Origin: Acidobacteriota bacterium
GTDB taxonomy: Bacteria; Acidobacteriota; Terriglobia; 20CM-2-55-15
NCBI GenBank assembly: GCA_022821145.1
Contig: JAJEEE010000025.1
Span: 18,050 to 82,049, forward strand
Direction of reading: 5' to 3'
Length of the DNA stretch: 64,000 bases
Part shown: positions 1 to 64,000 of the stretch, piece after piece
How positions within the stretch are numbered: position 1 is the stretch's first letter
Layout: the number at the start of each line of letters is the position of its first letter
Notes under the pieces: generated by a model
The model's input: only the letters and a program-made list of their open reading frames with translations
Databases searched by the model: none
Told to the model about the DNA's origin: nothing
Made by a program: the position numbers and the translations under genes

Positions 1-276
1 GGCCTTGCGCTCGTGCATGGAGGCGACCACGCACAATTCGCTCAAACCCGGATGCGCCAATTCGCGCGTGGCCAGCGGGCCCGGAATGATACCGGTCACT
101 TCCCCGCCCGCGTCGAGGACCGTATCCGCCAGCGCGCCCATCAGGCCCGTCCCGCCGCCGCCATAGACCAGTGCGACGCCGCGGGAAACCAGCGCCGCGC
201 CCAGCGCCCGGGCGCTGGCGACGTACTCCGGGTTGCCGCCAGGACTCGAGCCGGCGAAGACGCAGACGCGCTTCAC
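1..276 (-). CDS. LOG family protein (cytokinin riboside 5'-monophosphate phosphoribohydrolase-like). Partial: GTG start near 276, gene runs off the window start
   Basis: Reverse translation gives VKRVCVFAGSSPGGNPEYVASARALGAALVSRGVALVYGGGGTGLMGALAD, the LOG/TIGR00730 N-terminal signature (glycine-rich GGGxGxMG). Confidence 0.55.
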   Translation of the reverse strand, partial: MKRVCVFAGSSPGGNPEYVASARALGAALVSRGVALVYGGGGTGLMGALADTVLDAGGEVTGIIPGPLATRELAHPGLSELCVVASMHERKA

Positions 277-300
277 CGCCGGAAGCCTCCGGAATATCCG

Positions 301-669
301 TCAGGCATCCGTGTCCCTGTGGACGGTGTCGGGCGAAAACGCCGGCAAACAGATGGCGACGTACTCGGCGCCGCCCGCCTCGGGCGTGCTGTAGCGGATC
401 CACTCGCCCGGTCGAGCGACGACGGCCTGCCCGGCCCGGACCTCCATTGCGCCGGCTTCGTGCTCCACTCGCAGCATCCCGCCGAGGACAACTGTGATTT
501 CCTCGAACTCCGGCCGTTGCCCCGGCTCCACCCAGCCCTGGGGCGACACCATACGGGCGATGCTGACACCCTGGTGGCCGGAATTGACCCGTCCCGCGTA
601 CTCCTCGATCCGCTTCGGCTTGTTTCCCTCTCCGGGTATGACCGTCGGACCTTCGATCAACTCAGGCAT
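301..669 (-). CDS. cupin domain protein
   Basis: 122-aa ORF with a cupin-2-like core (GEWIRYSTPEAGGAEYVAICLPAFSPD). Compact, short gap to neighbours. Confidence 0.55.
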   Translation of the reverse strand: MPELIEGPTVIPGEGNKPKRIEEYAGRVNSGHQGVSIARMVSPQGWVEPGQRPEFEEITVVLGGMLRVEHEAGAMEVRAGQAVVARPGEWIRYSTPEAGGAEYVAICLPAFSPDTVHRDTDA

Positions 670-699
670 TCGCCCCCTTTCGCGCGAAACCGGGCCGGC

Positions 700-1638
700 T
701 CAACCCTGCGCCAGCGCGGACACGTGAGCGTGGACGGCGCGGCCGAGACCTTCGAGGTCGTAGCCGCCCTCCAGCAACGAGACGACGCGGCCCGCGGCCG
801 AGCGACCCGCCATGTCCACGACCTCCCGCGTCATCTCTGAAAAGTCGCGATCCTCGAGCGACAACGCGCCCAACGGATCGCCCCGCCGCGAGTCGAAACC
901 GGCCGAAACGATGACCAGGTCCGGGGGAAAGCGGTCCTCGATCGCCGCCAGCGCCTCGCTGAACGCTTGCCGGTGGGTGGCCGCCGGCGTGCGGGCGGGA
1001 AGCGGCACGTTGAGGATCGATCCGGCGCCGGCTCCGTCCCCGGTCTCGACGCGCGCGCCCGTACCCGGATAGTAGGGGTACTGGTGCGTCGAGAAGTAGA
1101 ACACCGATCCGTCGCGGTAGAAGATCTCCTGGGTCCCGTTGCCGTGGTGGACGTCCCAGTCCACGATGAGGACGCGCTCGACGCCGTGGACGGCCTGGGC
1201 GTGCCGCGCGGCGATGGCGGCGTTGTTGAACAGGCAGAAGCCCATGGCCATCTGAGTTCCCGCGTGATGGCCGGGCGGCCGGACGGCGGCGAAGACGTTG
1301 TCGACATCGCCGCCGAGCACCAGGTCCACGGCCGTCGTCGCGGCGCCGGCCGCCAGGCGCGCCACCTCGAACGAGTCTCGGCTGATGGCCGTATCGGCGT
1401 CCAGGCGCTCGACGCCGGCCTCGACCGCGGCTCGAATGTCGTCGATCAGCGCGCGCGAGTGACAGCGCGCGATAGCGTCCTCGGAGGCGGACCGCGGCCG
1501 GCGGTGTTCGAGCACGTCCCACAGGTCCGTGTCGGCTTCGAGCGTCCGCCGGATGGCGTCGAGCCTCAGCGGCGTCTCCGGATGCGCTCCCGTCCGGTGG
1601 TCGCGGAATCGCGCATCGGCGATCAGCGCGGTCGGCAC
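700..1638 (-). CDS. histone deacetylase family protein (AcuC/acetoin-utilization-like)
   Basis: 312 aa. HDAC signatures VDWDVHHGNGTQ, FYFSTHQYPYYPGTG and SAGFD. Confidence 0.8.
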   Translation of the reverse strand: MPTALIADARFRDHRTGAHPETPLRLDAIRRTLEADTDLWDVLEHRRPRSASEDAIARCHSRALIDDIRAAVEAGVERLDADTAISRDSFEVARLAAGAATTAVDLVLGGDVDNVFAAVRPPGHHAGTQMAMGFCLFNNAAIAARHAQAVHGVERVLIVDWDVHHGNGTQEIFYRDGSVFYFSTHQYPYYPGTGARVETGDGAGAGSILNVPLPARTPAATHRQAFSEALAAIEDRFPPDLVIVSAGFDSRRGDPLGALSLEDRDFSEMTREVVDMAGRSAAGRVVSLLEGGYDLEGLGRAVHAHVSALAQG

Positions 1639-1741
1639 GGATTCTCCTCGCTAACGGCTTCGGGCGGCATTCGGCGCATTATTTCGCCGGAACGCACGAC
1701 GGGTCAACGGACGCGGCCGAAATACGCCGCGGACAGCCGGT

Positions 1742-4438
1742 TCAGTCGGCCCGAAGCGCGTCGGCGGGCCGGACGTTCGCGGCCCGCCACGCTGGGAACA
1801 GGCTGGCCAAGGTCGCGACGACGAGAATGACCCCGGCGATCGTTCCGAAAACCAGCGGGTCGTGCGGGGAGACGTCGAAAAGCAGGTCCGCGATGAACGA
1901 ACTGGCCAGGCCGGCGATCAGGACGCCCGCGGCGACCGAAACCACCGCGTTTCGGAGGCCGTCCCCGAGCACGCGGTTCAAGAGCGTTTCGCGGCTTTCT
2001 CCGACCGCGAGGCGAATCGCGAATTCCTGCCGGCGCTGCGAGGCCGCATAGGAAACAGACGACCACAGACCGATCACCGCCAGCAACACGGCCAGAATGC
2101 CGAAGGCCGTAAAGACCGAGGCGCCCAGGCGCCACGGACGGATCTGCGGATCCAGAACGTCACCCAGGGCCTCGATGCCGATATAAGGCAAGCCGGAATC
2201 CAACTCATAAAGGGCGTCGCGGATCGTGGAATCGTTCCGGCCAACGCCATCCGCCGTTCTGACGAGCAACGCCCTCGGTCCGTCGGCACTCAGCAGCAGC
2301 GGCGTATAGAAGTAGGCACGGACATCGTCCTCGACCAGGCTCCATGTCCGCGCGTCGCCCACTACGCCGACGACCGTCGCACATTCGTCGGGCCACACGT
2401 GTACATACGAGCATCGGCCGATGGGAGACTGATCGGGCCATGCCAGTCTCGCCAAGCTCTCATTGACGATGACGACCCTTCCATTCAACCGATCGGCTTC
2501 GACAAACGCCCGACCCTCGACGATGCGCATGCCTGTCGTCTGGAAGAAACCCGGCGTGACGGCGTTGGAGAAAGGAACGCCGTCCCGCGGAGAGGAGATA
2601 CTTCCCTGGTCCCGGTCGACGGCGAAAGAACCAGCACTGGCCACTCGAAGAGGCACCCTCCTGCTCACGCTGGCCCGACTCACACCCGGCAGGACCGAGA
2701 TTCGCTCAAGTGCGCGTTCGAAGAATGCGGCGTGCCCGGTGTCTCGACCGAATCGGGAAAAATCGACTTGAACGACCAGCACGTTCTCCCTGTCCAGGCC
2801 CATATTCGCGGTTTCCAGGTTGTATAGACTCCGCAAGAACAAACCCGCGCCCACCAGCAGCACGACCGACAGGGCCCCTTGTACGGCGACCAACACTCCC
2901 TGCATGCGAGGGCGCCGGGTCATGGCGGCTGAAGGGCCCTCACGGAACGACCTCAACGGGTGGGCCCGCAGGAAGTACAGAGGCGCCATCCCCGCGACCA
3001 GCGCCGTGCCGACCATCGACGCCGCCGCCACCGACAGAACACTGGGATGGACGACGGCTGAGGGTTCCCACGCCATTGCGGGGAGCAACGTCCGGTGCAG
3101 CCAAGCGCCCGCCCAAATCTGGGCGAGTATCGCCGCGGTTCCTCCCAGCACGGCCACGACCGAACTTTCGGTCAGAAGCTGGAGCGCGAGTTCCCTTCGA
3201 CCGATGCCCACCGCGAGGCGGACGGCGATTTCACGCCGGCGCCGGAGGGTACGAAGCAGCAGCAGCCCCGCAACGTTGGCGGACGCGATCAGGATGAAGA
3301 CAACCGCCACTCCGAGGAGCCAGACCGTGACGCGCGCTTCCGGAATCGGGCGGAGATTGTCTCCCAAACCACCGGTCAACGGTCCCAGGAGCGAGCGGGA
3401 TCGTCGATACGGTTCCATGCGCTCCACGGAGGCGTCCCGAAAAATCGGAGCGTAAGTCTCTTCCAGAAACGCACGCTGTAAATTGGTTAGTTCCGCCGAC
3501 GACTGCGCGGGCGAGGCTCCTTCCCTCAAGCGCAATACGATCCTCAGGGTATACGACGAACTGATCGTGTGCCACGTGACCGGTCGTCCCGACCCGTCAT
3601 CCCGGGTAAACAACGGCAGCCAGAGATCCACCTCCTGGAGTTCGACACCACGAAACCCACGTGGAGCAATCCCGACGATCGTGTACGGCTGTCCATGGAT
3701 TTCCAGCGTCTGCCCGACGATGCCGGGATCCCCGCCCAGGCGAACCTGCCAGAACGCGTGCCCCAGGACGACGACTCGGGCGCCGGTTGCCGGATGCGCT
3801 TCGCTGTCGTCGATGAAGCGCCCTATTTCGGGGCGCGTTCCCAGTGTTTCCCAGAATCCCGGAGAGACCATGACGACTTCCGCCATCTCTGCATCGATTC
3901 CAGATCCGACCGGGAGCGTCGTGTCTGCGTACGCCCCGAGGGATTCGAGAGTCCGTGCCCGCTCCGACAACAACTCGAAGAACGGATAGGATGTTGCCCC
4001 GCCAGGTTCACCCTCCCCACCATCAATCCAGAACACCTGACGGAACTTGAACACGCGATCGGGGGCTGAAACATGCGGAGGCGGCGCCAAGATCAAGTTT
4101 TGGGTGACGCTGAACATGCCGGTCACGGCGCCGATGCCGATGGCGATCGTCAGAACGGCGGTTGCCGACACGCCTGGTTGGCGGCGGATTCCTCGAAGCG
4201 CGTAGACGAGATTCCGCCGTAGAGTGTCCGACCAACCGAAGCCGGTGAGATCGTAAACGCGTTCTCTCACGGCCGTCGAGTTGCCGAACTGACGCCGGGC
4301 CGAGGCGTATGCCTCGTCGGGGGGCATCCCCGATTCTTCGTTCAACTCCGCCCGCATTGCGACGTGGGTCTCGATCTCCCGGCTTACGTCCTCGCTGATC
4401 GACGAACGGCGGAACAGCCGCTGGAACAGATTTCTCAT
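1742..4438 (-). CDS. ABC transporter permease, duplicated FtsX/MacB-like (ADOP family)
   Basis: About 898 aa from the internal start MRNLFQRLF at 4438. Two FtsX-type 4-TM blocks flank large periplasmic domains. The ATG overlaps the PadR stop (ATGA). Confidence 0.8.
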   Translation of the reverse strand: MRNLFQRLFRRSSISEDVSREIETHVAMRAELNEESGMPPDEAYASARRQFGNSTAVRERVYDLTGFGWSDTLRRNLVYALRGIRRQPGVSATAVLTIAIGIGAVTGMFSVTQNLILAPPPHVSAPDRVFKFRQVFWIDGGEGEPGGATSYPFFELLSERARTLESLGAYADTTLPVGSGIDAEMAEVVMVSPGFWETLGTRPEIGRFIDDSEAHPATGARVVVLGHAFWQVRLGGDPGIVGQTLEIHGQPYTIVGIAPRGFRGVELQEVDLWLPLFTRDDGSGRPVTWHTISSSYTLRIVLRLREGASPAQSSAELTNLQRAFLEETYAPIFRDASVERMEPYRRSRSLLGPLTGGLGDNLRPIPEARVTVWLLGVAVVFILIASANVAGLLLLRTLRRRREIAVRLAVGIGRRELALQLLTESSVVAVLGGTAAILAQIWAGAWLHRTLLPAMAWEPSAVVHPSVLSVAAASMVGTALVAGMAPLYFLRAHPLRSFREGPSAAMTRRPRMQGVLVAVQGALSVVLLVGAGLFLRSLYNLETANMGLDRENVLVVQVDFSRFGRDTGHAAFFERALERISVLPGVSRASVSRRVPLRVASAGSFAVDRDQGSISSPRDGVPFSNAVTPGFFQTTGMRIVEGRAFVEADRLNGRVVIVNESLARLAWPDQSPIGRCSYVHVWPDECATVVGVVGDARTWSLVEDDVRAYFYTPLLLSADGPRALLVRTADGVGRNDSTIRDALYELDSGLPYIGIEALGDVLDPQIRPWRLGASVFTAFGILAVLLAVIGLWSSVSYAASQRRQEFAIRLAVGESRETLLNRVLGDGLRNAVVSVAAGVLIAGLASSFIADLLFDVSPHDPLVFGTIAGVILVVATLASLFPAWRAANVRPADALRAD

Positions 4439-4764
4439 ACGCCCCCCAGCACCTTCGCAACGCTGCGTGTCAGGACGCTCCAGCGCCGCTCGACTTCCGC
4501 CAACCGGGCTCTTCCGCGACGCGTCAAGGCGTAGTAGCGGGCGCGCCGCCCCTTCTCGGTCGTCTTCCATTCGCCTTGGATGACGTTCTCGCGTTCCAGC
4601 CGGCGGAGAGCGGGATAGAGCGAGCCTTCCTCCACGCGGAGCATGCCGTCCGACACGGTCTGGATGTGCAACGTGATTCCGAAGCCGTGGTTCGGACGGC
4701 CCTCCAGAGTTTTCAGAATCAGGAGGTCCAGTGTTCCCTGAAGAGAGTCCGTCTGTTTGGGCAT
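4435..4764 (-). CDS. PadR family transcriptional regulator
   Basis: 109 aa. PadR winged-helix motif LILKTLEGRPNHGFGI...EEGSLYPALRRLE. Start-stop coupled to the downstream permease. Confidence 0.85.
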   Translation of the reverse strand: MPKQTDSLQGTLDLLILKTLEGRPNHGFGITLHIQTVSDGMLRVEEGSLYPALRRLERENVIQGEWKTTEKGRRARYYALTRRGRARLAEVERRWSVLTRSVAKVLGGV

Positions 4765-4891
4765 CGGCCGTCTCCCCTAGAAGTCTGGGTGAATACTACG
4801 GGCGGAAAACGGCCGCCGTCAACAAGAGAATCGCGAAGAGACGAGGGTACCGGACGAAACAGAATACGGCTGGGTGCTGAGGCGGCGCGGC

Positions 4892-5260
4892 TCAGTCCAC
4901 GCGCGCCGTATCGACGATGTACGCCGAGAGGGCGGCCAGGTCGGCGTCGCTGACCTCGGTCTTGCGGAAGGGCGCCATCACGCTCACGCCGTTCCGGACG
5001 AAAAAGGCGATCCGTTCCGGCGTCAGATCGCCGCGTTCGGTCAACACCGCTGGACGGCCATCATCGTACTTGGCCGCCAGAGCCTGTGTCCCCGGCATGT
5101 TGGGACCCGCCGAATGGCACGTCGCGCACCAGTAGTCGTAGACTTCCGCGCCGCGGGCCAACTCCGCGGCGTCCGGCTCATCCTGCGCGGGCGCCGACGT
5201 CCCAGCCAAGAACGCGGCGGTGACGACCGCCGCCGCAACGAAACCGCCCAGGAGCCTCAT
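4892..5260 (-). CDS. mono-heme cytochrome c (PchC-like flavocytochrome subunit)
   Basis: This is the 3' 369 nt of the 681-aa ORF. MRLLGGFVAAAVVTAAFLAGTSAPA is a signal peptide. It carries one CATCH (CXXCH) site. The ATG overlaps the stop of the upstream VAO gene (ATGA). Confidence 0.75.
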   Translation of the reverse strand: MRLLGGFVAAAVVTAAFLAGTSAPAQDEPDAAELARGAEVYDYWCATCHSAGPNMPGTQALAAKYDDGRPAVLTERGDLTPERIAFFVRNGVSVMAPFRKTEVSDADLAALSAYIVDTARVD

Positions 5261-6858
5261 GCGTCCCTCAGGTGGCGGGGCCATATGCCGTAGCGCCCGG
5301 CCGCGATGACGCCGTTCGGGTCCACGGCGTCCTTGATCGTCTCGTGTAGCCGGATCAGGGCGTTGTCGTTGAACGCGTACGCGGCCGCGCAATCGTCCAT
5401 GAACTCCGTGTGCGTGCGGTATTCGCCCCAGCCGTGCTCGGCGGCCACCTCGACGAGCCGCCGGAAGGTGCGGCGCACGGCCTGGTTCGTCTCGATGTCC
5501 GGCATCACGTAGAACATGCAGAGAATCACGAACGTGCGCGGATGGAAGGACTGCGGGAAGACCAGCAGCGCCGTGTCGGTCCCGAATTCCTGCAGAACCT
5601 GCTGGAACACGCGCTGCGACTCGATGACGGCCTCGCCGGTCATGGGGATGACGGGAGAAAAACCGACGTGTCCGCGCGTGGCGGGAGCGAAGTTCGATCG
5701 GGCGCCGATCGAGAAGGTCGCCAGCGTCGGTATGCCCAGGTCCTGCGGGTCGCGGACGCCGGCCTTCTCGGCCTCCGTCAGCGGGAAGCGGTAGAACGCG
5801 CCGTCCCGGAAGCGCGCGCCGGGGATCGACGACAGGCGGCGCCGGGTGTAATCCCACTGCGCGCGCACGACCTCCTCGGGTCCGTAGAACTTGAAGATGT
5901 TCGAGTAGAACGGCACGCCGCGCTCGCGCGCGAACGCGTCGAGACGGGCGATGTCGGCCGCCTCGCCGCTCGCCAGGGCCGCGCGCAGGTCGGGATCCTG
6001 GGCCACCGCGAAGCGCAGCGGCGATTGCAGGTTCGTGCCGGCGTTCTGCAAGCCGGTGTTCATCACGTAGTTCATGTGATCGACGAGCGGGATGACGTCG
6101 TCGTGACCGAACACCTCGACCGTGCCGTCGATATAGGCTTCCGGTTCCGGCATCAGCCAGACGCCCATCTTGGTGACGACGCCGAAGTTGGACTGCGAGA
6201 ACATCCCGTCGATGTACGGCCCGTATCCGTACTTGAAGTGCTGCCACGTCGTCGAGCCCGGCAGCGCGCCCATTCCCGTGCGCACCAGCTCGCCGGAGCC
6301 GGTCACGACCTCCATCCCGCAGTGGGCGTCGAAGTGGTCGCGGTACGGGTTCATCGTGTAGCCGACCCCGTGGTCCAGCGCGTTGCCGACGACGCTGCCC
6401 CAACCCGGGTCCGGGCAGTCGATCCACAGCTTGAGCCCGCGGTCCTGTATGTAGCGGTAGAGGTCGAAGTAGCTGACGCCGGGCTCGACCAGCGCGTAGG
6501 CGTTCCGCTCGTTCACTTCGAGAATCCGGTTCATGCGCTTCAGGTCGAGCACGACGCTGCCGGACAGCACCGGCGCGGCGCCGCCGTATCCGAGGTTCCG
6601 GCCCGTCGAGATCGGATAGAGCGGCACGCGAAACTCGTTGGCGACGCGCACGACGGCCTGGACCTGGTCGGCCGAGCCGGGCGCGACGGCCGCCGAGGCC
6701 ACTTTCTCGTCGGGCTCGTTCCACAGCGGCGAGTATGCGTCGCGGTACAAGGCGACATCCGCGTCGCCGGTGAAGACCCACTCCTCGCCCACGATGCCGC
6801 GCCAACGAGAGATCGCGTTGTCGAAATCCGTCTGACGGACTCCTCGGGGAAGCGTCAT
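5257..6858 (-). CDS. FAD-linked oxidase, vanillyl-alcohol oxidase / p-cresol methylhydroxylase flavoprotein family
   Basis: 534 aa from MTLPRGVRQTDFDNAISRWRGIVGEEWVF (GGAGG RBS). FAD_binding_4 and VAO C-terminal motifs (ISTGRNLGYGGAAP, RYGIWP). No signal peptide. Confidence 0.85.
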   Translation of the reverse strand: MTLPRGVRQTDFDNAISRWRGIVGEEWVFTGDADVALYRDAYSPLWNEPDEKVASAAVAPGSADQVQAVVRVANEFRVPLYPISTGRNLGYGGAAPVLSGSVVLDLKRMNRILEVNERNAYALVEPGVSYFDLYRYIQDRGLKLWIDCPDPGWGSVVGNALDHGVGYTMNPYRDHFDAHCGMEVVTGSGELVRTGMGALPGSTTWQHFKYGYGPYIDGMFSQSNFGVVTKMGVWLMPEPEAYIDGTVEVFGHDDVIPLVDHMNYVMNTGLQNAGTNLQSPLRFAVAQDPDLRAALASGEAADIARLDAFARERGVPFYSNIFKFYGPEEVVRAQWDYTRRRLSSIPGARFRDGAFYRFPLTEAEKAGVRDPQDLGIPTLATFSIGARSNFAPATRGHVGFSPVIPMTGEAVIESQRVFQQVLQEFGTDTALLVFPQSFHPRTFVILCMFYVMPDIETNQAVRRTFRRLVEVAAEHGWGEYRTHTEFMDDCAAAYAFNDNALIRLHETIKDAVDPNGVIAAGRYGIWPRHLRDA

Positions 6859-7409
6859 GTTCGGAAGCCTCCGATGCTCGCCCTCGCGCGGGCCGACGGA
6901 CGAGCGGGAGCGATGATCCAGGAATGCAGGACCGCATCGTCGTCGGACGCGGCCGGCATGGCTGCCTCGCTCGGCCCGCGCGGCGAGGTCTCTTCCAGTC
7001 GCGCCCGGGCCATGGCCTCGGCCACGCGCTCGGGCAACGCGCCGTCCGTCCACGGGGCCGCGTGCCTGCCGTGGTACACGACCCGCATTCCGTGGTCCCA
7101 CGCCAGGCGCTCCAGGCAGAACAACGCCCCTCGCGCGGTCAACCCCGCCAGGGGCGCCGGTTCGACCGTCCAGCGCGGGTGGAGCTCTTCGAACCAGAGC
7201 CGCGTGACGTCCCCGTCGATGGCGCGTGGCTCCAAGCCGAAGGGCCGAATCGCGTCGGCGAAACGGCGGGCCGGCTCGAACCTTCGGTCGAACACGGCCA
7301 TGCGGGGGCCGGGCGCGTCCATGGACGTCTCCGAGCGCGCGACAATCGGCGCAGCCGCGGCCAGCGCCGTGGCCCGGAGGAACTCACGCCGGTTCGTCAC
7401 TGGATTCAC
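6855..7409 (-). CDS. hypothetical protein with twin-arginine (Tat) signal
   Basis: Inferred GTG start gives VNPVTNRREFLRATALAAAAPIVA (S/T-RRxFL Tat motif). About 184 aa. Its stop overlaps the VAO start (ATGA) and its start overlaps the stop of the upstream small secreted gene (GTGA). Confidence 0.45.
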   Translation of the reverse strand: MNPVTNRREFLRATALAAAAPIVARSETSMDAPGPRMAVFDRRFEPARRFADAIRPFGLEPRAIDGDVTRLWFEELHPRWTVEPAPLAGLTARGALFCLERLAWDHGMRVVYHGRHAAPWTDGALPERVAEAMARARLEETSPRGPSEAAMPAASDDDAVLHSWIIAPARPSARARASIGGFRT

Positions 7410-7828
7410 CGCTCCTCGTCCTCGCCGGGCGCGCCCGTCCCGGGCGAGCCCAGGAACAATTGCGACCCGTCGGGCAGCGTGACGTTGCGCCCGTTCGCCG
7501 CGTTGGACCCGTCGCGGTGACGGTAGCCGAAAACGACGACCGCGGTGCCGTTCGGGATGGAATCCCGGGTCATGCCCCGGCGGACGAGCGTGTTGGGACT
7601 GCCCGCCTCGATCATCCAGCTTTCGACGGCGCCGTCCTGGCCTTCGACGTCGATGTGAAGCCACGCATGCGGATTGATCCACTCGATGCGCGTGATGGTG
7701 CCCTCGAGCGTGATCGGCTGGTTCTCGTCGAACTCCGCCGAGAACGCGTGGTGGGCCGCCGCGGGCGCCGCCGCGACCAGGACGGCGCCGGCAAGAACCG
7801 CCGCTTGCATCCATCGGGAGCTATTCAT
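7406..7828 (-). CDS. small secreted protein, family A (predicted mature N-terminus His-His)
   Basis: 140 aa from MNSSRWMQAAVLAGAVLVAAAPAAA|HHAFSAEFDENQPITLEGTITRIEWINPH. GGAGG RBS. It is a paralog of the 21858-22232 product. Confidence 0.55.
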   Translation of the reverse strand: MNSSRWMQAAVLAGAVLVAAAPAAAHHAFSAEFDENQPITLEGTITRIEWINPHAWLHIDVEGQDGAVESWMIEAGSPNTLVRRGMTRDSIPNGTAVVVFGYRHRDGSNAANGRNVTLPDGSQLFLGSPGTGAPGEDEER

Positions 7829-8786
7829 CTCCGGCCTCCGCTCGGCGTTCCTCCGCCCGCGCCGCCGAGAGCAAGCCGCGCAGTCCGTAGTTGCCCTCGT
7901 GACACGCGAATTCAATGAGCGGTCCCGCCTGGGGGTGCATGAAGATCTCCACGGTCCAGGGCTCGGTGAATACGTCGGGGTCGTCGATGGTGGCCCGGTA
8001 GCGGATCTGATCCGGCGCGGTGCGCGTGAATTCCTCCGTAACCCGGAAATTGTCGCTCATGACGGAATTCAGGTACTGGACGCCGTAGAAGTGCCTGTTG
8101 GGCCGTTGGTTCGCGGTTTCCACCACCAGCGTGTCGCCCTCCCAGCGGCCCCGCGAGTCGCCCGTCCACTGTCGTACGCGGTCGGGAAAGTGCGGGCGGC
8201 CGTCGATCGGAATGATCCGGACCTCGTGGTTGAGCTCGGCCATGATCGTCACGTAGTCGGGCGTCTGCACGATGTAGTAGTTGTTGTTGTAGGGCTCCGG
8301 GAACATCGGCGCGGCTCCGCCCCCGAACACGATGCATCGTTCGGTCAGGTACCGGTCCTCGGGCGAATCGGCCGGGTGCTCTGCCATGTAGGCCAGGTTC
8401 TCCTCGAACCGGCGCTGCGCCTCCGGCGTGAAGGGGGGAACGCGGCCGTCGGCGGGCTCGATCACCAGCGACGTACGCAGGGTGGGCACGATAGAGTTGC
8501 CGCGGTCGAACCAGGCGTCGTTGTACGAGCCGACCGATCCCGGCTGCCCGATGGTCCGGTCGGCGTTGGTGGCCTCGATTCTCTCCCGGACGTAGGCTTC
8601 GGCTTCCTCGGGCGTGAAGAACTCCGTGTCCGCAAGCTCGGACGGGCGCTGGAGCGGCGTCAGCGTCGCGTTCGACCACAGTCCCTGCAGATCCGGATCG
8701 CCCCACGACGTGCGCTGTGCGAGGCCTTCGGCCGGAACCGCGGACATCGCCAGCGCCGCCATGGCGAGAATGTGTCGATGGGTCAT
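7821..8786 (-). CDS. secreted protein, family B paralog (B2)
   Basis: 321 aa from MTHRHILAMAALAMSAVPAEGLA. It shares the motifs WEGDTLVVET and DDPDVFTEPWT with 8801-9583 and 22232-22996. I rejected the 5' extension of the 584-aa ORF. Confidence 0.6.
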   Translation of the reverse strand: MTHRHILAMAALAMSAVPAEGLAQRTSWGDPDLQGLWSNATLTPLQRPSELADTEFFTPEEAEAYVRERIEATNADRTIGQPGSVGSYNDAWFDRGNSIVPTLRTSLVIEPADGRVPPFTPEAQRRFEENLAYMAEHPADSPEDRYLTERCIVFGGGAAPMFPEPYNNNYYIVQTPDYVTIMAELNHEVRIIPIDGRPHFPDRVRQWTGDSRGRWEGDTLVVETANQRPNRHFYGVQYLNSVMSDNFRVTEEFTRTAPDQIRYRATIDDPDVFTEPWTVEIFMHPQAGPLIEFACHEGNYGLRGLLSAARAEERRAEAGDE

Positions 8787-8800
8787 CGTTCGGCTCCTCG

Positions 8801-9583
8801 TCACTCGTCCGGCCGCCGGATGAATTCGCCGTAGAGCAGTTCCTCGGTGAACTCCACGCACTTGAACTCCATCAAGTGCGCGTCGGGGTCGGGATTCCGG
8901 TACAGACGGAAACGCATCGTCCACGGCCGGGAGAACGTTTCGGGATCTTCGATCGTGGCCTCGTACTCCATGACGTCGGGTCCCGTCAGCGTGTACCGCT
9001 CGACGACGCGCGTCCCGGCGCCCGCGTGGTTGCCGGCGCGGTCCAGCCAGGCCAACCCGTTGAAGCCGGTCACCTCGACGACCAGCGTGTCGCCGTCCCA
9101 ACTCGCGTTCGACCAACCCATCCAACTGTCGAGGGGCGACGGGCGGTGGTCGCTCAGGTTGATGATGCGCGCGGCGCCCGCGAACTGGTACGTGAACTGC
9201 ATGTACCCTTCGGAGTGGAAGATCTGGAACGGATAGGGCATGTAGTTCGCTCGAGGGACACCGGGCATGAAGCACTTCGCCTCCGGATCCTCCGTCCAAC
9301 GGCTCTCGAAGTTGCGGTCCCTTTCGGCCGCCGCCTCGGGAAGATAGGGGATTTCGTCGCCGTCGACGATGCCGCGGCCCGGGGGCGCGGCCATGAGCGC
9401 GCCGTATTCGGGCGGCCCCGCGCCGGCGCCGTGCGTCAGGATATTCCAGTTCGCCGTGGTCAACGACTGCCAGACTCCGCTGAGATTCGGCGTGCCGTCC
9501 GACAGCCGCGGGATGTCCGTTCCGGCGCACCCTCCCGCCGCCACCGCCGCGGAGATCAGGCACGGAACGAACCATCGTCTCAT
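8801..9583 (-). CDS. secreted/lipoprotein, family B paralog (B1)
   Basis: 260 aa. AAGGAG RBS. The signal MRRWFVPCLISAAVAAGGC is lipobox-like. Motifs IPRLSDGTP, WDGDTLVVEV and EDPETFSRPWT. Confidence 0.65.
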   Translation of the reverse strand: MRRWFVPCLISAAVAAGGCAGTDIPRLSDGTPNLSGVWQSLTTANWNILTHGAGAGPPEYGALMAAPPGRGIVDGDEIPYLPEAAAERDRNFESRWTEDPEAKCFMPGVPRANYMPYPFQIFHSEGYMQFTYQFAGAARIINLSDHRPSPLDSWMGWSNASWDGDTLVVEVTGFNGLAWLDRAGNHAGAGTRVVERYTLTGPDVMEYEATIEDPETFSRPWTMRFRLYRNPDPDAHLMEFKCVEFTEELLYGEFIRRPDE

Positions 9584-9602
9584 CGCGGTCTCCTTGTCTT
9601 CG

Positions 9603-10862
9603 TCACTCGCCGGCGGGCTCGATGCGCAGGATCGACCCGTCGGGCGTGAGCCGGGCGCTTCCCGGACCGGATTGCAGGTCCCGCTCGACGGCGATGTAGA
9701 CGTTGCCGTCGGGTCCCTGGCGGACGTCCCGCACTCGAACGTCGAGGGGGATCAGCATGGAATCGCGGCGCTCGGGCTGCGGCGGCGGCTGATCGAAGGC
9801 CACGCGTTGCAACTGCTGCCCGCTCAACCCACCGATGAAGTAGTGCCCGCGCCACAACGGGAACCGGTCGCCGTCGTAGATCATCAGGCTGGACGGACTG
9901 ATCGCCGGAACCCAGAACATCACCGGCATCTCGATGCCGGGCCCCCACCAGGGCTGTTCGGAGGCGAGATTGCCGGTGTAGATCTTCCCCAGCGACACCA
10001 CCGGCCATCCGTAGTTCGCTCCGGGAACCAGCCGATTGAGCTCGTCGCCGGCCATCGGCCCGATTTCCGTGGCCCAGAGCTCGCCGGTCTCCGGATGCCA
10101 CGCCAGGCCCTGAGCGTTGCGATGACCGTAGGTGAAGATCTCGGGCAGCGCGTCGTCGCGCCCGGCGAACGGATTGCCGGGCGCCGCCCGGCCGTCGTCG
10201 CTCAACCGCAGCACCTTTCCGACGTGGTTGTCGAGCCCCTGAGCCAGCATGCGGTAGCTTGCGTCGTCGGTCAGATTGCCGGCGTCCCGGTCGCCGACGG
10301 TCAGGTACAACATCCCGTCGGGACCGAACTCGGCGCGCCCCGCCGTCGCGCCGCTGCCCCACGCCTCGGCCACGAACACGTCCTCGACTTCCGACAACGC
10401 CGCCCCGTCGAAACGCGCCCGCGCCAGTGCGACCGTGGTGCCCTCATCGCCCGCCTTGATGTAGGACAGGTAGACCCAACGGTTCTCTTCGAAATCCGGA
10501 TGAAGCGCGACCGAGTTCAGGCTTTCGGAGCGCAACGCGTCGTCGGGCCAGCCGGCGACCGGCGATGGATCGAGCCCATCGTCGCCCACGATGCGCAACC
10601 GGCCGGGGAACTCCGTCACGAGCATGTCGCCGTCCGGCAGGAAGGTCAGGTGCCACGGCCGCACCAGGCCATCGGCGACGGTCACCACGCGAATGCGCAC
10701 CAACTCGCCCGGCGGGCATCCGCCATGCAGTCCGCCGTTCGGAGAGCACGGACCGGGGGTGTACGTATCGAACACCCAGGTCGCGGCGTCGTCGGGAGCC
10801 TGGCGGCAGGACGCGGCGAGCAGCAGGACGCCCGCCAACATGGCCGTTCGGTGCGCGTGCAC
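9603..10862 (-). CDS. PQQ-dependent soluble sugar (aldose) dehydrogenase, YliI/SGDH family lipoprotein
   Basis: 419 aa. Lipobox LAASC. GSDH-family beta-propeller motifs YGHRNAQGLAWHPETGELWATE and GANYGWP. Confidence 0.8.
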   Translation of the reverse strand: MHAHRTAMLAGVLLLAASCRQAPDDAATWVFDTYTPGPCSPNGGLHGGCPPGELVRIRVVTVADGLVRPWHLTFLPDGDMLVTEFPGRLRIVGDDGLDPSPVAGWPDDALRSESLNSVALHPDFEENRWVYLSYIKAGDEGTTVALARARFDGAALSEVEDVFVAEAWGSGATAGRAEFGPDGMLYLTVGDRDAGNLTDDASYRMLAQGLDNHVGKVLRLSDDGRAAPGNPFAGRDDALPEIFTYGHRNAQGLAWHPETGELWATEIGPMAGDELNRLVPGANYGWPVVSLGKIYTGNLASEQPWWGPGIEMPVMFWVPAISPSSLMIYDGDRFPLWRGHYFIGGLSGQQLQRVAFDQPPPQPERRDSMLIPLDVRVRDVRQGPDGNVYIAVERDLQSGPGSARLTPDGSILRIEPAGE

Positions 10863-10969
10863 TGTCGTCCTCCGTTCGAGTGGGCGTGCGTTACCGACGA
10901 TAGGCGTCCGGTTCCGCCGGCGTCAAGTCGTTTCCGAAACCGGACGGACCCGCGCCGGGACGGCAACGC

Positions 10970-12217
10970 CTACCTGAGAATGCCCTCGAGCACGTCGAGG
11001 CGTCCGTCGATCTCCTCGACGATCTCGAGTCCGAGAATCCGCATGACGAGCGGGTATATGTGGATGTTCTCGAAGCTCGGAATCGTCATCGCGTCGGCCA
11101 GCCCGGGCCCCTGCGCGAAGAAGACGCCGTGCATATCGGGATGGCGGACCGGGTCGTAACCGTGCGCGCCGCCGGAAACCTCGCCGCGCATGTTTCGGAA
11201 ACGAATCGAATAGGGGGCCTCGGCCGCCACGATCAGGTCTCCGAGCCGGGGGTGCGCCGCGTTCCAGTGCTCGGGCGTTTCGCCGGACCGGAACACCCGA
11301 TAGTGGTTCTCCGCGTTCTTCAGGGCTTCGTACAGCGCCTCAACGCGCGCTTCGCCGTCAACGTACAGGAGGCTGTGGCTCCCGGATCCGATCGCGCGAA
11401 CTCCCTGTAGATCCACGATGTCGTCCAGATAGATCACGCGTGCGGGATCCACGTCGACCATGCCGTGGTCGGAAACGACGAACACGTTGACGCCGAAATC
11501 GAGCGCGCGGAGGCCGTCGAAGAGGACGCCCAGTTGATCGTCGAGCCGCGCGATCGCCGAGGCAAGCTCCTCGGAGCGCGTCCCATGGTCATGCGCGGCG
11601 GAGTCGATCGCGGCAAAGTAGAGCGTCACCAGGTGCGGCCGGTATTCCTCGGGCCAGGAGAACCATTCCAGGACGGCCCGGACGCGTTCGGCCTGCGCGA
11701 TCGATCCGTCGTACCGGTAGTAGTAGGAGGGATGCACGCCCTGGATGTCCGCTTCCGTACCCACCCAGAAGTAACTCGCGGTAACCATCCCGGCCCGTTC
11801 GGCAGCCACCCAGAGCGGCGTGCCGCCGTACCATCCGCCGTCTTCGACGGCATCGCGGTCTCCCAGTCGATAGCGCGCGTTGCGCGTGCGGTCGAAGAAA
11901 TCGTTGCTGACGATGCCATGCGTCCCCGGGTACATTCCGGTCGCGATCGTGTAATGGTTCGGGAACGTCTCCGAGGGATAACCGGGCACGAAACTCTCGG
12001 CCCGGACGCCCTCGGCGGCCCATCGTTCCAGGTTCGGCGCGTCGTGGACGTCCAGGTAGTCGTGACGGAACCCGTCCAGGGAGATCAGCAAAACGTACGG
12101 CTTGCCGCGGTGCTCCTCCGCGTTGGCCCGCATGAAGGGCGACTGAGGCGACGCCGACTCCGGGCACGCGGCAAGACCGAGACCGAGGACGGCAAGAAAC
12201 GCCGCCCTGAGCTTCAT
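10970..12217 (-). CDS. ectonucleotide pyrophosphatase/phosphodiesterase (alkaline-phosphatase superfamily) lipoprotein
   Basis: Start MKLRAAFLAVLGLGLAAC (lipobox). NPP motifs ISLDGFRHDY, FPNHYTIATG and VVSDHGM. Confidence 0.75.
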   Translation of the reverse strand: MKLRAAFLAVLGLGLAACPESASPQSPFMRANAEEHRGKPYVLLISLDGFRHDYLDVHDAPNLERWAAEGVRAESFVPGYPSETFPNHYTIATGMYPGTHGIVSNDFFDRTRNARYRLGDRDAVEDGGWYGGTPLWVAAERAGMVTASYFWVGTEADIQGVHPSYYYRYDGSIAQAERVRAVLEWFSWPEEYRPHLVTLYFAAIDSAAHDHGTRSEELASAIARLDDQLGVLFDGLRALDFGVNVFVVSDHGMVDVDPARVIYLDDIVDLQGVRAIGSGSHSLLYVDGEARVEALYEALKNAENHYRVFRSGETPEHWNAAHPRLGDLIVAAEAPYSIRFRNMRGEVSGGAHGYDPVRHPDMHGVFFAQGPGLADAMTIPSFENIHIYPLVMRILGLEIVEEIDGRLDVLEGILR

Positions 12218-12271
12218 CCCCCGCAGGCCTTGGCCGTGCCGAAGAATCCCGTCCATCGAGTCGTACGGCCG

Positions 12272-12907
12272 CTACTCGCGGTCAGCCGGCGGGTACAGGC
12301 CGCGGAGGACGGCCCGATCGTTGGACGAGAGCCCGGAGTGGCTCGCGATATCGGCACGTCCGTCCAGCCGCTCGCGGTACCGCATGAAGTAGCGCACGAT
12401 ATCGCCCCCGAAGCCGAACGAATACATGATGTCCTCGAAGTCGGCGGTGTGCGGCAGCCCCAGAGCGTGACCCAGCTCGTGAACGCAGGTCAGATAGACG
12501 ATCGTGTCCCTCAGTAGAGGATCTCGCGCGCCCAGTTCCGCGATGGCGGGCCCCTGGTTGTCGATGCCGGGCGTCACGTACACGAAGGCCCGTGGCCGGC
12601 CGTCGATCACGACGCGGCGCATTTCCCCGTACAGTCCGCTGCCGGGATCGATCCACACCAGACGGATGATCGCGTCCTCCTCCGCGCCGGCTTCCACGAA
12701 CCGCACACGGCCCGCGCTTTCCCGCGCCCACGCTTCGAACGCGGCGCGCGCCAGGTCGTCATCGGACGGCTCGTATCCGGACACGCCGGCGCCATCGGCG
12801 ATGAAATAGGGTATGGGTTCGCCGGCGTCCGGCGCGTTCGGACCGGCCTGGGTGGCGAGGGCCGCAACGCCCAACGCGACGGCCATCGCGGCGGTTCCCG
12901 GGAGCAT
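12272..12907 (-). CDS. zinc metalloprotease, matrixin-like (HExxHxxGxxH)
   Basis: About 211 aa from MLPGTAAMAVALGVAALA. It contains VHELGHALGLPH. The start overlaps the pyrE stop. Confidence 0.55.
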   Translation of the reverse strand: MLPGTAAMAVALGVAALATQAGPNAPDAGEPIPYFIADGAGVSGYEPSDDDLARAAFEAWARESAGRVRFVEAGAEEDAIIRLVWIDPGSGLYGEMRRVVIDGRPRAFVYVTPGIDNQGPAIAELGARDPLLRDTIVYLTCVHELGHALGLPHTADFEDIMYSFGFGGDIVRYFMRYRERLDGRADIASHSGLSSNDRAVLRGLYPPADRE

Positions 12908-13455
12908 CAGGCGAGCAGCTCCCGGGCGGTAAAGAGCGGATAGAAGGAATAACGCGCGCCCACGGCTTCGGTGCCGCCTTCCTCGCGGTCGACCACGCAT
13001 ACGACCGCGGCCACCCGGTAGCCGGCCGCCTCGACCTCGTCGCATGCCTTGAGAATGGATCCACCGCTCGTGCACACGTCATCGACGACCACGACGCGGT
13101 CGCCCGGTGAGCCGCTCCACCCCTCGATCCGCCGGCCGGTCCCGTGGCCCTTGACCTCCTTTCGAACGATGAAAGCGGGCATGGGAGTGTCCTCGATCGC
13201 GCTCACCGCCGCCACCGCGCCAGCGATGGGATCGGCTCCCAACGTCGGCCCCCCGAGGGCCACGGCGTCGACGCCGTGTTCGCGAAGCGTCCGCAGGATC
13301 AAGCGGGCCGTCAGAAAGGCGCCGAGGGGATGGAGCGTGGTGACCCGGCAATCCAGATAGTACGACCCCTTCCGGCCGGAGGTCAGCACGAACTCGCTTT
13401 TCCGGAGCGAATGCTTGCGGATCAACTGGCTCAGGGCGCCACGGTCGTCGTCCAT
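12907..13455 (-). CDS. pyrE: orotate phosphoribosyltransferase
   Basis: 182 aa. PRTase motif VVVVDDVCTSGGS. Type-I PRT fold length. Confidence 0.8.
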   Translation of the reverse strand: MDDDRGALSQLIRKHSLRKSEFVLTSGRKGSYYLDCRVTTLHPLGAFLTARLILRTLREHGVDAVALGGPTLGADPIAGAVAAVSAIEDTPMPAFIVRKEVKGHGTGRRIEGWSGSPGDRVVVVDDVCTSGGSILKACDEVEAAGYRVAAVVCVVDREEGGTEAVGARYSFYPLFTARELLA

Positions 13456-13604
13456 CGGCGGCAGTATAGCACCGGTGCGCCTGCCCGGGCGGGTGCGCTC
13501 GGGCCCGGTGAAACGCCCTGACTATTGTGATACAACTGTCTCGTGCCGATGCACGCGTTCCGCCGCCGGCCGGCGGCCCGCACTCGCGACAGGATGGTGC
13601 CAAG

Positions 13605-15155
13605 ATGAGCGATTCGGTCCTACTCCAGCGTGTTCGCAACGTCTACAGGAACCTGCCCACGCCGGCCAACTACGAGCACGCGATCCGCCGGGGCGAGGCC
13701 AAGATGGCCCACCGGGGTCCGCTGGTCGTCAAGACGGGGACGCGAACCGGGCGGTCGCCCAAGGACAAGTTCATCACCACCGAGCACACCAGCGAAGAAC
13801 AGGTCTGGTGGGAAAACAACCAGCCGATCTCCGAGGAGCGCTTCGAAGCGCTGCTCAACCGGATCGAGGGCTACCTGCAGGGCCGCGACGTCTATCTTCA
13901 GGACTGCTATGTGGGCGCCGACGCGGACTACCGCATTCCGCTCCAGGTGATCACCGAGATGGCCTGGCAGAACCAGTTCGTGCGCAACCTGTTCCTGCGC
14001 CGCACGACGAGCGAGGACGCGTTCACGATCATCAGCCTCCCCAACTTCCACGCGATTCCGGAAATCGACGGCACGCACTCGGAAGCGTTCGTGGTGATCA
14101 ACTTCAAGAAGCGCATGGTCCTGATCGCGGGCACGCACTACGCCGGCGAGATCAAGAAGTCCGCTTTCACGATCATGAACTACCTGATGCCGCAACGCGG
14201 CGTGTTCCCCATGCACTGCTCGGCCAACATCGGCCGGGACGGGAACTCGGCCATCCTGTTCGGGCTCTCGGGCACCGGCAAGACCACGCTGTCGGCCGAC
14301 CCGCAACGCAAGCTGATCGGCGACGACGAACACGGCTGGAGCGACAACGGCGTCTTCAACTTCGAGGCCGGTTGCTATGCCAAGGTGATCCGGCTGGACC
14401 GCGACGCCGAGCCGGCCATCTACCGGGCCACGGAGCGCTTCGGCACGATCCTGGAGAACGTCGTCGTCGACGACGTCAGCCGGCAACTGGATCTGAACGA
14501 CGACAGCATCACCGAGAACACGCGCGCCGGCTACCCGATCACCTACATAAAGAACATCGAACGGAGCGGCCAGGGCGGTCATCCGTCCGACATCCTCATG
14601 CTGACCGCCGACGCTTTCGGAGTGCTGCCGCCCATATCCAAGCTGACGGCGGAGCAGGCGATGTATCACTTCATCTCCGGCTACACGGCCAAGGTGGCCG
14701 GAACCGAAGCCGGTCTCGGCAAGGAACCGCAGGCCACGTTCAGCACCTGCTTCGGCGCCCCGTTCATGGTGCTCCACCCCACCGTCTACGCCAATCTCCT
14801 GAAGAAACGCATGGAAGAGCACGAGACGCGTTGCTGGCTGGTCAACACCGGGTGGACGGGCGGACCCTACGGCATCGGCCGGCGGATGAAGATTCGGCAC
14901 ACGCGCACGATGGTGGGCGCCGCCCTGGACGGGACCCTGGCCGACGCTCCAACCGAGAGGCACGAGCTGTTCAACCTCGATGTTCCGACGGCTTGCCCGG
15001 GCGTGCCCGCCGGCGTGCTCAACCCGCGCAACACCTGGGCCGACAAGGCCGCCTACGACAAGCAGGCCCGGCACTTGGCCGAGCTGTTCAAGAAGAACTT
15101 CGAACGGTTCTCCGAAGGCATGGATAGAGAAATCGTCGCCGCGGGACCGCGCTAG
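13605..15155 (+). CDS. pckA: phosphoenolpyruvate carboxykinase (ATP)
   Basis: Start MSDSVLLQ with an AGGATGG RBS. Motifs GLSGTGKTTLS, FNFEAGCYAK and GWSDNG. Confidence 0.9.
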   Translation: MSDSVLLQRVRNVYRNLPTPANYEHAIRRGEAKMAHRGPLVVKTGTRTGRSPKDKFITTEHTSEEQVWWENNQPISEERFEALLNRIEGYLQGRDVYLQDCYVGADADYRIPLQVITEMAWQNQFVRNLFLRRTTSEDAFTIISLPNFHAIPEIDGTHSEAFVVINFKKRMVLIAGTHYAGEIKKSAFTIMNYLMPQRGVFPMHCSANIGRDGNSAILFGLSGTGKTTLSADPQRKLIGDDEHGWSDNGVFNFEAGCYAKVIRLDRDAEPAIYRATERFGTILENVVVDDVSRQLDLNDDSITENTRAGYPITYIKNIERSGQGGHPSDILMLTADAFGVLPPISKLTAEQAMYHFISGYTAKVAGTEAGLGKEPQATFSTCFGAPFMVLHPTVYANLLKKRMEEHETRCWLVNTGWTGGPYGIGRRMKIRHTRTMVGAALDGTLADAPTERHELFNLDVPTACPGVPAGVLNPRNTWADKAAYDKQARHLAELFKKNFERFSEGMDREIVAAGPR

Positions 15156-15165
15156 ACGCCCCGAT

Positions 15166-15936
15166 ATGCTTCTCGAAGGCAAGACCGGCCTCGTCCTGGG
15201 CGTGGCCAACAACCGCAGCATCGCCTGGGGCATCGCGCGCGCGGTGAGGGACGCCGGCGCCCGCCTGGTCCTCACGTATCAGAACGAGCGGATGGAACGC
15301 AACGTCCGGAAGCTGGCGCCGGAGCTGGGCGACCCGATCCTGTTTCCGTGCGACGTCGCGAACGACTCGGAAATCGAGGCCTTGATGTCGGGCGTCGAGC
15401 GCGAGGCCGGCGGCATCGACTTCCTGGTGCACGCGCTGGCCTACGCGCCCAGAGAAGCCCTGTCCGGCGGCTACGTCGAAACGACACGAGACGCGTTCCG
15501 CACGGCGCTCGACGTGAGCGCCTACTCCCTGGTGGCCGTGGCCCGGGGCGCGGCGCCCCTGATGAAGGACCGCGGCGGCAGCATCGTGACGATCACCTAC
15601 GTGGGCAGCCAGCGCGTCGTGCCCAACTACAACGTCATGGGCGTGGCCAAGGCGGCCCTGGAGGCCTCCGTCCGGTATCTTGCCAACGATCTCGGACCCC
15701 GGGGCGTCCGCGTGAACGCGATATCCGCGGGCCCCATCCGGACGCTGGCGTCGTCGGCGGTGTCGGGAATCTCGGGAATGGTCCGAATGCACGCGGAGCG
15801 CGCCCCCCTGCGCTCCGCGACGGAAACCTCCGAAGTCGGCGACACGGCGCTGTTCCTCGTCAGCCCGCTGTCGCGAGGGATCACGGGCGAAATCGTCTAC
15901 GTGGACGGCGGGTACAACACGCTGCTCGGGACGTAG
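15166..15936 (+). CDS. fabI: enoyl-[acyl-carrier-protein] reductase (NADH)
   Basis: MLLEGKTGLVLGVANNRSIAWGIA. SDR-type FabI with YNVMGVAKAALE. Confidence 0.9.
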   Translation: MLLEGKTGLVLGVANNRSIAWGIARAVRDAGARLVLTYQNERMERNVRKLAPELGDPILFPCDVANDSEIEALMSGVEREAGGIDFLVHALAYAPREALSGGYVETTRDAFRTALDVSAYSLVAVARGAAPLMKDRGGSIVTITYVGSQRVVPNYNVMGVAKAALEASVRYLANDLGPRGVRVNAISAGPIRTLASSAVSGISGMVRMHAERAPLRSATETSEVGDTALFLVSPLSRGITGEIVYVDGGYNTLLGT

Positions 15937-15950
15937 CCTCCGGCTGCCCG

Positions 15951-16991
15951 TCAGGCTTCGCTCGCCGGTGGAAACGCCTCCGTCGTCTGGGGCCCGCGCC
16001 AGTGATCGATCATGGAGACTTTCTGCACGCACCCGATCGTGCACGTCGGGGCGCAGGACTTGGCGGCATGGAATTCCCGCTCGACGTCGGCCGGCGTGTA
16101 GTCCGCCAGTGGAATGCCGGGATGGCCGCGCTGCTGCGAACAGTAGTGCACGAGCCCATCCTCGCAGATGTACAGATAGCGGGCGCCGGCGCGGCAGTAC
16201 CACCGGTTGGGCATTCCCCGGGCCAGGTTCTCCTGAAAGTAGTTCAGGCCGGCGTACCCCCGGCTGCCGTAGCTGCGAATCCTGCGGTAGACGCGCGCCT
16301 CGTCGCGCGTCAGCGGCTTCAACTGGCCCGAGCCATCGTGGATGATTCCCAGTGAGGTCGCGAAATCCATCGATTGCGCCACCCGCGTGATTTCCAGCGC
16401 GTCCTGGGGCGTCCGGATGCCGCCGCCGATGACCGAGTTGATGTTCACGTCGAAGTCCGCGTGCTCGGCCAGGAACTCCAGCTTCTTGCGCAACACCTTC
16501 AGGCTCTTCATCGAGACGTCGTCCGGCTCGACGTTGTCGATGCTGATCTGCAGGTGATCGAGTCCCGACGCGTTCAGCTCCCGGATTTTGCCGGGGGTCA
16601 GCAGGTAGCCGTTCGTGATGATGCCCGCGATCATGTCGTGACCGCGGATTCGGGCGATGATCCGCTCGATTTCGGGATGCATCAGCGGCTCGCCGCCGCT
16701 GATCGTGACGATCGACGTGCCCAGCGCGGCCAGCTTGTCGACCCGGCGGTGCATTTCCTCGGTCGGAACGGGCGGGGAGAAGTCGTCGTACTCGTTGCAA
16801 TAGGTGCAGGACAGGTTGCAGCGCCGCATGGGGATAATGTGCGCCAGCACGGGGTGCCGCGGCGAAAGCATGCCGCGGGCCACCATGCGCAACTCGCGCA
16901 CGCGCAACCGCAGCTTCTTCTTCCTTTCCATGTCCAGAAACGGGCCGCCGGCCAACCTGTACGATACCACGTTCAACCGGTGGGGACGCAT
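15951..16991 (-). CDS. radical SAM protein (MoaA/PqqE/SPASM-like)
   Basis: CNLSCTYC (CxxxCxxC) and GGEPLMH. C-terminal Cys clusters (CRAGARYLYICEDGLVHYC, CAPTCTIGC) suggest an auxiliary Fe-S domain. The true start may be an internal Met. Confidence 0.8.
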   Translation of the reverse strand: MRPHRLNVVSYRLAGGPFLDMERKKKLRLRVRELRMVARGMLSPRHPVLAHIIPMRRCNLSCTYCNEYDDFSPPVPTEEMHRRVDKLAALGTSIVTISGGEPLMHPEIERIIARIRGHDMIAGIITNGYLLTPGKIRELNASGLDHLQISIDNVEPDDVSMKSLKVLRKKLEFLAEHADFDVNINSVIGGGIRTPQDALEITRVAQSMDFATSLGIIHDGSGQLKPLTRDEARVYRRIRSYGSRGYAGLNYFQENLARGMPNRWYCRAGARYLYICEDGLVHYCSQQRGHPGIPLADYTPADVEREFHAAKSCAPTCTIGCVQKVSMIDHWRGPQTTEAFPPASEA

Positions 16992-17085
16992 GCCGCGGAC
17001 GCTCGCCGAACTCCATCGGCGCAGCCTCGACGCCCGGGTCTTGTTGTCCGGCCGCTGACGGTTACGCTACACTGCCCCTCCGTCG

Positions 17086-17373
17086 ATGCCCCCCGCACCC
17101 ATGGTGACCGTCTACGTTCCGAGCCAGTTGCGCAAGTACTGCCGGGGCGCAACGCGGTTCCCCATCGCGGCCGACACCGTGCAATCCGCTCTGGGTGTTC
17201 TGGAGCGGGAGCATGCGGCCCTGTATCGCAACCTGTGCGACGAAACGGGGGCTCTGCGGGGCCATTTGAACGTGTTCGTCAACGCGGACCACATGCGCGA
17301 TCTGGACGGCATCGACACGACGCTGGCGCCGGGCGACGAGGTCACGATCGTGCCCGCAGTCTCTGGAGGATGA
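17086..17373 (+). CDS. MoaD/ThiS-family ubiquitin-like sulfur-carrier protein
   Basis: 95 aa ending ...VTIVPAVSGG* (diglycine C-terminus). The stop abuts the next ATG (TGAATG). Confidence 0.65.
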   Translation: MPPAPMVTVYVPSQLRKYCRGATRFPIAADTVQSALGVLEREHAALYRNLCDETGALRGHLNVFVNADHMRDLDGIDTTLAPGDEVTIVPAVSGG

Positions 17374-18486
17374 ATGGCCGACCGAGTGATTGTCACTATT
17401 GGCACGCGAAAGGGCGTCTTCGTCGCGGAGGGGGCCCGGCCGAGACGACGGTTCGAGCTGCGCGGACCGTTCGGCCCCGGCATTCCGGTGTATGCGACAC
17501 TGATCGATACGCGCGGCGCGCCACGGATTTACGCCTCGAGCTGCAGCCCGTTCTTCGGGATGAAGCTGCTCCGCTCCAATAACCTCGGGAAGAGCTTCAC
17601 GGAGACGAAGTCGGCGCCGGCCTTTCCGAAGGACGACGGGCGGGCGCTCGCCAACATCTGGTCGCTCGAGGCGGGCAAGAACCGGAGGGAGATTCTGTGC
17701 GGCGTGGAGCCCGCGTCGCTATTCAGGAGCCGCGACAACGGAAACTCCTGGGCGATGGTGCCGGGCATCAGCAACCACGAGCACGCGCGCAAGTGGGAAC
17801 CGGGCGGCGGCGGGCTCTGCCTGCACACCATCGTCCGCGACGGCCAACGCTGGCACCTGGCCATCTCCACCGGCGGCCACTACCTGAGCGAGGACGGAGG
17901 CGAGACGTTCCAAGCGGCCAACACAGGGGTCGGCGCCGGGTTCGCCCCGGACCCGTACCCGGAGTTCGGCCAGTGCGTCCACAAGATCGCGCGTCACGAC
18001 GACGCGCCGGGCCGCCTCTACATGCAAAACCACGGCGGCTGGACCCACTGGAGCGGGCCGGGAGGGCCGCGTCCGGACATCGGCGTGCTGCGGAGCGACG
18101 ACTACGGCCGGTCCTGGCGCTCGATCGCCCGCGGGCTGCCGTCGGACTTCGGGTTCCCCATCGTGGTCCACCCCCAAGACGCCGATACGGTTTACGTGGT
18201 GCCGCTCGAGCCGGAGACCCGCACGTGTCCCGGGGGCGCCCCCGCCGTGTGGCGCAGCGAGAACGGCGGCGGCTCCTGGCGCCGGCTGGCTCAGGGGTTC
18301 CCGCGGAAGCGGAGCTACTTCACCGTCCTGCGCGACGCCATGGACATCGACCGCGCGAGGACGCCGGCGCTCTACATGGGAACGACGACGGGCCAGCTGT
18401 GGATCGGACGGGAAGGCGGCGAGCAGTGGGACTGCCTCTTCGACTCGCTGCCGCCGATCCACAACGTCAAGGTTGCCATCGCCTGA
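17374..18486 (+). CDS. BNR/Asp-box repeat protein (sialidase/Ycf48-like beta-propeller)
   Basis: 370 aa with repeated SxDxGxxW boxes (SRDNGNSWAMV, SEDGGETFQAA, SDDYGRSWRSIA, SENGGGSWRRLA). Confidence 0.7.
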   Translation: MADRVIVTIGTRKGVFVAEGARPRRRFELRGPFGPGIPVYATLIDTRGAPRIYASSCSPFFGMKLLRSNNLGKSFTETKSAPAFPKDDGRALANIWSLEAGKNRREILCGVEPASLFRSRDNGNSWAMVPGISNHEHARKWEPGGGGLCLHTIVRDGQRWHLAISTGGHYLSEDGGETFQAANTGVGAGFAPDPYPEFGQCVHKIARHDDAPGRLYMQNHGGWTHWSGPGGPRPDIGVLRSDDYGRSWRSIARGLPSDFGFPIVVHPQDADTVYVVPLEPETRTCPGGAPAVWRSENGGGSWRRLAQGFPRKRSYFTVLRDAMDIDRARTPALYMGTTTGQLWIGREGGEQWDCLFDSLPPIHNVKVAIA

Positions 18487-18540
18487 TCGAGCCGGGCGAG
18501 CAGTCGGAGGCCGGCGCTCGTCGGGCCCGGCTTGCTGCGG

Positions 18541-19698
18541 CTACAAGTGAAGATCGGTCTCCAGGCGTGACGCCGACACGGCGCGCACCTTGGAATCCAG
18601 CCGGTAGGACTCCGGACCGGCGTGCACCACGACGACCTCGGCGAGTTCGAGGTCCGCGAGCGCCGTACGAATCGAGCGCGTCACCTTCGGGACTGTCGTG
18701 CGCTTGATCTCGATGCCGATGCGCCGCCGTCCGCGAGCGACAAGCAGATCGATCTCCGCGCCGGTGTGCGCCGCCCAGAAACGGGTCTGCTCCTCCGGCA
18801 GGCCGAACCGGTCGACGATGTTCTCGAGCAGAAAACCCTCCCACGATGCCCCCGACTTCGGGTGCGACTCCAGGGCGCCCATGTCGGCGATACCCAGCAG
18901 GGCGTGCAGCACACCCGTGTCGCGCAGGTAGATCTTCGGGGCCTTGACCTGCCGTTTGGCGACGTTCGCATGGCTCGGCTGGAGTTGCCGGACGACCAGC
19001 GCGCCGGTCAACAGGTCGAGATAGCGGCGGACCGTCGTGTCGGACACGCCGAACGACCGTGCGAACTCCGACGAGTTCCAGGTCTGTCCGTGCCAATGGG
19101 CGAGCATCGTCCAGAACCGGCGCAGCGCAGGCGCGGGTACGCGCACGCCCAACGCCGGAACGTCGCGTTCCAGGAACGTGCGGATGAAGCTCTCGAGCCA
19201 CAGAAAGGCCGCCGCGTTCGATCGGGCCAGCCACGACGGGGGAAATCCGCCGCGCAACCAGCGCTTGTCCATCCGGCCGGCCCCAATCTCGTGCAGGCCG
19301 AGTCCGCCGAGGTGGTAGTAGTGGATCCGTCCGGCCAACGACTCGGACGACTGCCGGATAAGATCCGGCGAGGCGCTTCCCAGCACCAGGAACCGCGCCG
19401 GCCGCGGCTTCCGATCGGCGAGCACGCGCAACACGGGAAACAGGTCCGGACGGCGCTGGACCTCGTCGATGACGACCAGACCGCGCAGGTCCCCGAGGAC
19501 CAGAACCGGGTCTTCGAGCAAACGGCCGAGGTCGGCCGGGTGCTCCAGATCCAACCGGTGCACGGGGCCCGGATGGGCCCCGGCGACCAACTGCGCCAGC
19601 GTCGTCTTGCCGATTTGCCTCGGCCCCAGGATGGCCACGACGGGAAACATCCGCAACCGTTGCCGAACGGTGCGCACGTGGTCGGTGCGAGGGATCAT
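18541..19698 (-). CDS. AAA+ ATPase, AAA_14/DUF4143 family
   Basis: Walker A GPRQIGKTT and Walker B VVIDEVQ. C-terminal DUF4143-like region. Confidence 0.8.
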   Translation of the reverse strand: MIPRTDHVRTVRQRLRMFPVVAILGPRQIGKTTLAQLVAGAHPGPVHRLDLEHPADLGRLLEDPVLVLGDLRGLVVIDEVQRRPDLFPVLRVLADRKPRPARFLVLGSASPDLIRQSSESLAGRIHYYHLGGLGLHEIGAGRMDKRWLRGGFPPSWLARSNAAAFLWLESFIRTFLERDVPALGVRVPAPALRRFWTMLAHWHGQTWNSSEFARSFGVSDTTVRRYLDLLTGALVVRQLQPSHANVAKRQVKAPKIYLRDTGVLHALLGIADMGALESHPKSGASWEGFLLENIVDRFGLPEEQTRFWAAHTGAEIDLLVARGRRRIGIEIKRTTVPKVTRSIRTALADLELAEVVVVHAGPESYRLDSKVRAVSASRLETDLHL

Positions 19699-19743
19699 CG
19701 GCCGTCATTGTACCAGGAAATCTCGGCGGTAGACGCCGAGATT

Positions 19744-20988
19744 TCACGGTTTCGGTGCGGCGCGGCCCGACGCGCCGAGCTGCTGGAAGTCCGCGCCCGA
19801 CGGCGCCTGGAAGACGCGGAGCCCGAACTCGGGAACGATCGACAGGACGTGGTCGAAGATGTCCGACTGGATGTCCTCGTACTCCGACCAGCCGGTGACG
19901 TTCGTGAAAAGGTAGAGCTGGATGGGAAGGCCCTCGGGCGTGGGATCGAGCTGCCGGATGATCAGCGTCATGCCCTGATGGACCTTGGGGTGCCGGCGCA
20001 GGTAGGCCAGCAGGTAGGCCCGGAACGTGCCCACGTTCGTCATCCGGCGGGCGTTCACCACGAGGTCGGGATCGTCGGCGTGCTCGGCGTTGTAATCGGC
20101 CAACTCCTTGCGCTTCCCTCGGACATAGTCTCGGAGCACGGCGAAGTTCTCGAACCGGTCCAGATCGTCGTCGTTCAGGAAACGGATCGAGGCCATGTCG
20201 ATGAAGACCGAACGGCTGATCCGCCGCCCGCCCGACTCCTCCATTCCCCGCCAGTTCTTGAACGGCTGCTCGATCAGCTTGTGGGTCGGGATCGACGTGA
20301 TGGTCTTGTTGAAGTTCTGGACCTTGATCGTGTGGAGGCTCAGCTCGATGACGTCGCCGTCGGCGCCGTACTGCGGCATCTCGATCCAGTCTCCGACGCG
20401 GACCATGTCGTAGCTGGCCATCTGCAGGCTCGCCACGAAGGAGAGGATCGTGTCGCGGAAGACCAGCAACATGACCGCCATCAGCGCGCCCAGCCCGCCC
20501 AGCAGGACCACCGGGCTCTGTCCGATGAGCACGGCGACGGCGACGACTGCGCCCACGACGTAGACGGCGATCTTCGTCACCTGGACGTAGGCTTCGATCG
20601 GGCGGCCCTCGGCGATCGCGCTTCGGGCGTAGTACTTCTCGACCGCGGTCAGGAACACCGTGACGGCTGACACGAAGACGAGCACGATCGCGGCCGCCGC
20701 CGCCTGCTGGACGCGCCGGTCGACGACGTCCTCGGATCCCGGGATGGCCAGGATGCCGAAATAGACGACGAAGGCCGGCGCGACGTGCGCCAGCCGACCG
20801 AAGACGTTGTGCTCGACGAGGGTGTCGTCGAACTGGCCTTTCGTTTCCCGGGCCACCCGGCGGACGAACCTCAGGAACACGCGCTTGGCGACCTTGTCGG
20901 CTACCCAGGCCGCGATGAGGAGAATCCCCAACCCGATCAGCGTCTCGACGAAGGGGTACTGGTTCAGGAACTGCGAAACACCGGCCAT
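19744..20988 (-). CDS. mechanosensitive ion channel, MscS family
   Basis: 414 aa from MAGVSQFLNQ. N-terminal TM helices. MscS core (VGDWIEMPQYGADGDVIELSLHTIKVQNFNKTITSIPT). Confidence 0.8.
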   Translation of the reverse strand: MAGVSQFLNQYPFVETLIGLGILLIAAWVADKVAKRVFLRFVRRVARETKGQFDDTLVEHNVFGRLAHVAPAFVVYFGILAIPGSEDVVDRRVQQAAAAAIVLVFVSAVTVFLTAVEKYYARSAIAEGRPIEAYVQVTKIAVYVVGAVVAVAVLIGQSPVVLLGGLGALMAVMLLVFRDTILSFVASLQMASYDMVRVGDWIEMPQYGADGDVIELSLHTIKVQNFNKTITSIPTHKLIEQPFKNWRGMEESGGRRISRSVFIDMASIRFLNDDDLDRFENFAVLRDYVRGKRKELADYNAEHADDPDLVVNARRMTNVGTFRAYLLAYLRRHPKVHQGMTLIIRQLDPTPEGLPIQLYLFTNVTGWSEYEDIQSDIFDHVLSIVPEFGLRVFQAPSGADFQQLGASGRAAPKP

Positions 20989-21159
20989 GACCGCCCAACA
21001 GTGTACACGGAACGGCCCGGGGGCCGGGCAGGACGCCCGTCGGGCCGCCCGTGGCCTGCCAGGGCTGGGTTTCGACCCGGGATTCCCTTGCCATCCGGTG
21101 CGCGGCGACGCGGTACACTTCGATGGACCGACTCTCGCACTGAAGGGGATCCGTTCGAT

Positions 21160-21786
21160 ATGGGCGCAAACGACGAACTGTACGGCTTCGTGAAGGAGGC
21201 GATGGCGCGCGGCGCGGCGCTGGAGCAGATTCGCGGCGCCCTCGTGGACGCGGGATGGGACGAGTCCCGTGTCCGGCAGGCCCTGGCGGCCTATGACGAG
21301 GGCGCGCTCGGAATTCCGGTGCCGCGGCCCCGGCCGTCCGAGGCGCGAGAGGCTCTCGTGTATCTGGTCCTGTTCGCCACCATATACTTGAGCGCGTTCA
21401 ACCTGGGCAACGTGGCTTTCCAACTCGTCAACCGCGGCTTTCCCGTGGCCGGCCAATCGGACGTCCAGGTCGACGACGCGATTCGGTTGTCGGCCTCCAT
21501 TCTCGTCGTCTCGCTGCCCGTGTTCCTGGTGCTGACGCGCGCGACCCGGCGCGCGGTCGAACGCGACCCGTCGCGCCGGGCATCGGCCATGCGCCGGTGG
21601 CTGACATCCCTGACGCTGGCCGTATCGTCGTTCGCGTGTCTGGGGGTCTTCAGCACGATCGTGTACAACTTCCTCGGCGACGCCCTGACGGCGCGTTTCG
21701 TCCTGAAGGCGCTTTCGGCCGGGATCATCGCCGCCGGCGTGTTCGCCTACTATCTGCGGGACATCCGCGAGGACGCCGCGCCCTGA
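21160..21786 (+). CDS. hypothetical membrane protein
   Basis: 208 aa. N-terminal soluble segment then about 4 hydrophobic helices. AAGGGG RBS. Confidence 0.45.
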   Translation: MGANDELYGFVKEAMARGAALEQIRGALVDAGWDESRVRQALAAYDEGALGIPVPRPRPSEAREALVYLVLFATIYLSAFNLGNVAFQLVNRGFPVAGQSDVQVDDAIRLSASILVVSLPVFLVLTRATRRAVERDPSRRASAMRRWLTSLTLAVSSFACLGVFSTIVYNFLGDALTARFVLKALSAGIIAAGVFAYYLRDIREDAAP

Positions 21787-21857
21787 GTCCCCGCGAATGC
21801 GAACTGCCGCCCGGACCGTTTCCCGGGGGTGTAGAATTGAGCGCCACGGGAGGCGTT

Positions 21858-22232
21858 ATGTCACGGCTATATTTCTTGGTCCCGATTGCCTTCGCGGTCG
21901 GGATGACCGCGGAGGCGGCGCATCACTCGATCGCCGCCGAATTCGACGCGGAGGATCCGATCACGCTCGTCGGCACGATTCGCGAAGTCGTCTGGATGAG
22001 CCCGCACATCAGCGTCTTCGTCGACGTGACGCAGGACGGCGGCGAGGTCCGGACGTACGAAGTGCAGGGCGGACCGCCGAATCGGCTCTACCGGAACGGC
22101 TCCCGGTCCACGGACCTGATGCCGGGCGACGCGGTCGTCGTCGAAGGCGCGCGCGCCCGGAACCCGGACAGCCTCCGCGTGGGCGAGGGCGAGTTCCACA
22201 AGCCCGACGGCACGCCGGTATGGGCGGACTGA
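21858..22232 (+). CDS. small secreted protein, family A paralog (A2)
   Basis: 124 aa. GGGAGG RBS. MSRLYFLVPIAFAVGMTAEAA|HHSIAAEFDAEDPITLVGTIREVVWMSPH aligns with 7406-7828. Its stop overlaps the next ATG (TGATG). Confidence 0.55.
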   Translation: MSRLYFLVPIAFAVGMTAEAAHHSIAAEFDAEDPITLVGTIREVVWMSPHISVFVDVTQDGGEVRTYEVQGGPPNRLYRNGSRSTDLMPGDAVVVEGARARNPDSLRVGEGEFHKPDGTPVWAD

Positions 22233-22996
22233 TGCGGCCGCGGATCGCCCGGGCGCTTTTCGCCGTCTTCTTCGTCTCTTCGCTCGCGTCCGCCCAGGAC
22301 GCCGGCGACGCCATTCCGCGCCTGCCCGACGGAAAGCCGAGCATGGCCGGGTTCTGGGGGCAGGTCCGCCGCGCCGACGTGACCGACTCCCGAATTCCGG
22401 GATATGTCGAAGAGCTGCCGTTCAGCGAATGGGGGCTCGAGCAATGGGAAAACTACGACCGGACCGATCCGGAACAGGGCGACTACGCGGGCAGTTGCAT
22501 GCCGTTCGGAATCTCCCGCACCGTTTTCGGCCCTCAACCGATCGCCATCGTGCAGGATGACGACCACCTGGTCTTCCTGGCCGAGCAGAACTCCTGGTTT
22601 CACATGGTTCCGACCGACGGCCGCGGTTACGATCCCGAGCTTCCGCCGTCGTGGTGGGGCGATTCGGTCGGACGCTGGGACGGCGACACCCTGATCGTCG
22701 AGACGCGCAACCTGAACGGCTACGCCAAGGTCGACACGATCGGACATCCCATCAGCAGCCTGGCGACCATCATCCAGACCTTCGAGCGCGTCGACGCCGA
22801 AACCATCGAGCACACGTACACGCTCGACGACCCGGGGGCCTACACCGAGCCCTGGACCGTGCGCAACACGTGGAGACACCACCCACCGGGTTTCCGGATG
22901 ATGGAATACTCCTGCATGGAGAACAACCTGACCGGGTTGACGGGAGGCACGCTCATTCCGTGGAAGCGGCCCACCGAGACCCGGCCCCCGGACTAA
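22232..22996 (+). CDS. secreted protein, family B paralog (B3)
   Basis: 254 aa. Signal MRPRIARALFAVFFVSSLASA. Motifs IPRLPDGKP, WDGDTLIVET and DDPGAYTEPWT. Confidence 0.65.
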   Translation: MRPRIARALFAVFFVSSLASAQDAGDAIPRLPDGKPSMAGFWGQVRRADVTDSRIPGYVEELPFSEWGLEQWENYDRTDPEQGDYAGSCMPFGISRTVFGPQPIAIVQDDDHLVFLAEQNSWFHMVPTDGRGYDPELPPSWWGDSVGRWDGDTLIVETRNLNGYAKVDTIGHPISSLATIIQTFERVDAETIEHTYTLDDPGAYTEPWTVRNTWRHHPPGFRMMEYSCMENNLTGLTGGTLIPWKRPTETRPPD

Positions 22997-23025
22997 CCGC
23001 ACGCCGCCGCGCCGCAGGAGGCCCC

Positions 23026-24522
23026 ATGCGTATTTTCACGCCGCTCGTCATCGTCGCGATCGCACTGCCCGCCGCCGGCGCCGCGCCGTTGCAGATCACG
23101 GAAAATCCCCTGCCGGAACCCGTGGAGATGCACGGCCTGCGCGCCGAAGTTCGCCAACTCGCGCGGCTGCCCGAAACCCAGGGACGTCTGCCCGAGGACC
23201 GGGACGCGGCCGGTTTCGCGCGCGTCAGCTTCGTCCGCGACGCCCCGGACGGCCGGCGCTTCGTCAACGACTCGCGCGGATACCTGTACATCCTGGACGC
23301 GGACGACCGGTTGACGCTCTACCTGGACTTCGCCGAAGCCTTGCCGTTCACGGCCTACAACCGGCTCGAGAGCGGGTTCATCGGCTTCGATTTCCACCCG
23401 GAATTCGCCGCGACCGGACTGTTCTATACGGTCCACGGCGAGTACGCGCCCGACAACCCCGCCCGGCCCGACTTCATTCCGCCCGGGTTCACCCTCGACG
23501 ACGCCACCTACTACAACGTCATCACCGAGTGGCGCGCCTCATCGCCCGCGGCCGACGCCTTCGATGGAACCCGCCGCGAACTCCTCCGAGTCGCCCACGT
23601 CGTCGACAGCCTGACCCATCCCTTCGGCTACGTCGGTTTCAATCCGACCGCGACGCCGGGCGACGCCGATTACGGGTTGCTCTACACCAGCGGCAGCGAC
23701 ATCGGTTTCAGCAACGGGGCCGGTCCGAATGCCCCAAGGGCTGGACAGTTGCAGCGGCTGGACTCCGTGGTCGGAGCGATACTTCGCATCGATCCGCGCA
23801 GCCCGTCCGAGTCGGGAGGCCAGAAGGGACTCGGGGATTACACGATCCCTCCCGACAACCGTTTCGCGTCGGACGGCGACGCCGAGACGCTGGGCGAGAT
23901 CTACGCACACGGTTTCCGCAATGCGCACCGGCTGTCATGGGACGCCGAGGACGGAACGCTGTTCGCCACCGACATCGGGATGAACCACATCGAGGAGGTC
24001 AACATCGTCCGCAACGGCGAGAACTACGGCTGGATGCAGCGCGAGGGGTTCTTCGACAACGGCATCAACTTCCCGGGCGGCGAGCTCGACCAGCTGTATC
24101 TCCTGCCCCCGGATGTGCTGACGGGCGAGACCGAGGACGGGTTCACGTATCCGGTGGCGATCTACGATCACGACGAAGGCCGCGCCATATCGGGCGGGTT
24201 CGCCTACCGCGGCGCGATCGAAGCCCTGCGCGGCAAGTTCGTTTTCGGCGACATCCGCCTGGGACGGATCTTCGCGGCCGACCTGGAAGCGATGAAGGCG
24301 GCCGACGACGGCGTCCCCACGACGGTCGCGCCCGTCGAGGAAGTCCAACTCTTCGTGCGGGACTCGGACGGCCGGGAACGGGACGTCACGTTCATGGAGC
24401 TGGTGGAGGAAACCAACGGCGCCCCCGTCGAGCGGACCGACCTGCACATCAGCCAGAGCGGAGACGGCGAGCTGTTCCTGACGTCGAGACAGGACGGCAC
24501 GGTCCGCATGCTCGTCCCGTAG
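23026..24522 (+). CDS. PQQ-dependent sugar dehydrogenase-like beta-propeller (SGDH family)
   Basis: 498 aa. AGGAGG RBS. Signal peptide. Motifs HGFRNAHRLSWDAEDGTLFATDIG and GENYGWMQ. Confidence 0.75.
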   Translation: MRIFTPLVIVAIALPAAGAAPLQITENPLPEPVEMHGLRAEVRQLARLPETQGRLPEDRDAAGFARVSFVRDAPDGRRFVNDSRGYLYILDADDRLTLYLDFAEALPFTAYNRLESGFIGFDFHPEFAATGLFYTVHGEYAPDNPARPDFIPPGFTLDDATYYNVITEWRASSPAADAFDGTRRELLRVAHVVDSLTHPFGYVGFNPTATPGDADYGLLYTSGSDIGFSNGAGPNAPRAGQLQRLDSVVGAILRIDPRSPSESGGQKGLGDYTIPPDNRFASDGDAETLGEIYAHGFRNAHRLSWDAEDGTLFATDIGMNHIEEVNIVRNGENYGWMQREGFFDNGINFPGGELDQLYLLPPDVLTGETEDGFTYPVAIYDHDEGRAISGGFAYRGAIEALRGKFVFGDIRLGRIFAADLEAMKAADDGVPTTVAPVEEVQLFVRDSDGRERDVTFMELVEETNGAPVERTDLHISQSGDGELFLTSRQDGTVRMLVP

Positions 24523-24558
24523 TCGGCCGCGTCAACGAACGGACACGGACGAAACGCA

Positions 24559-24729
24559 CTATGGTTTCAACAGGGTGTCCACGTCACGTCCGCCATACAG
24601 GATTCTGAGGAACGTTACCGTATCCGGTCCGACGTGGAAGGCGACGGTCACCCTCCGCTCGAACCCGACGAGGCGGAAGCCAGGAAATAGATCGTTACGG
24701 GCTTCCGGCGCGAAGACGACTTCAGGCAT
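24559..24729 (-). pseudogene. ParE/RelE-family toxin remnant (internally deleted)
   Basis: 56 aa from MPEVVFAPEARNDLF, then ...RRVTVAFHVGPDTVTFLRILYGGRDVDTLL. N- and C-terminal ParE motifs are present but about 35 central residues are absent. No partner antitoxin was found. Confidence 0.3.
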
Positions 24730-24930
24730 CGCTTCCGAGATCTTCCAGCCGCCGGTTGTGAATGTCTCGCAGGACATGAACGACCCGTGGCGTTTCCAGT
24801 CGGGTTCGGTCCGGCAACCCGAACTCGAAGATCGTACCCGGGTACGCCGCCCAATGCCGCCCTTATGCCAAGGCACGGATGTGCCGAGTCCGCAAAATCC
24901 GAAACAGAACCCGCGGTCATGCGGCTCCCG

Positions 24931-25557
24931 TCAGTCGAGTCTCGAAGCGTCGGCCGGAACGAGTACGCCGAACTCGTTCAAGACGCGTTCGGCCCGTCGG
25001 ACGTCTTTGGCAACGAATGCCCGGATGCCGACCTGACGCGCCGATTCGACGTTGAGGGGTTGGTCGTCGATAAACAGTATTTCCGACGGATCGCACTCGA
25101 GCGCGTCGATCGCGTGGTCGAACATTTCCCGGTCCGGCTTGATCTTGCCGATCAGATGCGACGCGAAGTGCCGCTCGAACAATTGGCCGAGTCCCATTTC
25201 GTACAGGAATCGGGGCCAATGAAGGACGTTCGTGTTGCAGAGCGTGGCGCGAATGTAACGGTTGTCGACGCGGCGAACCAACTCCGCCGCCCCGGGCATG
25301 ATTCTACGCGGCCAGCTTTCGAAGGCGGACAGAAACTCCCTGGGGCCCAGCGGCAAGTCGAATTCGTCGATCAGCGCGTCGGCAAACACCTCCGGACTGA
25401 CCCGCCCCGCCTCGAACGCCCGGACGGCGGGAGACGTCAGCCAGCGACGCCATACCTCTTCGGACGTGAGCCGGTTCCCGATCCAGGACTGGAATATCGG
25501 GACGCCGGTCAGTTCGACCAGAATACCGCCGACGTCGAATACTACGGCGCGGATCAA
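24931..25557 (-). CDS. HAD-superfamily hydrolase
   Basis: Probable TTG start overlapping the thrS stop (TTGA). Motif I is RAVVFDVGGIL. About 208 aa. Confidence 0.65.
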   Translation of the reverse strand: MIRAVVFDVGGILVELTGVPIFQSWIGNRLTSEEVWRRWLTSPAVRAFEAGRVSPEVFADALIDEFDLPLGPREFLSAFESWPRRIMPGAAELVRRVDNRYIRATLCNTNVLHWPRFLYEMGLGQLFERHFASHLIGKIKPDREMFDHAIDALECDPSEILFIDDQPLNVESARQVGIRAFVAKDVRRAERVLNEFGVLVPADASRLD

Positions 25558-27356
25558 CCGTGGGATTCGATCGCCTCGCGGGCGAGTTCCAGGAACGCGT
25601 CGATCGTCCGGGCCTTCAGGTCCTCGCCGGAACGGAGCCGAACGGCCACCGAGTCGGCGTCGGCTTCCTTGTCGCCCACGACCAGCATGAAGGGCACCTT
25701 CCGGACCTGCGCCTTGCGGATCTTGGCGTTCATGCGGTCGGCGCCGTCGTCGAGCTCGGCCCGGATTCCCGCCTCGCGAAGCCGCTCCAGCACGCCCCTG
25801 CAATAGTCGACGTGGCGGTCCGCGATCGGGATCAGGACGGCCTGGACCGGCGCCAACCACACGGGAAACGCACCGCCGTGATGCTCGATGAGGATCCCGA
25901 AGAAGCGTTCCATGCTGCCGAGCAGGGCGCGGTGGATCATGTAGGGGCGGTGCGGGGCGCCGTCCTCGCCGACGAAACTCAGGTCGAAACGCTCCGGCAG
26001 GTTGAAATCGAACTGGATCGTGCTCAACTGCCATCCCCGGCCGATGGCGTCGGTGAGCACGATGTCGATCTTCGGCCCGTAGAAGGCACCGTCCCCGGCA
26101 TTGACCTCGTAGGGCAGGCCTGACCGCTCCAGCGCCGACTCCAGCGCCGTTTCGGCCTCCTCCCACAGAGCATCCCGCCCCACGCGCTTCTCGGGGCGCG
26201 TGCTCAGGTACAGCTTGAATTCGCTGAACCCGAACGCCCGCAGGATGTCGAGGCTGAAGCCCAGCACGGTGTCGATTTCGGCCGGCATCTGGTCGGGCCG
26301 GCAGAACAGGTGGGCGTCGTCCTGGGTGAATCCCCGGACTCGCGTCAGTCCGTGGAGAACGCCGCTTCGTTCGTAACGGTAAACCGTGCCCCACTCGGCC
26401 AGGCGGATCGGAAGATCGCGGTACGAACGCACGCCGCTCTTGAATATGTGGACGTGGAACGGGCAGTTCATCGGCTTGAGATAGAACTCTTGCGCGTCGA
26501 TCTCGATCGGGGCGTACATCGCATCGGCGTAGAACCCCAGATGGCCACTCGTCTCCCACAGGGTCCGGCGTCCGATGTGCGGCGTGTAGACGAACTCGTA
26601 ACCGCCCTTCAGGTGCTCGTTCTTGCAGTACTCCTCGACCAGGTGACGGACGCGCCCGCCTTTGGGGTGCCACAGCACCAGTCCGCCGCCGACGGTATCC
26701 GGGTGGACGCTGAACAGATCCAGCTCCGTCCCCAACCGCCGGTGGTCGCGCTTCCGGGCTTCCTCGAGACGGACGAAGTAGGCCTTCAGCGCCTTCTTGT
26801 CCTCGAATGCGACGCCGTAGACCCGCTGCAGTTGCGCGCGGGTCTGATCGCCCCGCCAGTAGGCGCCCGACACCCGGGTCAACTTGAACGCGTCGGGCCG
26901 AATGGCGCCGGTATCGGCGATGTGGGGCCCGCGGCAGAGATCGACGAACTCGCCGGTCTTGTACACGCTCACCGTGTCGACGCCGCCGCCGACCAGGTTG
27001 GGGTCGTCCAGGTCGACGAGCGCGGTCGTGCCCCGGCTCTTCAGGTCGTTGAGCAACTCCACCTTGAAGTCCTGGTCCATCTCGGTGAAGAGCGCGACCG
27101 CGTCGGCGATCGGCATCTCGATCCGCTCGAACTCGAGCTTCTCCGAAGCCTTCCGCCGCATCCTGCGTTCGATCGCAGCGAGATCGTCCGGCGTCAGGGG
27201 CTGGTCGAGCAGCACGTCATAGTAGAAACCGTCCTCGATCACGGGGCCGACGCCGAACTTGGCGCCGGGATGAAACTCCTGGATGCTGGCCGCCATCAGG
27301 TGCGCCAGCGAATGGCGCAGCGTTTCCAGGTTTTCGTTTCGAGACATGACGATCAC
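25554..27356 (-). CDS. thrS: threonine--tRNA ligase
   Basis: 600 aa. Class II aaRS motifs (FRDLPIRLAEWGTVYRYE, GAFYGPKID) and a C-terminal anticodon-binding domain. Confidence 0.9.
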   Translation of the reverse strand: MIVMSRNENLETLRHSLAHLMAASIQEFHPGAKFGVGPVIEDGFYYDVLLDQPLTPDDLAAIERRMRRKASEKLEFERIEMPIADAVALFTEMDQDFKVELLNDLKSRGTTALVDLDDPNLVGGGVDTVSVYKTGEFVDLCRGPHIADTGAIRPDAFKLTRVSGAYWRGDQTRAQLQRVYGVAFEDKKALKAYFVRLEEARKRDHRRLGTELDLFSVHPDTVGGGLVLWHPKGGRVRHLVEEYCKNEHLKGGYEFVYTPHIGRRTLWETSGHLGFYADAMYAPIEIDAQEFYLKPMNCPFHVHIFKSGVRSYRDLPIRLAEWGTVYRYERSGVLHGLTRVRGFTQDDAHLFCRPDQMPAEIDTVLGFSLDILRAFGFSEFKLYLSTRPEKRVGRDALWEEAETALESALERSGLPYEVNAGDGAFYGPKIDIVLTDAIGRGWQLSTIQFDFNLPERFDLSFVGEDGAPHRPYMIHRALLGSMERFFGILIEHHGGAFPVWLAPVQAVLIPIADRHVDYCRGVLERLREAGIRAELDDGADRMNAKIRKAQVRKVPFMLVVGDKEADADSVAVRLRSGEDLKARTIDAFLELAREAIESHG

Positions 27357-27420
27357 TCGACCCTGTAAGGTGGAACTTCCAGACGCGGGAGCCCGAGGCT
27401 GGAGTCCGGACGGAGACGCC

Positions 27421-27909
27421 TCAGACCGCGGCCGCCTCGGCCATCTCCGTCGTCGTGCCGGCGCCTTCCATGGCGAGCAGCCGGGCCTTGACGTCCAGCC
27501 CGCCGCCGTATCCGGTCAGCGACCCGTCGGCGCCGACGACGCGGTGACAGGGAATGACAATGGGGATCGGGTTGTCGTGATTGGCCATTCCGACGGCGCG
27601 AGCGGCGCCGGGGTTGCGAAGGGCGCGGGCGACGTCGCCGTAACTGCGGGTTTCGCCGAACGGGATCTCGAGCAGTTGGCGCCAGACCGACCGCTGGAAG
27701 GCGGTGCCGCGCGGCGCGAGCGGGATGTCGAAGACGCGGCGCCTGCCCCTGAAATACTCGTTCAACTGGGAAATGACGGACGCGTGCGCCCCGGAGTCGA
27801 GTTCCGCGCCGTCGGGCGCCCGCGCCCCGAAAACGATCGACCGGAGCCCGTCGGAGCCCGAAACGAGCGTCAGGGGCCCGATCGGGGAATCCATGAACGC
27901 GTATTTCAT
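27421..27909 (-). CDS. ogt: methylated-DNA--protein-cysteine methyltransferase
   Basis: Active-site IPCHRVV. Start MKYAFMDSPIGPL. Confidence 0.8.
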   Translation of the reverse strand: MKYAFMDSPIGPLTLVSGSDGLRSIVFGARAPDGAELDSGAHASVISQLNEYFRGRRRVFDIPLAPRGTAFQRSVWRQLLEIPFGETRSYGDVARALRNPGAARAVGMANHDNPIPIVIPCHRVVGADGSLTGYGGGLDVKARLLAMEGAGTTTEMAEAAAV

Positions 27910-28045
27910 CCCGCACATGTTAACAGCCCATGATGCACAAGTGGGGCGGAAACGGTATGATTGAACCCGCTTCCGGCCCTTCCCGGGCGCATTCGCGCAA
28001 TGCCGCGCGATTGCAAGAAAGGCGGGTGTTTGTTATGTTGGGCGA

Positions 28046-28594
28046 TTGTCACGCGTGAAGAGATTCTCCCCACGTCAGCGGACGGACCGCGTTCGCGTCA
28101 ACCACCGCATCCGGGCGCGGGAAGTTCGCGTTATCGGCGAAGAGGGAGCGCAACTCGGCGTGATGTCCCCGGACGACGCGATCCGGGTCGCCGAAGAACA
28201 GGGCCTGGATCTGGTCGAGGTCGCGCCGAACGGCAATCCTCCGGTTTGCCGGATCATGGATTACGGCAAGTACCTCTACCAGATGAAGCGGAAGGCGCAC
28301 GAGGCGCGGAAGCATCAGAAGAGCGTCACGGTCAAGGAAGTCAAGTTCCGGCCGAACACGGATGAGCACGATTACGAGTTCAAGAAGAACCACATCATCC
28401 GGTTCTTGCGGCAGGGAGACAAGGTCAAGGCGAACGTCTGGTTCCGTGGTCGCGAGATCGTTCACAAGGATATCGGCCGCAACCTGATCGAGCGGTTGAT
28501 GGAAGAACTCGAGGACATCGGTTTCGTCGAAAACCTGCCGAAGATGGAAGGCAACAACCTGGTCGCGATATTCGCGCCGAAGAAAGAGAAATAG
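28046..28594 (+). CDS. infC: translation initiation factor IF-3
   Basis: IF-3 N- and C-domains ([23 protein letters not shown]). Non-ATG start (TTG at 28046 or GTG at 28055), as is typical for autoregulated infC. Confidence 0.9.
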
Positions 28595-28598
28595 GCAC

Positions 28599-28799
28599 AT
28601 GGCGTACAAGCTCAAGACGCACCGCGGCGCCCGAAAGCGGTTCAAGGTGACCGGCACCGGCCGCATCAAGAGGCGCCATGCGTTCAAGCGCCACATCCTG
28701 ACCAAGAAGTCGGCCGGGAAGAAGCGCATGCTGGGCCGTTCCGCCATGATGGAAGACGCCGACGCCGCCAAGGTCAAGCGGATGCTCCCGTACGGGTAA
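28599..28799 (+). CDS. rpmI: 50S ribosomal protein L35
   Basis: 66 aa. [21 protein letters not shown]. Confidence 0.9.
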
Positions 28800-28844
28800 C
28801 GGACGCGCGCCCTCGTCGGGACATACAGTCAGGGGATCCAGACA

Positions 28845-29210
28845 GTGCCAAGAGTCAAACGTGGAACCGTCCGGCACGACCGGCGGCGCAAGGTCCTGAA
28901 ACGCGCCGAAGGCTATTACCTCGGCAAGAGCAAACTCTACCGGTACGCCAAGGAGGCCGTCGACCGGGCCGGCCAATTCGCCTATCGCGACCGCAGAACG
29001 CGGAAACGCGATTTCCGCCGCCTCTGGATCATCCGGATCGGCGCCGCCGCGCGCCAGCACGGCCTCAACTACAACCAGTTCATTCACGGGCTGAAAACGG
29101 CCGGAGCCGATCTCGACCGCAAGGTGCTTGCGGGCATCGCCCTCGACGATCCGGCCGGATTCGCCCGGCTGGCGGAACAAGCCAAGGCAGCCATCGGCCA
29201 GACCGCGTAG
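28845..29210 (+). CDS. rplT: 50S ribosomal protein L20
   Basis: 121 aa. [25 protein letters not shown]. Confidence 0.9.
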
Positions 29211-29215
29211 TCTCC

Positions 29216-30244
29216 ATGGCCGGCATCGACGACCTCCGGCAAATCGGCGAGCGATTCGACAGGGAAAAAGGCCGACCGTCCGATCGGTCCGAACTCGAAG
29301 AACTCCACGCGCGATACCTCTCCCGGAAGTCGGGATTGCTCACGCTCCAGTTGCAGCGCCTGCGGGAGTTGCGGGCCGAGGAGCGCCCCGCGTTCGGCCA
29401 GCTGGCCAACCAGCTCAAGCGACGGATCGAATCGGAGCTCGCCGAACGGGAGGCCGCTCTCGCCGGCGAGGAACGCTCCGGCAGCGCGGAGACCGAGGCG
29501 CTCGACGTCTCGCTGCCGGGGCCCCGGCCGCGTATCGGCCATCGGCATCCGGTCACCCTGACCCGGCGCGCCATCGAGGACATCTTCGTGGCCATGGGCT
29601 ACACGGTCGAGGACGGGCCGGAAGTGGAAACCACCTATCACAACTTCGAGGCGTTGAACATCGGGCCCGAACACCCGTCGCGCGACGCGTCCGACACGTT
29701 CTACATTTCCGACGATGTCGTTCTGCGAACCCAGACGTCCCCGGTCCAGATTCGAACGATGGAGCGGCAACCGCCGCCCATTCGAATCATCTGTCCGGGG
29801 CGCGTCTTTCGCCGCGACGAGCTCGACGCCACGCATTCGCCGATGTTCCACCAGATCGAGGGTCTGGTCGTCGACGACGGCATTACTTTCGGAGACCTCA
29901 AGGGGACGCTCGAGCTGCTGCACCGGCAGTTCTTCGGCGAACGGACGCGAACGCGCCTCCGGCCCAGCTACTTCCCGTTCACCGAACCCAGCGCCGAGGT
30001 CGACGTGTCATGCGGGTTCTGCGAGAGCCGCGGCTGCCGCGTCTGCAAGCATACGGGCTGGATCGAGGTCATGGGAGCAGGCATGGTCCACCCGGCCGTG
30101 TACGAATACGTGGGTTACGACGCCGCGCGGTATTCCGGCTTCGCGTTCGGTCTGGGGGTCGACCGTTACGCGATGCTCAAATACGGTATCGACGACATTC
30201 CGCTCCTGTTTCAGAACGACATTCGTTTCCTGAGCCAGTTCTAG
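29216..30244 (+). CDS. pheS: phenylalanine--tRNA ligase alpha subunit
   Basis: 342 aa. Class II motifs (FRRDELDATHSPMFHQIEG, GAGMVHP). Confidence 0.9.
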   Translation: MAGIDDLRQIGERFDREKGRPSDRSELEELHARYLSRKSGLLTLQLQRLRELRAEERPAFGQLANQLKRRIESELAEREAALAGEERSGSAETEALDVSLPGPRPRIGHRHPVTLTRRAIEDIFVAMGYTVEDGPEVETTYHNFEALNIGPEHPSRDASDTFYISDDVVLRTQTSPVQIRTMERQPPPIRIICPGRVFRRDELDATHSPMFHQIEGLVVDDGITFGDLKGTLELLHRQFFGERTRTRLRPSYFPFTEPSAEVDVSCGFCESRGCRVCKHTGWIEVMGAGMVHPAVYEYVGYDAARYSGFAFGLGVDRYAMLKYGIDDIPLLFQNDIRFLSQF

Positions 30245-30260
30245 GAACCCCGCGCCGCCC

Positions 30261-32273
30261 ATGAAGATCAGCATCCAATGGCTTCAGGACTTTCTGGATC
30301 TCCCGGAAGCGCCCCGCGAGGTGGGCGAGCGGCTCACTCTGGCGGGTCTCGCCGTCGACGGCGTCGCTCGCGCCGGAAGCGATACGATCCTGGAGCTGGA
30401 CGTCACGGCCAACCGCGGTGACTGTCTGTCGCACATCGGCGTCGCGCGGGAGTTGTCGGCGATCTACGACATCGATATCCGCGCCCCGGAGGCGGCCGTG
30501 GCCGAGGAATCGGCCGCGATCGACGATGTCTTCGCCATCGCGATCGATGACGCCGGGCTGTGCCGGCGCTACTGCGGACGCTACATCTCCGGCGTTCGCG
30601 TCGGTCCATCGCCGGAGTGGCTCGTCCGACGGCTGGAAGCCGTCGGGATCCGCTCGATCAACAACGTCGCCGACGCGACCAACTACGCCCTGATGGAGCT
30701 GGGACATCCGCTGCACGCCTTCGACGCCGATACGCTCGAGGGTTCCCGGGTCATCGTTCGCCGCGCCGCGCCGGGAGAAACACTGCGCACGATCGACGGC
30801 GACGAGCGCCGGCTCGACGAAACCACGCTCGTGATCGCCGACGCGCGCCGCCCCGTGGCGCTGGCCGGGATCATGGGCGGCGTGGACACCGAGATCTCGG
30901 ACGGGACGACGAACGTGCTGCTGGAGAGCGCCTGGTTCGATCCGGTATCGGTTCGGAAGACCGGCAAGCGCATCCGCCTGGGGACCGAGGCCTCGTATCG
31001 TTTCGAGCGGGGCGCCGATGTCGCCATGGCCCCCACGGCGCTGGAGCGCGCCGCCGGCCTGATCATCGAGTTGGCCGGCGGCGTCGCGCGCCGCGGCGTG
31101 ATCGACGTCTATCCGGCCCCGATCGAGCCGGACCGGATCCTCCTTCGGCGGCGGCGCATCGCCGAGCATCTCGGCGCCGCCGTGCCCGGCGCCGAAGTGG
31201 ACCGCGTGTTTCGGAGACTGGGCTTCGAACCCCGGACGTCCGCCGACGGCTGGACGGTCCGCGTGCCCAGCCACCGGCACGACGTCGCCCGCGAGGAAGA
31301 CCTGATCGAGGAAATCGCGCGGCACCACGGGTACGACCGATTCCCCGCGACGCTGCCGGGATGGTCCGGCCAGGGCCGGCGACTGCCCAGCCACGCCGGG
31401 GAGGCGCACTTGCGGGACACGTTGGCGGGTCTGGGTTATTCGGAAACCTGCAGCATCGCTTTCGGAAACCGGGACACGCAAGCCGCGTTCGCGCCGGACA
31501 TGGATCCTGTCGAGATCCGCAATCCGCTGTCCGAGGACGCCCCCATACTTCGGACATCGCTCGTTCCCAGCGTCATCGGTTCGATCCAGTGGAATCTGAA
31601 CCGCGGCCTGCGCGATCTGGCCCTGTACGAGATTTCGAAGATCTACCCGACGTCGGGCGAAGTGCGCCGCCTGGTGATGGCGGCGACCGGAGCCGCCGAC
31701 GCGCCGACGGTTCACGGGAGCCCGATCGAAACCGACGTCTACCGGCTGAAGGGAGAGGTCGAAGGCCTGCTGTCCCGATTCGACGTGGATCTCGCCGAGT
31801 CCACGGACGCGTTGCCCCCCTACCTGCATCCCGGCCGTTCGGTGCGGCTGGGCGCCGTCGCTTCGGTGGGTGAACTCCACGCGGAGTGGCAGTCCCGATT
31901 CAAGCTTCGACAGAAGACCTGCGTCGCCGAGATCGACGTCGAGCAAGTGCTCCAGCGCGGATTGCGGGCCATTGCGACAGCGCCGATTCCGAAGTATCCT
32001 GCCGTGCGACGCGATTTGTCGTTGCTGGTCGCTCGCGAAACGCCGTACCGGAAAGTCGTCGAGGCCGTCCATCGCGCCGGCGTCGACGAGTTGACCGATG
32101 TGTTCCCGTTCGACAGGCTCGACCGAGGGCCGTTTTCCGCGTCATTCTACAGCCTCGCCGTGACGTTGGTCTTCCAGTCCGGCGAGCGGACGTTGACCGA
32201 CAGCGAGGTGCAAGGATTCGCGGAGCGTGTCCTGGCCGAGTTGCGAAAGATCGGAATCCAATTACGGAGTTGA
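30261..32273 (+). CDS. pheT: phenylalanine--tRNA ligase beta subunit (short form lacking the N-proximal tRNA-binding OB domain)
   Basis: 670 aa. [12 protein letters not shown]... runs directly into the [21 protein letters not shown] (B3/B4) region. C-terminal FDRF...anticodon-binding domain present. Confidence 0.9.
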
Positions 32274-32296
32274 CGCCGTAGAAAAGGAGTCACCGG

Positions 32297-32560
32297 GTGC
32301 AAGCCACGAGTTCCACTGATACTGACGCGTTGGCCCGATTCAACGAGTTGGAGGGCCGGATCGAAAGCGTTCTGGGGGTCCTGGCCGCGGCGCGGGACCA
32401 GAAGGACGCGGCCGAAAAGGCGTTGGCGGACGCGCGGGACAGGATCGTCGCGCTTCAGGGCGAGTTGGACGAGATGCGGGCGGAACGACGTGAAATCGTC
32501 GGTCGAGTCGAACGCCTGGTCGGAACCATCGCGGCGCTGGATCCGAAAGAAGTCGAATAA
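32297..32560 (+). CDS. coiled-coil protein, ZapB-like
   Basis: 87 aa, heptad-rich, and located immediately upstream of zapA. Confidence 0.4.
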   Translation: MQATSSTDTDALARFNELEGRIESVLGVLAAARDQKDAAEKALADARDRIVALQGELDEMRAERREIVGRVERLVGTIAALDPKEVE

Positions 32561-32562
32561 GG

Positions 32563-32859
32563 TTGCCTGAGAATCCGCGCGACATCGTCGAAATCGATAT
32601 CTTCGATCAGCGCTATCCGCTGCGGCTCAGCAAGCCCGTCGATCAGGAGGAAATCCTGCGGCTCGCCGAGGATGTCGATCTGAGAATGCGGGAGATCGCC
32701 CGCCAGACGCGGACGGTCGACTCCTTGAAGATCGCCATACTGACGGCCTTGCACCTTGCCCAGGAAAAGAAAGAGGAAACGGCCGCCGGCAAACGGCTGG
32801 AAGCGGCGGTCCGCTCCGGGTCCGCGAAGTGGATCGGCAGGATAGACGACGCGCTCTGA
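32563..32859 (+). CDS. zapA: cell division protein ZapA
   Basis: 98 aa. ZapA-like N-terminal beta region then coiled coil (VEIDIFDQRYPLRLSKPVDQEEILRLAEDVDLRMREI). Confidence 0.6.
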   Translation: MPENPRDIVEIDIFDQRYPLRLSKPVDQEEILRLAEDVDLRMREIARQTRTVDSLKIAILTALHLAQEKKEETAAGKRLEAAVRSGSAKWIGRIDDAL

Positions 32860-33149
32860 GCCGCTCTCGGCCCCACACGCATCGCCCGGGGTGTTTCACG
32901 CCGGAGCGGGTTGAAGAGATTTCTTCTTGGACTGACGCCTCGCTCCGCCGCCTCCACGGCGACGCCATGGAGGCGTCCACCCGCGGCGAGGAATGCCGCG
33001 GGCGCCATAGGGAACGCAGCCGATGTCGGGCCGTTCCGGCACGGCGTGAAGTCATCCTGCCAAGCCTCCCCGAGCGCGGTTGATTCGGCGCTGCGGTTTC
33101 CCTACAATCGACTCCGCCCTGCGAAGTCGATGTCGGCGTGTACATTATT

Positions 33150-33300
33150 TGACCTATGTCTTATTTGAAGGGGTCCGGATTCTCGCGGTGGTGAGCGAGC
33201 CGTCCCCCATGGGGTTGACGGTTCCCTGAAGCCCGGATAGGACACCCGCCCTGGTTCGACGGGTTCAAATAAGGTCGCCGCGCGGCTCCGCGGGGTTTTC
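33150..33300 (+). ncRNA. candidate structured small RNA (possible 6S/SsrS by zapA synteny) ending in an intrinsic terminator
   Basis: AT-rich island in a GC-rich 460-nt non-coding gap. Long-range complement CTTATTTGAA (33160-33169) / TTCAAATAAG (33265-33274), plus a flanking GACC/GGTC pair, encloses about 95 nt. A GC hairpin plus TTTT at 33277-33300 follows. A TTGACC -35-like hexamer sits at 33149-33154. Confidence 0.25.
33277..33300 (+). terminator. rho-independent terminator-like hairpin
   Basis: GCCGCG-CGGCTC-CGCGGG stem-loop followed by GTTTTCTC. Confidence 0.4.
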
Positions 33301-33323
33301 TCTCGGCATTCGCCCCTCACGCC

Positions 33324-34100
33324 ATGAACATTCTCTTCATCGGGGACACGGTGGCGCGCGCTGGGCGGGAATGCGTCCGCCGGCACCTGGGCGCTCTCCA
33401 GGACGAGTACGCGATCGATTTCACCGTCGTGAACTGCGAGAACGCCGCCGCCGGATTCGGGATCACACCCAAGATCGCCGACGAGATGCTGGGTTGGGGC
33501 ATCGACGTGCTGACTTCCGGCAACCACGTGTGGGACAGGAAGGAAATCTTCGGCTACCTGGATACGGAAGAAAGAATACTGAGACCGGCAAACTATCCCC
33601 CCGGGAACCCCGGTCGCGGGAGCGTCGTGCTTCAGGCCCGCACGGGCGAACCCGTCGCCGTGATCAACGTCCAGGGGCGGACCTTCATGCCCGACACGGA
33701 CGATCCCTTCCGCAGCGTGGACGCGGCGATCGCGAGTCTTCCCGGCGACGTCCGGGTGATCGTAGTCGACCATCACGCCGAGGCCACCTCCGAAAAGGTG
33801 GCCATGGGCTGGCACCTGGACGGCCGCGCCTCGGCCGTCCTGGGCACCCACACGCACATCCCCACCGCCGACGAACGCATTCTGCCTCGCGGCCTGGCGT
33901 ATCAGACCGACGTGGGCATGACCGGCCCGTTCGATTCCGTGATCGGAATGACCCGCGAATCCACGATGGCCCGCCTGACCCTGCAAGTTCCCGTGCGGCT
34001 CGAGGCCGCGTCGGGAGGCGTGGAGCTGAACGGCGCCGTGATCGACGTCGACGCCGCGAGCGGACGCGCGCGTTCGATCCGACGCGTGCACCGGTCTTGA
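33324..34100 (+). CDS. ymdB: YmdB-like metallophosphoesterase (2',3'-cyclic-nucleotide phosphodiesterase, TIGR00282)
   Basis: MNILFIGDTVARAGR..., GNHVWD and VVDHHAEATSEK. Confidence 0.8.
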   Translation: MNILFIGDTVARAGRECVRRHLGALQDEYAIDFTVVNCENAAAGFGITPKIADEMLGWGIDVLTSGNHVWDRKEIFGYLDTEERILRPANYPPGNPGRGSVVLQARTGEPVAVINVQGRTFMPDTDDPFRSVDAAIASLPGDVRVIVVDHHAEATSEKVAMGWHLDGRASAVLGTHTHIPTADERILPRGLAYQTDVGMTGPFDSVIGMTRESTMARLTLQVPVRLEAASGGVELNGAVIDVDAASGRARSIRRVHRS

Positions 34101-34119
34101 AACGAGCGCCGGCGTAATC

Positions 34120-35481
34120 ATGTTCGAGAACCTGTCCGACAAGCTGCAGCGCGTACTCAAGAACTTGCGCGGCGAAGGCCGGCTCACCGCCACCCACGTC
34201 GACGAGACGCTTCGCGAGATCCGGATGGCTCTCCTCGAGGCCGACGTCAACTTCAAGGTCGTCCGGCAGTTCACCGAAAGCGTCCGATCCAAGGCGCTCG
34301 GACAGGAAGTGCTCGACAGCCTCGCTCCCGGCCAACAGGTGGTCAAGGTCGTCCGAGACGCGCTGGTGGAAATGTTGGGTTCTCGGACCGCCCGGCTCGA
34401 ATTCGCCCCCAATCCGCCCACGGTCGTCATGTTGGTCGGCCTCCAGGGTTCGGGAAAGACGACTTCGAGCGGCAAGCTGGCCGCCTGGCTCAAGAACGGG
34501 GGGCGGCGGCCGCTGCTGGTGTCCGTCGACGTTCACCGCCCGGCGGCCCGCGAGCAGCTCGGGCTCATAGCGAGGGACGTGGGCGCGCGCGTCTGGGAGG
34601 GGACCGGGACTCAGACGCCGGTGGATCTCGGCCTGGGCGCACTCAGGGAAGCGCGCAACTCGGCCCACGACGTGGTGATCGTCGACACGGCCGGCCGGCT
34701 GCACGTCGACGAGGCCTTGATGGTCGAGCTGGATGGAATCCGGGACGCGCTCGAACCGCGGGAAATCCTCTTCGTCGCAGACGCCATGCTGGGACAGGAC
34801 GCCGTCCGGAGCGCCGAACGGTTCCACGAGCGGCTCGGATTGACCGGATTCATCCTGACCAAGATGGACGGCGACGCCCGGGGCGGCGCGGCTCTCTCGA
34901 TCCAGTCCGTTACGGGCCGACCGATCAAGTTCCTCGGCGTGGGGGAGAAATACGACGCGCTCGAGCCGTTCCACCCGGACCGCGTCGTCTCGCGTATCCT
35001 CGGCATGGGGGACATCCTCTCCCTGATCGAGAAAGCCGAGGCGATCGTCGACCGGAAGCAGGCCGTCGAGCTCCAGAAGAAAGCCGCTTCCAACGCCTTC
35101 ACGCTCGAGGATTTCAGGAATCAGTTGCGGCAGGTCCGCCGGATGGGATCGCTCGAGAGCATTCTCGGGATGCTTCCCAGCATCGGTCCTTTCAAGAACC
35201 TGAACAAGGTGGACGTGGACGAGAAGGAGTTGACGCGAACCGAAGCGATCATCGACTCGATGACCCCCGCGGAACGCCGGAACCACCGGATCCTGAACGG
35301 CTCGCGCCGGAAACGCATCGCGCGCGGCAGCGGGACGTCGGTGCAACAGGTCAACCAGTTGCTCAAGCAGTACGTCCAGGCCCGCAAGATGATGCAGGGA
35401 TTGGCCGCGGGACGGGCCAAGAACACCGGGAAACGCAAGAAGGGACGCCGGGGACGCGGAATCGGCCGCGTCCCGGTCTAG
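34120..35481 (+). CDS. ffh: signal recognition particle protein Ffh
   Basis: 453 aa. SRP54 N, G (GLQGSGKTTSSGKLA, DTAGR) and M domains. Confidence 0.9.
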   Translation: MFENLSDKLQRVLKNLRGEGRLTATHVDETLREIRMALLEADVNFKVVRQFTESVRSKALGQEVLDSLAPGQQVVKVVRDALVEMLGSRTARLEFAPNPPTVVMLVGLQGSGKTTSSGKLAAWLKNGGRRPLLVSVDVHRPAAREQLGLIARDVGARVWEGTGTQTPVDLGLGALREARNSAHDVVIVDTAGRLHVDEALMVELDGIRDALEPREILFVADAMLGQDAVRSAERFHERLGLTGFILTKMDGDARGGAALSIQSVTGRPIKFLGVGEKYDALEPFHPDRVVSRILGMGDILSLIEKAEAIVDRKQAVELQKKAASNAFTLEDFRNQLRQVRRMGSLESILGMLPSIGPFKNLNKVDVDEKELTRTEAIIDSMTPAERRNHRILNGSRRKRIARGSGTSVQQVNQLLKQYVQARKMMQGLAAGRAKNTGKRKKGRRGRGIGRVPV

Positions 35482-35535
35482 GATAGTTCCCGCACGACGT
35501 CGTTACGAAGCCTCGACCGGACCGCTGGCCGCCGA

Positions 35536-35555
35536 GAGACGGGTTGGTCCGTCTC
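35536..35555. terminator. hairpin between convergent ffh and the ferredoxin gene
   Basis: GAGACGG-GTTGGT-CCGTCTC perfect 7-bp stem. No U-tract. Confidence 0.25.
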
Positions 35556-35952
35556 AGGCGTCCGCGGCTTCTCCGGCGTACGCGGCGACCGCTTCCTCGT
35601 ACTTGTCGTGGAGTTCGATGCCGAAGTACTCGGCCACGTCGGCGGCCGGATACATGGCGATCGCGTCCCATGCCATCCGCTCGCACACGTTGACGCAGAT
35701 CTTGCAGCCGATGCATTCGTCGAAGCGCACCTGGACCGGATCGATGATCACCCCGACGTTGTCGGAAGCATCGCGCGGCACGTGTTCGATGCAGTCGACG
35801 GGACAGAAGGGGATGCACGCTTCGCAGCCCGTGCAGTTGTCGGGGTTCACGACGGCGATGATCTTCGGCGTTTTCTTCTTTCGCGTGATCTTGTTCGGGG
35901 CTTCGGGAATGATCGCCGAGGGGTTGGCTTTCTTCGGATTAGCTACCGGCAT
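35554..35952 (-). CDS. 2x[4Fe-4S] ferredoxin
   Basis: CTGCEACIPFCP and CIGCKICVNVCE motifs. 132 aa. Confidence 0.75.
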   Translation of the reverse strand: MPVANPKKANPSAIIPEAPNKITRKKKTPKIIAVVNPDNCTGCEACIPFCPVDCIEHVPRDASDNVGVIIDPVQVRFDECIGCKICVNVCERMAWDAIAMYPAADVAEYFGIELHDKYEEAVAAYAGEAADA

Positions 35953-37162
35953 TGACGAATTCCTTCAACCGCGAAAGCGCCATTGTATCCCGAAAACCGG
36001 CGATCCGTTCGATCGCTTCGCCGATCTGGCTGTTCGGCGTCGAAGCGCCGGCCGTCAGACCGATCTTCCGGGGGCCGTCGGGGAGCCACTGGTGTGTCTG
36101 CGTTTCGCCCGCCCGTCCGGGAGGCTTGTGCCGGATCTCGTCGGCGCTCACGATGGCCGTCGCATCCTCGATGTGGAACGAGCGCGTGAACGTGGCCGCG
36201 ATGCGGGCCAGGTTGTTCGTGTTGGAACTGTTGTACCCGCCGATGACGATCATCGCGTCCAGTGCCTCGTGCCGCAGCGCCAACAACGCCTGCTGGCGGT
36301 CCTCGGTCGCGCTGCAGATCGTGTCGAAAGCGATGTAGCGGTGCGTCAGGTCGTCCTCTCCGTAGCGCCGCGCGAGTGCCTGGCGGAACATTTCGGCCAC
36401 CTGTAGGGACTCCGAGCTGAGCATGGTTGTCTGGTTCGCCAGCCCAACGCGCTCCAGGTGCCGGTCCGGATCGAACCCGGGAGAGACGGCCCGCGAGAAC
36501 TGTTCCAGGAACGCCTGCCCGTCGCCTCCGTCGACGATATAGTCGCAGGCCGCCGCCGCTTCTTCGGTGTTCCGGACGACCAGGTAGTGGGCCCCGGGCG
36601 ACAGGGTCGTTCGGGAAAACGTCGCCCGCGTCTCCTCGTGCTCGAACTTGCCGTGAATGATCGAGGTCACCCCGAGCGAGGCATACCGTTCGACGTTCTT
36701 CCAGACGTTCAGCACGGACCCGCACGTGGTGTCGACCACCGTGCAGCCGATGTCGTTCAGGGTCTCCATGTCCACGTTGGGAACGCCGAACGCGGGCAGG
36801 ACAACCACGTCGGGGGACCGGACGTCACCGTACTTGACGGCCGGATCGCGCTCCTCCGGGAGAAACCGAATGCCGCGCTGCTGCAGCTCGCGGTTGACCT
36901 GCGGGTTGTGGATGATCTCGCCGGTCAGGAAGATGCGGCGGTCCGGGAACTTCCGGACGGTCTCGTAGGCGTATTCCAGCGCGCGATCGACGCCGTAGCA
37001 GAACCCGAACTCCCGAGCCAGCACGAAAGTGAGATCCCCGACGACCAACCTGGAACCGGCTTCGCGCATCTTGTCGACGATGCGGCTCCGGTAGCGATCC
37101 TGGAGTTCGGGGCGCACTTCCAGGCGCATCCCGAACCCTTTCTGGAAGTAGGTTTGGGCCAT
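35939..37162 (-). CDS. ispH: 4-hydroxy-3-methylbut-2-enyl diphosphate reductase
   Basis: Start MAQTYFQKGFG. LytB motifs (GFCYGVDRA, NSSNTNNL). Confidence 0.85.
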   Translation of the reverse strand: MAQTYFQKGFGMRLEVRPELQDRYRSRIVDKMREAGSRLVVGDLTFVLAREFGFCYGVDRALEYAYETVRKFPDRRIFLTGEIIHNPQVNRELQQRGIRFLPEERDPAVKYGDVRSPDVVVLPAFGVPNVDMETLNDIGCTVVDTTCGSVLNVWKNVERYASLGVTSIIHGKFEHEETRATFSRTTLSPGAHYLVVRNTEEAAAACDYIVDGGDGQAFLEQFSRAVSPGFDPDRHLERVGLANQTTMLSSESLQVAEMFRQALARRYGEDDLTHRYIAFDTICSATEDRQQALLALRHEALDAMIVIGGYNSSNTNNLARIAATFTRSFHIEDATAIVSADEIRHKPPGRAGETQTHQWLPDGPRKIGLTAGASTPNSQIGEAIERIAGFRDTMALSRLKEFVNAGS

Positions 37163-37241
37163 CAACGTGCGATTGTAACACGTCGGCAACTATGCTAATT
37201 TCTCTGATTCCTTCCAGTTACCGTCCAGAGGGATTCGAAGA

Positions 37242-38234
37242 TTGCCCGAACAGTCAGCCACGATCACCGCCGTCTCGCACTATGTTCCCGAAGGCCGCCT
37301 CACCAACGGCGATCTCGAAAAAATGGTCGACACCGACGACCAGTGGATCATGGACCGCACCGGCATCCGCGAGCGCCGGATCGTCGAGAAGGGCACGCCG
37401 ACAAGTTCTCTCGCGGCCGAAGCCGCGCGCAGGGTGTTGGCCGCACGCGGCGTCGGGGCCGATGAAATCGACCTGATCATCGTGGCGACGGTCACGCCGG
37501 ACATGATGTTCCCGTCCACGGCCTGCGTTCTGCAGGAGAAGATCGGCGCGTCGAACGCCTGGGGATTCGATCTCTCCGGAGCTTGCTCGGGATTCCTGTA
37601 CGCGTTGGCTACCGGGGCCCAGTTCATCCACTCCGGACGGCATTCCAAGGTGCTCGTCGTCGGCGCCGACGTGATGAGCTCCATCATTGACTTCGAGGAC
37701 CGGGCCACGTGCGTCCTTTTCGGTGACGGCGCCGGCGCCGTCCTGATGGAGGCGTCGCGGAACGGCAACGGGGTCATGGACTGGATCCTCGGCAGCGACG
37801 GAAGCGGCGGGCCCTACCTCTACATGCCCGGGGGCGGAAGCCTGAATCCACCTTCGGCGGACACCGTTGCGCAGAAGATGCACTATGTGCACCAGAACGG
37901 CCGAAGCGTCTTCAAGTTCGCCGTCAAGGGCATGATCGACGTCTCGGAATCCATCCTGGAACGGAACGGTCTGACCCCGGCGGACCTCAAGCTGTTCGTG
38001 CCGCATCAGGCGAACATGAGGATCATCAAGGCCACGGCCGACAGGCTCCGCCTGGATCCTGCGCGCGTGGCCGTCAACATCGACCGCTTCGCCAACACCA
38101 CCGCGGCCACGATACCGATCTGCCTCTCGGAAGCCTCCACGGACGGAACGATCGAGGAAGGCGACCTCCTCCTATTGGTCAGCTTCGGCGCCGGGTTCAC
38201 ATGGGGCGGAATACTGCTCCGGTGGGGGTGCTGA
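37242..38234 (+). CDS. fabH: 3-oxoacyl-ACP synthase III
   Basis: TTG start with a [22 protein letters not shown] and GAGFTWG motifs. Confidence 0.85.
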
Positions 38235-38342
38235 TCCGTCGGATGATCCTGTTCGTTGGCGACCGCAAGAAGAGGCGTTCGCCGAACGCGAGGGGAAGCG
38301 AGACACTGGATCGCGGGCGGATAAGGCCATACCATCCCTCTT

Positions 38343-38627
38343 ATGCCCACCACCATAAAGTCGACGTATTCGCTGGACGTGGAATCCGTGAGGGCCCTCG
38401 AGGATCTGGCTCGTCGCTGGCGCGTGTCCAAGTCGGAAGCGCTGCGCCGGGCCATAAGGCACGAAGCCAGCCGGCAACCTGCCGGGGGCGAGAACGCCTT
38501 GGCCGCGCTTGACCGGCTTCAGGCCTCGTTACGCGGGCGCAACGTCGACATCCAACAGTGGGCGCGGGACGTTGAGCGCGAGCGTCGGGCCCGGGGACGG
38601 CGGCGCGGACGCTCATCGACTGCATGA
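38343..38627 (+). CDS. ribbon-helix-helix (CopG/VapB-like) antitoxin. The 3' end runs into a toxin remnant
   Basis: N-terminus MPTTIKSTYSLDVESVRALEDLARRWRVSKSEALRRAI is an RHH fold. Confidence 0.5.
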   Translation: MPTTIKSTYSLDVESVRALEDLARRWRVSKSEALRRAIRHEASRQPAGGENALAALDRLQASLRGRNVDIQQWARDVERERRARGRRRGRSSTA

Positions 38628-38872
38628 TCGGGGCGGCCGCCTTGACGGAGGGCGCGGCGATTGCGACATCGAACGCGGCCGACTTCGACCGATTCGGCGC
38701 TGCCGGCCTGCAGACGGTTCAGGAGCCTGTGATGAAATCCAGCGCCAGCCGGCAGCAGAGGGAACCGCGATCCCGCCCCGGCTCGAGGATTCCTTCGGGC
38801 GCCCACTGCCAGTCGCCCAGCTTCGGATCCCCTTCGAGGCGCGCTTCGACCAGCTCCATGTCCAGGGTATAG
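38624..38872 (+). pseudogene. VapC (PIN-domain) toxin fragment, C-terminal only
   Basis: The frame contains ...LIDCMIGAAALTEGAAIATSNAADFDRFGAAGL, the last about 40 aa of a PIN domain. The N-terminal catalytic Asp region is absent. Confidence 0.4.
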
Positions 38873-39120
38873 GCCGGACGTTGCTGACGGCCCGTGGCCA
38901 GGACGCCGCCCGGCTCCAGGCGCGCCCCCAACTTGTCGTGGCCGATGCGCCGGACCAGCGCCGCCCGGTCTTCCGCTCCCCGGTACGTCCCGGCGGGAAG
39001 TCCCCAGACGCCGGGGAGCTCGTCATCGTCGTCCGCTCGCCGCAGCGCGAGCAGCGTGCCGTGCCTGCGGACGAGCACCGCCGCGGAGCGTTTGACGCGC
39101 TTCGAGGGCGAAGTCATCCC
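38719..39120 (-). CDS. NUDIX hydrolase
   Basis: 133 aa from MTSPSKRVKRSAAVLV. Degenerate Nudix box ...LPAGTYRGAEDRAALVRRIGHDKLG. Confidence 0.6.
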   Translation of the reverse strand, partial: GMTSPSKRVKRSAAVLVRRHGTLLALRRADDDDELPGVWGLPAGTYRGAEDRAALVRRIGHDKLGARLEPGGVLATGRQQRPAYTLDMELVEARLEGDPKLGDWQWAPEGILEPGRDRGSLCCRLALDFITGS

Positions 39121-39350
39121 TCGGGCGGGCGTTCCGAGTCCCGGAGCCAGCCGCCAAAACGCCAGACATCGGCCAGCACGACGCCGAGACCGGGCCGCTG
39201 CCGGCCGTAGGCGGTCTGGAGCCGCCATGCGACGTACTTGCGCGGGGGGACGGGAACGAACGGGAAGCGCCGGTACCAACCGGCGGGAACGATGCGGAAA
39301 TAGAAGCGGACGAGCGCCGCCGCGGTCGCCAGTTGCCTCACTTTCCGCAT
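39114..39350 (-). CDS. hypothetical small protein
   Basis: 78 aa, Trp/Arg-rich, ending 7 nt inside the NUDIX start. No recognisable motif. Confidence 0.25.
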   Translation of the reverse strand: MRKVRQLATAAALVRFYFRIVPAGWYRRFPFVPVPPRKYVAWRLQTAYGRQRPGLGVVLADVWRFGGWLRDSERPPEG

Positions 39351-39364
39351 GCTACCATGAACGC

Positions 39365-39760
39365 ATGCGGGTCTTCGTCGTGCTGCTCTCCCTGTTCGTC
39401 GTCGTTCCGGTCGTGGAGTTCACGCTTCTCATCGAGATCGGCCGCCGATTGGGGACGGTGGACACGCTGATCCTGGTCTTCGGGACCGGAATCCTCGGCG
39501 CCTACCTGGCGCGCCTGGAAGGCTTCCGGCTTCTTCGCCGGATCCAGGGCGAGATGGAGTCCGGCGTCATGCCGGCCGAACCGTTGTTGGACGGGCTGCT
39601 GGTGCTGGCCGCCGGCATCGTGTTGATCACGCCGGGTCTGCTGACCGACATCGTGGGGTTGCTGCTCCTGATTCCCTGGACACGCTATCCGGTCAAGGCG
39701 TTCGTCCGAAGCCGCGTTCGAAATCGATTCCACGTTCGGCACATGCGGATTTCGACCTAG
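39365..39760 (+). CDS. fxsA: FxsA family membrane protein
   Basis: MRVFVVLLSLFVVVPVVEFTLLIEIG...LTDIVGLLLLIP is a typical FxsA/UPF0716. Confidence 0.75.
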   Translation: MRVFVVLLSLFVVVPVVEFTLLIEIGRRLGTVDTLILVFGTGILGAYLARLEGFRLLRRIQGEMESGVMPAEPLLDGLLVLAAGIVLITPGLLTDIVGLLLLIPWTRYPVKAFVRSRVRNRFHVRHMRIST

Positions 39761-39822
39761 CGGTCGATAATCGGTCCGCGTTGATGTGCACGTCGGACGA
39801 AGCTTTGCTATCCTAACGCCCC

Positions 39823-40926
39823 ATGATGCGCCTCAATCGTCGACCACACTCTTCGGCTGGTCACGGGATGTCGTGGCCACGCCTGATTTCGATCGTTTTC
39901 CTGGCCGCGGTTCTTGCGGGATGCGCCGCTCCGGACACGGCCGACGACGCCGCTCCGGACGCGGAGCCGGCCGCCGCTTCGTTCCTGCCGGAAATGATCG
40001 TCCCCGAGGACAATCCGATCACGGACGAGAAGATCGAGTTGGGAAAGCAGCTCTTCTTCGACACCCGCATTTCCGACTCCGGGACGTTCTCCTGCGAGAC
40101 GTGTCACCTTCCCGAAATGGGATGGGGCGACGGTCTGGCGCTGTCCACGAACGCCGCCGGCAACGTCAACACGCGGCACTCGCCGACGTTGTACAACGTC
40201 GGCTACTACAACGAGTTCTACTGGGACGGCCGGATGCCGACGCTCGAGGACCAGGTCCTGGCGGCGTGGCGGGGTCAGGTCGGCGCCACGCCGGACGCCG
40301 TCGCGGAGGCCATCGGCGCCATTCCCGGATACGCTGAGCAGTTCGAGAGCGCGATGGGGACCGAGGTCACGGCCGACGCCATCGTCGACGCGCTTTCGAC
40401 GTTCGTACGGTCGCTCGAGGCCGATAATTCGCCTTGGGACCAGTACGAGCTGGGCGACCCGAACGCGGTATCCGCGGACGCCATCGCGGGGTTCGACGTG
40501 TTCAGCCTGGAGGACAAGGCCAACTGCACGCTGTGTCACCTGCCGCCACTCTATACCGATACGCTCTACCACAACATCGGCGTGGGGTTCGACAACGACG
40601 ACCCGGACATGGGACGCGGCGCGTTCCTGGCCAACCAGGATCCGCCGCCGGACGACGCCGCCACGTTCAACGGAGCGTTCAAGACGCCCACGATGCGGAA
40701 CGTGACGCTGCATCCGCCGTATTTTCACGACGGCGGCGCCGCCACGCTCGACGAAGCGGTGGACTACGTCCTCAGCGGCGGGCACTTCAACCCGTGGCTG
40801 GACGAACGGCTCATGCCCAGGGAAATCACCGACGAGGAACGGGCGCAGCTCATGGCGTTTCTGGAAGCGCTGACGTCCGACACGGGAGACTTCGTCCGGC
40901 CGACGTTGCCACCGGACGCGGAATAG
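39823..40926 (+). CDS. di-heme cytochrome c peroxidase (CCP/MauG family)
   Basis: Two CXXCH sites (CETCH, CTLCH). Conserved WDGR and PTLYN. Probable lipoprotein start at MSWPRLISIVFLAAVLAGC (39868). Confidence 0.85.
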   Translation: MMRLNRRPHSSAGHGMSWPRLISIVFLAAVLAGCAAPDTADDAAPDAEPAAASFLPEMIVPEDNPITDEKIELGKQLFFDTRISDSGTFSCETCHLPEMGWGDGLALSTNAAGNVNTRHSPTLYNVGYYNEFYWDGRMPTLEDQVLAAWRGQVGATPDAVAEAIGAIPGYAEQFESAMGTEVTADAIVDALSTFVRSLEADNSPWDQYELGDPNAVSADAIAGFDVFSLEDKANCTLCHLPPLYTDTLYHNIGVGFDNDDPDMGRGAFLANQDPPPDDAATFNGAFKTPTMRNVTLHPPYFHDGGAATLDEAVDYVLSGGHFNPWLDERLMPREITDEERAQLMAFLEALTSDTGDFVRPTLPPDAE

Positions 40927-40968
40927 CCCCCGGGTGAGCGCCGCGGCGTCGACGCACGAATCGATGCG

Positions 40969-41226
40969 TCAATAGGTGGTCGTTGTCCGCCGCCGGACAT
41001 CGGTGACGTCGACGCGGCGTTCCTCCGAATCCACGTCGAACAGGATCCGGTAACTCCCGACGCGTCGCCGCCAAGCGCCTGAGGCATTCTTGAGCCGCAC
41101 GACATCGCCCCCATACGGACTTGTGCGCATCTCGGCGATGGCCTCGACGATCCGTTGCCGATCCCTACTCGGAATCCTTTCGAGCCTTCTTGCGGCTTGT
41201 CTTGCGATTCGCAGCTGCCACGCCAT
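40969..41226 (-). CDS. type II toxin, RelE/ParE family
   Basis: 85 aa. MAWQLRIARQAARRLERIP...GSYRILFDVDSEERRVDVTDVRRR. Confidence 0.7.
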   Translation of the reverse strand: MAWQLRIARQAARRLERIPSRDRQRIVEAIAEMRTSPYGGDVVRLKNASGAWRRRVGSYRILFDVDSEERRVDVTDVRRRTTTTY

Positions 41227-41461
41227 GCAGGAGTTCGTCCAGCGTCACGTAGTCCCCTTTTTCGATCTCGGTTCGCCCGCGGCGGATCGCGGCAAGCTCC
41301 GTCCTGGAAGCCGCCACGACGGGTATGGGCTTGTTCAGGTACTCGCGGAGCGCCTCCCTCACGAGTTCCGAGCGAGTCCGCTGTTCCACCCTCATCGCGT
41401 TCTCGACCTGCTCGGCCATGGCGTCGGGGAGTGATACGGTGATGGTTTTTCGTGTGCTCAT
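41165..41461 (-). CDS. type II antitoxin, ribbon-helix-helix (CopG/ParD-like)
   Basis: 98 aa. MSTRKTITVSLPDAMAEQVENAMRVEQRTRSELVREALREYL. It overlaps the toxin ORF by 62 nt. Confidence 0.6.
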   Translation of the reverse strand: MSTRKTITVSLPDAMAEQVENAMRVEQRTRSELVREALREYLNKPIPVVAASRTELAAIRRGRTEIEKGDYVTLDELLHGVAAANRKTSRKKARKDSE

Positions 41462-41555
41462 GGGGACCGCTGTATTTTAGCGCAGCTTTTTCCCTGTCTT
41501 GGCCGTTCTCCCGACTGTACACTGGGGTGGCCCGTTCCCTGTCCCCCGACAATTC

Positions 41556-43073
41556 ATGCTTTCACGCACCCGGAGCGCCGCCGTCTTCGGCATCGACGCG
41601 GCGCTGATCGACGTCGAGGTCCACGTGGCGTCCGGAGGCAACGGCGATATCCGCATCGTCGGCCTCCCGGACACCGCGATTCGCGAATCCCGCGCGCGCG
41701 TCGAGGCCGCGATCCGCAATTCCGGATTCGAGGTGCCCTACCGGCGGATCACGATCAGCCTGGCGCCGGCGAACGTACGCAAGGAGGGATCGTCGTTCGA
41801 CCTGCCCATCGCCGTCGGCATCCTGGCCAGCACGGGCGTCATTCGGTCGCCGGACACCGAGACGCTCCTGATCGGCGAGCTGGCCCTGGACGGCGGGCTC
41901 CGCCCGGTGCGCGGCGCCCTTTCGGTGGCCATGCTCGCCCGTGACGCCGGGGTGGGCCGTCTGGTCGTACCGGCGGACAACGGGACCGAGGCGGCGCTGG
42001 CCGACGCCGTCGACGTGTACGCGTTGAAGAGCCTCGGCGAGGTCGTGGAGCACCTGAACGGCACGCGCCGGGCCGAAGCCTGTCGCGGAGACCGCGGGCT
42101 GCCCGAAGCCCCGCCCGGCAGTGACGACTTCGCGGAGATCCGCGGCCAGACGCACGCGAAGCGCGCCGTCGAGGTCGCCGTCGCCGGCGGCCACAACATC
42201 CTGCTCGTCGGCAGCCCGGGGAGCGGGAAGACCATGCTGGCGCGGCGCATACCGACGATCATCCCGCCCATGACGCTACAGGAGCGGCTAGAAACAACGC
42301 GCGTCCATTCCGTCGCCGGAATGCTCGCGCCGGGCGAGGGGCTCATCGGCCGGCGGCCGTTCCGCGCCCCGCACCACACGGTCTCGGAGGCCGGGCTGGT
42401 CGGAGGCGGGGCGTTTCCGCGGCCGGGCGAGGCCAGCCTGGCTCACAACGGGGTCCTGTTCCTGGACGAACTGCCCGAGTTCCGCCGACACGTTCTCGAG
42501 GTCTTGCGACAGCCGATCGAGGAACGCCGGGTGACGATCGCGCGTGCGCAGATGAGCCTGTCCTTTCCGGCTGCGTTCGTGCTGGTCGCGGCGATGAACC
42601 CGTGCCCCTGCGCGTACCGCGGAGACGAACGGCGGGAGTGCACGTGCACGCCGGGACAGGTTCAACGGTACATGTCGCGGATTTCGGGGCCGCTGCTCGA
42701 CCGGATCGACATCCAGGTGACCGTCCCGGCGCCGAGCTATTCGGACATGGCCGGGTCCGGGCCTTCCGAACGCTCCGGCGCGATCCGGGACCGCGTGATC
42801 CGAGCCCGGACGCTGCAATCGGAACGGTTCGGGGCGAACGGCGCCCGGACCAACGCCGGGATGTCCACTCGCGAGTTGCGGGAACACTGCGCGTTGAACG
42901 CGGCGTCCGGGCGCATCATGGAGCACGCCGTGCGGCGGCTGTGCCTGTCGGCGCGGGGATACACCCGCGTTCTCAAGGTGGCGCGCACGATCGCGGACCT
43001 GGCGGATTCCAAAGTCATCGAACCCGCGCATCTGTCCGAAGCGGTCCGGTTCCGGGCCGTGGAAACGGAGTAA
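41556..43073 (+). CDS. YifB/ComM family Mg-chelatase-like AAA ATPase
   Basis: Start MLSRTRSAAVFGIDA. Lon-like N-domain. Walker A GSPGSGKTMLA. ChlI C-terminus. Confidence 0.85.
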   Translation: MLSRTRSAAVFGIDAALIDVEVHVASGGNGDIRIVGLPDTAIRESRARVEAAIRNSGFEVPYRRITISLAPANVRKEGSSFDLPIAVGILASTGVIRSPDTETLLIGELALDGGLRPVRGALSVAMLARDAGVGRLVVPADNGTEAALADAVDVYALKSLGEVVEHLNGTRRAEACRGDRGLPEAPPGSDDFAEIRGQTHAKRAVEVAVAGGHNILLVGSPGSGKTMLARRIPTIIPPMTLQERLETTRVHSVAGMLAPGEGLIGRRPFRAPHHTVSEAGLVGGGAFPRPGEASLAHNGVLFLDELPEFRRHVLEVLRQPIEERRVTIARAQMSLSFPAAFVLVAAMNPCPCAYRGDERRECTCTPGQVQRYMSRISGPLLDRIDIQVTVPAPSYSDMAGSGPSERSGAIRDRVIRARTLQSERFGANGARTNAGMSTRELREHCALNAASGRIMEHAVRRLCLSARGYTRVLKVARTIADLADSKVIEPAHLSEAVRFRAVETE

Positions 43074-43283
43074 GATACGCCGATGCGACGGATACGCCGA
43101 CTGCTCCTGGCGGCCGTGTGCGGCGGCATGGTCTGGATCGCCATCGCCGGGCTCGATCGGCTCGGGCGTTCGGGCATGGCCGGGCCTGTCGTTCGGGCCA
43201 ACCTCCACGGGGGGATCGACGCCACCGGTCTCTTCTACACGGAAATCAACGGCGAGGTTCTGCGGCCCGCCGGTGAATAGACG

Positions 43284-44579
43284 ATGTCCCGGATCAAGCC
43301 GCTCGTGACCTCCGAGGACTGGTGGACGGTCTGGATCGGCGCCGCGTTGCTCGCGGCGGTGTTCTCCGGTCTCGTCGACTCGGTGCCGACCGTGCCCCGC
43401 TGGTCGTCTCTCCTGTCCGGAATGCCTCCGGACCGGATCGCGCCCCTCCTGGTGCTGCTGGTTTCGATCGCCATCCTGACGGGCGTGGCGACCCGTGCTC
43501 TCGGCCGTGACGCCTGGGCGTATCTGAAGGCGTTCCCGGTTGTTTTCGTTCTCGCCACGGCCGCGTTCGTGGCCGGCGCCAACGCGGTCTTTGCCGCCTA
43601 CGGCCTCGGTTACGCGTTGTGGGCCCTGGTGGCGGGCCTCGTCGTCAGCAACCTGTTCGGGACGCCGGACTGGCTGAAACCGGGGGTCCGGACCGAGCTG
43701 TTCATCAAGATCGGCCTGGTGGTTCTGGGCGCGGAGGTCGTGTTCGGCCGGATGCTCACGCTCGGCCGGTACGGGATCATCGTGGCCTGGGGCGTGACGC
43801 CCGTCGTGCTGCTGGTGATGTTCTGGTTCGGCCGCCGAGTGCTCGCGATGAAACCGTCGTTCGCCATGATCGTGGCCGCCGCGACCTCGGTGTGCGGCGT
43901 GTCGGCGGCGATCGCGACGGCCGGCGCCACTCGCGCCCGGAAGGACGAACTGACCTTGGCCGTCGGGATGACGCTCATCTTCACGGTCCTGATGATGGTC
44001 GGCATGCCGTTGCTGAGCCAGGCGCTGGGCCTGGATCCCGTGATGGCGGGCGCGTGGATCGGCGGGACCGTCGATTCGACGGGCGCCGTGGCCGCGGCCG
44101 GCGAGTTTCTCGGCCCGGACGCGTTGCAGACGGCGGCCGTCATCAAGATGATCCAGAACCTTCTGATCGGTGTGGTCGCGTTCGCCGTCGCGTTGTACTG
44201 GGTGATGCGCGTCGAGCCGTCGTCGAGCGGACGGCCGCGGATGGGAGATCTGTGGACGCGGTTTCCAAAGTTCGTGCTGGGTTTCATCGGCGCTTCGTTC
44301 ATCGTGTCCGTCGTTCTGGCGCCGGCCCTGGGTTCGGAACGTATCGACGAAGCGCTCGACGTGACCAGCAACCTGCGAAGCTGGTTCTTCTGTCTCGCGT
44401 TCCTGTCGATCGGCCTGGAGTCGAACTTCAGGGAGCTCGGCCGGCACATGGCCCGCGGCCGGCCACTCCTGCTGTACGTGTCCGGGCAAGCCTTCAACGT
44501 CGTGTTGACGCTGCTGATCGTCTGGCTGGTGTTCTCGGGCGCGGTGTTCGAGGTCCCCGACCTCCAGGTCAGAAATTGA
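43284..44579 (+). CDS. YeiH/UPF0324 family inner-membrane protein (putative sulfate exporter)
   Basis: 431 aa, about 10-11 TM helices, conserved AAATSVCGVSAAIA. Confidence 0.75.
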   Translation: MSRIKPLVTSEDWWTVWIGAALLAAVFSGLVDSVPTVPRWSSLLSGMPPDRIAPLLVLLVSIAILTGVATRALGRDAWAYLKAFPVVFVLATAAFVAGANAVFAAYGLGYALWALVAGLVVSNLFGTPDWLKPGVRTELFIKIGLVVLGAEVVFGRMLTLGRYGIIVAWGVTPVVLLVMFWFGRRVLAMKPSFAMIVAAATSVCGVSAAIATAGATRARKDELTLAVGMTLIFTVLMMVGMPLLSQALGLDPVMAGAWIGGTVDSTGAVAAAGEFLGPDALQTAAVIKMIQNLLIGVVAFAVALYWVMRVEPSSSGRPRMGDLWTRFPKFVLGFIGASFIVSVVLAPALGSERIDEALDVTSNLRSWFFCLAFLSIGLESNFRELGRHMARGRPLLLYVSGQAFNVVLTLLIVWLVFSGAVFEVPDLQVRN

Positions 44580-46749
44580 ACAGGTTCGTGAACTTGACGA
44601 TGATCGCCCGCTCGATGGGTTCCCCTCGTTCGGTATCGCGCGTGTCGTTGTAGACGATGTAGAGATCGCTCAACGGGCTGTGCGTCCAGTTGAACCGCAC
44701 GTTCGAGCTGACGCGGCCCGTCTCGGCGTTGTACTGGACGTACGCGTTGAAGAACGCATACGGGCTGAAGCCGTAGACGAAACGGGCGCCCATCAGTTCG
44801 GTCGTGAAGCGGCCCCCGGCCAGCGTCACGCGGTTGCGGCCGTAGTCCAGGTCCAGGCTCCACCGGTAGTGCGGCTTCAGGCTGATTCCCGCCGAGAAGG
44901 ACCGGCGCGTCCCGGTCCAGAACTCCCCCCACTCCAGGCGGGCGCTGGGACTGATGCGCCAACTCGGATCGCCCGAAGCGTCGAAGGCATGCTCGCGGCG
45001 CGTGTAGTCGCCTCGTGGAATCGTCAGCCCGGTGCGTATCTCGAAGGGCCGTTCGAGGCGCTCGAACGTTTCCCGGGTCGTGAACGTGACCGAGCTGTTG
45101 TTCAGGAAACGGATGCCGGTCGTGACGCGGTGATCGCGCGTCTCGATCTCGCCGCTCGTCGCCCCTTGAATGTACTGCAATCCCGTTTCGAACCGAAGGT
45201 TCCGGATCGCCGCGCTGCTCTCGATGAGCGGGTTCCACGACGCTTCCCCGTCGTACTGCGTCATGTCCTTCCGGCGGACGAAACCCACTTCCGGATTGAA
45301 GTTCCGCTGGATCGTCAGATAACCGGCCGACAGACCCAGCTCGTCGTCGTCCCATGCGGCCTCGAACTGGCGGGCCTGATCCTCGCCGTCCAGGCCCGGG
45401 GTGGACGATCGGAGCATGTACGCGTTGAAGTTCAGTCGATTGAGGAACTGGAAGCGGGCGTCGGCTCCGAAGACGTCGTTGCGGTCGCCCTCGATGGACG
45501 AGTCGCGATGGGTGTAGATGGCGCCCACCCAGGAGTTGGTCAGGAGATTCCGCTTGACGCGGCCCACGACGTAGTTGTTCGCGGGCGTTTCGGTTGCCGG
45601 ATCGGCCTCGGTCCGCATCGAAAGGACTCCGACGTCATAGCGGCCCGCCTGGCCCGAGACGCGGCCCCCGCCCAATATGGGAATCGGCGTCCCGTTCGCG
45701 CCGAGCCCGATCCGGCGGCTGAAGAACGGGATCAACGGGCGGGAGCCCCCGCCGCCCCCGGGACTGCCGAACGCGAAGTTCGCCGCGTTCTCCAGGAAGA
45801 ACTCGCGCTTTTCGGGAAAGAACAGGCTGAAGCGGGTCAGGTTGACCTGCTGCTGATCGGCTTCCACCTGCGCGAAGTCCGTGTTGTAGGTCGCATCCAG
45901 CGTCAGCGAGGGCGTCAGCCCGTACTTGACGTCGACGCCGCCGTCGTAGCCGTCCTCCCACCGCAAACCGCGATTCCTTGACTGCGTGAAGCTCGCGTTG
46001 ACGTACGGCTTCACCTTGAGGTTCCGGCCCTGGCGGATGTTCTCCAGGCCGCGCAGCGTGCCGGCCATCGATACCCGGTTGATCCGGTAACGCACCGGAT
46101 AGGGCGACCAGGAGCTCTCTTCGTTGAGCCTCAGGATGCGGCGGTTCATGTTGATGCCCCATTCCTGAGTCGAGTCGCTCGAAAAACGCAGCGTCTTGAA
46201 CGGTATGACGAACTCGGCGACGAAACCCCGATCGTCCCGAATCACGCGCACGTCCCAGACGCCGTCCCAGTCGTTGTTGAACGAGCTGTCGTTCGACGCC
46301 TGGGAATCGCGCTTCGCCCCGGCCGGGTTCGTTCCGAAGAGGAACCCGGAACGATTGTCGTTCAGGCTGTCGATGATGATGCCGATGCTGTCGGTGCCGT
46401 TGAAGTTGAAGTCCTCCCGGAGATCGTTGACGCGCATCCGGTCCGGCTGCGAGTCGAACGAAACGAAACCGAAGTACAGGTTGTCGTCATCGTACAGGAC
46501 GTAGACTTCCGAGCGTTCCGTCGACGCGGAGCCCGTGAACGGTTGCCACTGGACGAAGTCGGTCGCGGGCCGGGCCCGTTGCCAGGCCGGCTCGTCGAGC
46601 CGTCCATCGATGCGGATCTCGTCGTCGATCCGGACGGCGAAGACGTTGCGGTCCATCCATGCGGTCTCGTAGTCGATCTCGACCTGCGCGGCTTGCGCGC
46701 CAGAGGCGGCGGGAAGGGACAGACACCACACGCAGAGAAGGATCCTCAT
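44569..46749 (-). CDS. outer-membrane beta-barrel protein with an N-terminal carbohydrate-binding-like domain (DUF5916-like)
   Basis: 726 aa from MRILLCVWCLSLPAASGAQA. Long alternating beta-strand region ending in an aromatic C-terminus ...KFTNLFNF. Confidence 0.6.
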   Translation of the reverse strand: MRILLCVWCLSLPAASGAQAAQVEIDYETAWMDRNVFAVRIDDEIRIDGRLDEPAWQRARPATDFVQWQPFTGSASTERSEVYVLYDDDNLYFGFVSFDSQPDRMRVNDLREDFNFNGTDSIGIIIDSLNDNRSGFLFGTNPAGAKRDSQASNDSSFNNDWDGVWDVRVIRDDRGFVAEFVIPFKTLRFSSDSTQEWGINMNRRILRLNEESSWSPYPVRYRINRVSMAGTLRGLENIRQGRNLKVKPYVNASFTQSRNRGLRWEDGYDGGVDVKYGLTPSLTLDATYNTDFAQVEADQQQVNLTRFSLFFPEKREFFLENAANFAFGSPGGGGGSRPLIPFFSRRIGLGANGTPIPILGGGRVSGQAGRYDVGVLSMRTEADPATETPANNYVVGRVKRNLLTNSWVGAIYTHRDSSIEGDRNDVFGADARFQFLNRLNFNAYMLRSSTPGLDGEDQARQFEAAWDDDELGLSAGYLTIQRNFNPEVGFVRRKDMTQYDGEASWNPLIESSAAIRNLRFETGLQYIQGATSGEIETRDHRVTTGIRFLNNSSVTFTTRETFERLERPFEIRTGLTIPRGDYTRREHAFDASGDPSWRISPSARLEWGEFWTGTRRSFSAGISLKPHYRWSLDLDYGRNRVTLAGGRFTTELMGARFVYGFSPYAFFNAYVQYNAETGRVSSNVRFNWTHSPLSDLYIVYNDTRDTERGEPIERAIIVKFTNLFNF

Positions 46750-46960
46750 GGACGGAAATATCGTATCAGCGGCGCCGCGCCCGTTGGCGGCAATCGATTC
46801 GGGCCGACTGCCGACGTACGGAACCGGCTCGACGGCATGTCGCGAGCGCACCGCCGAACCCGGCCGGACATAAACCTTGAAATCGGTCTTGCGGGGCCGG
46901 ATAATTCGCCGCAGACTCCGGAAAGCTATGCATCCGGCGCAGGGCCGGCTAGGAGAAATC

Positions 46961-48529
46961 ATGAAACTGAAGCCGCTTGTCTTCCTGATGGCGCTGGGGG
47001 TCCTGGTTCGGCCCGCCGCCCCGCAGACCATGCTCCACGACGACGTCCAGACCGTCCTGCGGGCGGTGGCGGACGCCATGGGCACCGACAACGTCGAGAC
47101 GCTCCGGATCACGGGGGCCCCGAACAGCACGATCCGCGCCCTGGGTCAGAGCTATACGACTCGGGTCGCGGGCCCGAACGTCGATTTTCCGACGCTGGCC
47201 ATGCCGGCGTACACGCGCGTCATCGACTATAACGCCATGTACTCGCGGGAAGATCTGACCCGGACTCAAGGCGACAACGAACCGTTCGGCGGAGGCCGCC
47301 AGCCGATTCCGGAGCAGCAGCAGGTGATCGTGAGCCGCGCCAACCACGCCTGGAACATGCAGGGGGATACGGTGGTGGCGCAACCGACGGCCGGGGACCA
47401 GCGGCTGATCGACCTCTACCTGACACCGCACGGGTTCGTCAAGGGCGCGCTGGCCGCCTCCGACGTCACCGCCGCCACGATCATGATGGCCATCGACGAC
47501 GTGACGATGCAGAAGTCGGGCGGGCCCGCCGGCCGCCGGGTCACCTACATCGCCTACAGCGTCGGCGATTACCAGATCATGGGCGCCGTCGACGACCAGA
47601 ACCTGGTGGAGCGGACACAGACCTGGCTGCCCCACGCGCTGCTGGGCGACATGACCTGGCAATGGGACTACACCGGATACGAGGACCGCGGCGGTTTCAT
47701 GTTCCCGAGCCGCCTGCACCACCACGCCGGCGACATCCGCAACGGCCCGCATCACGGCATCAACGTCAATGTCGCCAGCGTCGAAGCGAACGTGGCCATT
47801 CCGCTGATGGCCGTTCCCGACGCCGTGCGCGAGGCCGCCACGGCTCCCGTTCGCGTGGAGTCGGAAGAAGTCGCCGACGGCGTGTGGCGCATCGCCGGCG
47901 GGTCGCACCACAGCATTGCCGTGGAGCTGGAAGACTCCTACGTGATGATCGAAGCTCCGTTGAGCGAGGAACGGTCCATCGCCGTGATCCAGGAAGCCCA
48001 ACGCGTGATTCCCGACAAGCGGCTCACGCACCTGGCCATTACGCACCACCACTTCGACCATTCCAGCGGGATGCGGACCTACGTGATCCATGGCGCGGAA
48101 TTGGTGACACACGAGGTGAGCCGCGACTTCTACCACGAGCTGGTCCTCTACCCCTATCCGCGACTGATGCAGCCCGACCTGCTCTCGACCTACTATCCGC
48201 GCATGGCGCCGGACAAGCTGCCCGTGTTCCACACGGTCGGTTCGGAAGCGCTCGTGATCGGCGATGACACTCGAAGCGTGGAGTTCCACTCCCTCGAGGG
48301 GTTGAATCACGCCGAGGACATGTTGATCGTCTATCTGCCTGACGAACGGATTCTGATCAACGCGGATCTCTACTCCCCGCCCGCGGGAGGCGGACCGGGA
48401 GCGTCCAACGCATCGGCCGTGTCGCTGCGGGAGAACATCGAGCGTCTGGGACTGGACGTGGAACGCCACGTGGGAATCCACGGGGCGGTCGGTTCCCACG
48501 AGGACTTCCTCGAGGCGACCGCCAACTAG
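46961..48529 (+). CDS. secreted metallo-beta-lactamase-fold hydrolase
   Basis: AGGAGA RBS. Signal MKLKPLVFLMALGVLVRPAAP. MBL motif ITHHHFDHSSG. Confidence 0.7.
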   Translation: MKLKPLVFLMALGVLVRPAAPQTMLHDDVQTVLRAVADAMGTDNVETLRITGAPNSTIRALGQSYTTRVAGPNVDFPTLAMPAYTRVIDYNAMYSREDLTRTQGDNEPFGGGRQPIPEQQQVIVSRANHAWNMQGDTVVAQPTAGDQRLIDLYLTPHGFVKGALAASDVTAATIMMAIDDVTMQKSGGPAGRRVTYIAYSVGDYQIMGAVDDQNLVERTQTWLPHALLGDMTWQWDYTGYEDRGGFMFPSRLHHHAGDIRNGPHHGINVNVASVEANVAIPLMAVPDAVREAATAPVRVESEEVADGVWRIAGGSHHSIAVELEDSYVMIEAPLSEERSIAVIQEAQRVIPDKRLTHLAITHHHFDHSSGMRTYVIHGAELVTHEVSRDFYHELVLYPYPRLMQPDLLSTYYPRMAPDKLPVFHTVGSEALVIGDDTRSVEFHSLEGLNHAEDMLIVYLPDERILINADLYSPPAGGGPGASNASAVSLRENIERLGLDVERHVGIHGAVGSHEDFLEATAN

Positions 48530-48550
48530 ACGAGCGTCGGGGGCCGGCGC

Positions 48551-48949
48551 TCAATTCAGCGTGTCGGCCAGCGCCGACCGGATGATCCGGCGGTCCTCGG
48601 TCAGCAACGTCGCGCCGAGCACGCGCGCCGTCGCCACGAGAATCCGGTCGGCCGGATCACTGTGAAACGAATCGGGCAGGGCGGCGGATTCGGCCGCGAT
48701 GGCGGGTGTTATCCCCTGCCGGCGCACCAGCGGGGGCGCCGTCGCCTTTTCGAGCCACTCGCGCAGGGGAACCGCCAGCCGGATGCGGCCCAAGCCGTGC
48801 AGAGTCGCGATTTCCCAAAGCGAGATGTCGGAAACGAGCACGGGGGATGACGGGCTCACCGACGCGACGACCTCCCGCTGCGCCGGCGAGAGTCGATCCG
48901 GATCGTTGACCCACGACAGGAGCACGTGCGTATCGAGCAACGCCGTCAC
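48551..48949 (-). CDS. vapC: type II toxin VapC (PIN domain)
   Basis: GTG start (VTALLDTHVLLSW) overlapping the antitoxin stop by 4 nt. PIN acidic residues (LLDTHV, ...TEDRRI). Confidence 0.75.
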   Translation of the reverse strand: MTALLDTHVLLSWVNDPDRLSPAQREVVASVSPSSPVLVSDISLWEIATLHGLGRIRLAVPLREWLEKATAPPLVRRQGITPAIAAESAALPDSFHSDPADRILVATARVLGATLLTEDRRIIRSALADTLN

Positions 48950-49185
48950 TTCCGGAGACTCTCCCAATGGTCTTCCGGGACGGCCGGCTCGATGATGTCG
49001 CCGACGACGGTCACGGTTCCCCGCAACTCGAATTGCGGATACTCCGAGTCCATGTGGCTCGGGGGACCCAACTCCGCCACCGGGCGTCCTCGCTTGAGGA
49101 TGATGACGCGTTCTCCAGTCGCCCGAACACGATCCAGGATGGCGAGGCAACGGGCCTTGAAATCCGTCGCGTTGATAGTTTCCAT
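48946..49185 (-). CDS. type II antitoxin, Phd/YefM family
   Basis: 79 aa. METINATDFKARCLAILDRVRATGERVIILKRGRPVAEL. Confidence 0.75.
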   Translation of the reverse strand: METINATDFKARCLAILDRVRATGERVIILKRGRPVAELGPPSHMDSEYPQFELRGTVTVVGDIIEPAVPEDHWESLRK

Positions 49186-49245
49186 AAGACTAGTGTTAAT
49201 GACCAGTCACTAGCTGTCAATGATATGATTCGGACGCGCTTGGCG
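49186..49245 (-). promoter_or_regulatory. promoter/operator of the phd-vapC operon
   Basis: On the minus strand there is a perfect TTGACA -35. The spacer/-10 region sits inside the inverted repeat CTAGTGACTGGTCATTAACACTAG in an AT-rich island directly upstream of the antitoxin ATG. Confidence 0.4.
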
Positions 49246-49256
49246 CCGGTTCATAC

Positions 49257-49580
49257 ATGCATCCGGGCGACAAACTCTTCCTCGAGCAGCGCGTCCACGA
49301 CGCGCTCCGGTCGTGCTTCGATCCGGAAATTCCCATCAATGTCTACGATCTGGGTCTGATCTACGACATAGCGATCGAGGATGACGCCGGCGTCGTGATC
49401 CGCATGACGTTGACCGCGCGCGACTGCCCGGCCGCGGGCTCGCTCCCGGGGGACGTCGAACGGGCCGTCGCGGCAGTCGACGGCGTTTCCCGCGTTCGGG
49501 TCGAGCTTGTCTGGGATCCTCCGTGGCATCCGAGCCGAATCAGCGAACCCGCCAAGCACCAACTCGGCCTCGTTGACTGA
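49257..49580 (+). CDS. Fe-S cluster assembly protein SufT / DUF59 (MIP18 family)
   Basis: 107 aa. DPEIPINVYDLGLIY...TLTARDCPAAGSL. Confidence 0.7.
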   Translation: MHPGDKLFLEQRVHDALRSCFDPEIPINVYDLGLIYDIAIEDDAGVVIRMTLTARDCPAAGSLPGDVERAVAAVDGVSRVRVELVWDPPWHPSRISEPAKHQLGLVD

Positions 49581-49628
49581 GGGGCTTCATCGATCTCCCC
49601 GTCCGGTCCGTGTGATAGCCTCGCACGA

Positions 49629-51215
49629 ATGAAGCGGCTTGGAACGTTCGCCTTCGCCGCCGCAATGGCCGCGTTGCAGCCCGCGCGGGCGCAATCGCCC
49701 GGCGACGGGATGCGTTTCGAGATATCCGTTCCCGCCGACGTCCGGTCGGACCCCGTCACGGGCCGGGTCTACGTGATGATCGCGCCGAGTCCCGCGCCCG
49801 AACCCTTCCTGCGGATCGGGCGGACGGGGATTCCGTTCTTCGGCCGCGATATCGAACGGCTCGCGCCGGGCCAGGCCGCCGTCATCGACTCCAGCGACCT
49901 GGGGACGCCCTTCGCGAGTCTTCGCGACGTCCCCCCGGGGGACTACTGGGTTCAGGGCTTCGTCAACATCTATTCCGAGTTTCGCCGCGCCGACGGTCAC
50001 GTCGTCTGGATGCACGACGACCAGTGGGAAGGTCAACGGTGGAATCGCTCTCCCGGCAACCTTTACAGCGATGTCCAGAGGGTGTCGATCGACCCGTCGC
50101 GTCGCGAGACGATCGGGCTGGAAGCGGTCCACGTGATTCCGCCGATTTCGATTCCCCCGGACACGGAGTTCGTTCGGCGCTTCCGTTTCGAGAGCCCGAC
50201 GTTGACCGAGTTCTGGGGCCGTCCAATCTACCTGGGGGCGACCGTGCTGTTGCCGCGCGGCTACGACGGCGACGCCGAATCGTATCCGGTCGTTTACGAG
50301 CAAGGGCACTTCTCGCTGGACGCGCCGATGGGCTTCGACTACAGCTCGCGGTTCCGGGCGGAGTGGATGCGTTCGGACTTTCCACGCATGCTGGTGGTGA
50401 CGTTCCAGCACCCGAACCCGTACTTCGACGATTCCTACGCGGTGAACTCCGTGAACGTGGGGCCTTACGGTGACGCGATCATGCAGGAGTTGATACCGGA
50501 AATCGAACGGCGCTTCCGGGTCATCTCCGAACCCTGGGCCCGGGTCCTGACCGGCGGGTCGACCGGCGGCTGGGAAGCGCTCGCGCTGCAGATCTTCCAT
50601 CCGGAGTTCTTCGGCGGCGCCTGGGCCTATTGCCCGGATCCTGTGGATTTTCACGACGTCGAGCAGATCAACGTCTACGAGGACGCCAACGCCTTTTACA
50701 AGGTCGTCGCGGGGCGGCGCGTTCCCACGCCCAACACGCGCGAGATCGACGGCCGCATCCGCCTGACTTCCCGGCAGCGCAACCACTTCGAGCTGGTCAA
50801 CGGGACGCGCGGGCGCTCGGGCGAGCAACTCGACATCTGGTCGGCGGTGTTCGGACCCCTGGGCGACGACGGGTACTTCCAGCCGTTGTTCGACAAGTTC
50901 ACGGGCGAGATGGACCCCGAGGTCGCCCGGTACTGGATCGACAACTACGATCTCCGCTACTACCTCGAGCGCAACTGGGAGGAAGTCGGTCCCCATCTGG
51001 TCGGGAAGCTGCACGTCTACACCGGAACGATGGACAATTTCTATCTCAACAACGCGACCCGGATGCTCGAGGAGTGGCTCGAGACCACGTCGGACCCGTA
51101 CTACGCGGGTTACTTCGAATACGGAGAAGGCGTGGGCCACTGCTATTCGGGACGTGTCTCCGACGCGGACCGCCTCCGGGAGATCGCCGAGTACGTGATG
51201 GGCGGGAGACCGTAA
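49629..51215 (+). CDS. secreted esterase-like alpha/beta hydrolase (enterochelin-esterase/'putative esterase' family)
   Basis: Signal MKRLGTFAFAAAMAALQPARA. Nucleophile-elbow-like TGGSTGG. 528 aa. Confidence 0.6.
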   Translation: MKRLGTFAFAAAMAALQPARAQSPGDGMRFEISVPADVRSDPVTGRVYVMIAPSPAPEPFLRIGRTGIPFFGRDIERLAPGQAAVIDSSDLGTPFASLRDVPPGDYWVQGFVNIYSEFRRADGHVVWMHDDQWEGQRWNRSPGNLYSDVQRVSIDPSRRETIGLEAVHVIPPISIPPDTEFVRRFRFESPTLTEFWGRPIYLGATVLLPRGYDGDAESYPVVYEQGHFSLDAPMGFDYSSRFRAEWMRSDFPRMLVVTFQHPNPYFDDSYAVNSVNVGPYGDAIMQELIPEIERRFRVISEPWARVLTGGSTGGWEALALQIFHPEFFGGAWAYCPDPVDFHDVEQINVYEDANAFYKVVAGRRVPTPNTREIDGRIRLTSRQRNHFELVNGTRGRSGEQLDIWSAVFGPLGDDGYFQPLFDKFTGEMDPEVARYWIDNYDLRYYLERNWEEVGPHLVGKLHVYTGTMDNFYLNNATRMLEEWLETTSDPYYAGYFEYGEGVGHCYSGRVSDADRLREIAEYVMGGRP

Positions 51216-51287
51216 GGGGCCCCGTCATCCTGGGCCCGGTAGCGGCGTCAAGCGCGCACCGGGCCGATCCGCTATAATTGCCTCCGC

Positions 51288-52265
51288 ATGAAAGCTGTAG
51301 AGACCCCCGCCGGCGCGCGTTCCGATTGGACGCGGGAGGAGATCGCGGTGATCTACGACCAACCTCTGCTGGATCTGGTGGGTCGGGCGCGGCAGATCCA
51401 CCAGCGGCACCACCCATCGCGCGACCTTCAGCTCTGCCAACTCATCTCGGTCAAGACGGGCGGCTGCCCCGAAGACTGCGCCTATTGCCCCCAGAGCGCG
51501 CACTACGACACCGGAGTGGATAACGAAAAGCTGCTCGACGTGGACGCCGTGCTCGGCGCGGCGCAATCGGCCAAGGCGCAGGGCGTCCACCGGTTCTGCA
51601 TGGGCGCGGCGTGGCGCGACGTCCGGGACGGACCGGAGTTCGAGAAGGTGCTCCGGATGGTCCGGGGCGTCGCGGCGCTGGGAATGGAAACCTGCTGCAC
51701 GCTGGGCATGCTGAACGAATCCCAGGCCGAACGGCTGGCCGAAGCGGGATTGCACGCCTACAACCACAACCTGGACACCTCGCCGGAGTACTACGACAAA
51801 ATCATCACGACGCGAACCTACCAGGAGCGCCTCGATACGCTGGCGGCGGTCCGCAAGGCCGGTATCACCGTGTGCTCGGGCGGCATCATCGGCATGGGCG
51901 AGTCCGACGCGGACCGTGTGGGACTCCTGCACCAGTTGGCCATCCTCGACCCGCATCCCGAGAGCGTGCCCATCAACGTGCTCGTTCGAGTCGACGGAAC
52001 GCCCCTGGCCCGTTCCGAGACGATGGATTCCCTGACGCTGGTCCGGACGATCGCCACCGCGCGCAGCGTGATGCCCATGTCCCGGGTCCGGCTCAGCGCG
52101 GGCCGACGGTCCCTGAACCGCGAGGCCGTCACGCTGTGTTTCCTGGCGGGGGCGAATTCCATCTTCGTCGGGGACAAGCTCCTGACGACTCCCAACCCGG
52201 AACGGTCCGAAGACACGGAGCTCCTGGAAACGCTCGATCTGGTCCCCACGGGCCATGAGGCTTGA
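51288..52265 (+). CDS. bioB: biotin synthase
   Basis: Radical-SAM [16 protein letters not shown] and GGIIGMGES motifs. Confidence 0.9.
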
Positions 52266-53412
52266 GCCTCGATCCCCGGCCGGGCAGACCGGCGACCGCC
52301 TCGGCGAAACACTCGACCGGCTTCGCGCCGAGGGCCGGTACCGTGAACTGAGCGTCCTAGAGACGCCGGAATTCTCATCGAACGATTACCTGGGACTGGC
52401 GCGCAGCCCGGAACTGGCGGAAGCGGTCGTTCGCGCCGCGCGAACCTCCGACCGGGTGGCGTCGACCGGTCCCCGGCTGCTGTCGGGCAACGCTCCGGAA
52501 TGGGAGGCGCTGGAAGCGGAGTTCGCGGAGTTCGCCGGGATGGAAGCGGCGCTTTACTTCGGCTCGGGTTACGCGGCGAACGTCGGCCTTCTCGGCGCGC
52601 TGCTCCGCCCCGAGGACACCGTGTACTCGGACGCGCTGAATCACGCCAGTTTGATCGACGGCATTCGGCTTTCGCGTGCGAATACGGTCGTCTTCCCGCA
52701 CCTCGATTTCGATTTCCTGGAAGACGCGTTGACCGTCGATGCCGGAACCGGAGAGCGATTCATCGTCGTCGAAAGCGTGTTCAGCATGGACGGAGACCGT
52801 TCCCCGATGGACGATCTGATCGTCCTGGCGGAACGCTTCGGCGCAGGTCTGATTATCGACGAGGCCCATGCGGTGGGCGTGTTCGGCCGGCGCGGACAAG
52901 GGTTGATACCCGACGCCTTGCGGTCGTCCGAGCCGTTGGTGGCGGCGGTCTACACGTGCGGCAAGGCCCTGGCCTCACCCGGCGCGTTCGTCGCCGGCTC
53001 GGGCCGCCTTAAGCGATTTCTCGTCAACAAGGCGCGGACCTTCGTGTACAGCACGGCCCTGCCCCCGTACGTCGCCTCTCACGTTTCGGCCGCGCTCCGA
53101 TTGTCGGCCAACGCCGATGGCGCGCGCCTCCGGCTCCATGAACGCGCGCGGCGCCTGCGGTCCGGCCTGTCGAACCGGAACGTCGACATCGGCCGAAGCG
53201 ACACGCAGATCGTGCCCTTGATGTTCGGCTCCAGCCAGCGCGCCGTGGCCGCGGCCGAGAGTTTGACGGCGGCCGGCTTCACGGTCCGGCCCATTCGTCC
53301 GCCGACGGTGCCGGAGGGTACGGACCGCATTCGCCTGACCGTGACCGCCGACACGCGCCCCGCTGCCATCGACGGGCTGATCCGGGCCGTAGCGGGGGCC
53401 GAGCGGCCGTGA
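52255..53412 (+). CDS. bioF: 8-amino-7-oxononanoate synthase
   Basis: PLP-dependent AONS. The ATG overlaps the bioB stop by 11 nt. Motif VYTCGKAL (Lys). Confidence 0.85.
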
Positions 53413-54044
53413 ACGACCTGTTCGTGACGGGGACCGACACCGAGGTCGGAAAGACGATCCTGTCCGCGATGCTCACCGCGGCGCTCGACGCCGCGTACTG
53501 GAAGCCTCTCCAGACGGGGCGCGAGGGCGGGAATCAGCCGACCGACCGGGAAACGGTCATGCGCGCCGCGGGCATCGACGCGTCACGGGCTCCCGCCGAA
53601 AGCCACGTCTTCGATCCTCCCGTATCGCCGCACCTGGCGGCCCGGTGGGCCGGCGTGACCATCGACCTTGCGGCGATCACGCGGCCGGAAACGGATCGGC
53701 GCCTGGTCATCGAAGGGGCCGGCGGCGCGCTCGTGCCGATCAACGACGCGGATTCCATGATCGATCTCATGCGCCGTTTCGGCGCGCCCGTCGTGATCGC
53801 GACGCGCACGACGCTGGGAACCATCAACCACACGCTGTTGACGGTGGAAGCCGTCCGGCGCGCCGGCCTGACGTTGGCCGGCGTCGTCATGATCGGTTCG
53901 GAGAATCGCGACAACCGGGCCGCGATCGAGCACTATGGCAAGGTCGCCGTCGTCGGTTGGATCCCGCCGCTCCCGCGGATCGACCGCACCGCGCTGCTCG
54001 ACGTTTTCGAGAACCACTTCGACAGGACGGTCTTCGATGTCTGA
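53409..54044 (+). CDS. bioD: dethiobiotin synthetase
   Basis: GTG start overlapping the bioF stop (GTGA). P-loop GTDTEVGKT. Confidence 0.85.
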   Translation: MNDLFVTGTDTEVGKTILSAMLTAALDAAYWKPLQTGREGGNQPTDRETVMRAAGIDASRAPAESHVFDPPVSPHLAARWAGVTIDLAAITRPETDRRLVIEGAGGALVPINDADSMIDLMRRFGAPVVIATRTTLGTINHTLLTVEAVRRAGLTLAGVVMIGSENRDNRAAIEHYGKVAVVGWIPPLPRIDRTALLDVFENHFDRTVFDV

Positions 54045-55338
54045 CGAACTCCGCATCTGGCATCCGTTCACGCACCCGACACTCGATCCCGATCCGATCC
54101 GGATCGAACGCGCCGAGGGTGTCCACCTGTACACGAGCGACGGCCGGCCACTGATCGACGCGATTTCGTCGTGGTGGGTCAATATCCACGGTCACGCGCA
54201 TCCGCGGATCGCGGCGGCCATCGCCGAGCAGGCCCGGACGCTCGAGCACGTGATCTTCGCGGGCGTCACCCACGGACCGGCCACCTGCCTGGCGTCGAGG
54301 CTGCGCCGCGTCGTGCCGGCCGGGCTCGATCACGTTTTCTTCTCCGACAACGGCTCGACGGCGGTGGAAGTGGCCGTCAAGATGGCCCTGCAGTACTGGA
54401 AGAACCGGGGAGATGCGCGGCGCCAGCGGGTCGTGGCGCTGGAACACGCCTATCACGGCGATACCGCCGGCACGATGTCGCTCAGCGCGGATTCGCCGTT
54501 CACCGACGCGTTCGCGTCCATGCGGTTCCCGGTGCTGCGCGCGCACTCGGCGTATTGTCACCGCTGTCCGGTCGGAAAGGAGTGGGGGAGCTGCGAGATC
54601 GACTGCCTGGATCGACTCGAGCAGTTGCTTGAGGAACGTTCCTCGGAAATCGCGGCGGTGATCGTCGAGCCGCTGCTGCAGGGCGCCGGAGGCATGATCG
54701 TCCACCCGCCCGGATTTCTCGAAGGCGCCGCGCGGCTGGCGCGGGAACACGGCGTGCTGTTGATCGCCGACGAAGTCCTCACGGGGTTCGGACGCACGGG
54801 GACGATGTTCGCCTGCGAGCGCGCCGGCGTCACGCCCGACATCCTGTGTCTCTCGAAGGGCCTGACCGGCGGTTTCATGCCGTTCGCGGCCACGCTGTGC
54901 TCGGACCGCGTCCACGACGCCTTTGCCGGACCGCACCGGGAGCACACGTTCTTCCACGGGCATTCCTACGCCGGGAACCCGATGGGCTGCGCGGCGGCCG
55001 TGGCAAGCCTGGAAGTCTTCGAAACCGAACCGGTGTTCGAGCGGATCGCACGGATCGAGAGCATCCACCGGGAGCGGCTGCCGCTGCTGGCGAGCCACGC
55101 AACCGTCGGAGACATCCGAACGATCGGGACCGTCGCCGCCGTCGAGCTCGAGACCGGAGATCACGGTTATCTCTCCGACGTCCGGCCGAAGCTGTACCGG
55201 TATTTCATCGACCACGGCGTTCTGCTGCGCCCGTTGGGCAACGTGATCTACATCCTGCCGCCGTATGTCATCCGGCCCGAGGAATTGCACCACGTCTACG
55301 ACACGGTGAACGACGCGATCGCTTTCGTTACCCGATAA
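54037..55338 (+). CDS. bioA: adenosylmethionine-8-amino-7-oxononanoate aminotransferase
   Basis: Start MSDELRIWHPFTHP overlapping the bioD stop by 8 nt. Class-III aminotransferase motifs (LIADEV, SKGLTGG). Confidence 0.9.
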   Translation: MSDELRIWHPFTHPTLDPDPIRIERAEGVHLYTSDGRPLIDAISSWWVNIHGHAHPRIAAAIAEQARTLEHVIFAGVTHGPATCLASRLRRVVPAGLDHVFFSDNGSTAVEVAVKMALQYWKNRGDARRQRVVALEHAYHGDTAGTMSLSADSPFTDAFASMRFPVLRAHSAYCHRCPVGKEWGSCEIDCLDRLEQLLEERSSEIAAVIVEPLLQGAGGMIVHPPGFLEGAARLAREHGVLLIADEVLTGFGRTGTMFACERAGVTPDILCLSKGLTGGFMPFAATLCSDRVHDAFAGPHREHTFFHGHSYAGNPMGCAAAVASLEVFETEPVFERIARIESIHRERLPLLASHATVGDIRTIGTVAAVELETGDHGYLSDVRPKLYRYFIDHGVLLRPLGNVIYILPPYVIRPEELHHVYDTVNDAIAFVTR

Positions 55339-55345
55339 TCGCCGC

Positions 55346-56176
55346 GTGCGCGTCACGACCTGGAACGTGAACTCGATCCGGCGGCGTCTGGACGCGGTCC
55401 TGGTCTGGTTGGAACGGAACCGTCCCAACGTCGTCTGCCTGCAGGAAACGCGGTGTCTCGAAGACGATTTTCCGGCGGCCGCGTTCGCGGCGGCGGGTTA
55501 CCGCGCGGTCGTGGCGGGGCAACCGGCCCGCAACGGCGTGGCCGTTCTTGCCGATGCCCCAATGGACGACGTCATGGTTCATCCGTTCTGGGAACGCGAT
55601 CCCGATGCCCGATCGATTGCCGTGACGGTGGCGGGCGCCCGCATCGTCAACGTCTACGTTCCCTACGGCGAAGCCCTCGGCACTCGCCGGTTCCGGCACA
55701 AGATCCGTTGGCTCGGACGCCTCCGGACCTTCATGGCCGCCCGCTCGCCGCATGTCGTCGCGGGGGACTTCAACATCGCCCCCGACGACCGTGACGTGTA
55801 CGATCCGAAGCGCCGGCGTGGAACGCTGATCTGCAGCCCGGCCGAGCGACGCGCCTTCGAATCGCTGCTCGGGACCGGTTACGACGACGCCTTGCGCCGC
55901 GTGTCCGACGCAGGCGGCCGGTACACCTGGTGGAGCCATCGAAGGGGCGCCGTCGCCGGAAACCGGGGTCTCCGGGTCGACCATCACCTGGTTCACCGCT
56001 TGTTGGCGAGCCGAATCCGGAGCGTCGAGATCGACATCGAAGAACGCGGCCGCCGCGGAGCCTCGGATCACGCGCCGGTGACGCTGACTCTCTACTCGGC
56101 GGCTCCGACCGCGACCGTGGCGCTGACTGCTCGCCGGAATCCGAGAAGGTTCCGGATGTCCTCCAGGATCATGTAG
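55346..56176 (+). CDS. xthA: exodeoxyribonuclease III
   Basis: MRVTTWNVNSIRRRL...CLQETR...SDHAPV. The ORF reads about 85 nt into the convergent RND gene, so the true C-terminus is probably shorter. Confidence 0.85.
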   Translation: MRVTTWNVNSIRRRLDAVLVWLERNRPNVVCLQETRCLEDDFPAAAFAAAGYRAVVAGQPARNGVAVLADAPMDDVMVHPFWERDPDARSIAVTVAGARIVNVYVPYGEALGTRRFRHKIRWLGRLRTFMAARSPHVVAGDFNIAPDDRDVYDPKRRRGTLICSPAERRAFESLLGTGYDDALRRVSDAGGRYTWWSHRRGAVAGNRGLRVDHHLVHRLLASRIRSVEIDIEERGRRGASDHAPVTLTLYSAAPTATVALTARRNPRRFRMSSRIM

Positions 56177-59100
56177 AGCGACGGCACCAGGATCAGCGTG
56201 ATCAGCGTCGCGAACAGGATGCCGGACGCCAGAGCCACGGCCATCGGAATCAGGAATTGCGCCTGGATGCTGGACTCCAGGATCAGCGGCGTGACGCCGG
56301 CCGCCGTGGTGAGCGAGGTCAGGACGATGGGCCGGAAGCGGGCCATCCCCGCGTGGATGACCGCTTCCCGCAGCGACTCGTTCTCACGCGCGAAACGGTT
56401 GATGAAATGGACCAGGACCAGGCTGTCGTTGACGACGACCCCGGTGAGGGCCACCATGCCGAGCATCGACATGAAGCTCACTTCCATGTTGAAAACCGCG
56501 TGGCCGAGGATGGCGCCGACCAGTCCGAACGGAACCGCCGACAACACGATCATGGGCTGGAGGTAGGATCGGAACGGTATGGCCATCAGGCAGAAGATCA
56601 CGAACATGGCGATCAGGAAAGCCTCCTGCAGACCATCCTGAAACTCGCTCTGCATCTGCTGCATCCCCTCGAAGGTGTAGTCCACGCCCGGGTGCGCGGC
56701 CAGGATGCCGGCCATGTGGCGCACCTCCAGGTCCGTCAACACGTCGTTCTCGTTGGTGATCTCGTCGTCCACCTCGGCGGTGACGTTGATGGCGCGATTG
56801 CGGTCCACGCGGGTGATGCTCGCGAAACCGCGCCCCAACTCCGCGTCCGCGACCGTGGCGAACGGCACCTGGCCGCCGTCGGGAGTGCGGATGCGCATGT
56901 ATTCGACGTCGCCGACGGATTGCCGTTCCTCCAGGGGATAGCGCACCATCACGCGAACGTCGTCGCGGCCGCGCTGAATGCGCTGGGCTTCCTCGCCGAA
57001 GAAGGCCTGGCGCACCTGGCGTCCCAGATCCTGAAGCGCCAGCCCCAGCGGCTCGGCGCTGGGTTTCATGGTCAACTCGAGCTCCGGCTTGCCGCCGCGG
57101 AAGGAATCGGTGACGTCGTAGACTCCCGGATAGTCGGCCAGGCGGGTTCTCACGTCGGCCGCCGCCGCGCGCAACGCGTCGACGTCCGGGCCGGTCAGCC
57201 GCACGTGGATCGGATCGCCCATTCCGGTCATCAACTCGGTGTCGATCAGCATCTCCACGGCGCCGGGCACTTCCGGCAGCCGTTCCCGCAACCGGTTGCC
57301 GACGGCCTCGCTCGACAGCGGCCGGCCCTCTCCCGGGATCAACTCGACGTTCACTTCACCGACATGGGCTTGCGCCGACGCTCGCACGCCGCCGGCGGGT
57401 CCCGAATTCGCGCTGGGCTGCTCGCCGACGCTCGAGAGCACGTGAGTGTAGATGGGCATGCCGAACTCGGACTCGAGCTCCCCGCCCAGCTCGAGAGCGG
57501 CTCGTTCGATGCTTTCCACGGCGTCCGCGGTGACGGAGGCCGGCGTCTCCTGCGGCATCGTCAGCTTGACGATGACGTTGTCCGAATCGATGGCCGGGAA
57601 GAAGACGAACTGGACGATGCCGCCGTAGTAGAGCCCGACGGTCATCAGGATCGACGACAGGGCGAGAGCCAGCGTCAGGTAGCGCCATTCCAGGAAGAAC
57701 CCCAGCGCCGGTTTGTAGACACGCGAGATGACCCACTGCAGGCCGCCGGCGAACGCGTCGAAGAACCCGTTCCAGGCGCGGGCGAGCAGGTTCTTCCGGG
57801 CTTCCGGATCGCGGATCCGGCTGTGGGACAGGTGGCTGGGCAGCACGAGCTGCGATTTGACCACGGAGAAGAAAAGAACCGGAATGACGATCAACGGAAA
57901 CGACCGGGTGAAGTTGCCCATCATGCCGGGAACGAACATGAACGGCGCGAACGCGACCATCGTCGTCAAAACACCGAATATCACCGGCACGGTGACGTCC
58001 TGGGTCCCGAGGATCGCTCCTTTCAGGGGGTCTCCGAGTTGATGTTGCCGGTAATGGATACGCTCGGCCACGACGATCGCGTCGTCGACGACGATTCCCA
58101 GGACGAGAATGAACGAGAACAGCGTCATCATGTTGATCGTCAGGCCGACCTGCGGCATCAACGCGATGGCGCCGAGAAACGAGACGGGAATGCCGATGGC
58201 GACCCAGGCGGCCAGGCGCATCCTCAGGAACAGGGCGAGGACGATGAAGACGAGCACCAACCCCTGGAAACCGTTCCGAAGAAGCAGGTTCGTGCGGTCG
58301 CTCAGGATGACGGACGTGTCCTGCCACGTAGCCATGGAAAGGCCGTCGGGCAGGGTCGCCGCCTTGGCCGCGACGTAATCCCGGACGATGGCCGCCACCT
58401 CGGGCGCGTTCTCGTCTCCGACGCGGTAGACCTGGACCATGACGGCCGGCTCCCCGTCGAATCGGGACCACGCGTCGGTCTCCTCGAAACCGTCGATCAC
58501 GCGCGCCACGTCGGCCAGACGCAGCCGGCTGCCGTCGGTCCGCGTCATCAGGGTCAGGTCCTCGTACTCCGGTCCGCGGTAGGCCTGTCCGATCGTGCGC
58601 AGCAGGATCTCGCCCGATTCGGCCTTGACCGAGCCGCCCGGCATGTCCATCGACGAGCGGCGTACGGCCTGGGCCACGTCGTCGAAAGTCAGGCCGTAAC
58701 GGCGCAGGTCGTCCTCGGAGACCTCGATGGCGATCTCGTAGGGCCGGACGCTTCTCAGCTCGGCCTGGCTGACCCCGTCCAGGGCCATGATTTCGTCCCG
58801 AACGTCCTCCCCGATCCGCTTCAACGCCAGTTCATCGGCATCGCCCGCAATCGAGACGTTGATGACCTGCAACCGGGACAGCACCTCCTGCACGATCGGT
58901 TCCTCGGTTTCGAGCGGGAAGGTGGATATCGCGTCGATCCGCGTCTTCACGTCGTCGAGCAGCTCGCGCGTGTCGTAACCGGTCTCCACTTCGAGCATGA
59001 CGGAGGCCGAGCCCTCCGAAGCCGTGGAGGTCAGGCGTTTCACGCCTTCGAGGCCCTCGATCGCTTCCTCGATCCGAACCACGACGGCGTCTTCGACCTC

Positions 59101-59274
59101 TTCGGGCGCGGCGCCGCGGTAGGGCACGCTGATCGAAATGATGTCCAGCTCGAATTCCGGGAACACTTCCTGGTTGACGGAGAACGCGGTGGTCAAACCC
59201 ATCACGATGATGGACATCATCAACAGGTTGGCCACCACGCGGTTTTGGGCGAACCATGCGATCAGCGGTTTCAT
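56092..59274 (-). CDS. RND efflux transporter permease (AcrB/CzcA superfamily)
   Basis: 1060 aa, 12 TM with two large periplasmic loops. MKPLIAWFAQNRVVANLLMMSIIVMG. Confidence 0.9.
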   Translation of the reverse strand: MKPLIAWFAQNRVVANLLMMSIIVMGLTTAFSVNQEVFPEFELDIISISVPYRGAAPEEVEDAVVVRIEEAIEGLEGVKRLTSTASEGSASVMLEVETGYDTRELLDDVKTRIDAISTFPLETEEPIVQEVLSRLQVINVSIAGDADELALKRIGEDVRDEIMALDGVSQAELRSVRPYEIAIEVSEDDLRRYGLTFDDVAQAVRRSSMDMPGGSVKAESGEILLRTIGQAYRGPEYEDLTLMTRTDGSRLRLADVARVIDGFEETDAWSRFDGEPAVMVQVYRVGDENAPEVAAIVRDYVAAKAATLPDGLSMATWQDTSVILSDRTNLLLRNGFQGLVLVFIVLALFLRMRLAAWVAIGIPVSFLGAIALMPQVGLTINMMTLFSFILVLGIVVDDAIVVAERIHYRQHQLGDPLKGAILGTQDVTVPVIFGVLTTMVAFAPFMFVPGMMGNFTRSFPLIVIPVLFFSVVKSQLVLPSHLSHSRIRDPEARKNLLARAWNGFFDAFAGGLQWVISRVYKPALGFFLEWRYLTLALALSSILMTVGLYYGGIVQFVFFPAIDSDNVIVKLTMPQETPASVTADAVESIERAALELGGELESEFGMPIYTHVLSSVGEQPSANSGPAGGVRASAQAHVGEVNVELIPGEGRPLSSEAVGNRLRERLPEVPGAVEMLIDTELMTGMGDPIHVRLTGPDVDALRAAAADVRTRLADYPGVYDVTDSFRGGKPELELTMKPSAEPLGLALQDLGRQVRQAFFGEEAQRIQRGRDDVRVMVRYPLEERQSVGDVEYMRIRTPDGGQVPFATVADAELGRGFASITRVDRNRAINVTAEVDDEITNENDVLTDLEVRHMAGILAAHPGVDYTFEGMQQMQSEFQDGLQEAFLIAMFVIFCLMAIPFRSYLQPMIVLSAVPFGLVGAILGHAVFNMEVSFMSMLGMVALTGVVVNDSLVLVHFINRFARENESLREAVIHAGMARFRPIVLTSLTTAAGVTPLILESSIQAQFLIPMAVALASGILFATLITLILVPSLYMILEDIRNLLGFRRAVSATVAVGAAE

Positions 59275-59280
59275 CGGTCC

Positions 59281-60480
59281 CTATCTCCCGTCGGGTCCAT
59301 CGATGGGCACGCTCGCCGGCCGGGGTTGAACGCGAACCGGCATGCCGTCCACGGCGTTTTCCAGTGGGGAGACGACGATACGATCCCCGGCGGCGATGCC
59401 GCCGCTGACGAGCAGCCTGTTCCGCTCCAGGCGGAACACGTCGACGGACCGGAACGCCAACTCGTTCTTGCCGTCGACGGTCAACACCTGATCCGAGCCG
59501 CGGAGCGCGGACCGCGGGAGCACGGCCACCGGACCCGAGCTGCGCCCGAGAATCTCGGCTTCGACGAACATGCCGACCGCCAGGGGCGGGCGGTTCGGGT
59601 CGGCGCCACGGGCATAGGGGTTCTCGACCCGCGCGATCGCGTGGACCATCCGGGTTCGCGGGTCGATCTCGCCCTCCGTTCTCTGGATCCATCCGGTCCA
59701 TTCATGCGACTCGCCGGCAAACTGGGATCGGAGGATGACAGTGGGTCGCGAATCCTCTGTCCCGCCGTCCCGATACGCGAGCGGAAGGTCGATGAACGCA
59801 AGCTCGGAGTCCGGCACGGGAAGCCGTGCTTCGGCCGCGTCGACCGCGTACAGAGTCGCCACCGAATTCCCGCGCTGGACGAACTGTCCGATGTCCACGC
59901 GTTCGGAACGAACCCGGCCATCGTAGGGCGCGCGGATGACGGTGCGTTCCAGGTCGTACTCCGCCGCGGCCAGCGTGGCTTCGGCCGAGGCCAGGCTCGC
60001 CAGGGCCTCGGCGATCTGAGGCTCGCGCAACGCCAGCGGCGTCGGTTCTCCGATGTCCAGGAGCGCCCATTCCCGTTCCGCGACCGCTGCTTCCTGACGT
60101 TCGGTTTCGAGCCGGAGGTTCGCTTGCGCGATGGCGGCGCGGGCACGCGTGACCGCCAATTCGTACTCGCGGGCGTCCAGGCGGAACAGGATGTCGCCTT
60201 CCTCGAAGAAGCCGCCCACCACCAGTGACGGGGATATTTCCACGACCCGGCCGGCGACTTCCGGAACCAACTCGGTCTCGCTCATGGGCGCAACGGTTCC
60301 CTCGGTGCGCACGGTCAACTGAACGCTCCGGAACGTGACATCCACCGTCTCGACGAGCGGTATCTCGGGCTCGATGACTCGTGTGGGCGGCGCCGGCCGG
60401 TTCTCGATCATCTCGAGCGTCCCGTATCCCGCGCCCGCAAGCACCAACAGCGGCAGCAGTATTCGCAACAGCACCTTCAT
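59281..60480 (-). CDS. RND efflux periplasmic adaptor (membrane fusion protein)
   Basis: 399 aa. N-terminal TM anchor. Coiled-coil hairpin. Lipoyl and beta-barrel regions. The start overlaps the outer-membrane-factor stop. Confidence 0.85.
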   Translation of the reverse strand: MKVLLRILLPLLVLAGAGYGTLEMIENRPAPPTRVIEPEIPLVETVDVTFRSVQLTVRTEGTVAPMSETELVPEVAGRVVEISPSLVVGGFFEEGDILFRLDAREYELAVTRARAAIAQANLRLETERQEAAVAEREWALLDIGEPTPLALREPQIAEALASLASAEATLAAAEYDLERTVIRAPYDGRVRSERVDIGQFVQRGNSVATLYAVDAAEARLPVPDSELAFIDLPLAYRDGGTEDSRPTVILRSQFAGESHEWTGWIQRTEGEIDPRTRMVHAIARVENPYARGADPNRPPLAVGMFVEAEILGRSSGPVAVLPRSALRGSDQVLTVDGKNELAFRSVDVFRLERNRLLVSGGIAAGDRIVVSPLENAVDGMPVRVQPRPASVPIDGPDGR

Positions 60481-61946
60481 TCGTCGGCCCCTATACGGAC
60501 GCTTCCCGCCATCAACTCGAACGTCGTCGGAACGTCGCCCAGATCGAATCCCCCGCCGAGGGCCACGTGGAGATCCACGCGGTTGTCCAGCCGCGCGCGG
60601 CGGATCGTCAACAACTGGCTTTCCGAGGAGTCGGCCGTCCGTTGCGACGAGAGGACGGTGATGATGTCGGTCAAGCCCAAACGGTAGCGCTCCTCGGCCA
60701 ACGACTCGGCGGCCACGGACTGGATCACGGCGTCTTCGAGCGCGACCTCGCGGCGCGCCAGGGCGTCTTCGGCGGCGAGCGCGGATTCCACTTCGCGGTA
60801 CGACTGCAAGACTCGCGATTCATACAGGGCCAGCGCCTCGTCGGCGGCGCTGGCGTTACGGTCGACCGTTGCCCGGAGCCGTCCGCCGTTGAAGAGCGGC
60901 TGCGCCAGGTTTCCCACGAAGCTCCAGATGAAGAGGTTGTGATCGATCAGGTCGATGAGCGTGTTGCTGGCCGTGCCCGTACCGCCCGTGAGGCTGAACC
61001 GGGGCCGCAGGTCGGCTTCGGCCTGAGCCAGACGGACGTCGGCGGCCAGTACGTTGAGCTCGGCCGAGACGAGATCGGGACGCCGGTGAACCAGTTCCGC
61101 GGGGAGACCTCCCGGAACGCTCAGCGGGACATCGGGAAGCCGCACCGGGAGCGCGTAACCCCCAACGGGGTAGCGTCCGATCAGGGTCTCGAGCTGACGC
61201 ACGGCGCGGTCCCGCTGCTCGGCTCGCTGCTCGAGGGTGGCTTCGGCGCGGGCGACCTCCGTCAAAGCCAGGCGCAGATCGAGCGACGGCCTGAGGCCCG
61301 CCTCGAACCGCGCGCGGATGCGGTCGGCCGACAACCGGAAACTCTCCAGCGAGATCTCGGCCAGGTCCAACTGCCGCTGGGCCTCGACGGCCGAGAACCA
61401 GGCTTTGGCTACCTGTCCCGACAAGGACAACCGGGCGGCGGAAAGGTCCGCGTACCGCATCTGGACGTTGGTGACCGCCGCGAGGTTCCCCGCACGTATG
61501 CGCCCCCAGAGGTCGGGCTCCCAGCTCGCGTTCATGCGCAGCCCGTAGTTCGTCGAAGTCGTGCTGAAGACCGCATCGGGAGGCGCTCCCGGGAACGGGA
61601 AACCGATGAAGTTCTGGCGTTGTTGACTGCGGCTGAACGTGAGTTCGCTGCTCGGTTGGAGCGCGGCGCCGGCGATCCGCGCGTCCGCGTAGGCCGCGTC
61701 GATCCGGGCGGACGCGGCTCGAATGTCGGGACTCCCTTCGAGCGCTTCGCCGATGGCGCGGTCCAGTTCCGCATCGTCGAAGTAGATCCACCAATCGTTC
61801 CGGGTGGGCGCCGCGTCGAGCCGTCCTCCCGACCATTCGTCCGGCGCCGCGACTTGCAGGGCGCGAGGCGGCGGCGGCGCCATGGGACGTGCGCACGCGC
61901 CGAGCCCGAGCGTCAGTATGGCCAGTGCGCCGATCCGTCGATTCAT
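60477..61946 (-). CDS. efflux outer-membrane factor lipoprotein (NodT/OprM family)
   Basis: 489 aa from MNRRIGALAILTLGLGAC (lipobox). Two OEP repeats. Overlaps the TetR stop. Confidence 0.8.
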   Translation of the reverse strand: MNRRIGALAILTLGLGACARPMAPPPPRALQVAAPDEWSGGRLDAAPTRNDWWIYFDDAELDRAIGEALEGSPDIRAASARIDAAYADARIAGAALQPSSELTFSRSQQRQNFIGFPFPGAPPDAVFSTTSTNYGLRMNASWEPDLWGRIRAGNLAAVTNVQMRYADLSAARLSLSGQVAKAWFSAVEAQRQLDLAEISLESFRLSADRIRARFEAGLRPSLDLRLALTEVARAEATLEQRAEQRDRAVRQLETLIGRYPVGGYALPVRLPDVPLSVPGGLPAELVHRRPDLVSAELNVLAADVRLAQAEADLRPRFSLTGGTGTASNTLIDLIDHNLFIWSFVGNLAQPLFNGGRLRATVDRNASAADEALALYESRVLQSYREVESALAAEDALARREVALEDAVIQSVAAESLAEERYRLGLTDIITVLSSQRTADSSESQLLTIRRARLDNRVDLHVALGGGFDLGDVPTTFELMAGSVRIGADE

Positions 61947-62608
61947 CCGTTCCGGCTCCCCGCGGCAACCGCCGGTTCCGCGGCCTCCGACGGGGCGGCG
62001 TTCATTCCGGCCGCCATGAACTGGACCAGGCGGCGGATCGACGTTTCCACGTCGGCCGTGTCGCACAGTCCCCCGCTCACCTTGGAAATCCACTCCTGTT
62101 CGCGCAGGACGAACACCATCGAACCCATCGCCATGAACTTGCGCCACGTCCGGACCTCGTCGGACAGCTCGGGGAGCGCGCGCGCCATCAACGCGTCGAC
62201 CCGGCGGTCGACGTCCACGAAAAGGTCGCTGAACACGAGCTCCATGTATTGGGGCTCGGTCATGAGCCGGCCGGCCAGACTGCGGAGAAGGCGCCCCTGC
62301 TCGGTCCCGCGTCCGATACGCAGCGCCGGGGCGACGAGCGCGTAGCAGATGTCCTCGACGGCGGGCCGGGCGTTCCCGGCGCGCTCGTCGATGGCGTCCA
62401 GAAGCGCCGCCCGTTCCTCGTTGACCGGGCCGAAACGCCCCGTGAACACCGCCTTGACGAGTTCTTCCTTCGAGCCGAAGTGGTAGTGGATGGCCGCCGC
62501 GTTCACCTCGGCTTCGGCGATGATCCGCCGCAAGGGCACGGCGCCGATACCGTGCTCGGCGAACAGGCACGTCGCGGCGTCGATGATCTGCTGCTTGGTA
62601 TCCGCCAT
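61943..62608 (-). CDS. TetR/AcrR family transcriptional regulator
   Basis: HTH QIIDAATCLFAEHGIGAVPLRRIIAEAEVNAAAIHYHFGSKEEL. Confidence 0.8.
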   Translation of the reverse strand: MADTKQQIIDAATCLFAEHGIGAVPLRRIIAEAEVNAAAIHYHFGSKEELVKAVFTGRFGPVNEERAALLDAIDERAGNARPAVEDICYALVAPALRIGRGTEQGRLLRSLAGRLMTEPQYMELVFSDLFVDVDRRVDALMARALPELSDEVRTWRKFMAMGSMVFVLREQEWISKVSGGLCDTADVETSIRRLVQFMAAGMNAAPSEAAEPAVAAGSRNG

Positions 62609-62686
62609 ACCCGTGAGCCTAGCAGAATTACAGCAGACGATTCAACAATTCGCTTGAAACATGTGATTGAAACGGGCTTTACAGAT
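62609..62686 (-). promoter_or_regulatory. AT-rich promoter/operator region of the tetR-RND operon
   Basis: Repeated TTGAAAC half-sites flanking an ACATGT palindrome (CTTGAAACATGTGATTGAAAC), immediately upstream of the TetR start. Confidence 0.3.
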
Positions 62687-63901
62687 CTATCGATCGAGGT
62701 TGGCGATCCGGGTCCGGATCCGTTCGCGCGCCGCCGGGTCGGCGGCGAGCCGCAGGGCCTCGCGGTAGGCCGCCAGCGCCGCCTCGGTCCGCCCCTCCGA
62801 CTCGTAGAAGGGCCCCAGCGTGGTCAGCAGCGGGAACGACGCGAACCGGGGCGTCGCCGCCGCGAGCAGCACTTCCGTCGCAACGCGCAGGCTCACCCGG
62901 GACGGTGCATCCGACAGCCGGGCGCGCGCGTCGTCGAATAGCGGTCGATACGCATCGGCCAGATCCGGCCGCCCGGCCTCGACCCGATCCATGATCGACA
63001 TCAGATCGTCGGCCTCACCGGGCGGGTAGACGGGGGCGGCGGAATAGACCGGCCGGTCGGGCCGCGTTCCTATGGCCCGGATGACGTCGGCGATCGTTTC
63101 GCCGTCCTCGCGCAGCCGGTCGTAGCGGATCTTGTCGGCCGTGTCCCCCGGACCGTGATAGTCGACGTGCGTGGCGTTCGAGAAGAACAGGTAGGGCACG
63201 CGGCGGGCGGCGAACGGAGCGAAGTCGCTCCGAGCCCCGATCAGGTCGGTGCCGAGCTGAACCGCATGACCCGCTTCGTCCGCCACGATTCGGGCGAGCT
63301 CCGGGGACATCTCGGTCCCCAGCACCAGCAGGGACCACTCGTCCAGGTCGATGAAGCTGCGCCCCATCGTGTCCAGGATCACGGCCGCCCTGACGTCGGC
63401 GAGCGGGTAAACCGGATCGGCGGCATAGTGACGCGCCCCATTCAGACCCTGCTCTTCGTCGTCGAACGCGACGAATACGAGCGATACGTCCAGTTCCGCG
63501 GATCGCAAGTCGCGCGCCAGCTCCAACATGACCGCGATTCCGGCGGCGTTGTCGCTCGCGCCGGGGTTGGATCCCCCCTGACCGTCGTAGTGCGCGCCGA
63601 TCAGGATGTGCTCCTCGCTGTCGCCGAAACGCGCCACCACGTTGCGCCGGCGCGCGTCCATGTCCTGGAATCGCGTATCGAGGCCCAGTGCTTCGAACTC
63701 CCCGTGGAGATACTCGGCGGCGGCCATCGCGCCGTCGGTCCCGGAACGGCGTCCGGAGAGGGCCGGGTCGGTCAGCCGGGCAACGGTGGCGCGCAGCGCC
63801 TCGATCGAGACGGGAACCGCCGGAGCGGCGAGGCAGATCGATAGCGCGAGAGCGGTCGCCGCGGCGATCATCCGCGGCCGGACGTTCCAGGACATGGGCA
63901 A
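62687..63901 (-). CDS. M28-family (aminopeptidase-like) zinc peptidase with a C-terminal TPR-like region
   Basis: Signal peptide. M28 motifs IGAHYDG, NDNAAGIAVMLELAR and AFDDEEQGLNGARHY. Confidence 0.7.
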   Translation of the reverse strand: MPMSWNVRPRMIAAATALALSICLAAPAVPVSIEALRATVARLTDPALSGRRSGTDGAMAAAEYLHGEFEALGLDTRFQDMDARRRNVVARFGDSEEHILIGAHYDGQGGSNPGASDNAAGIAVMLELARDLRSAELDVSLVFVAFDDEEQGLNGARHYAADPVYPLADVRAAVILDTMGRSFIDLDEWSLLVLGTEMSPELARIVADEAGHAVQLGTDLIGARSDFAPFAARRVPYLFFSNATHVDYHGPGDTADKIRYDRLREDGETIADVIRAIGTRPDRPVYSAAPVYPPGEADDLMSIMDRVEAGRPDLADAYRPLFDDARARLSDAPSRVSLRVATEVLLAAATPRFASFPLLTTLGPFYESEGRTEAALAAYREALRLAADPAARERIRTRIANLDR

Positions 63902-63917
63902 TTAGACGCCGGCGCGA

Positions 63918-64000
63918 TCAAAACGAGAACGAAATCCCGACGCTCGTTTCCCAGATTCTCAGGGTCTGGTCCTGCACGCCCTTGATCGAATAGCCGCGGA
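63918..64000 (-). CDS. C-terminal fragment of an outer-membrane beta-barrel protein (partial; gene continues beyond the window)
   Basis: Reverse frame reads ...RGYSIKGVQDQTLRIWETSVGISFSF*, alternating hydrophobics with a terminal Phe. Confidence 0.25.
   Translation of the reverse strand, partial: RGYSIKGVQDQTLRIWETSVGISFSF

Follow-up and report, generated by a model that had tools for sequence, protein, structure and literature searches.

A probable Tat-escorted flavocytochrome of the PCMH type encoded by a conserved three-gene module in an Acidobacteriota bacterium

Gene order and junctions at the locus

The window, meaning the whole 64,000-nucleotide stretch of Acidobacteriota DNA analysed here, carries four ORFs of particular interest on its minus strand: a DUF6152 protein of 140 amino acids with a Sec-type signal (7406..7828; Pfam PF19649, E 4.8e-34); TatX, a protein of 184 amino acids (181 from a GTG at 7400) that belongs to an unnamed family and is proposed here as a Tat escort or small flavoprotein subunit (6855..7409); a VAO/PCMH-family 4-phenol-oxidising flavoprotein of 533 amino acids (5257..6858; Pfam FAD_binding_4, PF01565, 1.4e-33); and a mono-haem class I cytochrome c of 122 amino acids with a Sec-type signal (4892..5260; Pfam Cytochrome_CBB3, 9.1e-15). 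The first of these, listed in a preliminary description of this DNA as a small A protein, is a DUF6152 member, scoring 116.8 bits against PF19649 (gathering cutoff 27), with a predicted mature N-terminus of HHAFSAEFD. Three further minus-strand genes lie upstream. GSDH, a PQQ-type soluble glucose/sorbosone dehydrogenase (9603..10862; Pfam PF07995, E 1.9e-101), is followed by protein A, of 260 amino acids with a lipoprotein-like N-terminus (8801..9583), and by its paralogue protein B, of 321 amino acids with the signal-peptide-like N-terminus MTHRHILAMAALAMSAVPAEGLA (7821..8786; phmmer A versus B about 1e-17), neither of which has a Pfam match. A sigma-70-like promoter match precedes GSDH on the minus strand (10897..10926; TTGACG-18-TATCGT, 9/12 consensus matches), a call that is a consensus match only; it is a possible start of a seven-gene transcription unit, and the only other promoter match in 4400-11300 lies before a PadR gene.

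The chain of start and stop overlaps claimed in the preliminary description can be read directly in the sequence. The flavoprotein ATG overlaps the TatX stop (ATGA, 6858-6855), the cytochrome ATG overlaps the flavoprotein stop (ATGA, 5260-5257), and the TatX GTG overlaps the DUF6152 stop (GTGA, 7409-7406); a further overlap, absent from that description, joins the stop of gene B to the DUF6152 ATG (ATGAATAG, 7828-7821). The accompanying claim that translation is strictly coupled at all junctions goes too far for DUF6152 and TatX, where an alternative in-frame GTG at 7400, 9 nt downstream, gives MTNRREFL and leaves a 5-nt gap with no overlap. Because this start matches the N-terminus of most homologues, we regard this junction as the sole uncertain one; the twin-arginine motif, whose loss through a downstream start had been raised as a danger, is kept with both. 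Since four-base overlaps are common within operons, the overlaps alone are weak evidence. Among relatives, 98 of 113 pairs retain the flavoprotein/cytochrome overlap (ATGA, GTGA or TTGA in frame with the cytochrome), while TatX always ends between -8 and +76 nt from the flavoprotein start, with the -4 overlap in 13 of 104 pairs.

The flavoprotein and the cytochrome c

The flavoprotein combines its FAD-binding domain with a C-terminal cap domain (PF02913, 4.4e-05), and its PDB matches are led by 9h40, annotated as 'p-cresol methylhydroxylase' (7.5e-187), followed by VAD of Marinicaulis flavus (8s7p, 5e-143; 8S7N and related), with EUGO, VAO and PchF (1dii, 2e-86) also matched. Residues 3-532 align to 9h40, 8s7p, 5fxd, 1ahu and 1dii, which places the protein in the PchF/EUGH/VAO/EUGO/VAD group and bears out the earlier assignment of the flavoprotein and mono-haem cytochrome c to a PCMH-type flavocytochrome. 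Residue 3 already aligns with residues 2-5 of homologues of known crystal structure, which leaves no space for a signal peptide, in agreement with the preliminary description, and a credible twin-arginine signal was found in none of 203 relatives with an intact flavoprotein N-terminus. The phenolate-binding set, in NLGY91GG and GWGEY480R481TH, is invariant in the flavoprotein alignment and conserved in VAD and 9h40; we take its counterparts to be VAO Tyr108, Tyr503 and Arg504, with phenolate-binding roles.

His397 (TRGH-VGFSPV; codon 5668..5670, minus strand) aligns with the histidines of VAD (8s7p, GGGHVGFSPV) and of a pNL1 homologue (GGGHINFSPI) and is the predicted 8-alpha-N3-histidyl-FAD site, equivalent, presumably, to VAO His422 and EUGO His390. 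The column of PchF Tyr384 (GLY-NWRGGGG, 1dii), the FAD-linking residue of that enzyme, holds Gly in the window protein (FSIG-ARS), whereas the PchF-type relatives L008 and L009 keep Tyr. The suggested check for a covalent-FAD Tyr or His was therefore answered by a VAO-type His, and an assignment to the Tyr-linked PchF proper was rejected. At the flavin N5 site, where PchF has a small residue followed by Ile, the window protein has D150-P151 in PDPGWGS, identical to VAD with its N5-contacting Pro151, so that this motif and the flavin-linking His form a signature common to both. Pro or Ile at the N5-contacting position marks a dehydrogenase and Leu an oxidase (PMC7617285). The flavoprotein is thus predicted to be a dehydrogenase, expected to need an endogenous cytochrome c.

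The adjacent cytochrome combines a Sec-like hydrophobic N-terminus (MRLLGGFVAAAVVTAAFLAGTSAPA/QD), as had been described, with one haem-binding CATCH motif from Cys45 to His49 (5114..5128, minus strand). A single CxxCH, a Sec signal and a flavoprotein-adjacent gene are the attributes of a PchC-type cytochrome. A phmmer search of all PDB chains at E up to 0.01 returned cytochromes c6 as the nearest sequences, along with CcoP and QcrC, and matched no chain of 1dii or 1diq; the window cytochrome thus differs from PchC in having no similarity detectable by PDB sequence search. Given its CxxCH motif and Sec-like signal, the functional complex must be periplasmic, and P. putida PCMH was reportedly described as periplasmic by Hopper et al. 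in 1985.

TatX and the conserved triad

The third component, TatX, begins with a twin-arginine signal peptide (7338..7409, minus strand), read as M-NPVT-N-RR-EFL-R with the h-region ATALAAAAPIVA and a basic c-region (A/RS) at the inferred cleavage site; its N-terminus, TNRREFLRATALAAAAPIVARS, has the (S/T)-R-R-x-F-L-K-like motif, h-region and basic c-region that define a Tat substrate. The motif MxxRRxF(L/I/V) recurs in 117 of 120 homologues and 133 of 138 representatives, and the members lacking it look like N-terminally truncated gene calls. TatX scores 18.4 bits against Pfam TAT_signal (PF10518), below the cutoff of 22.7, and 14.8 bits against TIGR01409 (cutoff 16.7), while PF10518 hits with E up to 0.1 were obtained for 18 of 37 members of the family. 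The family comprises 2105 representative clusters at 50% identity. The 661 homologues retrieved all lack a name or carry the label 'hypothetical protein', and no Pfam domain had been precomputed for any of them; no Pfam or NCBIfam model covers the mature part. The initial view of the intervening protein as a Tat-signal protein without a cofactor motif is supported, and the protein is conserved.

AlphaFold2 predicts TatX (pLDDT 83.7) to be an alpha/beta protein whose beta-alpha-beta sandwich is compact and Rossmann-like; a fold search of the PDB gave no match at E up to 1e-3. About 16 residues are invariant, including D67, T69, E100, R109 and H116, and these could instead constitute a ligand or catalytic site. 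TatX might accordingly be read as a periplasmic enzyme or a binding protein for flavin, the phenolic substrate or its quinone-methide or aldehyde product, acting beside the flavocytochrome without binding it; the predicted sandwich and the invariant polar residues fit such a role, as does Tat export, which is typical for proteins that fold or bind ligand in the cytoplasm. Set against this are the absence of any cofactor or nucleotide-binding motif from TatX, the lack of a significant sequence or structural match to any enzyme in PDB, Pfam and NCBIfam searches, and a translational linkage to the flavoprotein that is unusually tight for a free-standing pathway enzyme. Moreover, the mature domain diverges nearly beyond recognition across flavoprotein clades whose chemistry is unchanged. 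An independent enzymatic or ligand-binding function is therefore judged quite unlikely. At the same loci, TatX is 61/44/43/33% identical to the window protein and the flavoprotein 89/56/54/48%, and this faster evolution, together with the missing cofactor motif, fits a constraint acting on an interface only, which counts for the escort reading discussed below.

TatX, flavoprotein and cytochrome c form a conserved three-gene module that is found at well over 100 bacterial loci. Among metagenome TatX loci with at least 300 bp of downstream sequence, the flavoprotein lies immediately downstream on the same strand in 59 of 62, and where at least 2.3 kb are available the flavoprotein is present in 28/28 and the cytochrome c in 27/28. 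Among 78 genome flavoprotein loci, 44 have both TatX and cytochrome c, 15 cytochrome c only and 17 neither, TatX without cytochrome c occurring at 0 testable loci (Fisher p = 1.5e-8, uncorrected for phylogeny). TatX is thus restricted to loci carrying cytochrome c. About 15 of about 59 flavoprotein and cytochrome loci in the clade, roughly a quarter, have no TatX within 5 kb and mostly no other small twin-arginine protein, so that TatX is either dispensable in some cases or specified by a gene elsewhere in those genomes. A few TatX genes adjoin cytochromes c with no flavoprotein within reach (L006, and L105, L135, L167 and L169 on short contigs). Additionally, the Novosphingobium relative L059 lacks TatX, and its flavoprotein has a 41-residue RR-containing N-terminal extension.

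GSDH is an upstream neighbour that stands outside this triad. The preliminary description had considered the triad a possible terminal electron-acceptor branch of the SGDH/A/B module. In a fuller form of this reading, it would be dedicated to GSDH, A, B and DUF6152 and would re-oxidise the products or cofactors of these genes' module. In keeping with this, the seven genes are co-directional and closely spaced behind a single promoter-like site before GSDH, the same seven-gene order is found again in L001 and L002, and about a dozen of 89 loci have a DUF6152 or A/B-like gene no more than 5 kb from the flavoprotein. However, the four upstream genes precede the triad only in L001 and L002, the nearest relatives, and at the large majority of over 150 loci the triad stands alone among unrelated neighbours, which include SDRs, pseudoazurin, aldehyde dehydrogenases and tandem flavoprotein paralogues. 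The flavoprotein also keeps the Tyr/Tyr/Arg set of 4-phenol oxidoreductases and should therefore have a substrate of its own. On this comparative evidence, the link to the GSDH module appears local rather than general, and the electron-acceptor reading, already largely refuted by synteny, is most improbable.

Export of the flavoprotein and its known counterparts

How a signal-less flavoprotein would meet a periplasmic cytochrome is probably answered by TatX. The triad is best explained as a PCMH-type periplasmic 4-alkylphenol or 4-hydroxybenzyl-alcohol dehydrogenase, a flavocytochrome whose flavoprotein is exported by Tat hitch-hiking on TatX, with the binding, the co-export and the fate of TatX inferred. 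The flavoprotein would fold and bind FAD in the cytoplasm, where TatX, translated just before it from the shared mRNA, would bind the folded protein, and the twin-arginine signal of TatX would direct the complex to the Tat translocase. The cytochrome c would cross unfolded via Sec and receive its haem in the periplasm, then dock on the flavoprotein and pass FADH2 electrons either to the respiratory chain or to an azurin- or pseudoazurin-type soluble acceptor. After export, TatX may leave or stay as a small third subunit. Raised at first as one of two ideas, hitch-hiking appears on comparative grounds to be the best-supported reading, and the L059 flavoprotein, with its own RR extension and no TatX, suggests that the signal itself is the needed function. 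Counted against it are the roughly 15 flavocytochrome loci without a nearby TatX, the few TatX genes without a flavoprotein, the invariant TatX residues that might mark a ligand or catalytic site, and the TAT_signal score below threshold.

The same synteny and cytochrome-c restriction could also reflect an independently exported periplasmic accessory subunit that docks, stabilises or membrane-tethers the complex or modulates electron transfer to the cytochrome or azurin, the flavoprotein being exported otherwise. The TatX-less loci, where a flavoprotein lacking a signal is nonetheless paired with a Sec cytochrome, argue for this arrangement, as do the strongly conserved TatX core and the cytochromes c that are the sole flank of some TatX genes. 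It would, however, leave the flavoprotein without an alternative way out, as we know of no other route by which a signal-less protein already folded with its FAD is exported, and the apparent RR extension of the L059 flavoprotein also speaks against it. To our knowledge, no third chain is present in purified P. putida PCMH or its deposited structures (1DII), and PDB chain searches found none in PCMH structures; a third subunit is thus unreported, and an escort would have to dissociate. Taken together, an accessory role in place of escort is unlikely, though less so than an enzymatic one.

Hitch-hiker export has precedents in the small subunits of fructose, gluconate and sorbitol dehydrogenases. 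In Burkholderia cepacia FAD-GDH, the gamma subunit serves as Tat hitch-hiker for the signal-less FAD subunit, which afterwards joins a cytochrome c subunit (PMC6719666). The logic is that of the window, with a small cofactor-less twin-arginine subunit, a signal-less FAD catalytic subunit and a Sec-exported cytochrome c. The catalytic subunit of that enzyme is a GMC oxidoreductase with a 3Fe-4S cluster, whereas the window flavoprotein is VAO/PCMH, and gamma is all-alpha with five helices (PMC6719666), while TatX is predicted to be alpha/beta. Searches of Pfam, NCBIfam and PDB folds gave no sequence or fold match of TatX to gamma or the gluconate 2-dehydrogenase subunit 3 type, so the resemblance is analogous, not homologous. 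PaoA, the signal-bearing partner in E. coli PaoABC, is itself a redox subunit with cofactors, unlike TatX. PaoABC has signal-less cofactor-bearing subunits exported bound to the Tat-signal partner (PMC4273604). VAD and 9H40 were studied as flavoproteins alone, expressed in E. coli, whereas TatX and cytochrome genes adjoin the window flavoprotein; the VAD paper does not mention a Tat partner, an operon or the periplasm (PMC7617285), and no papers citing 9H40 were found.

A close known counterpart is P. putida pchC-pchX-pchF (PchF2PchC2, 1DII), likewise a periplasmic pairing of a signal-less VAO/PCMH flavoprotein with a Sec-exported mono-haem cytochrome c, whose operon also holds a third small ORF of unknown function. 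PchX is a small ORF inside the pchC/pchF cluster, and TatX similarly directly precedes its flavoprotein, although the order is C-X-F in pch and X-F-C in the window. The PCMH-type plasmid loci inspected come from Sulfuricurvum, Massilia, Rhizobium, Novosphingobium aromaticivorans (two plasmids), N. pentaromativorans, Sphingobium and Roseomonas; in each of them a small RR protein adjoins the flavoprotein, and all except pNL1 have an adjacent cytochrome c gene. In pNL1, whose X protein stands at 72% against A2, the RR protein comes immediately before the flavoprotein; in Sulfuricurvum, Massilia, Rhizobium, pNL2, N. pentaromativorans and Sphingobium it is found between the cytochrome and flavoprotein genes or to one side of them. 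These small proteins are very divergent in sequence from TatX but have its predicted order of secondary-structure elements.

The Sulfuricurvum locus encodes a true PchF orthologue (691 bits to 1dii) in pchC-X-F order, and its pchX-position gene encodes a Tat-signal protein of about 190 amino acids. The predicted secondary-structure elements of this protein follow the same order as those of TatX at nearly the same positions, the second model being of low confidence (pLDDT 54). Its family (A4), used as a proxy for PchX, reaches an hhalign probability of only 11% over 44 columns against the TatX profile (A3), which is non-significant. Since the Sulfuricurvum protein, in the pchX position, itself has a Tat signal and the predicted structural order of TatX, hitch-hiker and pchX-like look like one thing and the two alternatives probably merge. 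TatX, the Sulfuricurvum/Massilia-type X proteins and classical PchX may, at slightly less than even chances, belong to a single rapidly evolving superfamily, so far unrecognised, of Tat escorts dedicated to VAO/PCMH flavocytochromes.

Covalent flavinylation of PchF has been described as triggered by its cytochrome. The escort might keep the FAD-loaded flavoprotein competent for export and catalytically silent until the cytochrome takes the escort's place in the periplasm, which, if true, would link export to that cytochrome-triggered flavinylation. Such a superfamily would explain how signal-less PchF-type flavoproteins arrive in the periplasm, a question since the sequencing of pch in the 1990s, and the escort role of TatX may also account for the old pchX gene of p-cresol operons.

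Organization of the window locus

Open reading frames read from 8000 to 4800 in the window comprise a DUF6152 protein of 140 aa (7828-7406), the 184-aa Tat-signal protein TatX (7409-6855), a VAO/PCMH flavoprotein of 533 aa (6858-5257) and a cytochrome c of 122 aa (5260-4892). They are preceded by gene B (7821-8786), gene A (8801-9583) and a PQQ-type glucose/sorbosone dehydrogenase gene (GSDH, 9603-10862); every relevant gene lies on the minus strand, in a region of 66-71% G+C. The ATGA junctions at 6858-6855 and 5260-5257, claimed in the preliminary description, are both genuine stop/start overlaps. The GTGA overlap claimed at 7409-7406 is present as sequence, but a second in-frame GTG at 7400 provides an alternative TatX start, yielding MTNRREFL, which is the N-terminus of most TatX homologues; a longer form, MKPLANRREFL, occurs in P0002, the closest TatX relative (71% identity). 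The possibility that a downstream start would remove the twin arginine was not borne out, as the motif is retained with either GTG. Gene B and the DUF6152 gene overlap by 8 nt (ATGAATAG, 7828-7821). Since a sigma-70-like match lies upstream of GSDH (10926-10897), and neither a further such match nor an intrinsic terminator was found between this site and the cytochrome stop, a single transcript of seven genes, from GSDH to cytochrome c, is plausible. Directly downstream of the cytochrome c gene (1742-4764, minus) are a PadR-family regulator (4435-4764) and then a 942-aa FtsX/MacB-looking permease, their families assigned by sequence reading, and a separate promoter-like site is located at 4822-4793, near the regulator gene.

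The DUF6152 protein (Pfam E 4.8e-34) bears a Sec-type signal, while A and B are paralogues of each other that belong to no Pfam family. Cleavage of the DUF6152 protein is predicted at APAAA/HH, giving a mature start of HHAFSAEFD with two histidines, and the protein has a conserved INPH motif; an N-terminal histidine exposed in this way would be reminiscent of histidine-brace copper sites. The window's entire seven-gene order recurs in its nearest relatives, L001 and L002, and only in these three loci do GSDH, A, B and DUF6152 precede the triad of TatX, flavoprotein and cytochrome c, so the proposal that the triad is the electron-acceptor branch of the GSDH module was rejected as a general link. 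Of 89 loci, about a dozen have DUF6152 or A/B-like genes within 5 kb, and their order varies. The window contains another such set at about 21297-24519 (plus), made up of DUF6152-like, A/B-like and weakly GSDH-like frames (phmmer 9.5e-21, 2e-26 and 2.7e-10, respectively), and pairs of DUF6152 and A/B-like genes recur in L001 (several copies), L006, L059, L060, L066 and L085.

The flavoprotein and its cytochrome

The flavoprotein contains FAD_binding_4 and FAD-oxidase C-terminal domains (Pfam) and, in a PDB sequence search, aligns end to end with solved 4-phenol oxidoreductases, including 9h40, entitled 'p-cresol methylhydroxylase' (7.5e-187), the vanillyl alcohol dehydrogenase VAD of Marinicaulis flavus (8s7p and related entries, about 5e-143), eugenol oxidase (about 1e-117), VAO (about 1e-104) and P. 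putida PchF (1dii, 2e-86). Its residue 3 matches residues 2-5 of the crystallised homologues, which agrees with the earlier view that a signal peptide is absent. The flavin-linking Tyr384 of PchF was placed in GLY-NWRGGGG through the 1dii alignment of a PchF orthologue; in the flavoprotein alignment this column holds Tyr in PchF-type proteins (pNL2, Sulfuricurvum) and Gly in the window protein. The search for a covalent-FAD residue nevertheless returned a candidate at the VAO-type position, since His397 (TRGHVGFSPV) shares its column with the His of GGGHVGFSPV in VAD and with a His of the pNL1 flavoprotein; the flavin-linking residues of VAO (His422) and eugenol oxidase (His390) occupy this column. 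The phenolate-binding set Y91, Y480 and R481 (Tyr/Tyr-Arg) is invariant in the same alignment, and the flavin N5 site, D150-P151 (PDPGWGS), is exactly that of VAD. Here Pro or Ile is the hallmark of a dehydrogenase and Leu that of an oxidase, and P151L turns VAD into an oxidase (PMC7617285). The enzyme predicted from these residues is a dehydrogenase of 4-alkylphenols or 4-hydroxybenzyl alcohols that is His-linked and depends on a cytochrome. The PchF/PchC-type flavocytochrome originally proposed thus holds for the PCMH-like architecture, but not for a Tyr-linked PchF, and the window flavocytochrome is a new member of an already known enzyme group.

The cytochrome is of class I (Cytochrome_CBB3 at 9.1e-15, Pfam), has a single CATCH motif and begins with a hydrophobic stretch that ends in APA/QD. 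In a PDB sequence search it came closest to cytochromes c6, and PchC was not matched.

TatX and the proteins in its position

The N-terminus of TatX, MNPVT-N-RR-EFL-R-ATALAAAAPIVA-RS, combines a twin-arginine consensus with an h-region of moderate hydrophobicity and a c-region that contains a basic residue; cleavage is predicted at IVA/RS. It scores slightly below the cutoffs of curated Tat HMMs (18.4 vs 22.7 bits and 14.8 vs 16.7), yet on sequence grounds family-wide conservation of the twin arginine settles the predicted Tat signal: MxxRRxF(L/I/V) is found in 117 of the 120 homologues listed and in 133 of 138 newly listed representatives, the remaining five resembling truncated gene calls. 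All 661 homologues are unnamed or 'hypothetical protein', and a precomputed Pfam domain is attached to none of them. Searching 1.84 billion representatives with the profile gave 2105 clusters at E up to 1e-3, 569 of them at E up to 1e-30, and hence a family of about 2,100 clusters at 50% identity.

The mature domain matches no Pfam-A or NCBIfam model among 37 diverse members scanned. Its core, GD(V/I)TxLW...W...AGLT..GALFCLERLAWDHGMRVV...EH, is strongly conserved, as is the C-terminal strand LxSW(V/I)IAP, and D67, T69, W72, W80, E100, R109, H116 and W164 are invariant. Clusters of Cys or His and nucleotide-binding motifs are lacking, in keeping with the earlier remark that a cofactor motif is missing. 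An AlphaFold2 model built on the family alignment (mean pLDDT 83.7, core above 90, pTM 0.73) runs beta-alpha-beta-alpha-beta-alpha-beta-alpha, followed by a variable loop and a beta strand. Foldseek of this model against the PDB gave nothing at E up to 1e-3, and a PDB sequence search gave no match below E 0.1. At the same loci, TatX identities of 61/44/43/33% stand against flavoprotein identities of 89/56/54/48%, and this faster divergence would be expected if constraint falls on the interface alone.

TatX adjoins a FAD_binding_4 protein and a cytochrome c in five of the six contigs encoding homologues. A metagenome scan with the TatX profile, in which neighbours were typed by local HMM analysis, covered 80 loci. 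In 59 of the 62 loci that extend 300 bp or more beyond TatX, the flavoprotein lies immediately downstream on the same strand; of the 28 extending 2.3 kb or more, all have the flavoprotein and 27 also the cytochrome. In the few exceptions (L105, L135, L167, L169 and L006), a cytochrome c gene directly follows TatX, and the partner may be something other than a VAO/PCMH flavoprotein. TatX of L006 (5529-6873) is flanked by cytochrome c genes and has a VAO/PCMH flavoprotein nowhere within 6 kb; genes for a TPP enzyme, a cytochrome c, an unknown protein and a DUF6152 protein lie close by.

Viewed from the flavoprotein, a genome scan with its alignment yielded 79 loci of 49-84% identity, mostly in MAGs of Acidobacteriota, Steroidobacteraceae and other Proteobacteria, together with Metapseudomonas resinovorans DSM 21078 and two Novosphingobium strains. 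Once two cases had been recovered by six-frame translation, TatX and cytochrome c were both present in 44 loci, cytochrome c without TatX in 15, neither in 17 and TatX without cytochrome c in 0 testable loci, the sole apparent case (L081) ending 69 bp past the flavoprotein (Fisher's exact p 1.5e-8, uncorrected for shared ancestry). TatX therefore goes with cytochrome-linked, hence periplasmic, versions of the enzyme and is absent from stand-alone flavoproteins. Very similar enzymes do occur alone: L011 and L012, MAG loci whose flavoproteins are the closest to that of the window in the genome collection (83-84% identical), have neither partner nearby and, despite belonging to the Asp-Pro 'dehydrogenase' clade, are presumably cytoplasmic. 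The flavoprotein stop and the cytochrome start overlap by 4 nt in 98 of 113 pairs, and the distance from TatX end to flavoprotein start ranges from -8 to +76 nt across all loci. In Acidobacteriota MAGs (L021-L028, L037, L039, L040, L043), one TatX heads three or four tandem flavoprotein paralogues with two interspersed cytochromes c, so that one escort may serve several catalytic subunits or the first paralogue alone may be exported. A pseudoazurin gene lies two genes downstream of a TatX/flavoprotein/cytochrome c/SDR cluster in L007 (7013-7459; Roseomonas mucosa plasmid p1), a parallel to azurin, the electron acceptor of P. putida PCMH.

The suggestion that TatX corresponds to pchX, the third small gene of P. 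putida pchC-pchX-pchF, was examined through a Sulfuricurvum kujiense plasmid encoding a PchF orthologue (691 bits to 1dii), in which the gene between those for cytochrome c and flavoprotein is annotated 'twin-arginine translocation signal domain-containing protein'. Each of the eight plasmid loci inspected (Sulfuricurvum, Massilia, Rhizobium daejeonense, Novosphingobium aromaticivorans pNL1 and pNL2, N. pentaromativorans, Sphingobium yanoikuyae and Roseomonas) encodes, beside the flavoprotein, a small protein of 124-218 aa whose N-terminus carries an RR motif, here called an X protein; a cytochrome c gene is adjacent in all except pNL1. The X proteins of Roseomonas (1e-35) and N. pentaromativorans (7.5e-17) are clear TatX members; the other six are too divergent for clear membership. 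By hhalign, the TatX profile matches the Sulfuricurvum X family at 11% probability, which is not significant, and the pNL1 X protein at 72%. Position, RR motif and predicted element order nonetheless agree: the Sulfuricurvum X elements (E36-41, H42-56, E61-65, H69-82, E87-92, H94-106, E111-117, C-terminal strand), from a model of low overall confidence (AF2, pLDDT 54, core 70-86), lie at nearly the same positions as those of TatX (E37-41, H45-57, E60-64, H69-82, E87-91, H93-104, E108-117, C-terminal strand), and a hydrophobic S-(W/F)-V strand closes both families. On our reading, X proteins and TatX have an architecture in common and probably an origin as well, and TatX is a candidate member of a 'PchX family'. 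No Pseudomonas pch plasmid was recovered from PLSDB by tblastn, whether TatX or the flavoprotein served as query, and word-indexed searches with the Sulfuricurvum and Massilia X proteins gave 34 and 5 close relatives, respectively, none named PchX.

Proposed export of the flavoprotein and its implications

A folded, signal-less FAD enzyme, a partner that matures in the periplasm and a co-translated small Tat-signal protein are most simply accounted for by hitch-hiker export, in which a protein without a signal crosses the membrane bound to a Tat-signal partner. TatX would bind the folded, FAD-containing flavoprotein, the Tat system would export the pair, and the Sec-exported cytochrome c would dock onto the flavoprotein in the periplasm. 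The Tat signal is the one universally conserved feature of X proteins whose sequences otherwise defy recognition. An own Tat signal on the flavoprotein, in place of an escort, was rejected, as none was found among 203 relatives with an intact N-terminus, L059 apart. In this Novosphingobium sp. Rr 2-17 locus (4370-6127, plus), the flavoprotein starts 34 nt past the upstream cytochrome c stop and carries a 41-residue N-terminal extension of RR type, starting MPSRRQSLKTGALAMMVAAV... and containing SRRQSLKTGALAMMVAAV, which is unique among about 205 flavoproteins and receives no score from the Pfam TAT_signal HMM. As no TatX lies within reach, this exception is counted as support for the hitch-hiker account.

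Other observations count against it. About a quarter of the cytochrome-linked loci in the window clade have no TatX within 5 kb and mostly no other RR protein, and some TatX genes stand beside cytochromes only. Near TatX-less flavocytochrome loci, the sole candidate for a small RR protein of another kind is in L047 (7070-7450, minus), a 126-aa frame with an RR signal-like N-terminus (DRRQLLAGAGTAAVAALA) after a second, divergent flavoprotein, which may be another type of X protein. Purified PCMH is an alpha2-beta2 complex that is not known to contain a third chain, so an escort would have to dissociate once export is complete. TatX may also do more than escort, as its invariant polar residues could suggest. 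Given these points, and because binding and co-export are inferred, hitch-hiker export of the flavoprotein by TatX is favoured with moderate confidence; an accessory subunit with no part in export is considered unlikely, and a free-standing pathway protein less likely still.

The gamma subunit of Burkholderia FAD-glucose dehydrogenase (PMC6719666) is a solved example of the same logic. It is all-alpha and not related to TatX, which makes the likeness convergent. Hitch-hiker export of flavoprotein dehydrogenases is already known, the existence of pchX was recognised decades ago, and automatic annotation already labels some X proteins as Tat-signal proteins. In the literature searched, no paper gives PchX a function or ties PCMH-family enzymes, 9H40 included, to Tat. 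What appears undescribed there and in Pfam/NCBIfam is the large TatX family with its near-obligate, cytochrome-dependent coupling to VAO/PCMH flavoproteins, as well as the resulting account of pchX and of the export of signal-less PchF-type subunits.

Dehydrogenases of lignin monomers and phenols are of value as biocatalysts and in bioelectrochemistry, and until now only their flavoprotein has been produced, in the cytoplasm of E. coli; VAD, for instance, was inactive with bovine cytochrome c (PMC7617285). If hitch-hiker export by TatX is correct, the three-gene Tat-exported unit would identify the genes that should be expressed together to reconstitute the physiological flavocytochrome. It would also give a function to a large unnamed family and explain the third gene of p-cresol, eugenol and vanillyl-alcohol dehydrogenase operons, and TatX would be a second, structurally unrelated, cofactor-less hitch-hiker subunit for a periplasmic flavoprotein-cytochrome c dehydrogenase, a case of convergent evolution.

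Follow-up and report, generated by a model that had tools for sequence, protein, structure and literature searches.

The conserved unit at these loci is a pair of exported proteins, a DUF6152 protein (family A) and a member of an unnamed family (family B), and not a trio that includes a dehydrogenase. Both loci lie in the window, the 64-kb stretch of Acidobacteriota DNA analysed here, and each places the pair beside a PQQ-type dehydrogenase gene. The initial annotation had taken the recurrence of three unrelated families as a sign of functional partnership. For A and B this was strongly borne out, and for the trio it held only in part, as the dehydrogenase link, though real, is confined to certain clades.

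The features of the first locus are as follows.

10897-10926, minus strand: sigma-70-like promoter match, in the 107-bp gap upstream of SGDH1
9603-10862, minus strand: SGDH1, 419 aa, exported six-bladed PQQ-type soluble aldose/glucose dehydrogenase
8801-9583, minus strand: B1, 260 aa, exported member of the unnamed B family, short 'B1 type', predicted FABP/lipocalin-like barrel
7821-8786, minus strand: B2, 321 aa, exported B-family member, long 'B2 type' with an additional N-terminal segment
7406-7828, minus strand: A1, 140 aa, DUF6152, Sec signal ending AAA, mature protein starting His-His
6855-7409, minus strand: small Tat-signal (twin-arginine) protein, 184 aa, TAT_signal match only
5257-6858, minus strand: VAO/PCMH-type 4-phenol-oxidising flavoprotein, 533 aa, FAD_binding_4
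4892-5260, minus strand: monohaem class I cytochrome c, 122 aa, CATCH motif, Sec signal, PF13442 (E 9e-15)

Those of the second locus are these.

21160-21786, plus strand: DUF5671 membrane protein (PF18920, E 2.8e-24), 72 nt upstream of A2
21858-22232, plus strand: A2, 124 aa, DUF6152, signal ending EAA, mature protein starting His-His
22232-22996, plus strand: B3, 254 aa, exported B-family member, predicted FABP/lipocalin-like barrel
23026-24522, plus strand: SGDH2, 498 aa, exported, divergent member of the GSDH six-bladed propellers

The two gene orders first proposed, SGDH1, B1, B2, A1 on the minus strand and A2, B3, SGDH2 on the plus strand, stood with all their coordinates. All seven module genes have start codons and good ribosome-binding sites; SGDH1 begins with GTG, preceded by GGAGG. 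Genes at both loci overlap or are tightly packed, with gaps of 14-29 nt where there is no overlap: B2 overlaps the A1 start by 8 nt, and the A2 stop codon and the B3 start share 1 nt. The run at locus 1 continues beyond the module, in that the start of the Tat-signal gene overlaps the A1 stop codon, the flavoprotein gene is translationally coupled to it, and the cytochrome c gene, overlapping the flavoprotein stop by 4 nt, closes a run of seven genes. Upstream of SGDH1, the promoter match (TTGACG, an 18-nt spacer and TATCGT; 9 of 12 positions fit) weakly suggests a possible operon start, with two sigma-70-like sites found where 0.8 were expected. The flavoprotein closely matches p-cresol methylhydroxylase (9h40, E 7.9e-187) and has no signal of its own; the Tat-signal protein, whose gene was found in L090-L092 and was absent from L005, L007 and L008, may carry it into the periplasm. 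Whether the DUF5671 gene is part of the locus 2 unit is uncertain; this domain also adjoins B genes in another locus (L014).

Each of the seven module products carries a recognisable signal peptide, as the initial annotation had it. SGDH1 also has a possible lipobox (LAASC), and the lipobox of B1 is not kept among its orthologues. The predicted family relationships were confirmed by BLASTP, both among B1, B2 and B3 (E 1e-19 to 2e-26, 26-33% identity) and between A1 and A2 (E 3e-21, 38% identity). The two dehydrogenases are indeed different members of the GSDH family: SGDH1 (340 bits, E 1.8e-101) and SGDH2 (74 bits, E 2.1e-20) both exceed the 25-bit cut-off of PF07995, and they align with each other only locally (E 6e-12). 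The solved chains nearest SGDH1 are glucose dehydrogenase 7cdy (E 1.5e-56) and E. coli YliI/Asd 2g8s (E 2.8e-47), and for SGDH2 the matches to solved PQQ sugar dehydrogenases were local only (3das, E 1.9e-9). The two loci are paralogs of ancient origin and did not arise by recent duplication; tblastn found no further A or B copies in the window.

Neither A nor B had been matched to a named domain. Family A has been named, but the name is uninformative: A1 (117 bits, E 4.7e-34) and A2 (77 bits, E 1.5e-21) both match PF19649, DUF6152, above its 27-bit cut-off. Family B proved nameless: searches of Pfam and NCBIfam at a threshold as loose as E <= 1 returned nothing for B1-B3. It has ~17,000 cluster representatives at 50% identity and is a new family of predicted FABP/lipocalin-like barrels. 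The B motifs quoted in the initial annotation coincide with the most conserved positions across 141 B domains, which include four Arg, three to four Trp and also Asp/Glu, together with a disulfide-type Cys pair (Cys89/Cys228 in B3).

The pairing of A with B is seen from either side. Around B-seeded loci, a B gene lay within 1 kb of the DUF6152 gene in 58 of 62 cases; in 80 independently A-seeded metagenome loci, B stood beside A in 71, the remaining nine being contigs shorter than 3 kb. B1-type orthologues (40-81% identity) are followed at many loci by a B2-type gene and then A, and at dozens of loci B2-type orthologues (35-84% identity) lie directly 5' of DUF6152 genes. The layout is B1-B2-A at locus 1, A-B3 at locus 2, and a fused A-B elsewhere. 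These natural fusion proteins form a large family; the best 120 matches to one of them are all 365-425 aa long and cover at least 92% of it, and a structural model of the fusion is a confident single two-domain body (pLDDT 86.7, pTM 0.83). Many paralogous A/B sets occur per genome, as many as three pairs in 20 kb. B is also found apart from A, with none within 1 kb at 47 of 80 B loci and with B-only arrays, and therefore has a function of its own.

In family A, His-His follows the AxA signal-peptidase site immediately in every full-length DUF6152 sequence compared, and among 54 distinct sequences H1, H2, P28 and H29 are 100% conserved, D9 and R58 96%, and N27 94%; H29 (mature numbering) is the invariant histidine of an Asn-Pro-His motif. 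Among the 120 fusion matches listed, all A-B fusions keep A N-terminal with its His-His. Two fusions in the reversed order, B-A, which is rare, have an OB domain lacking both His-His and the Asn-Pro-His histidine (SNPY, ENPL). This conservation and joint loss point to a putative metal site that needs a free N-terminus, for which H1, H2, D9 and H29 are the candidate ligands in A1. By homology with its counterpart domain in the fusion model, where the N-terminal tail is of low confidence, family A is predicted to adopt an OB fold.

CopC, YcnI/DUF1775, the PmoB site and LPMO-type histidine braces resemble A in their Sec export, in a strictly conserved first mature His and in a second invariant His elsewhere in the chain. 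They differ in fold (cupredoxin-like or Ig-like sandwich, against the predicted OB fold of A) and have no sequence relationship to A, in which copper is putative, the start is His-His and the protein is tied to a barrel partner. CusF, a periplasmic Cu(I)/Ag(I) chaperone, shares a small OB-like barrel, histidines near the mature N-terminus and a collinear profile alignment; however, the hhalign probability was 3.6% and not significant, and A has neither a Pfam CusF match nor the Met/Trp ligands of CusF. The comparison group for B is the calycin superfamily (FABP/CRBP, lipocalins, nitrobindin, bacterial YceI, ZinT), although B belongs to no Pfam family by sequence and matches no solved sequence. 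B also exceeds them in length by ~100 residues, carries extensions at both termini that the conserved Cys pair links, and in many loci has an obligate OB-fold partner.

Could A-B be a self-contained metalloenzyme, an oxidase, oxygenase or hydrolase acting on a small molecule in the B barrel, with A giving the catalytic metal and the dehydrogenase giving reducing equivalents or sharing a substrate stream? The mature N-terminal His plus an invariant second His resembles the histidine-brace definition given in PMC10952591. The many conserved charged residues of B look like an active site and not a passive lipid pocket, and the lactonase-type propellers, tannase-like DUF6351, LigAB and a VAO/PCMH flavoprotein found near A/B are all catabolic enzymes. 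There is precedent, too, in the fungal PQQ pyranose dehydrogenase (AA12) that reduces histidine-brace LPMOs; like the window, the AA12/AA9 system combines a six-bladed GSDH-type PQQ sugar dehydrogenase with an N-terminal-His protein. In the fungal system electrons pass through a haem b (AA8) domain to a polysaccharide-active LPMO, whereas the pairing described here has no haem domain, another fold and a predicted small-ligand barrel as partner. B is often found where A is missing, so its basic function cannot depend on the metal; no substrate can be named, and the geometry of the metal site is putative. We regard an enzyme of this kind as distinctly doubtful.

The dehydrogenase link was examined through gene neighbourhoods. 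The SGDH1-B1-B2-A1 operon is kept with differing flanks in L005, L007, L008 and L096, where SGDH1 orthologues at its head have 75-79% identity and the B and A orthologues 66-84%. In another Acidobacteriota genome (L039), an SGDH2 orthologue (70% identity) lies directly 5' of a B gene. Across the family, the enrichment of GSDH beside B that had been anticipated was not seen: GSDH-like genes, sought with single-sequence profiles that could miss divergent members, occurred within 10 kb at 4 of 80 B loci and within 1.5 kb at two, with a near/far split of 2 vs 2 that is not significant. With such genes within 1.5 kb at only ~2.5% of B loci, two in one 64-kb window are unlikely by chance. The enriched neighbour was instead the eight-bladed PQQ dehydrogenase PF01011, with 12 of 15 copies within 1.5 kb of A/B (expected fraction 0.29, p = 5.7e-5, an optimistic value because the counted loci are partly orthologous: L015, L016, L018; L038, L041). 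It is also the commonest co-oriented neighbour (6/102). Six-bladed NHL and SGL propellers, and a GMC oxidoreductase with its Gluconate_2-dh3 subunit, are found there as well.

These counts bear on the possibility that A-B is an independent periplasmic binding module merely clustered with exported proteins, the GSDH adjacency in the window being a lineage-specific accident kept by descent. The scarcity of GSDH-like genes near B agrees with this, as does the absence of SGDH2 beside B3 relatives at 65-84% identity: its position holds an SMP-30/gluconolactonase propeller at 84% and IS fragments at 80%, and the relative at 65% is alone. Shared descent could also explain the four other SGDH1-type operons, which come from fairly close relatives (A 73-86%). 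Yet the order of the four-gene unit is constant while every flank differs, in another genome the SGDH2 orthologue adjoins a B gene of another subtype with the gene order changed, PQQ propellers taken together are enriched in position beside A/B, and the window genes are closely packed. An absence of any functional tie seems quite unlikely.

Our best guess, at a tentative probability of roughly 40%, is that A-B is a complex built around a metal centre that partners periplasmic dehydrogenases. One A subunit and one or two B subunits would form a periplasmic complex in this organism. His1, His2, Asp9 and the Asn-Pro-His histidine of cleaved A would hold the metal, most likely copper by analogy with histidine-brace proteins, and B would hold a small organic ligand and serve as a docking platform for A. 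The cassette would be set beside periplasmic oxidoreductases, mostly PQQ-dependent propellers; in the window, the modules would be co-transcribed as dedicated partners with SGDH1, together with the flavocytochrome c, and with SGDH2. The most probable role would be to relay or accept electrons from the reduced dehydrogenase. A periplasmic oxidation chain with accessory or electron-acceptor proteins, as initially suggested, would fit the gene context.

GSDH-type genes elsewhere commonly adjoin cytochromes c4 or c551, predicted electron acceptors (bioRxiv 10.64898/2026.07.10.737718). A-B appears to take the gene position held by cytochromes c beside other PQQ dehydrogenases (cL/XoxG, c550, c4, c551), and both are Sec-exported; most loci joining a PQQ dehydrogenase with A/B have no stand-alone CxxCH gene. 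A and B are themselves excluded as c-type cytochromes or type-1 copper proteins, since both lack CxxCH and mature A1 and A2 contain no cysteine. Several points count against a redox relay. Electron-transfer centres are not typically built from three His and one Asp, the cytochrome c at the end of locus 1 could serve SGDH1, and most A/B loci (~75-80%) have no PQQ-type gene nearby. Moreover, the propeller following one close B3 relative is of the SMP-30/gluconolactonase type, a family that is usually hydrolytic and not redox.

Other neighbours include DUF6644, a small membrane protein with an invariant histidine in its first transmembrane helix and a weak DUF2214 match, which occurs as tandem pairs beside A in at least 13 loci. 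Downstream of one A/B module (L106) lies a Fur-family regulator.

A-B may alternatively be a periplasmic chaperone or carrier: B would bind a small cofactor, PQQ for instance, and A a metal, and both would be passed on to newly exported apo-enzymes or a membrane transporter. Carrier and transporter pairs of this kind are CopC with CopD, YcnI with YcnJ, and ZinT with ZnuA, and A too stands beside small membrane proteins at some loci; the DUF6644 pairs echo the CopC/CopD arrangement, and the Fur-family regulator would suit delivery. PQQ in quinoproteins is bound by Arg and Trp type residues, the kind conserved in B, and the neighbouring PQQ enzymes have two unrelated folds with the cofactor alone in common. 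However, one carrier should suffice per cofactor where genomes hold many paralogous A/B sets, copper- and zinc-homeostasis families are absent from the top neighbours, the window has no DUF6644 gene, and histidine is an unsuitable ligand for the calcium or lanthanides of PQQ enzymes. We consider delivery unlikely. The A-B pairing itself, so far unstudied, is present in thousands of soil and sediment bacteria, often beside PQQ-dependent dehydrogenases.

We examined the genes of two loci in the window, one on each strand, for which an initial annotation had proposed a partnership between a PQQ-type sugar dehydrogenase of the GSDH family (SGDH), a "family B" and a small His-His "family A". Inspection bore out the gene order, strands and coordinates of both loci, and codon-position GC supported the reading frames in this DNA of 66% G+C. 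Spacing at locus 1 is tight, with gaps of 19 and 14 nt and an 8-nt overlap between B2 and A1. Its proposed genes stand, but its proposed end at A1 does not: three more same-strand genes follow with overlapping stop and start codons, and the translational coupling of these tail genes to A1 yields a run of seven genes spanning 10862 to 4892.

Genes of the two loci
9603-10862, minus strand: SGDH1, GTG start preceded by GGAGG
8801-9583, minus strand: B1, B family
7821-8786, minus strand: B2, B family
7406-7828, minus strand: A1, DUF6152
6855-7409, minus strand: small protein with a Tat signal, overlapping the end of A1 and translationally coupled
5257-6858, minus strand: VAO/PCMH-type flavoprotein (E 8e-187 to p-cresol methylhydroxylase 9h40)
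4892-5260, minus strand: monohaem cytochrome c, last gene of the run
21858-22232, plus strand: A2, DUF6152
22232-22996, plus strand: B3, overlapping the A2 stop codon by one base
23026-24522, plus strand: SGDH2, PF07995

The paralogies claimed between the loci were confirmed by BLASTP for the B proteins (B1/B3 E 5e-23, B1/B2 E 1e-19, B2/B3 E 2e-26) and for A1/A2 (E 3e-21). SGDH1 and SGDH2 are, as proposed, different members of one family; both exceed the PF07995 gathering threshold of 25 bits (340.2 and 73.7 bits, respectively) and their alignment is confined to a local stretch of 94 residues (E 6e-12). A recent tandem duplication of the two loci was discarded as an explanation, identities being only 26-38%. 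Further copies of A or B in the 64-kb window were not found by tblastn, and there were no PQQ biosynthesis genes among the window genes annotated. Elsewhere the window carries unremarkable chromosomal genes (ThrRS, PheT, Ffh, IspH, an RND pump).

The flavoprotein of locus 1 lacks a signal and may therefore be carried across the membrane by the Tat protein. The tail of Tat protein, flavoprotein and cytochrome c occurs only in the source contig and near-identical relatives, and is absent from other SGDH-B-B-A operons. Directly after the operon lie a PadR regulator and a duplicated MacB/FtsX-type permease of ~900 aa (1742-4764, minus strand), a pair typical of Acidobacteriota and Gemmatimonadota that recurs near a B3 relative in another contig, L093. 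Upstream of SGDH1 on the same strand are a PF01663 nucleotide pyrophosphatase/phosphodiesterase and an M10-like metalloprotease (10970-13075), kept there only in the close relatives of the source contig (L090-L092). The closest named A1 homologs are labelled as Gammaproteobacteria MAGs, whereas the PadR-permease pair and the SGDH2 orthologue suggest lineages akin to Acidobacteriota.

The initial annotation could match neither small family to a named domain, which our searches confirmed for B but not for A. A1 and A2 score 116.8 and 76.7 bits against DUF6152 (PF19649; gathering threshold 27 bits), and B1-B3 have no Pfam or NCBIfam match at E <= 1. A B3 query returned 328 unnamed homologs, and a B profile matched 17,368 representatives of 50%-identity clusters at E <= 0.001 (8,927 at E <= 1e-10). 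Scanning one genome per species for a sequence pattern confirmed at least 594 B loci, mostly from Acidobacteriota (Bryobacterales, Vicinamibacterales), Gammaproteobacteria and Gemmatimonadota, with a few from Alpha- and Betaproteobacteria and Actinobacteria.

Each B gene in the first three neighbourhoods inspected adjoins a DUF6152 gene, and the remaining DUF6152 genes there adjoin unannotated proteins that are all distant B members. One reading frame (L003:6092-7222) fuses the two families into one protein of 377 residues, DUF6152 first and B second; its best 120 matches are all of 365-425 aa at a coverage of at least 92%. When our own A and B profiles were run against six-frame translations of the loci, B lay within 1 kb of 58 of 62 A matches in B-seeded loci, and the other four had it within 3 kb or were at locus edges. 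An independent A-seeded metagenome scan, which used a narrower alignment and was biased towards HH[SA]F[AS]AEF-type sequences, placed B beside A in 71 of 80 loci, the nine exceptions being contigs of less than 3 kb. Conversely, A was within 1 kb in only 33 of 80 B-seeded loci, and arrays of B alone reach four or five genes. B is thus beside nearly all A, and A near a minority of B, indicating that A depends on B but not B on A. Each sample took in 80 loci, from a total above 590; the metagenome contigs are short, and genes in the fetched loci were called with a crude method of our own. Three layouts recur: the order seen at locus 1, with a B1-type (short) and a B2-type (long) gene ahead of A, is widespread among phyla and very common; A followed by a B3-type gene, as in locus 2, and the fused A-B protein are also recurrent. 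We conclude firmly that A and B are partners.

Several other architectures were seen around B genes. A 648-residue protein (L001:11161-13107, minus strand) with an N-terminal B domain and a C-terminal part of ~400 residues that has no Pfam match adjoins a DUF6152 gene. The window encodes a CBM9 plus DUF5916 protein ~20 kb from locus 2 (44569-47145, minus strand), an architecture that adjoins B genes at L083:11760-13994. A DUF5671 membrane protein lies 72 nt upstream of A2 (21160-21786, plus strand), and a MmgE/PrpD-DUF5671 fusion adjoins B genes in an Acidobacteriota locus (L014:12060-14132). DUF5671 was rejected as a regular partner because it recurs beside B in just that one other locus; found in these two cases only, the adjacency may be coincidence.

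AlphaFold2 modelled the fusion (120-sequence alignment; pLDDT 86.7, pTM 0.83) and window B3 (117 sequences; pLDDT 86.9, pTM 0.83) with similar confidence. The predicted B domain is an antiparallel up-and-down barrel that superposes on FABPs or lipocalins, the mark of the calycin fold, and we regard the prediction of a barrel of the ligand-binding type as firm. Membership in the described calycin families was not detected by sequence in Pfam or NCBIfam (E <= 1). The B profile found no solved sequence at E <= 10 among all PDB sequences, the B and fusion profiles together gave nothing there beyond one chance match, and Foldseek against the PDB agreed with the fold assignment but gave nothing at E <= 0.001. 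Across 141 B domains, an N-terminal P-D-x-x-G-x-W motif (G 98%, W 90%) invites comparison with the G-x-W signature of lipocalins. Two cysteines, conserved at 99% and 94%, lie before the first and after the last barrel strand and are taken to form a disulfide. The other conserved positions are D-G-R; G-x-S-x-G-x-W-x-G-D-T-L-V-V; E-R; T; D-P (100%, 96%); P-W; and E-x-x-C-x-E. A conserved lipoprotein anchor for B1 was rejected, as its orthologues have no lipobox.

In every full-length DUF6152 sequence examined, His-His follows directly on a predicted AxA-type signal-peptide cleavage site. Among 54 distinct sequences, H1, H2, P28 and H29 (numbering of mature A1, predicted to start at His26 of the precursor) are 100% conserved, D9 and R58 96%, and N27 94%. 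The 120 listed fusions all place A first, with His-His directly after Ala. Two reversed fusions, P0482 and P0366, have B and then a DUF6152-like OB domain; in these the His-His is gone and the histidine of Asn-Pro-His is replaced, giving SNPY and ENPL. Their OB domain may represent a structural form of A that binds no metal. It is firmly established that the invariant His-His of A depends on being N-terminal. The joint loss of His-His and H29 is what would be expected if the N-terminal amine, both histidines and H29 form one site. We therefore consider these groups a candidate single metal site, following the logic of the copper histidine brace as defined in PMC10952591; residue conservation suggests such a site and does not prove it.

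A resembles the histidine-brace copper proteins in the N-terminal histidine that predicted cleavage exposes. The brace also calls for a second histidine for T-shaped coordination; in A, the invariant H29, lost together with His-His in reversed fusions, is a candidate for it, though the N-terminal tail is poorly modelled in the fusion, at low pLDDT. The folds of known braces, whether Ig/FnIII-like (LPMO) or cupredoxin-like (CopC, PmoB, YcnI), are not that of A. The CxxCH haem motif of c-type cytochromes is absent from A1, A2, B1, B2 and B3, and mature A1 and A2 are devoid of cysteine, whereas type-1 copper in cupredoxins needs a Cys ligand. Homology of A to CusF was not significant (hhalign probability 3.6%; no CusF_Ec match in Pfam), and a lanthanide or calcium chaperone role was dropped, histidine ligands seeming unsuited to these metals. 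A and B thus share only superfolds with histidine-brace, CusF, cytochrome, cupredoxin and named calycin families, and belonged to none of them in our membership tests. Our searches of the literature found no paper on DUF6152/PF19649, on DUF6644, or linking the histidine brace with the OB fold. We regard A-B as new as a system, though its inferred function could prove to vary a familiar theme, for example that of metallochaperones or of electron carriers.

DUF6644, a small four-helix membrane protein with an invariant His in its first helix and a weak match to DUF2214, occurs as tandem pairs adjoining DUF6152 genes in at least 13 loci (L097, L102, L118 at 6764-7774, L124, L127, L135, L152, L164, L029, L011, L155, L167, L138) and not in the window. 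The arrangement recalls CopC with CopD, and these pairs favour an alternative in which A-B is a cofactor or metal carrier. Many paralogs per genome speak against such a carrier, which we judge rather unlikely.

We compared the two dehydrogenases with solved enzymes and assessed their tie to A and B. SGDH1 aligns with solved PQQ sugar dehydrogenases over ~335 residues (7cdy E 1.5e-56; YliI, 2g8s, E 2.8e-47), and SGDH2 only weakly and locally, over ~65 residues (3das, E 1.9e-9). Both retain the R-N of the HRN motif (YGHRNAQGLAW and HGFRNAHRLSW, respectively). According to a July 2026 preprint (bioRxiv 10.64898/2026.07.10.737718), annotations frequently label six-bladed PQQ enzymes as NHL-repeat proteins, and the genes of these enzymes commonly adjoin those for cytochromes c4 or c551, the predicted electron acceptors. 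Neither this preprint nor a PQQ chemical-proteomics paper (PMC13088180) mentions A- or B-like proteins.

The proposed dehydrogenase partnership stood in part. Besides the A-B linkage itself, the SGDH-B1-B2-A operon recurs in four loci (L005, L007, L008, L096), with A1 orthologues 73-86% identical, SGDH1 orthologues at 75-79% identity and all flanks different, and in L039, from an Acidobacteriota genome, an orthologue of SGDH2 (70% identity) immediately precedes a B gene of a different subtype. Against it, GSDH-like genes, detected with single-sequence profiles, are near few B loci: within 10 kb in four of 80 and within 1.5 kb in two. The relatives of B3 vary at the position that SGDH2 takes in the window: A-B is followed by an SMP-30/gluconolactonase-type propeller for P0005 (84% identity to B3) and by IS fragments for P0002 (80%), LigAB lies upstream of P0008 (72%), and P0010 (65%) is B alone.

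The commonest family among 102 co-oriented adjacent genes was the eight-bladed PQQ dehydrogenase PF01011 (six genes), followed by NHL propellers, metallo-beta-lactamase fold proteins and others. An iterated search found PF01011-type genes in 14 of 80 loci, and of 15 such genes, 12 had an A/B gene no more than 1.5 kb away, against an expectation of 29% given the available sequence (p 5.7e-5); orthology among some counted loci brings the independent events closer to nine. Further cases of a PQQ gene ahead of B and A come from the A-seeded set (L113, L117, L126, L128), in which NHL, SGL and DUF5128 propellers are recurrent neighbours. Most loci combining a PQQ dehydrogenase with A/B have no separate CxxCH gene. 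We conclude firmly that the A-B pair lies preferentially, not usually, beside periplasmic PQQ-type propellers, both window dehydrogenases included. That A-B has no functional tie to the dehydrogenases beside it is, in our estimation, unlikely. Another periplasmic dehydrogenase set, comprising a GMC oxidoreductase, a Gluconate_2-dh3 Tat subunit and an unannotated 254-residue protein, adjoins a second A/B pair at L005:520-5455.

We favor, at a probability of about 40%, a reading in which the A-B complex is a dedicated partner of periplasmic PQQ-type oxidoreductases: A would carry a metal, probably copper, B would carry a small ligand, and the complex would act as a redox relay or acceptor. Several observations run counter to this redox role. 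A site of three His plus Asp would be an unusual electron carrier, most A/B loci have no PQQ neighbour, and B works without A. Moreover, a probably hydrolytic propeller takes the position of SGDH2 in one orthologous locus, and locus 1 has its own cytochrome c. The same candidate site could instead make A-B a self-contained metalloenzyme fed by the dehydrogenase, which we think improbable. In its most far-reaching form, improbable as well, this reading would make DUF6152 and B a new N-terminal-histidine (brace-type) class of copper protein, an OB fold docked to a lipocalin-like barrel, in which electrons from PQQ-dependent periplasmic dehydrogenases would serve to oxidise or oxygenate a small molecule inside that barrel. 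Such a class would be a bacterial counterpart, of different fold, to the fungal AA12 dehydrogenase-LPMO pairing, and would occur widely among soil members of the Acidobacteriota, Gemmatimonadota and Gammaproteobacteria.

The loss of His-His exactly when the domain is not N-terminal yields a cheap and concrete prediction, that metal binding occurs via the free N-terminus. If the metal is copper, a new fold would join the short list of histidine-brace-type sites. Even if the redox idea fails, structural and functional genomics would retain a well-defined target in the A-B pair. B is a very large family (~17,000 clusters at 50% identity) with no Pfam or NCBIfam model. If the module does serve PQQ dehydrogenases, it bears on how soluble six-bladed enzymes with no adjacent cytochrome gene are connected to metabolism, a matter of importance in the Acidobacteriota and their relatives, where such sugar dehydrogenases abound.

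Follow-up and report, generated by a model that had tools for sequence, protein, structure and literature searches.

Gene content and layout of the locus

The locus, called here locus 2, lies on the plus strand of a 64,000-nucleotide stretch of an Acidobacteriota contig; this whole stretch is the window of the present analysis. It contains one gene of family A (DUF6152), one gene of family B and one GSDH-like gene, preceded by a gene for a membrane protein:

21160..21786, plus strand: membrane protein with a DUF5671 domain, 208 aa (Pfam PF18920, 86.8 bits), 71 nt before A2
21848..21853, plus strand: Shine-Dalgarno-like site GGGAGG, 4 nt ahead of the A2 ATG, read from the sequence
21858..22232, plus strand: A2, DUF6152 protein, 124 aa, ATG at 21858, stop TGA at 22230-22232
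22230..22234, plus strand: TGATG, in which the last base of the A2 stop codon, 22232, is also the first base of the B3 start codon
22232..22996, plus strand: B3, 254 aa, ATG at 22232-22234, stop TAA at 22994-22996
23016..23021, plus strand: Shine-Dalgarno site AGGAGG, 4 nt ahead of the SGDH2 ATG, read from the sequence
23026..24522, plus strand: SGDH2, GSDH-like protein, 498 aa, ATG at 23026

Independent public gene calls for the source scaffold contain the same four genes (the DUF5671 gene, A2, B3 and SGDH2). The coordinates, the TGATG overlap of A2 and B3 and the ribosome-binding sites given in the first-pass annotation are all borne out; the B3-SGDH2 spacer, which carries the AGGAGG, is 29 nt. 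There is an alternative in-frame B3 start codon at 22220, and a gene starting there would overlap A2 as well. Stop/start overlaps of 1 or 4 bases and Shine-Dalgarno-like hexamers are everyday features of operons and not rare. A terminator scan found no plus-strand terminator-like site between A2, B3 and SGDH2, and a promoter scan gave a single match, at chance level, inside the DUF5671 gene, so that the search for independent promoters or terminators suggested at the outset turned up neither between the genes. The spacers of locus 2 fold no better than shuffled sequences, and an Rfam search of them for riboswitches and small RNAs gave no meaningful match. The earlier description of a compact operon agrees with these results: a co-directional cluster whose genes overlap by 1 nt or lie 29 nt apart, with unstructured spacers and no terminator, fits one transcript, and A2, B3 and SGDH2 are probably co-transcribed. 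Predicted Sec signal peptides suggest that all three products are exported.

The DUF5671 gene was thought to be a possible member of the same operon. This is not borne out: among some 160 other loci a DUF5671 gene accompanies A/B only in L011, and the orthologous A-B pairs of loci L170, L172 and L001 have none beside them. On the basis of synteny the gene was rejected as part of the unit.

Members of the same three families occur once more in the window, on the minus strand (locus 1, 7406-10862):

7406..7828, minus strand: A1, DUF6152 paralogue, 140 aa, Pfam 116.8 bits
7821..8786, minus strand: B1, B paralogue, 321 aa
8801..9583, minus strand: B2, B paralogue, 260 aa, lipobox-like AAGGC
9603..10862, minus strand: SGDH1, canonical-looking GSDH paralogue, Pfam GSDH 340 bits

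Locus 2 had been taken for a second copy of this module, which is correct insofar as the families are the same. The paralogues, however, are distant: A1 and A2 are 38% identical, B1 and B2 share 33% and 27% identity with B3 (tblastn), and SGDH1 and SGDH2 share 39% over 94 aa. The gene order is also different, SGDH1-B2-B1-A1 at locus 1 versus A2-B3-SGDH2 at locus 2, and together with identities of 27-39% this rules out a recent duplication of locus 1.

DUF6152 and the B family

A2 matches Pfam DUF6152 (PF19649) with 76.7 bits (cut-off 27), and our literature search found no paper that mentions this family. In an alignment of 37 homologues, residues A21, H22, H23, A27, E28, F29, D30, W46, P49, H50, P74, N75 and R79 are invariant, and there is no conserved Met or Cys. 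The predicted mature N-terminus of A2, behind its predicted Sec signal peptide, is His22-His23. Since Ala directly precedes the His pair in 37 of 37 aligned sequences and, in those sequences that were inspected by eye, position -3 is occupied by a small or aliphatic residue, signal peptidase I should expose His as residue 1. A search of metagenomes with the pattern AHHS[IF]AAE brought up over 578 relatives encoded there. In PDB no relative of family A was found by sequence or profile searches; the AF2 model of A2 is an OB-fold (pLDDT 86.6), with weak Foldseek matches to SSB and PriB.

B3, which is predicted to be exported, has no match in Pfam, NCBIfam or PDB by sequence or profile searches. 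Its AF2 model is a calycin-like antiparallel β-barrel (pLDDT 85, pTM 0.82), and the best Foldseek matches are to FABP, CRABP and SAHS proteins (E about 2e-3, query TM 0.32, target TM 0.55). In the alignment of the family there are two invariant cysteines (C89 and C228), invariant acidic residues D129, E225 and E230, and a GxW motif that falls on the first strand of the barrel model; H172 and H194 are kept in the B3 subfamily and are absent from B1 and B2. The family is large, with 17,978 representatives of 50% identity clusters at E<=1e-3, and Acidobacteriota and other soil bacteria carry several copies of it. Among 20 unusually long B representatives scanned for fusions, one joins a cytochrome c domain to B (P0378) and three join B to DUF3471; none of the 20 contains a DUF6152 domain.

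SGDH2 and its putative PQQ site

SGDH2 matches Pfam PF07995 (GSDH) over residues 73-423 with 73.7 bits (cut-off 25). Against NCBIfam TIGR03606 it scores 30.7 bits, far from the cut-off of 434, which places it outside that subfamily. Plain sequence searches connect it to PDB relatives only over some 60 residues, with E of 1e-9 to 1e-4; profile comparison (hhalign) of the SGDH2 family with YliI, 7CDY, 2ISM, 3A9G and SGDH1 gives 99% probability over 313 aligned columns. Orthologues of at least 68% identity are very numerous, and about 70% identity is retained across hundreds of clusters. Judged by these searches, SGDH2 belongs to an uncharacterised GSDH subfamily that is divergent and at the same time highly conserved.

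Gln231 and Gln246 are among the residues of sGDH reported to contact PQQ (Oubrie et al. 1999). SGDH2 residues E115, H198, R298 and N299 align with Q76, H144, R228 and N229 of sGDH. In particular, the catalytic histidine, the general base, is kept: H198, in the sequence THPFG, is the counterpart of the His in HxGG[RK] and is invariant in 29 orthologues, as is the R298-N299 dyad, and E115 is nearly invariant; in SGDH1 the catalytic position is occupied by Ala. The positions of Q231 and Q246 are taken in SGDH2 by H301 and I317, the second of these positions being His in the EHGP of Asd-type enzymes, and DIGM replaces E[HQ]GP. At the C-terminus hhalign places R450-E-R452-D-V on RIRDV with low confidence, a 21-residue insertion follows, and SGDH2 orthologues have only one nearly invariant Arg in the region of the Arg pair. 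The first-pass annotation had raised the loss of PQQ-binding residues from the 23026-24522 product as a point to be checked; among the residues that can be aligned, H198 and R298-N299 are retained. Conservation of the catalytic His and of the Arg-Asn dyad indicates that SGDH2 is most likely still a PQQ-type dehydrogenase, and binding of PQQ is plausible.

A-B pairs across genomes, and their association with SGDH2

A set of 80 B-centred genome loci contains 37 A genes, 31 of which touch a B gene; 19 of these 31 pairs have the order A then B on the same strand, and their gaps are concentrated between -4 and +8 nt, the stop and start codons often overlapping. Likewise, in 80 A-centred metagenome loci 53 A genes could be assessed, and 33 of them have B as an immediate neighbour. 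B copies exceed A copies in the B-centred loci (121 vs 37) and form tandem arrays there. The stop/start overlap seen at locus 2 is not kept in the orthologous loci L170, L172 and L001, in which public gene calls leave 41-147 nt between A and B. The proposal that A and B travel together is thus upheld by both samples, and the A-B pair is an evolutionarily conserved core unit, a gene pair that recurs in many soil bacteria. For DUF6152, the pairing with the B family, the predicted OB-fold and the invariant His-His at the predicted mature N-terminus are observations of this study.

No third partner of the pair emerges from 136 operon partners compared with 136 control genes, where no Pfam family is significantly enriched. 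Most A-B pairs adjoin hydrolases, transporters or nothing relevant, and, with no enriched partner family, the pair can only loosely be described as accessory to enzymes. GSDH genes make up 4 of 1173 genes around B and 0 of 456 genes around A in the B-centred and A-centred loci, respectively, and the partners are heterogeneous, so that the earlier view of A, B and SGDH as a three-part module does not hold in general.

The association is frequent only when viewed from the side of SGDH2, where A/B are present in four of nine contexts of SGDH2 orthologues (the window, L036, L172 and L088) and missing from five (L086, L087, L089, L173 and L174). The order in L172 is A-B-PD40-SGDH2, and in L088 the SGDH2 orthologue is accompanied by a divergent A-B-NHL set. 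With the window set aside, A/B occur in three of eight contexts. We estimated from the B-centred counts a rough background of about 3-13% per gene, for any gene to lie within two genes of a B copy; against this rough figure the binomial p for three of eight is about 0.001-0.07. Viewed from B3, the neighbour is variable: the orthologue of 84% identity lies in A-B-SGL, and close B3 orthologues are followed by IS elements in L001, by SGL in L170 and by nothing in L171. The third gene after A-B nevertheless repeatedly encodes a β-propeller (GSDH, SGL, NHL or PD40); one locus, L011, has the order GSDH-B-A-B-B, and both A-B loci of the source genome abut GSDH genes, of different subfamilies.

Possible functions of the A-B pair

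We favour, tentatively and with a probability of roughly 0.4, the explanation that the conserved A-B pair is a generic periplasmic accessory, and that SGDH2, a likely PQQ-type enzyme, is the enzyme that it serves at this locus. The frequent translational coupling of A and B suggests that the two proteins would be produced at constant stoichiometry and cooperate in the periplasm. The diversified, multi-copy, disulfide-type barrel of B could hold a small ligand, and the constant partner A would contribute its invariant mature N-terminal stretch, His-His-Ser-(Ile/Phe)-Ala-Ala-Glu-Phe-Asp, as a metal-binding, ligand-binding or docking element. Different genomes would then have placed the pair beside many kinds of periplasmic enzymes, SGDH2 being the one found here and in about four of nine orthologue contexts. 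Formation of an A-B complex, binding of a ligand or metal, dependence of SGDH2 on PQQ and a hand-over between A-B and SGDH2 are all inferred parts of this scheme.

The adjacency of SGDH2 to A2-B3 may also be incidental packing of the genome, with unrelated functions and only a promoter or a neighbourhood in common. The heterogeneity of A/B neighbourhoods, with no family significantly enriched, the five orthologue contexts that lack A/B and the changing genes behind close B3 orthologues all agree with this possibility, which we regard as somewhat unlikely, given that a GSDH gene abuts both A-B loci of the source genome, that three of eight contexts outside the window have A/B (by our own rough binomial estimate) and that propellers recur in third place. 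In another explanation, A, B and the GSDH-like propeller would form an obligate module, in which A/B take the place of a cytochrome and receive the electrons that the reduced SGDH2 cofactor gives up. Within about 10 kb of locus 2 no gene is recorded as belonging to a cytochrome Pfam family, as the first-pass annotation had noted for the adjacent genes, and PQQ-dependent six-bladed enzymes are reported to adjoin cytochrome c4/c551 genes (bioRxiv 10.64898/2026.07.10.737718). The three families meet twice in the source genome, with different subfamilies and order; the four of nine contexts, the L011 arrangement and the natural fusion of a monohaem cytochrome c with a B domain in P0378 point the same way. 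Against an obligate module stand the scarcity of GSDH genes around A/B and the prevalence of hydrolases, transporters or irrelevant genes beside A-B pairs. Furthermore, haem (CxxCH), type-1 copper and flavin motifs are absent from A and B, CxxCH genes near A/B are not enriched (22/541 vs 26/788, p=0.46), and none of the 300 A/B genes in the loci retrieved is a cytochrome c-B fusion. The suggestion that A/B themselves serve as the electron acceptor therefore has little support, the P0378 fusion being the one hint, and we judge the obligate module to be very unlikely.

A different line of reasoning starts from A itself, as a protein of histidine-brace type that binds copper or another metal; A-B would then be a new metalloprotein of the periplasm, working as an oxidative enzyme or as a metallochaperone and independently of SGDH2, with B binding the substrate. 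The copper sites of LPMO, CopC, PmoB and YcnI are typified by an invariant His at the N-terminus of an exported protein, and CusF is a periplasmic metallochaperone with an OB-fold. The invariant His at predicted mature position 1 of A, a second invariant His, E28, D30 and H50 are consistent with a metal site, as are D129, E225 and E230 of B, with H172/H194 in the B3 subfamily. However, H22/H23 together with H50, E28 and D30 may not form one site, A has neither conserved Met nor conserved Cys, H172 and H194 are missing from B1 and B2, and there is no profile similarity to CusF or to any solved protein. A CusF-type metallochaperone was itself rejected as a candidate (hhalign probability 5.7%, no conserved Met in A). 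We consider the metalloprotein explanation unlikely. A bolder extension, to which we attach a very low probability indeed, would make DUF6152/B an unrecognised, widespread periplasmic two-protein metallo-system, built of a histidine-brace-like OB-fold and a calycin-type barrel and acting as an oxidase or electron sink, or in the hand-over of cofactor or substrate, for cofactor-dependent β-propellers such as SGDH2-type PQQ dehydrogenases.

To our knowledge, little has been established about which partners and electron acceptors soluble six-bladed PQQ dehydrogenases use physiologically, and an A-B pair beside one of the most conserved of their uncharacterised subfamilies provides a concrete candidate for such a partner. 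B is among the larger exported bacterial families that have no Pfam or NCBIfam model and no solved relative, and in every case known to us an invariant His at the mature N-terminus marks a metal site. Once defined, a function of A-B would provide an annotation for thousands of genes from soil and marine metagenomes.

Comparison with known systems

In Pfam, A2 (76.7 bits) and A1 (116.8 bits) are clear members of DUF6152, a family without described function. Like the histidine-brace proteins (CopC, YcnI, LPMOs, PmoB), A2 has His as its predicted residue 1, and metal binding by A2 may be suggested by this analogy, but there is no detectable homology, and none of the histidine-brace folds known to us is an OB-fold. 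CusF is likewise small and exported and shares with A2 the OB-fold, predicted in the latter, but the His/Met/Met/Trp Cu(I) site of CusF is not found in A. The lanthanide 'cargo' protein lacks a conserved domain and uses Asp/Glu for binding (bioRxiv 10.64898/2026.07.10.737718), and is therefore not DUF6152.

The B3 model resembles the calycins (FABP/CRABP, lipocalins, avidins) in its antiparallel β-barrel with GxW on the first strand. B proteins, however, have about double the length, carry an additional helical region at the N-terminus and differ by two invariant cysteines; sequence similarity to calycins is absent, the structural matches are weak, and B is at most a candidate member of the calycin superfamily.

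SGDH2 shares membership in Pfam PF07995 and predicted export with sGDH (PDB 1C9U) and Asd/YliI (PDB 2G8S), and, like Asd-type enzymes, has Glu at the position of sGDH Q76. With several insertions it exceeds Asd in length by about 150 residues, and its counterpart of the Ca loop has Gly-Met in place of the Gly-Pro of sGDH and Asd. At the level of the whole locus, the closest parallel is with the quinoprotein clusters MxaFJGI and XoxFGJ, in which an exported PQQ-type propeller is likewise encoded beside small exported proteins in one predicted operon; the partners at locus 2, however, are neither cytochromes nor SBP-like proteins of the MxaJ/XoxJ type, and the A-B pair mostly occurs apart from any quinoprotein.

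Organization of locus 2 and its relation to locus 1

Re-reading of the sequence bore out the gene coordinates first annotated for locus 2, and the public gene calls for its source, a 275-kb metagenome scaffold, list identical genes.

Features of locus 2 and its flanks
21160-21786, + strand: DUF5671 membrane protein, 208 aa, ending 71 nt upstream of A2
21848-21853, + strand: GGGAGG, SD-like hexamer before A2
21858 (ATG) to 22230-22232 (TGA), + strand: A2, DUF6152 protein, 124 aa
22232 (ATG) to 22996, + strand: B3, large exported family with predicted barrel fold, 254 aa
23016-23021, + strand: AGGAGG, SD-like hexamer before SGDH2
23026-24522, + strand: SGDH2, glucose/sorbosone dehydrogenase (GSDH) family, 498 aa, after a 29-nt spacer
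24559-24777, - strand: 72-aa gene directly downstream of SGDH2, convergent, without a Pfam match

The stop codon of A2 and the start codon of B3 form TGATG with one base in common, because the B3 ATG starts at 22232. An alternative in-frame ATG at 22220 (+) (MGGLMRPR...) would make the overlap 13 nt rather than 1; homologue N-termini and the public gene calls favour 22232. The + strand carries no terminator-like site between the genes, and the lone promoter-like match is of the kind expected by chance. In folding, the spacers do not surpass their shuffled versions, and an Rfam search of them gave no meaningful match. The stop/start overlap and the SD-like hexamers favour co-transcription, but such features are common in operons and not remarkable in themselves. 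The proposal of a compact operon thus stands as far as co-directional, tightly packed genes without internal signals are concerned, while the wider interpretation attached to it by the first-pass annotation is supported only in part. Judged by eye, each of the three proteins starts with a signal peptide, so that all are probably periplasmic. As had been noticed, there is no adjacent cytochrome: none is listed within about 10 kb in the public gene calls.

Locus 2 had been described as a second copy of the module at locus 1. It is not a duplicate, because its genes share only 27-39% identity with their locus-1 paralogues and stand in a different order. Locus 1 is a seven-gene run on one strand, 4892-10862 (-), with overlapping stops and starts.

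Features of locus 1
9603-10862, - strand: SGDH1, GSDH family
8801-9583, - strand: B2
7821-8786, - strand: B1
7406-7828, - strand: A1, DUF6152 protein
6855-7409, - strand: TAT-signal protein, 184 aa, after A1
5257-7101, - strand: FAD_binding_4/VAO-type FAD oxidase
4892-5260, - strand: monohaem cytochrome c

The last three products resemble the three subunits of a periplasmic flavocytochrome dehydrogenase. In B2 the signal peptide is closed by a lipobox-like AAGGC, so that B2, unlike B3, may be a lipoprotein. SGDH1 has Ala where YliI, 2ISM, 3A9G and 7CDY carry the catalytic His (GSGATAGRAEF versus GNHFGGRLVF), as well as Ile in its E[HQ]GP motif, and may not be a conventional dehydrogenase.

SGDH2 is a divergent member of the GSDH family

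SGDH2 matches the Pfam GSDH model at 73.7 bits, versus 340 bits for SGDH1. It has diverged from the characterised enzymes: its PDB matches span about 60 residues, with E-values no better than 1e-9. Profile-profile alignment with YliI-type enzymes nevertheless covers 313 columns at 99% probability. The orthologue group is tightly conserved (the matches listed include over 100 clusters with 68-90% identity), and several clusters, from Vicinamibacterales or Acidobacteria, are named PQQ-dependent sugar dehydrogenase.

Loss of PQQ-binding residues in SGDH2 had been suggested as evidence against a second copy of the module. The catalytic core is kept: relative to soluble PQQ glucose dehydrogenase (sGDH), E115 aligns with Gln76, H198 with the catalytic His144 and R298-N299 with R228-N229, the last two sites being invariant in 29 orthologues. 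Elsewhere, His301 and Ile317 replace Gln231 and Gln246. The last blades are less clear: the C-terminal Arg pair, beside a 21-residue insertion, is aligned with low confidence only. SGDH2 scores 30.7 bits against the sGDH subfamily model TIGR03606 (cut-off 434), and belongs to a divergent, uncharacterised subfamily of GSDH, not to that of sGDH.

The A and B families

A2 belongs to Pfam DUF6152 (76.7 bits), a family without assigned function; our literature search found no paper that mentions it. An alignment of 37 homologues shows the invariant block A21-H22-H23-S-(I/F)-A-A-E28-F29-D30, as well as invariant W46, P49-H50, P74-N75 and R79. At -3, those sequences that were read by eye have a small or aliphatic residue; the invariant Ala just before two His fits signal peptidase I cleavage, and mature A2 should then begin with His-His. 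The AF2 model of A2 is an OB-fold (pLDDT 86.6), with weak, generic PDB matches to SSB and PriB. A profile search against solved proteins gave no match, CusF included.

B3 has no sequence relative in Pfam, NCBIfam or PDB, and yet its family, clustered at 50% identity, comprises 17,978 representatives at E<=1e-3 and 9,317 at E<=1e-10. Among the residues that are invariant both in relatives of B3 and in its distant paralogues, B1 and B2, are G40-x-W42, C89, D129, W141, E225, C228 and E230. The AF2 model is a confident β-barrel (pLDDT 85, pTM 0.82); its best solved matches are FABP/CRABP/SAHS calycins, at E of about 2e-3, with a query TM-score of 0.32 and target TM-scores of 0.53-0.58, a weak likeness, and in predicted fold only. 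The family is diversified and occurs in multiple copies. Many proteins of about 500 aa contain two B domains; P0404, P0410 and P0456 combine B with a C-terminal DUF3471.

Genomic neighborhoods

We examined 80 B-centred loci from species-representative genomes, mostly of Acidobacteriota, with some Gammaproteobacteria and Gemmatimonadota. The 1173 genes called there comprise 121 B and 37 A genes. Of the A genes, 31 directly adjoin a B gene; in 19 of these cases A precedes B in the same orientation, and the gaps cluster between -4 and +8 nt. A B gene also lies next to 33 of the 53 assessable A genes in 80 metagenome loci centred on A. A and B are thus a conserved pair, often translationally coupled. 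The module does not generally extend to the dehydrogenase, GSDH genes being rare on the A/B side (4/1173 genes in B-centred and 0/456 in A-centred loci). Nor does the DUF5671 membrane protein appear to be part of the unit: apart from the window, only L011 has it near A/B, and the orthologous loci L170, L172 and L001 lack it. L011:7139-15880 (+), from an Acidobacteriota MAG whose assembly has evident frameshifts, encodes GSDH, B, A, B, B, PrpD/DUF5671 and MFS on one strand.

A set of 136 same-strand operon partners of A/B proved heterogeneous in a Pfam survey: Lactamase_B (7), MFS (5), OMP and TonB barrels (4+3), Glyoxalase (4), DUF6644 (4), eight-bladed PQQ (3), cytochrome c (3) and NHL (3). 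None of these families is by itself significantly enriched over 136 distant genes that were taken from these loci as a matched control. DUF6644, which has no assigned function, numbers at most 1/136 in the control (it is absent from the control families listed), and also occurs near an SGDH2 orthologue (L089:3399-3917).

Seen from the side of SGDH2, A/B are present in 4 of 9 contexts: the window, L036, where the SGDH2-like gene adjoins B genes, L172, with A-B-PD40 propeller-SGDH2 on one strand, and L088, where the SGDH2-type gene is divergent from A-B-NHL/lactonase-like propeller. The other five (L086, L087, L089, L173, L174) are without A/B. By our rough estimate, which is not a tool statistic, any gene lies within two genes of a B copy at a background of 3-13%; 3/8 contexts with the window excluded (p of about 0.001-0.07) are therefore suggestive of an association above background, but not decisive. 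An 84%-identical B3 orthologue lies in the order A-B-SGL propeller (L170:4526-6943, +), and in L173:1825-6521 (+) a quinohaemoprotein PQQ dehydrogenase and an SGL (gluconolactonase-like) propeller precede the SGDH2 orthologue; lactone-forming and lactone-hydrolysing propellers are found repeatedly around SGDH2 and A-B genes.

Possible function of the A-B pair

We propose, with a probability of about 0.4, that A and B act together in the periplasm, probably as a complex, in which the variable B barrel would bind a small ligand and the constant A would supply a segment for metal binding, ligand binding or docking. The pair would be a generic accessory combined with different periplasmic enzymes, here with the PQQ-type dehydrogenase SGDH2. 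That SGDH2 stands beside A-B by pure coincidence is a somewhat less probable reading.

The first-pass annotation also considered that A/B themselves may serve as the electron acceptor of SGDH2. The idea draws mainly on one natural fusion, metagenome protein P0378 from outside the window, in which a monohaem cytochrome c (CQACH, Pfam Cytochrome_CBB3) is followed by a B2-like domain, and on co-occurrence of A, B and GSDH in the window genome. Against it, redox motifs are absent from both A and B, and the neighbourhoods of A/B show no enrichment of CxxCH genes (22/541 versus 26/788, p=0.46). A further, less probable reading, in which A would be a histidine-brace copper protein, is attractive, because an invariant mature N-terminal His, as predicted for A, marks a metal site in known exported examples (LPMO, CopC, YcnI, PmoB).

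The main interest is in the A-B pair itself rather than in a second copy: the two exported proteins are very widespread together, B lacks any family model, and A has a putative metal-site-like N-terminal signature. Locus 2 would be a cluster in which novel accessory proteins accompany an exported dehydrogenase of PQQ type, and its arrangement is like that of quinoprotein operons with small periplasmic partners. Six-bladed PQQ enzymes have been described with adjacent cytochromes c4/c551 and a small Ln-binding protein (bioRxiv 10.64898/2026.07.10.737718). Compared with those clusters, the partners at locus 2 are of other, undescribed kinds; the Ln-binding protein is different from them, and A-B mostly occur without any quinoprotein.
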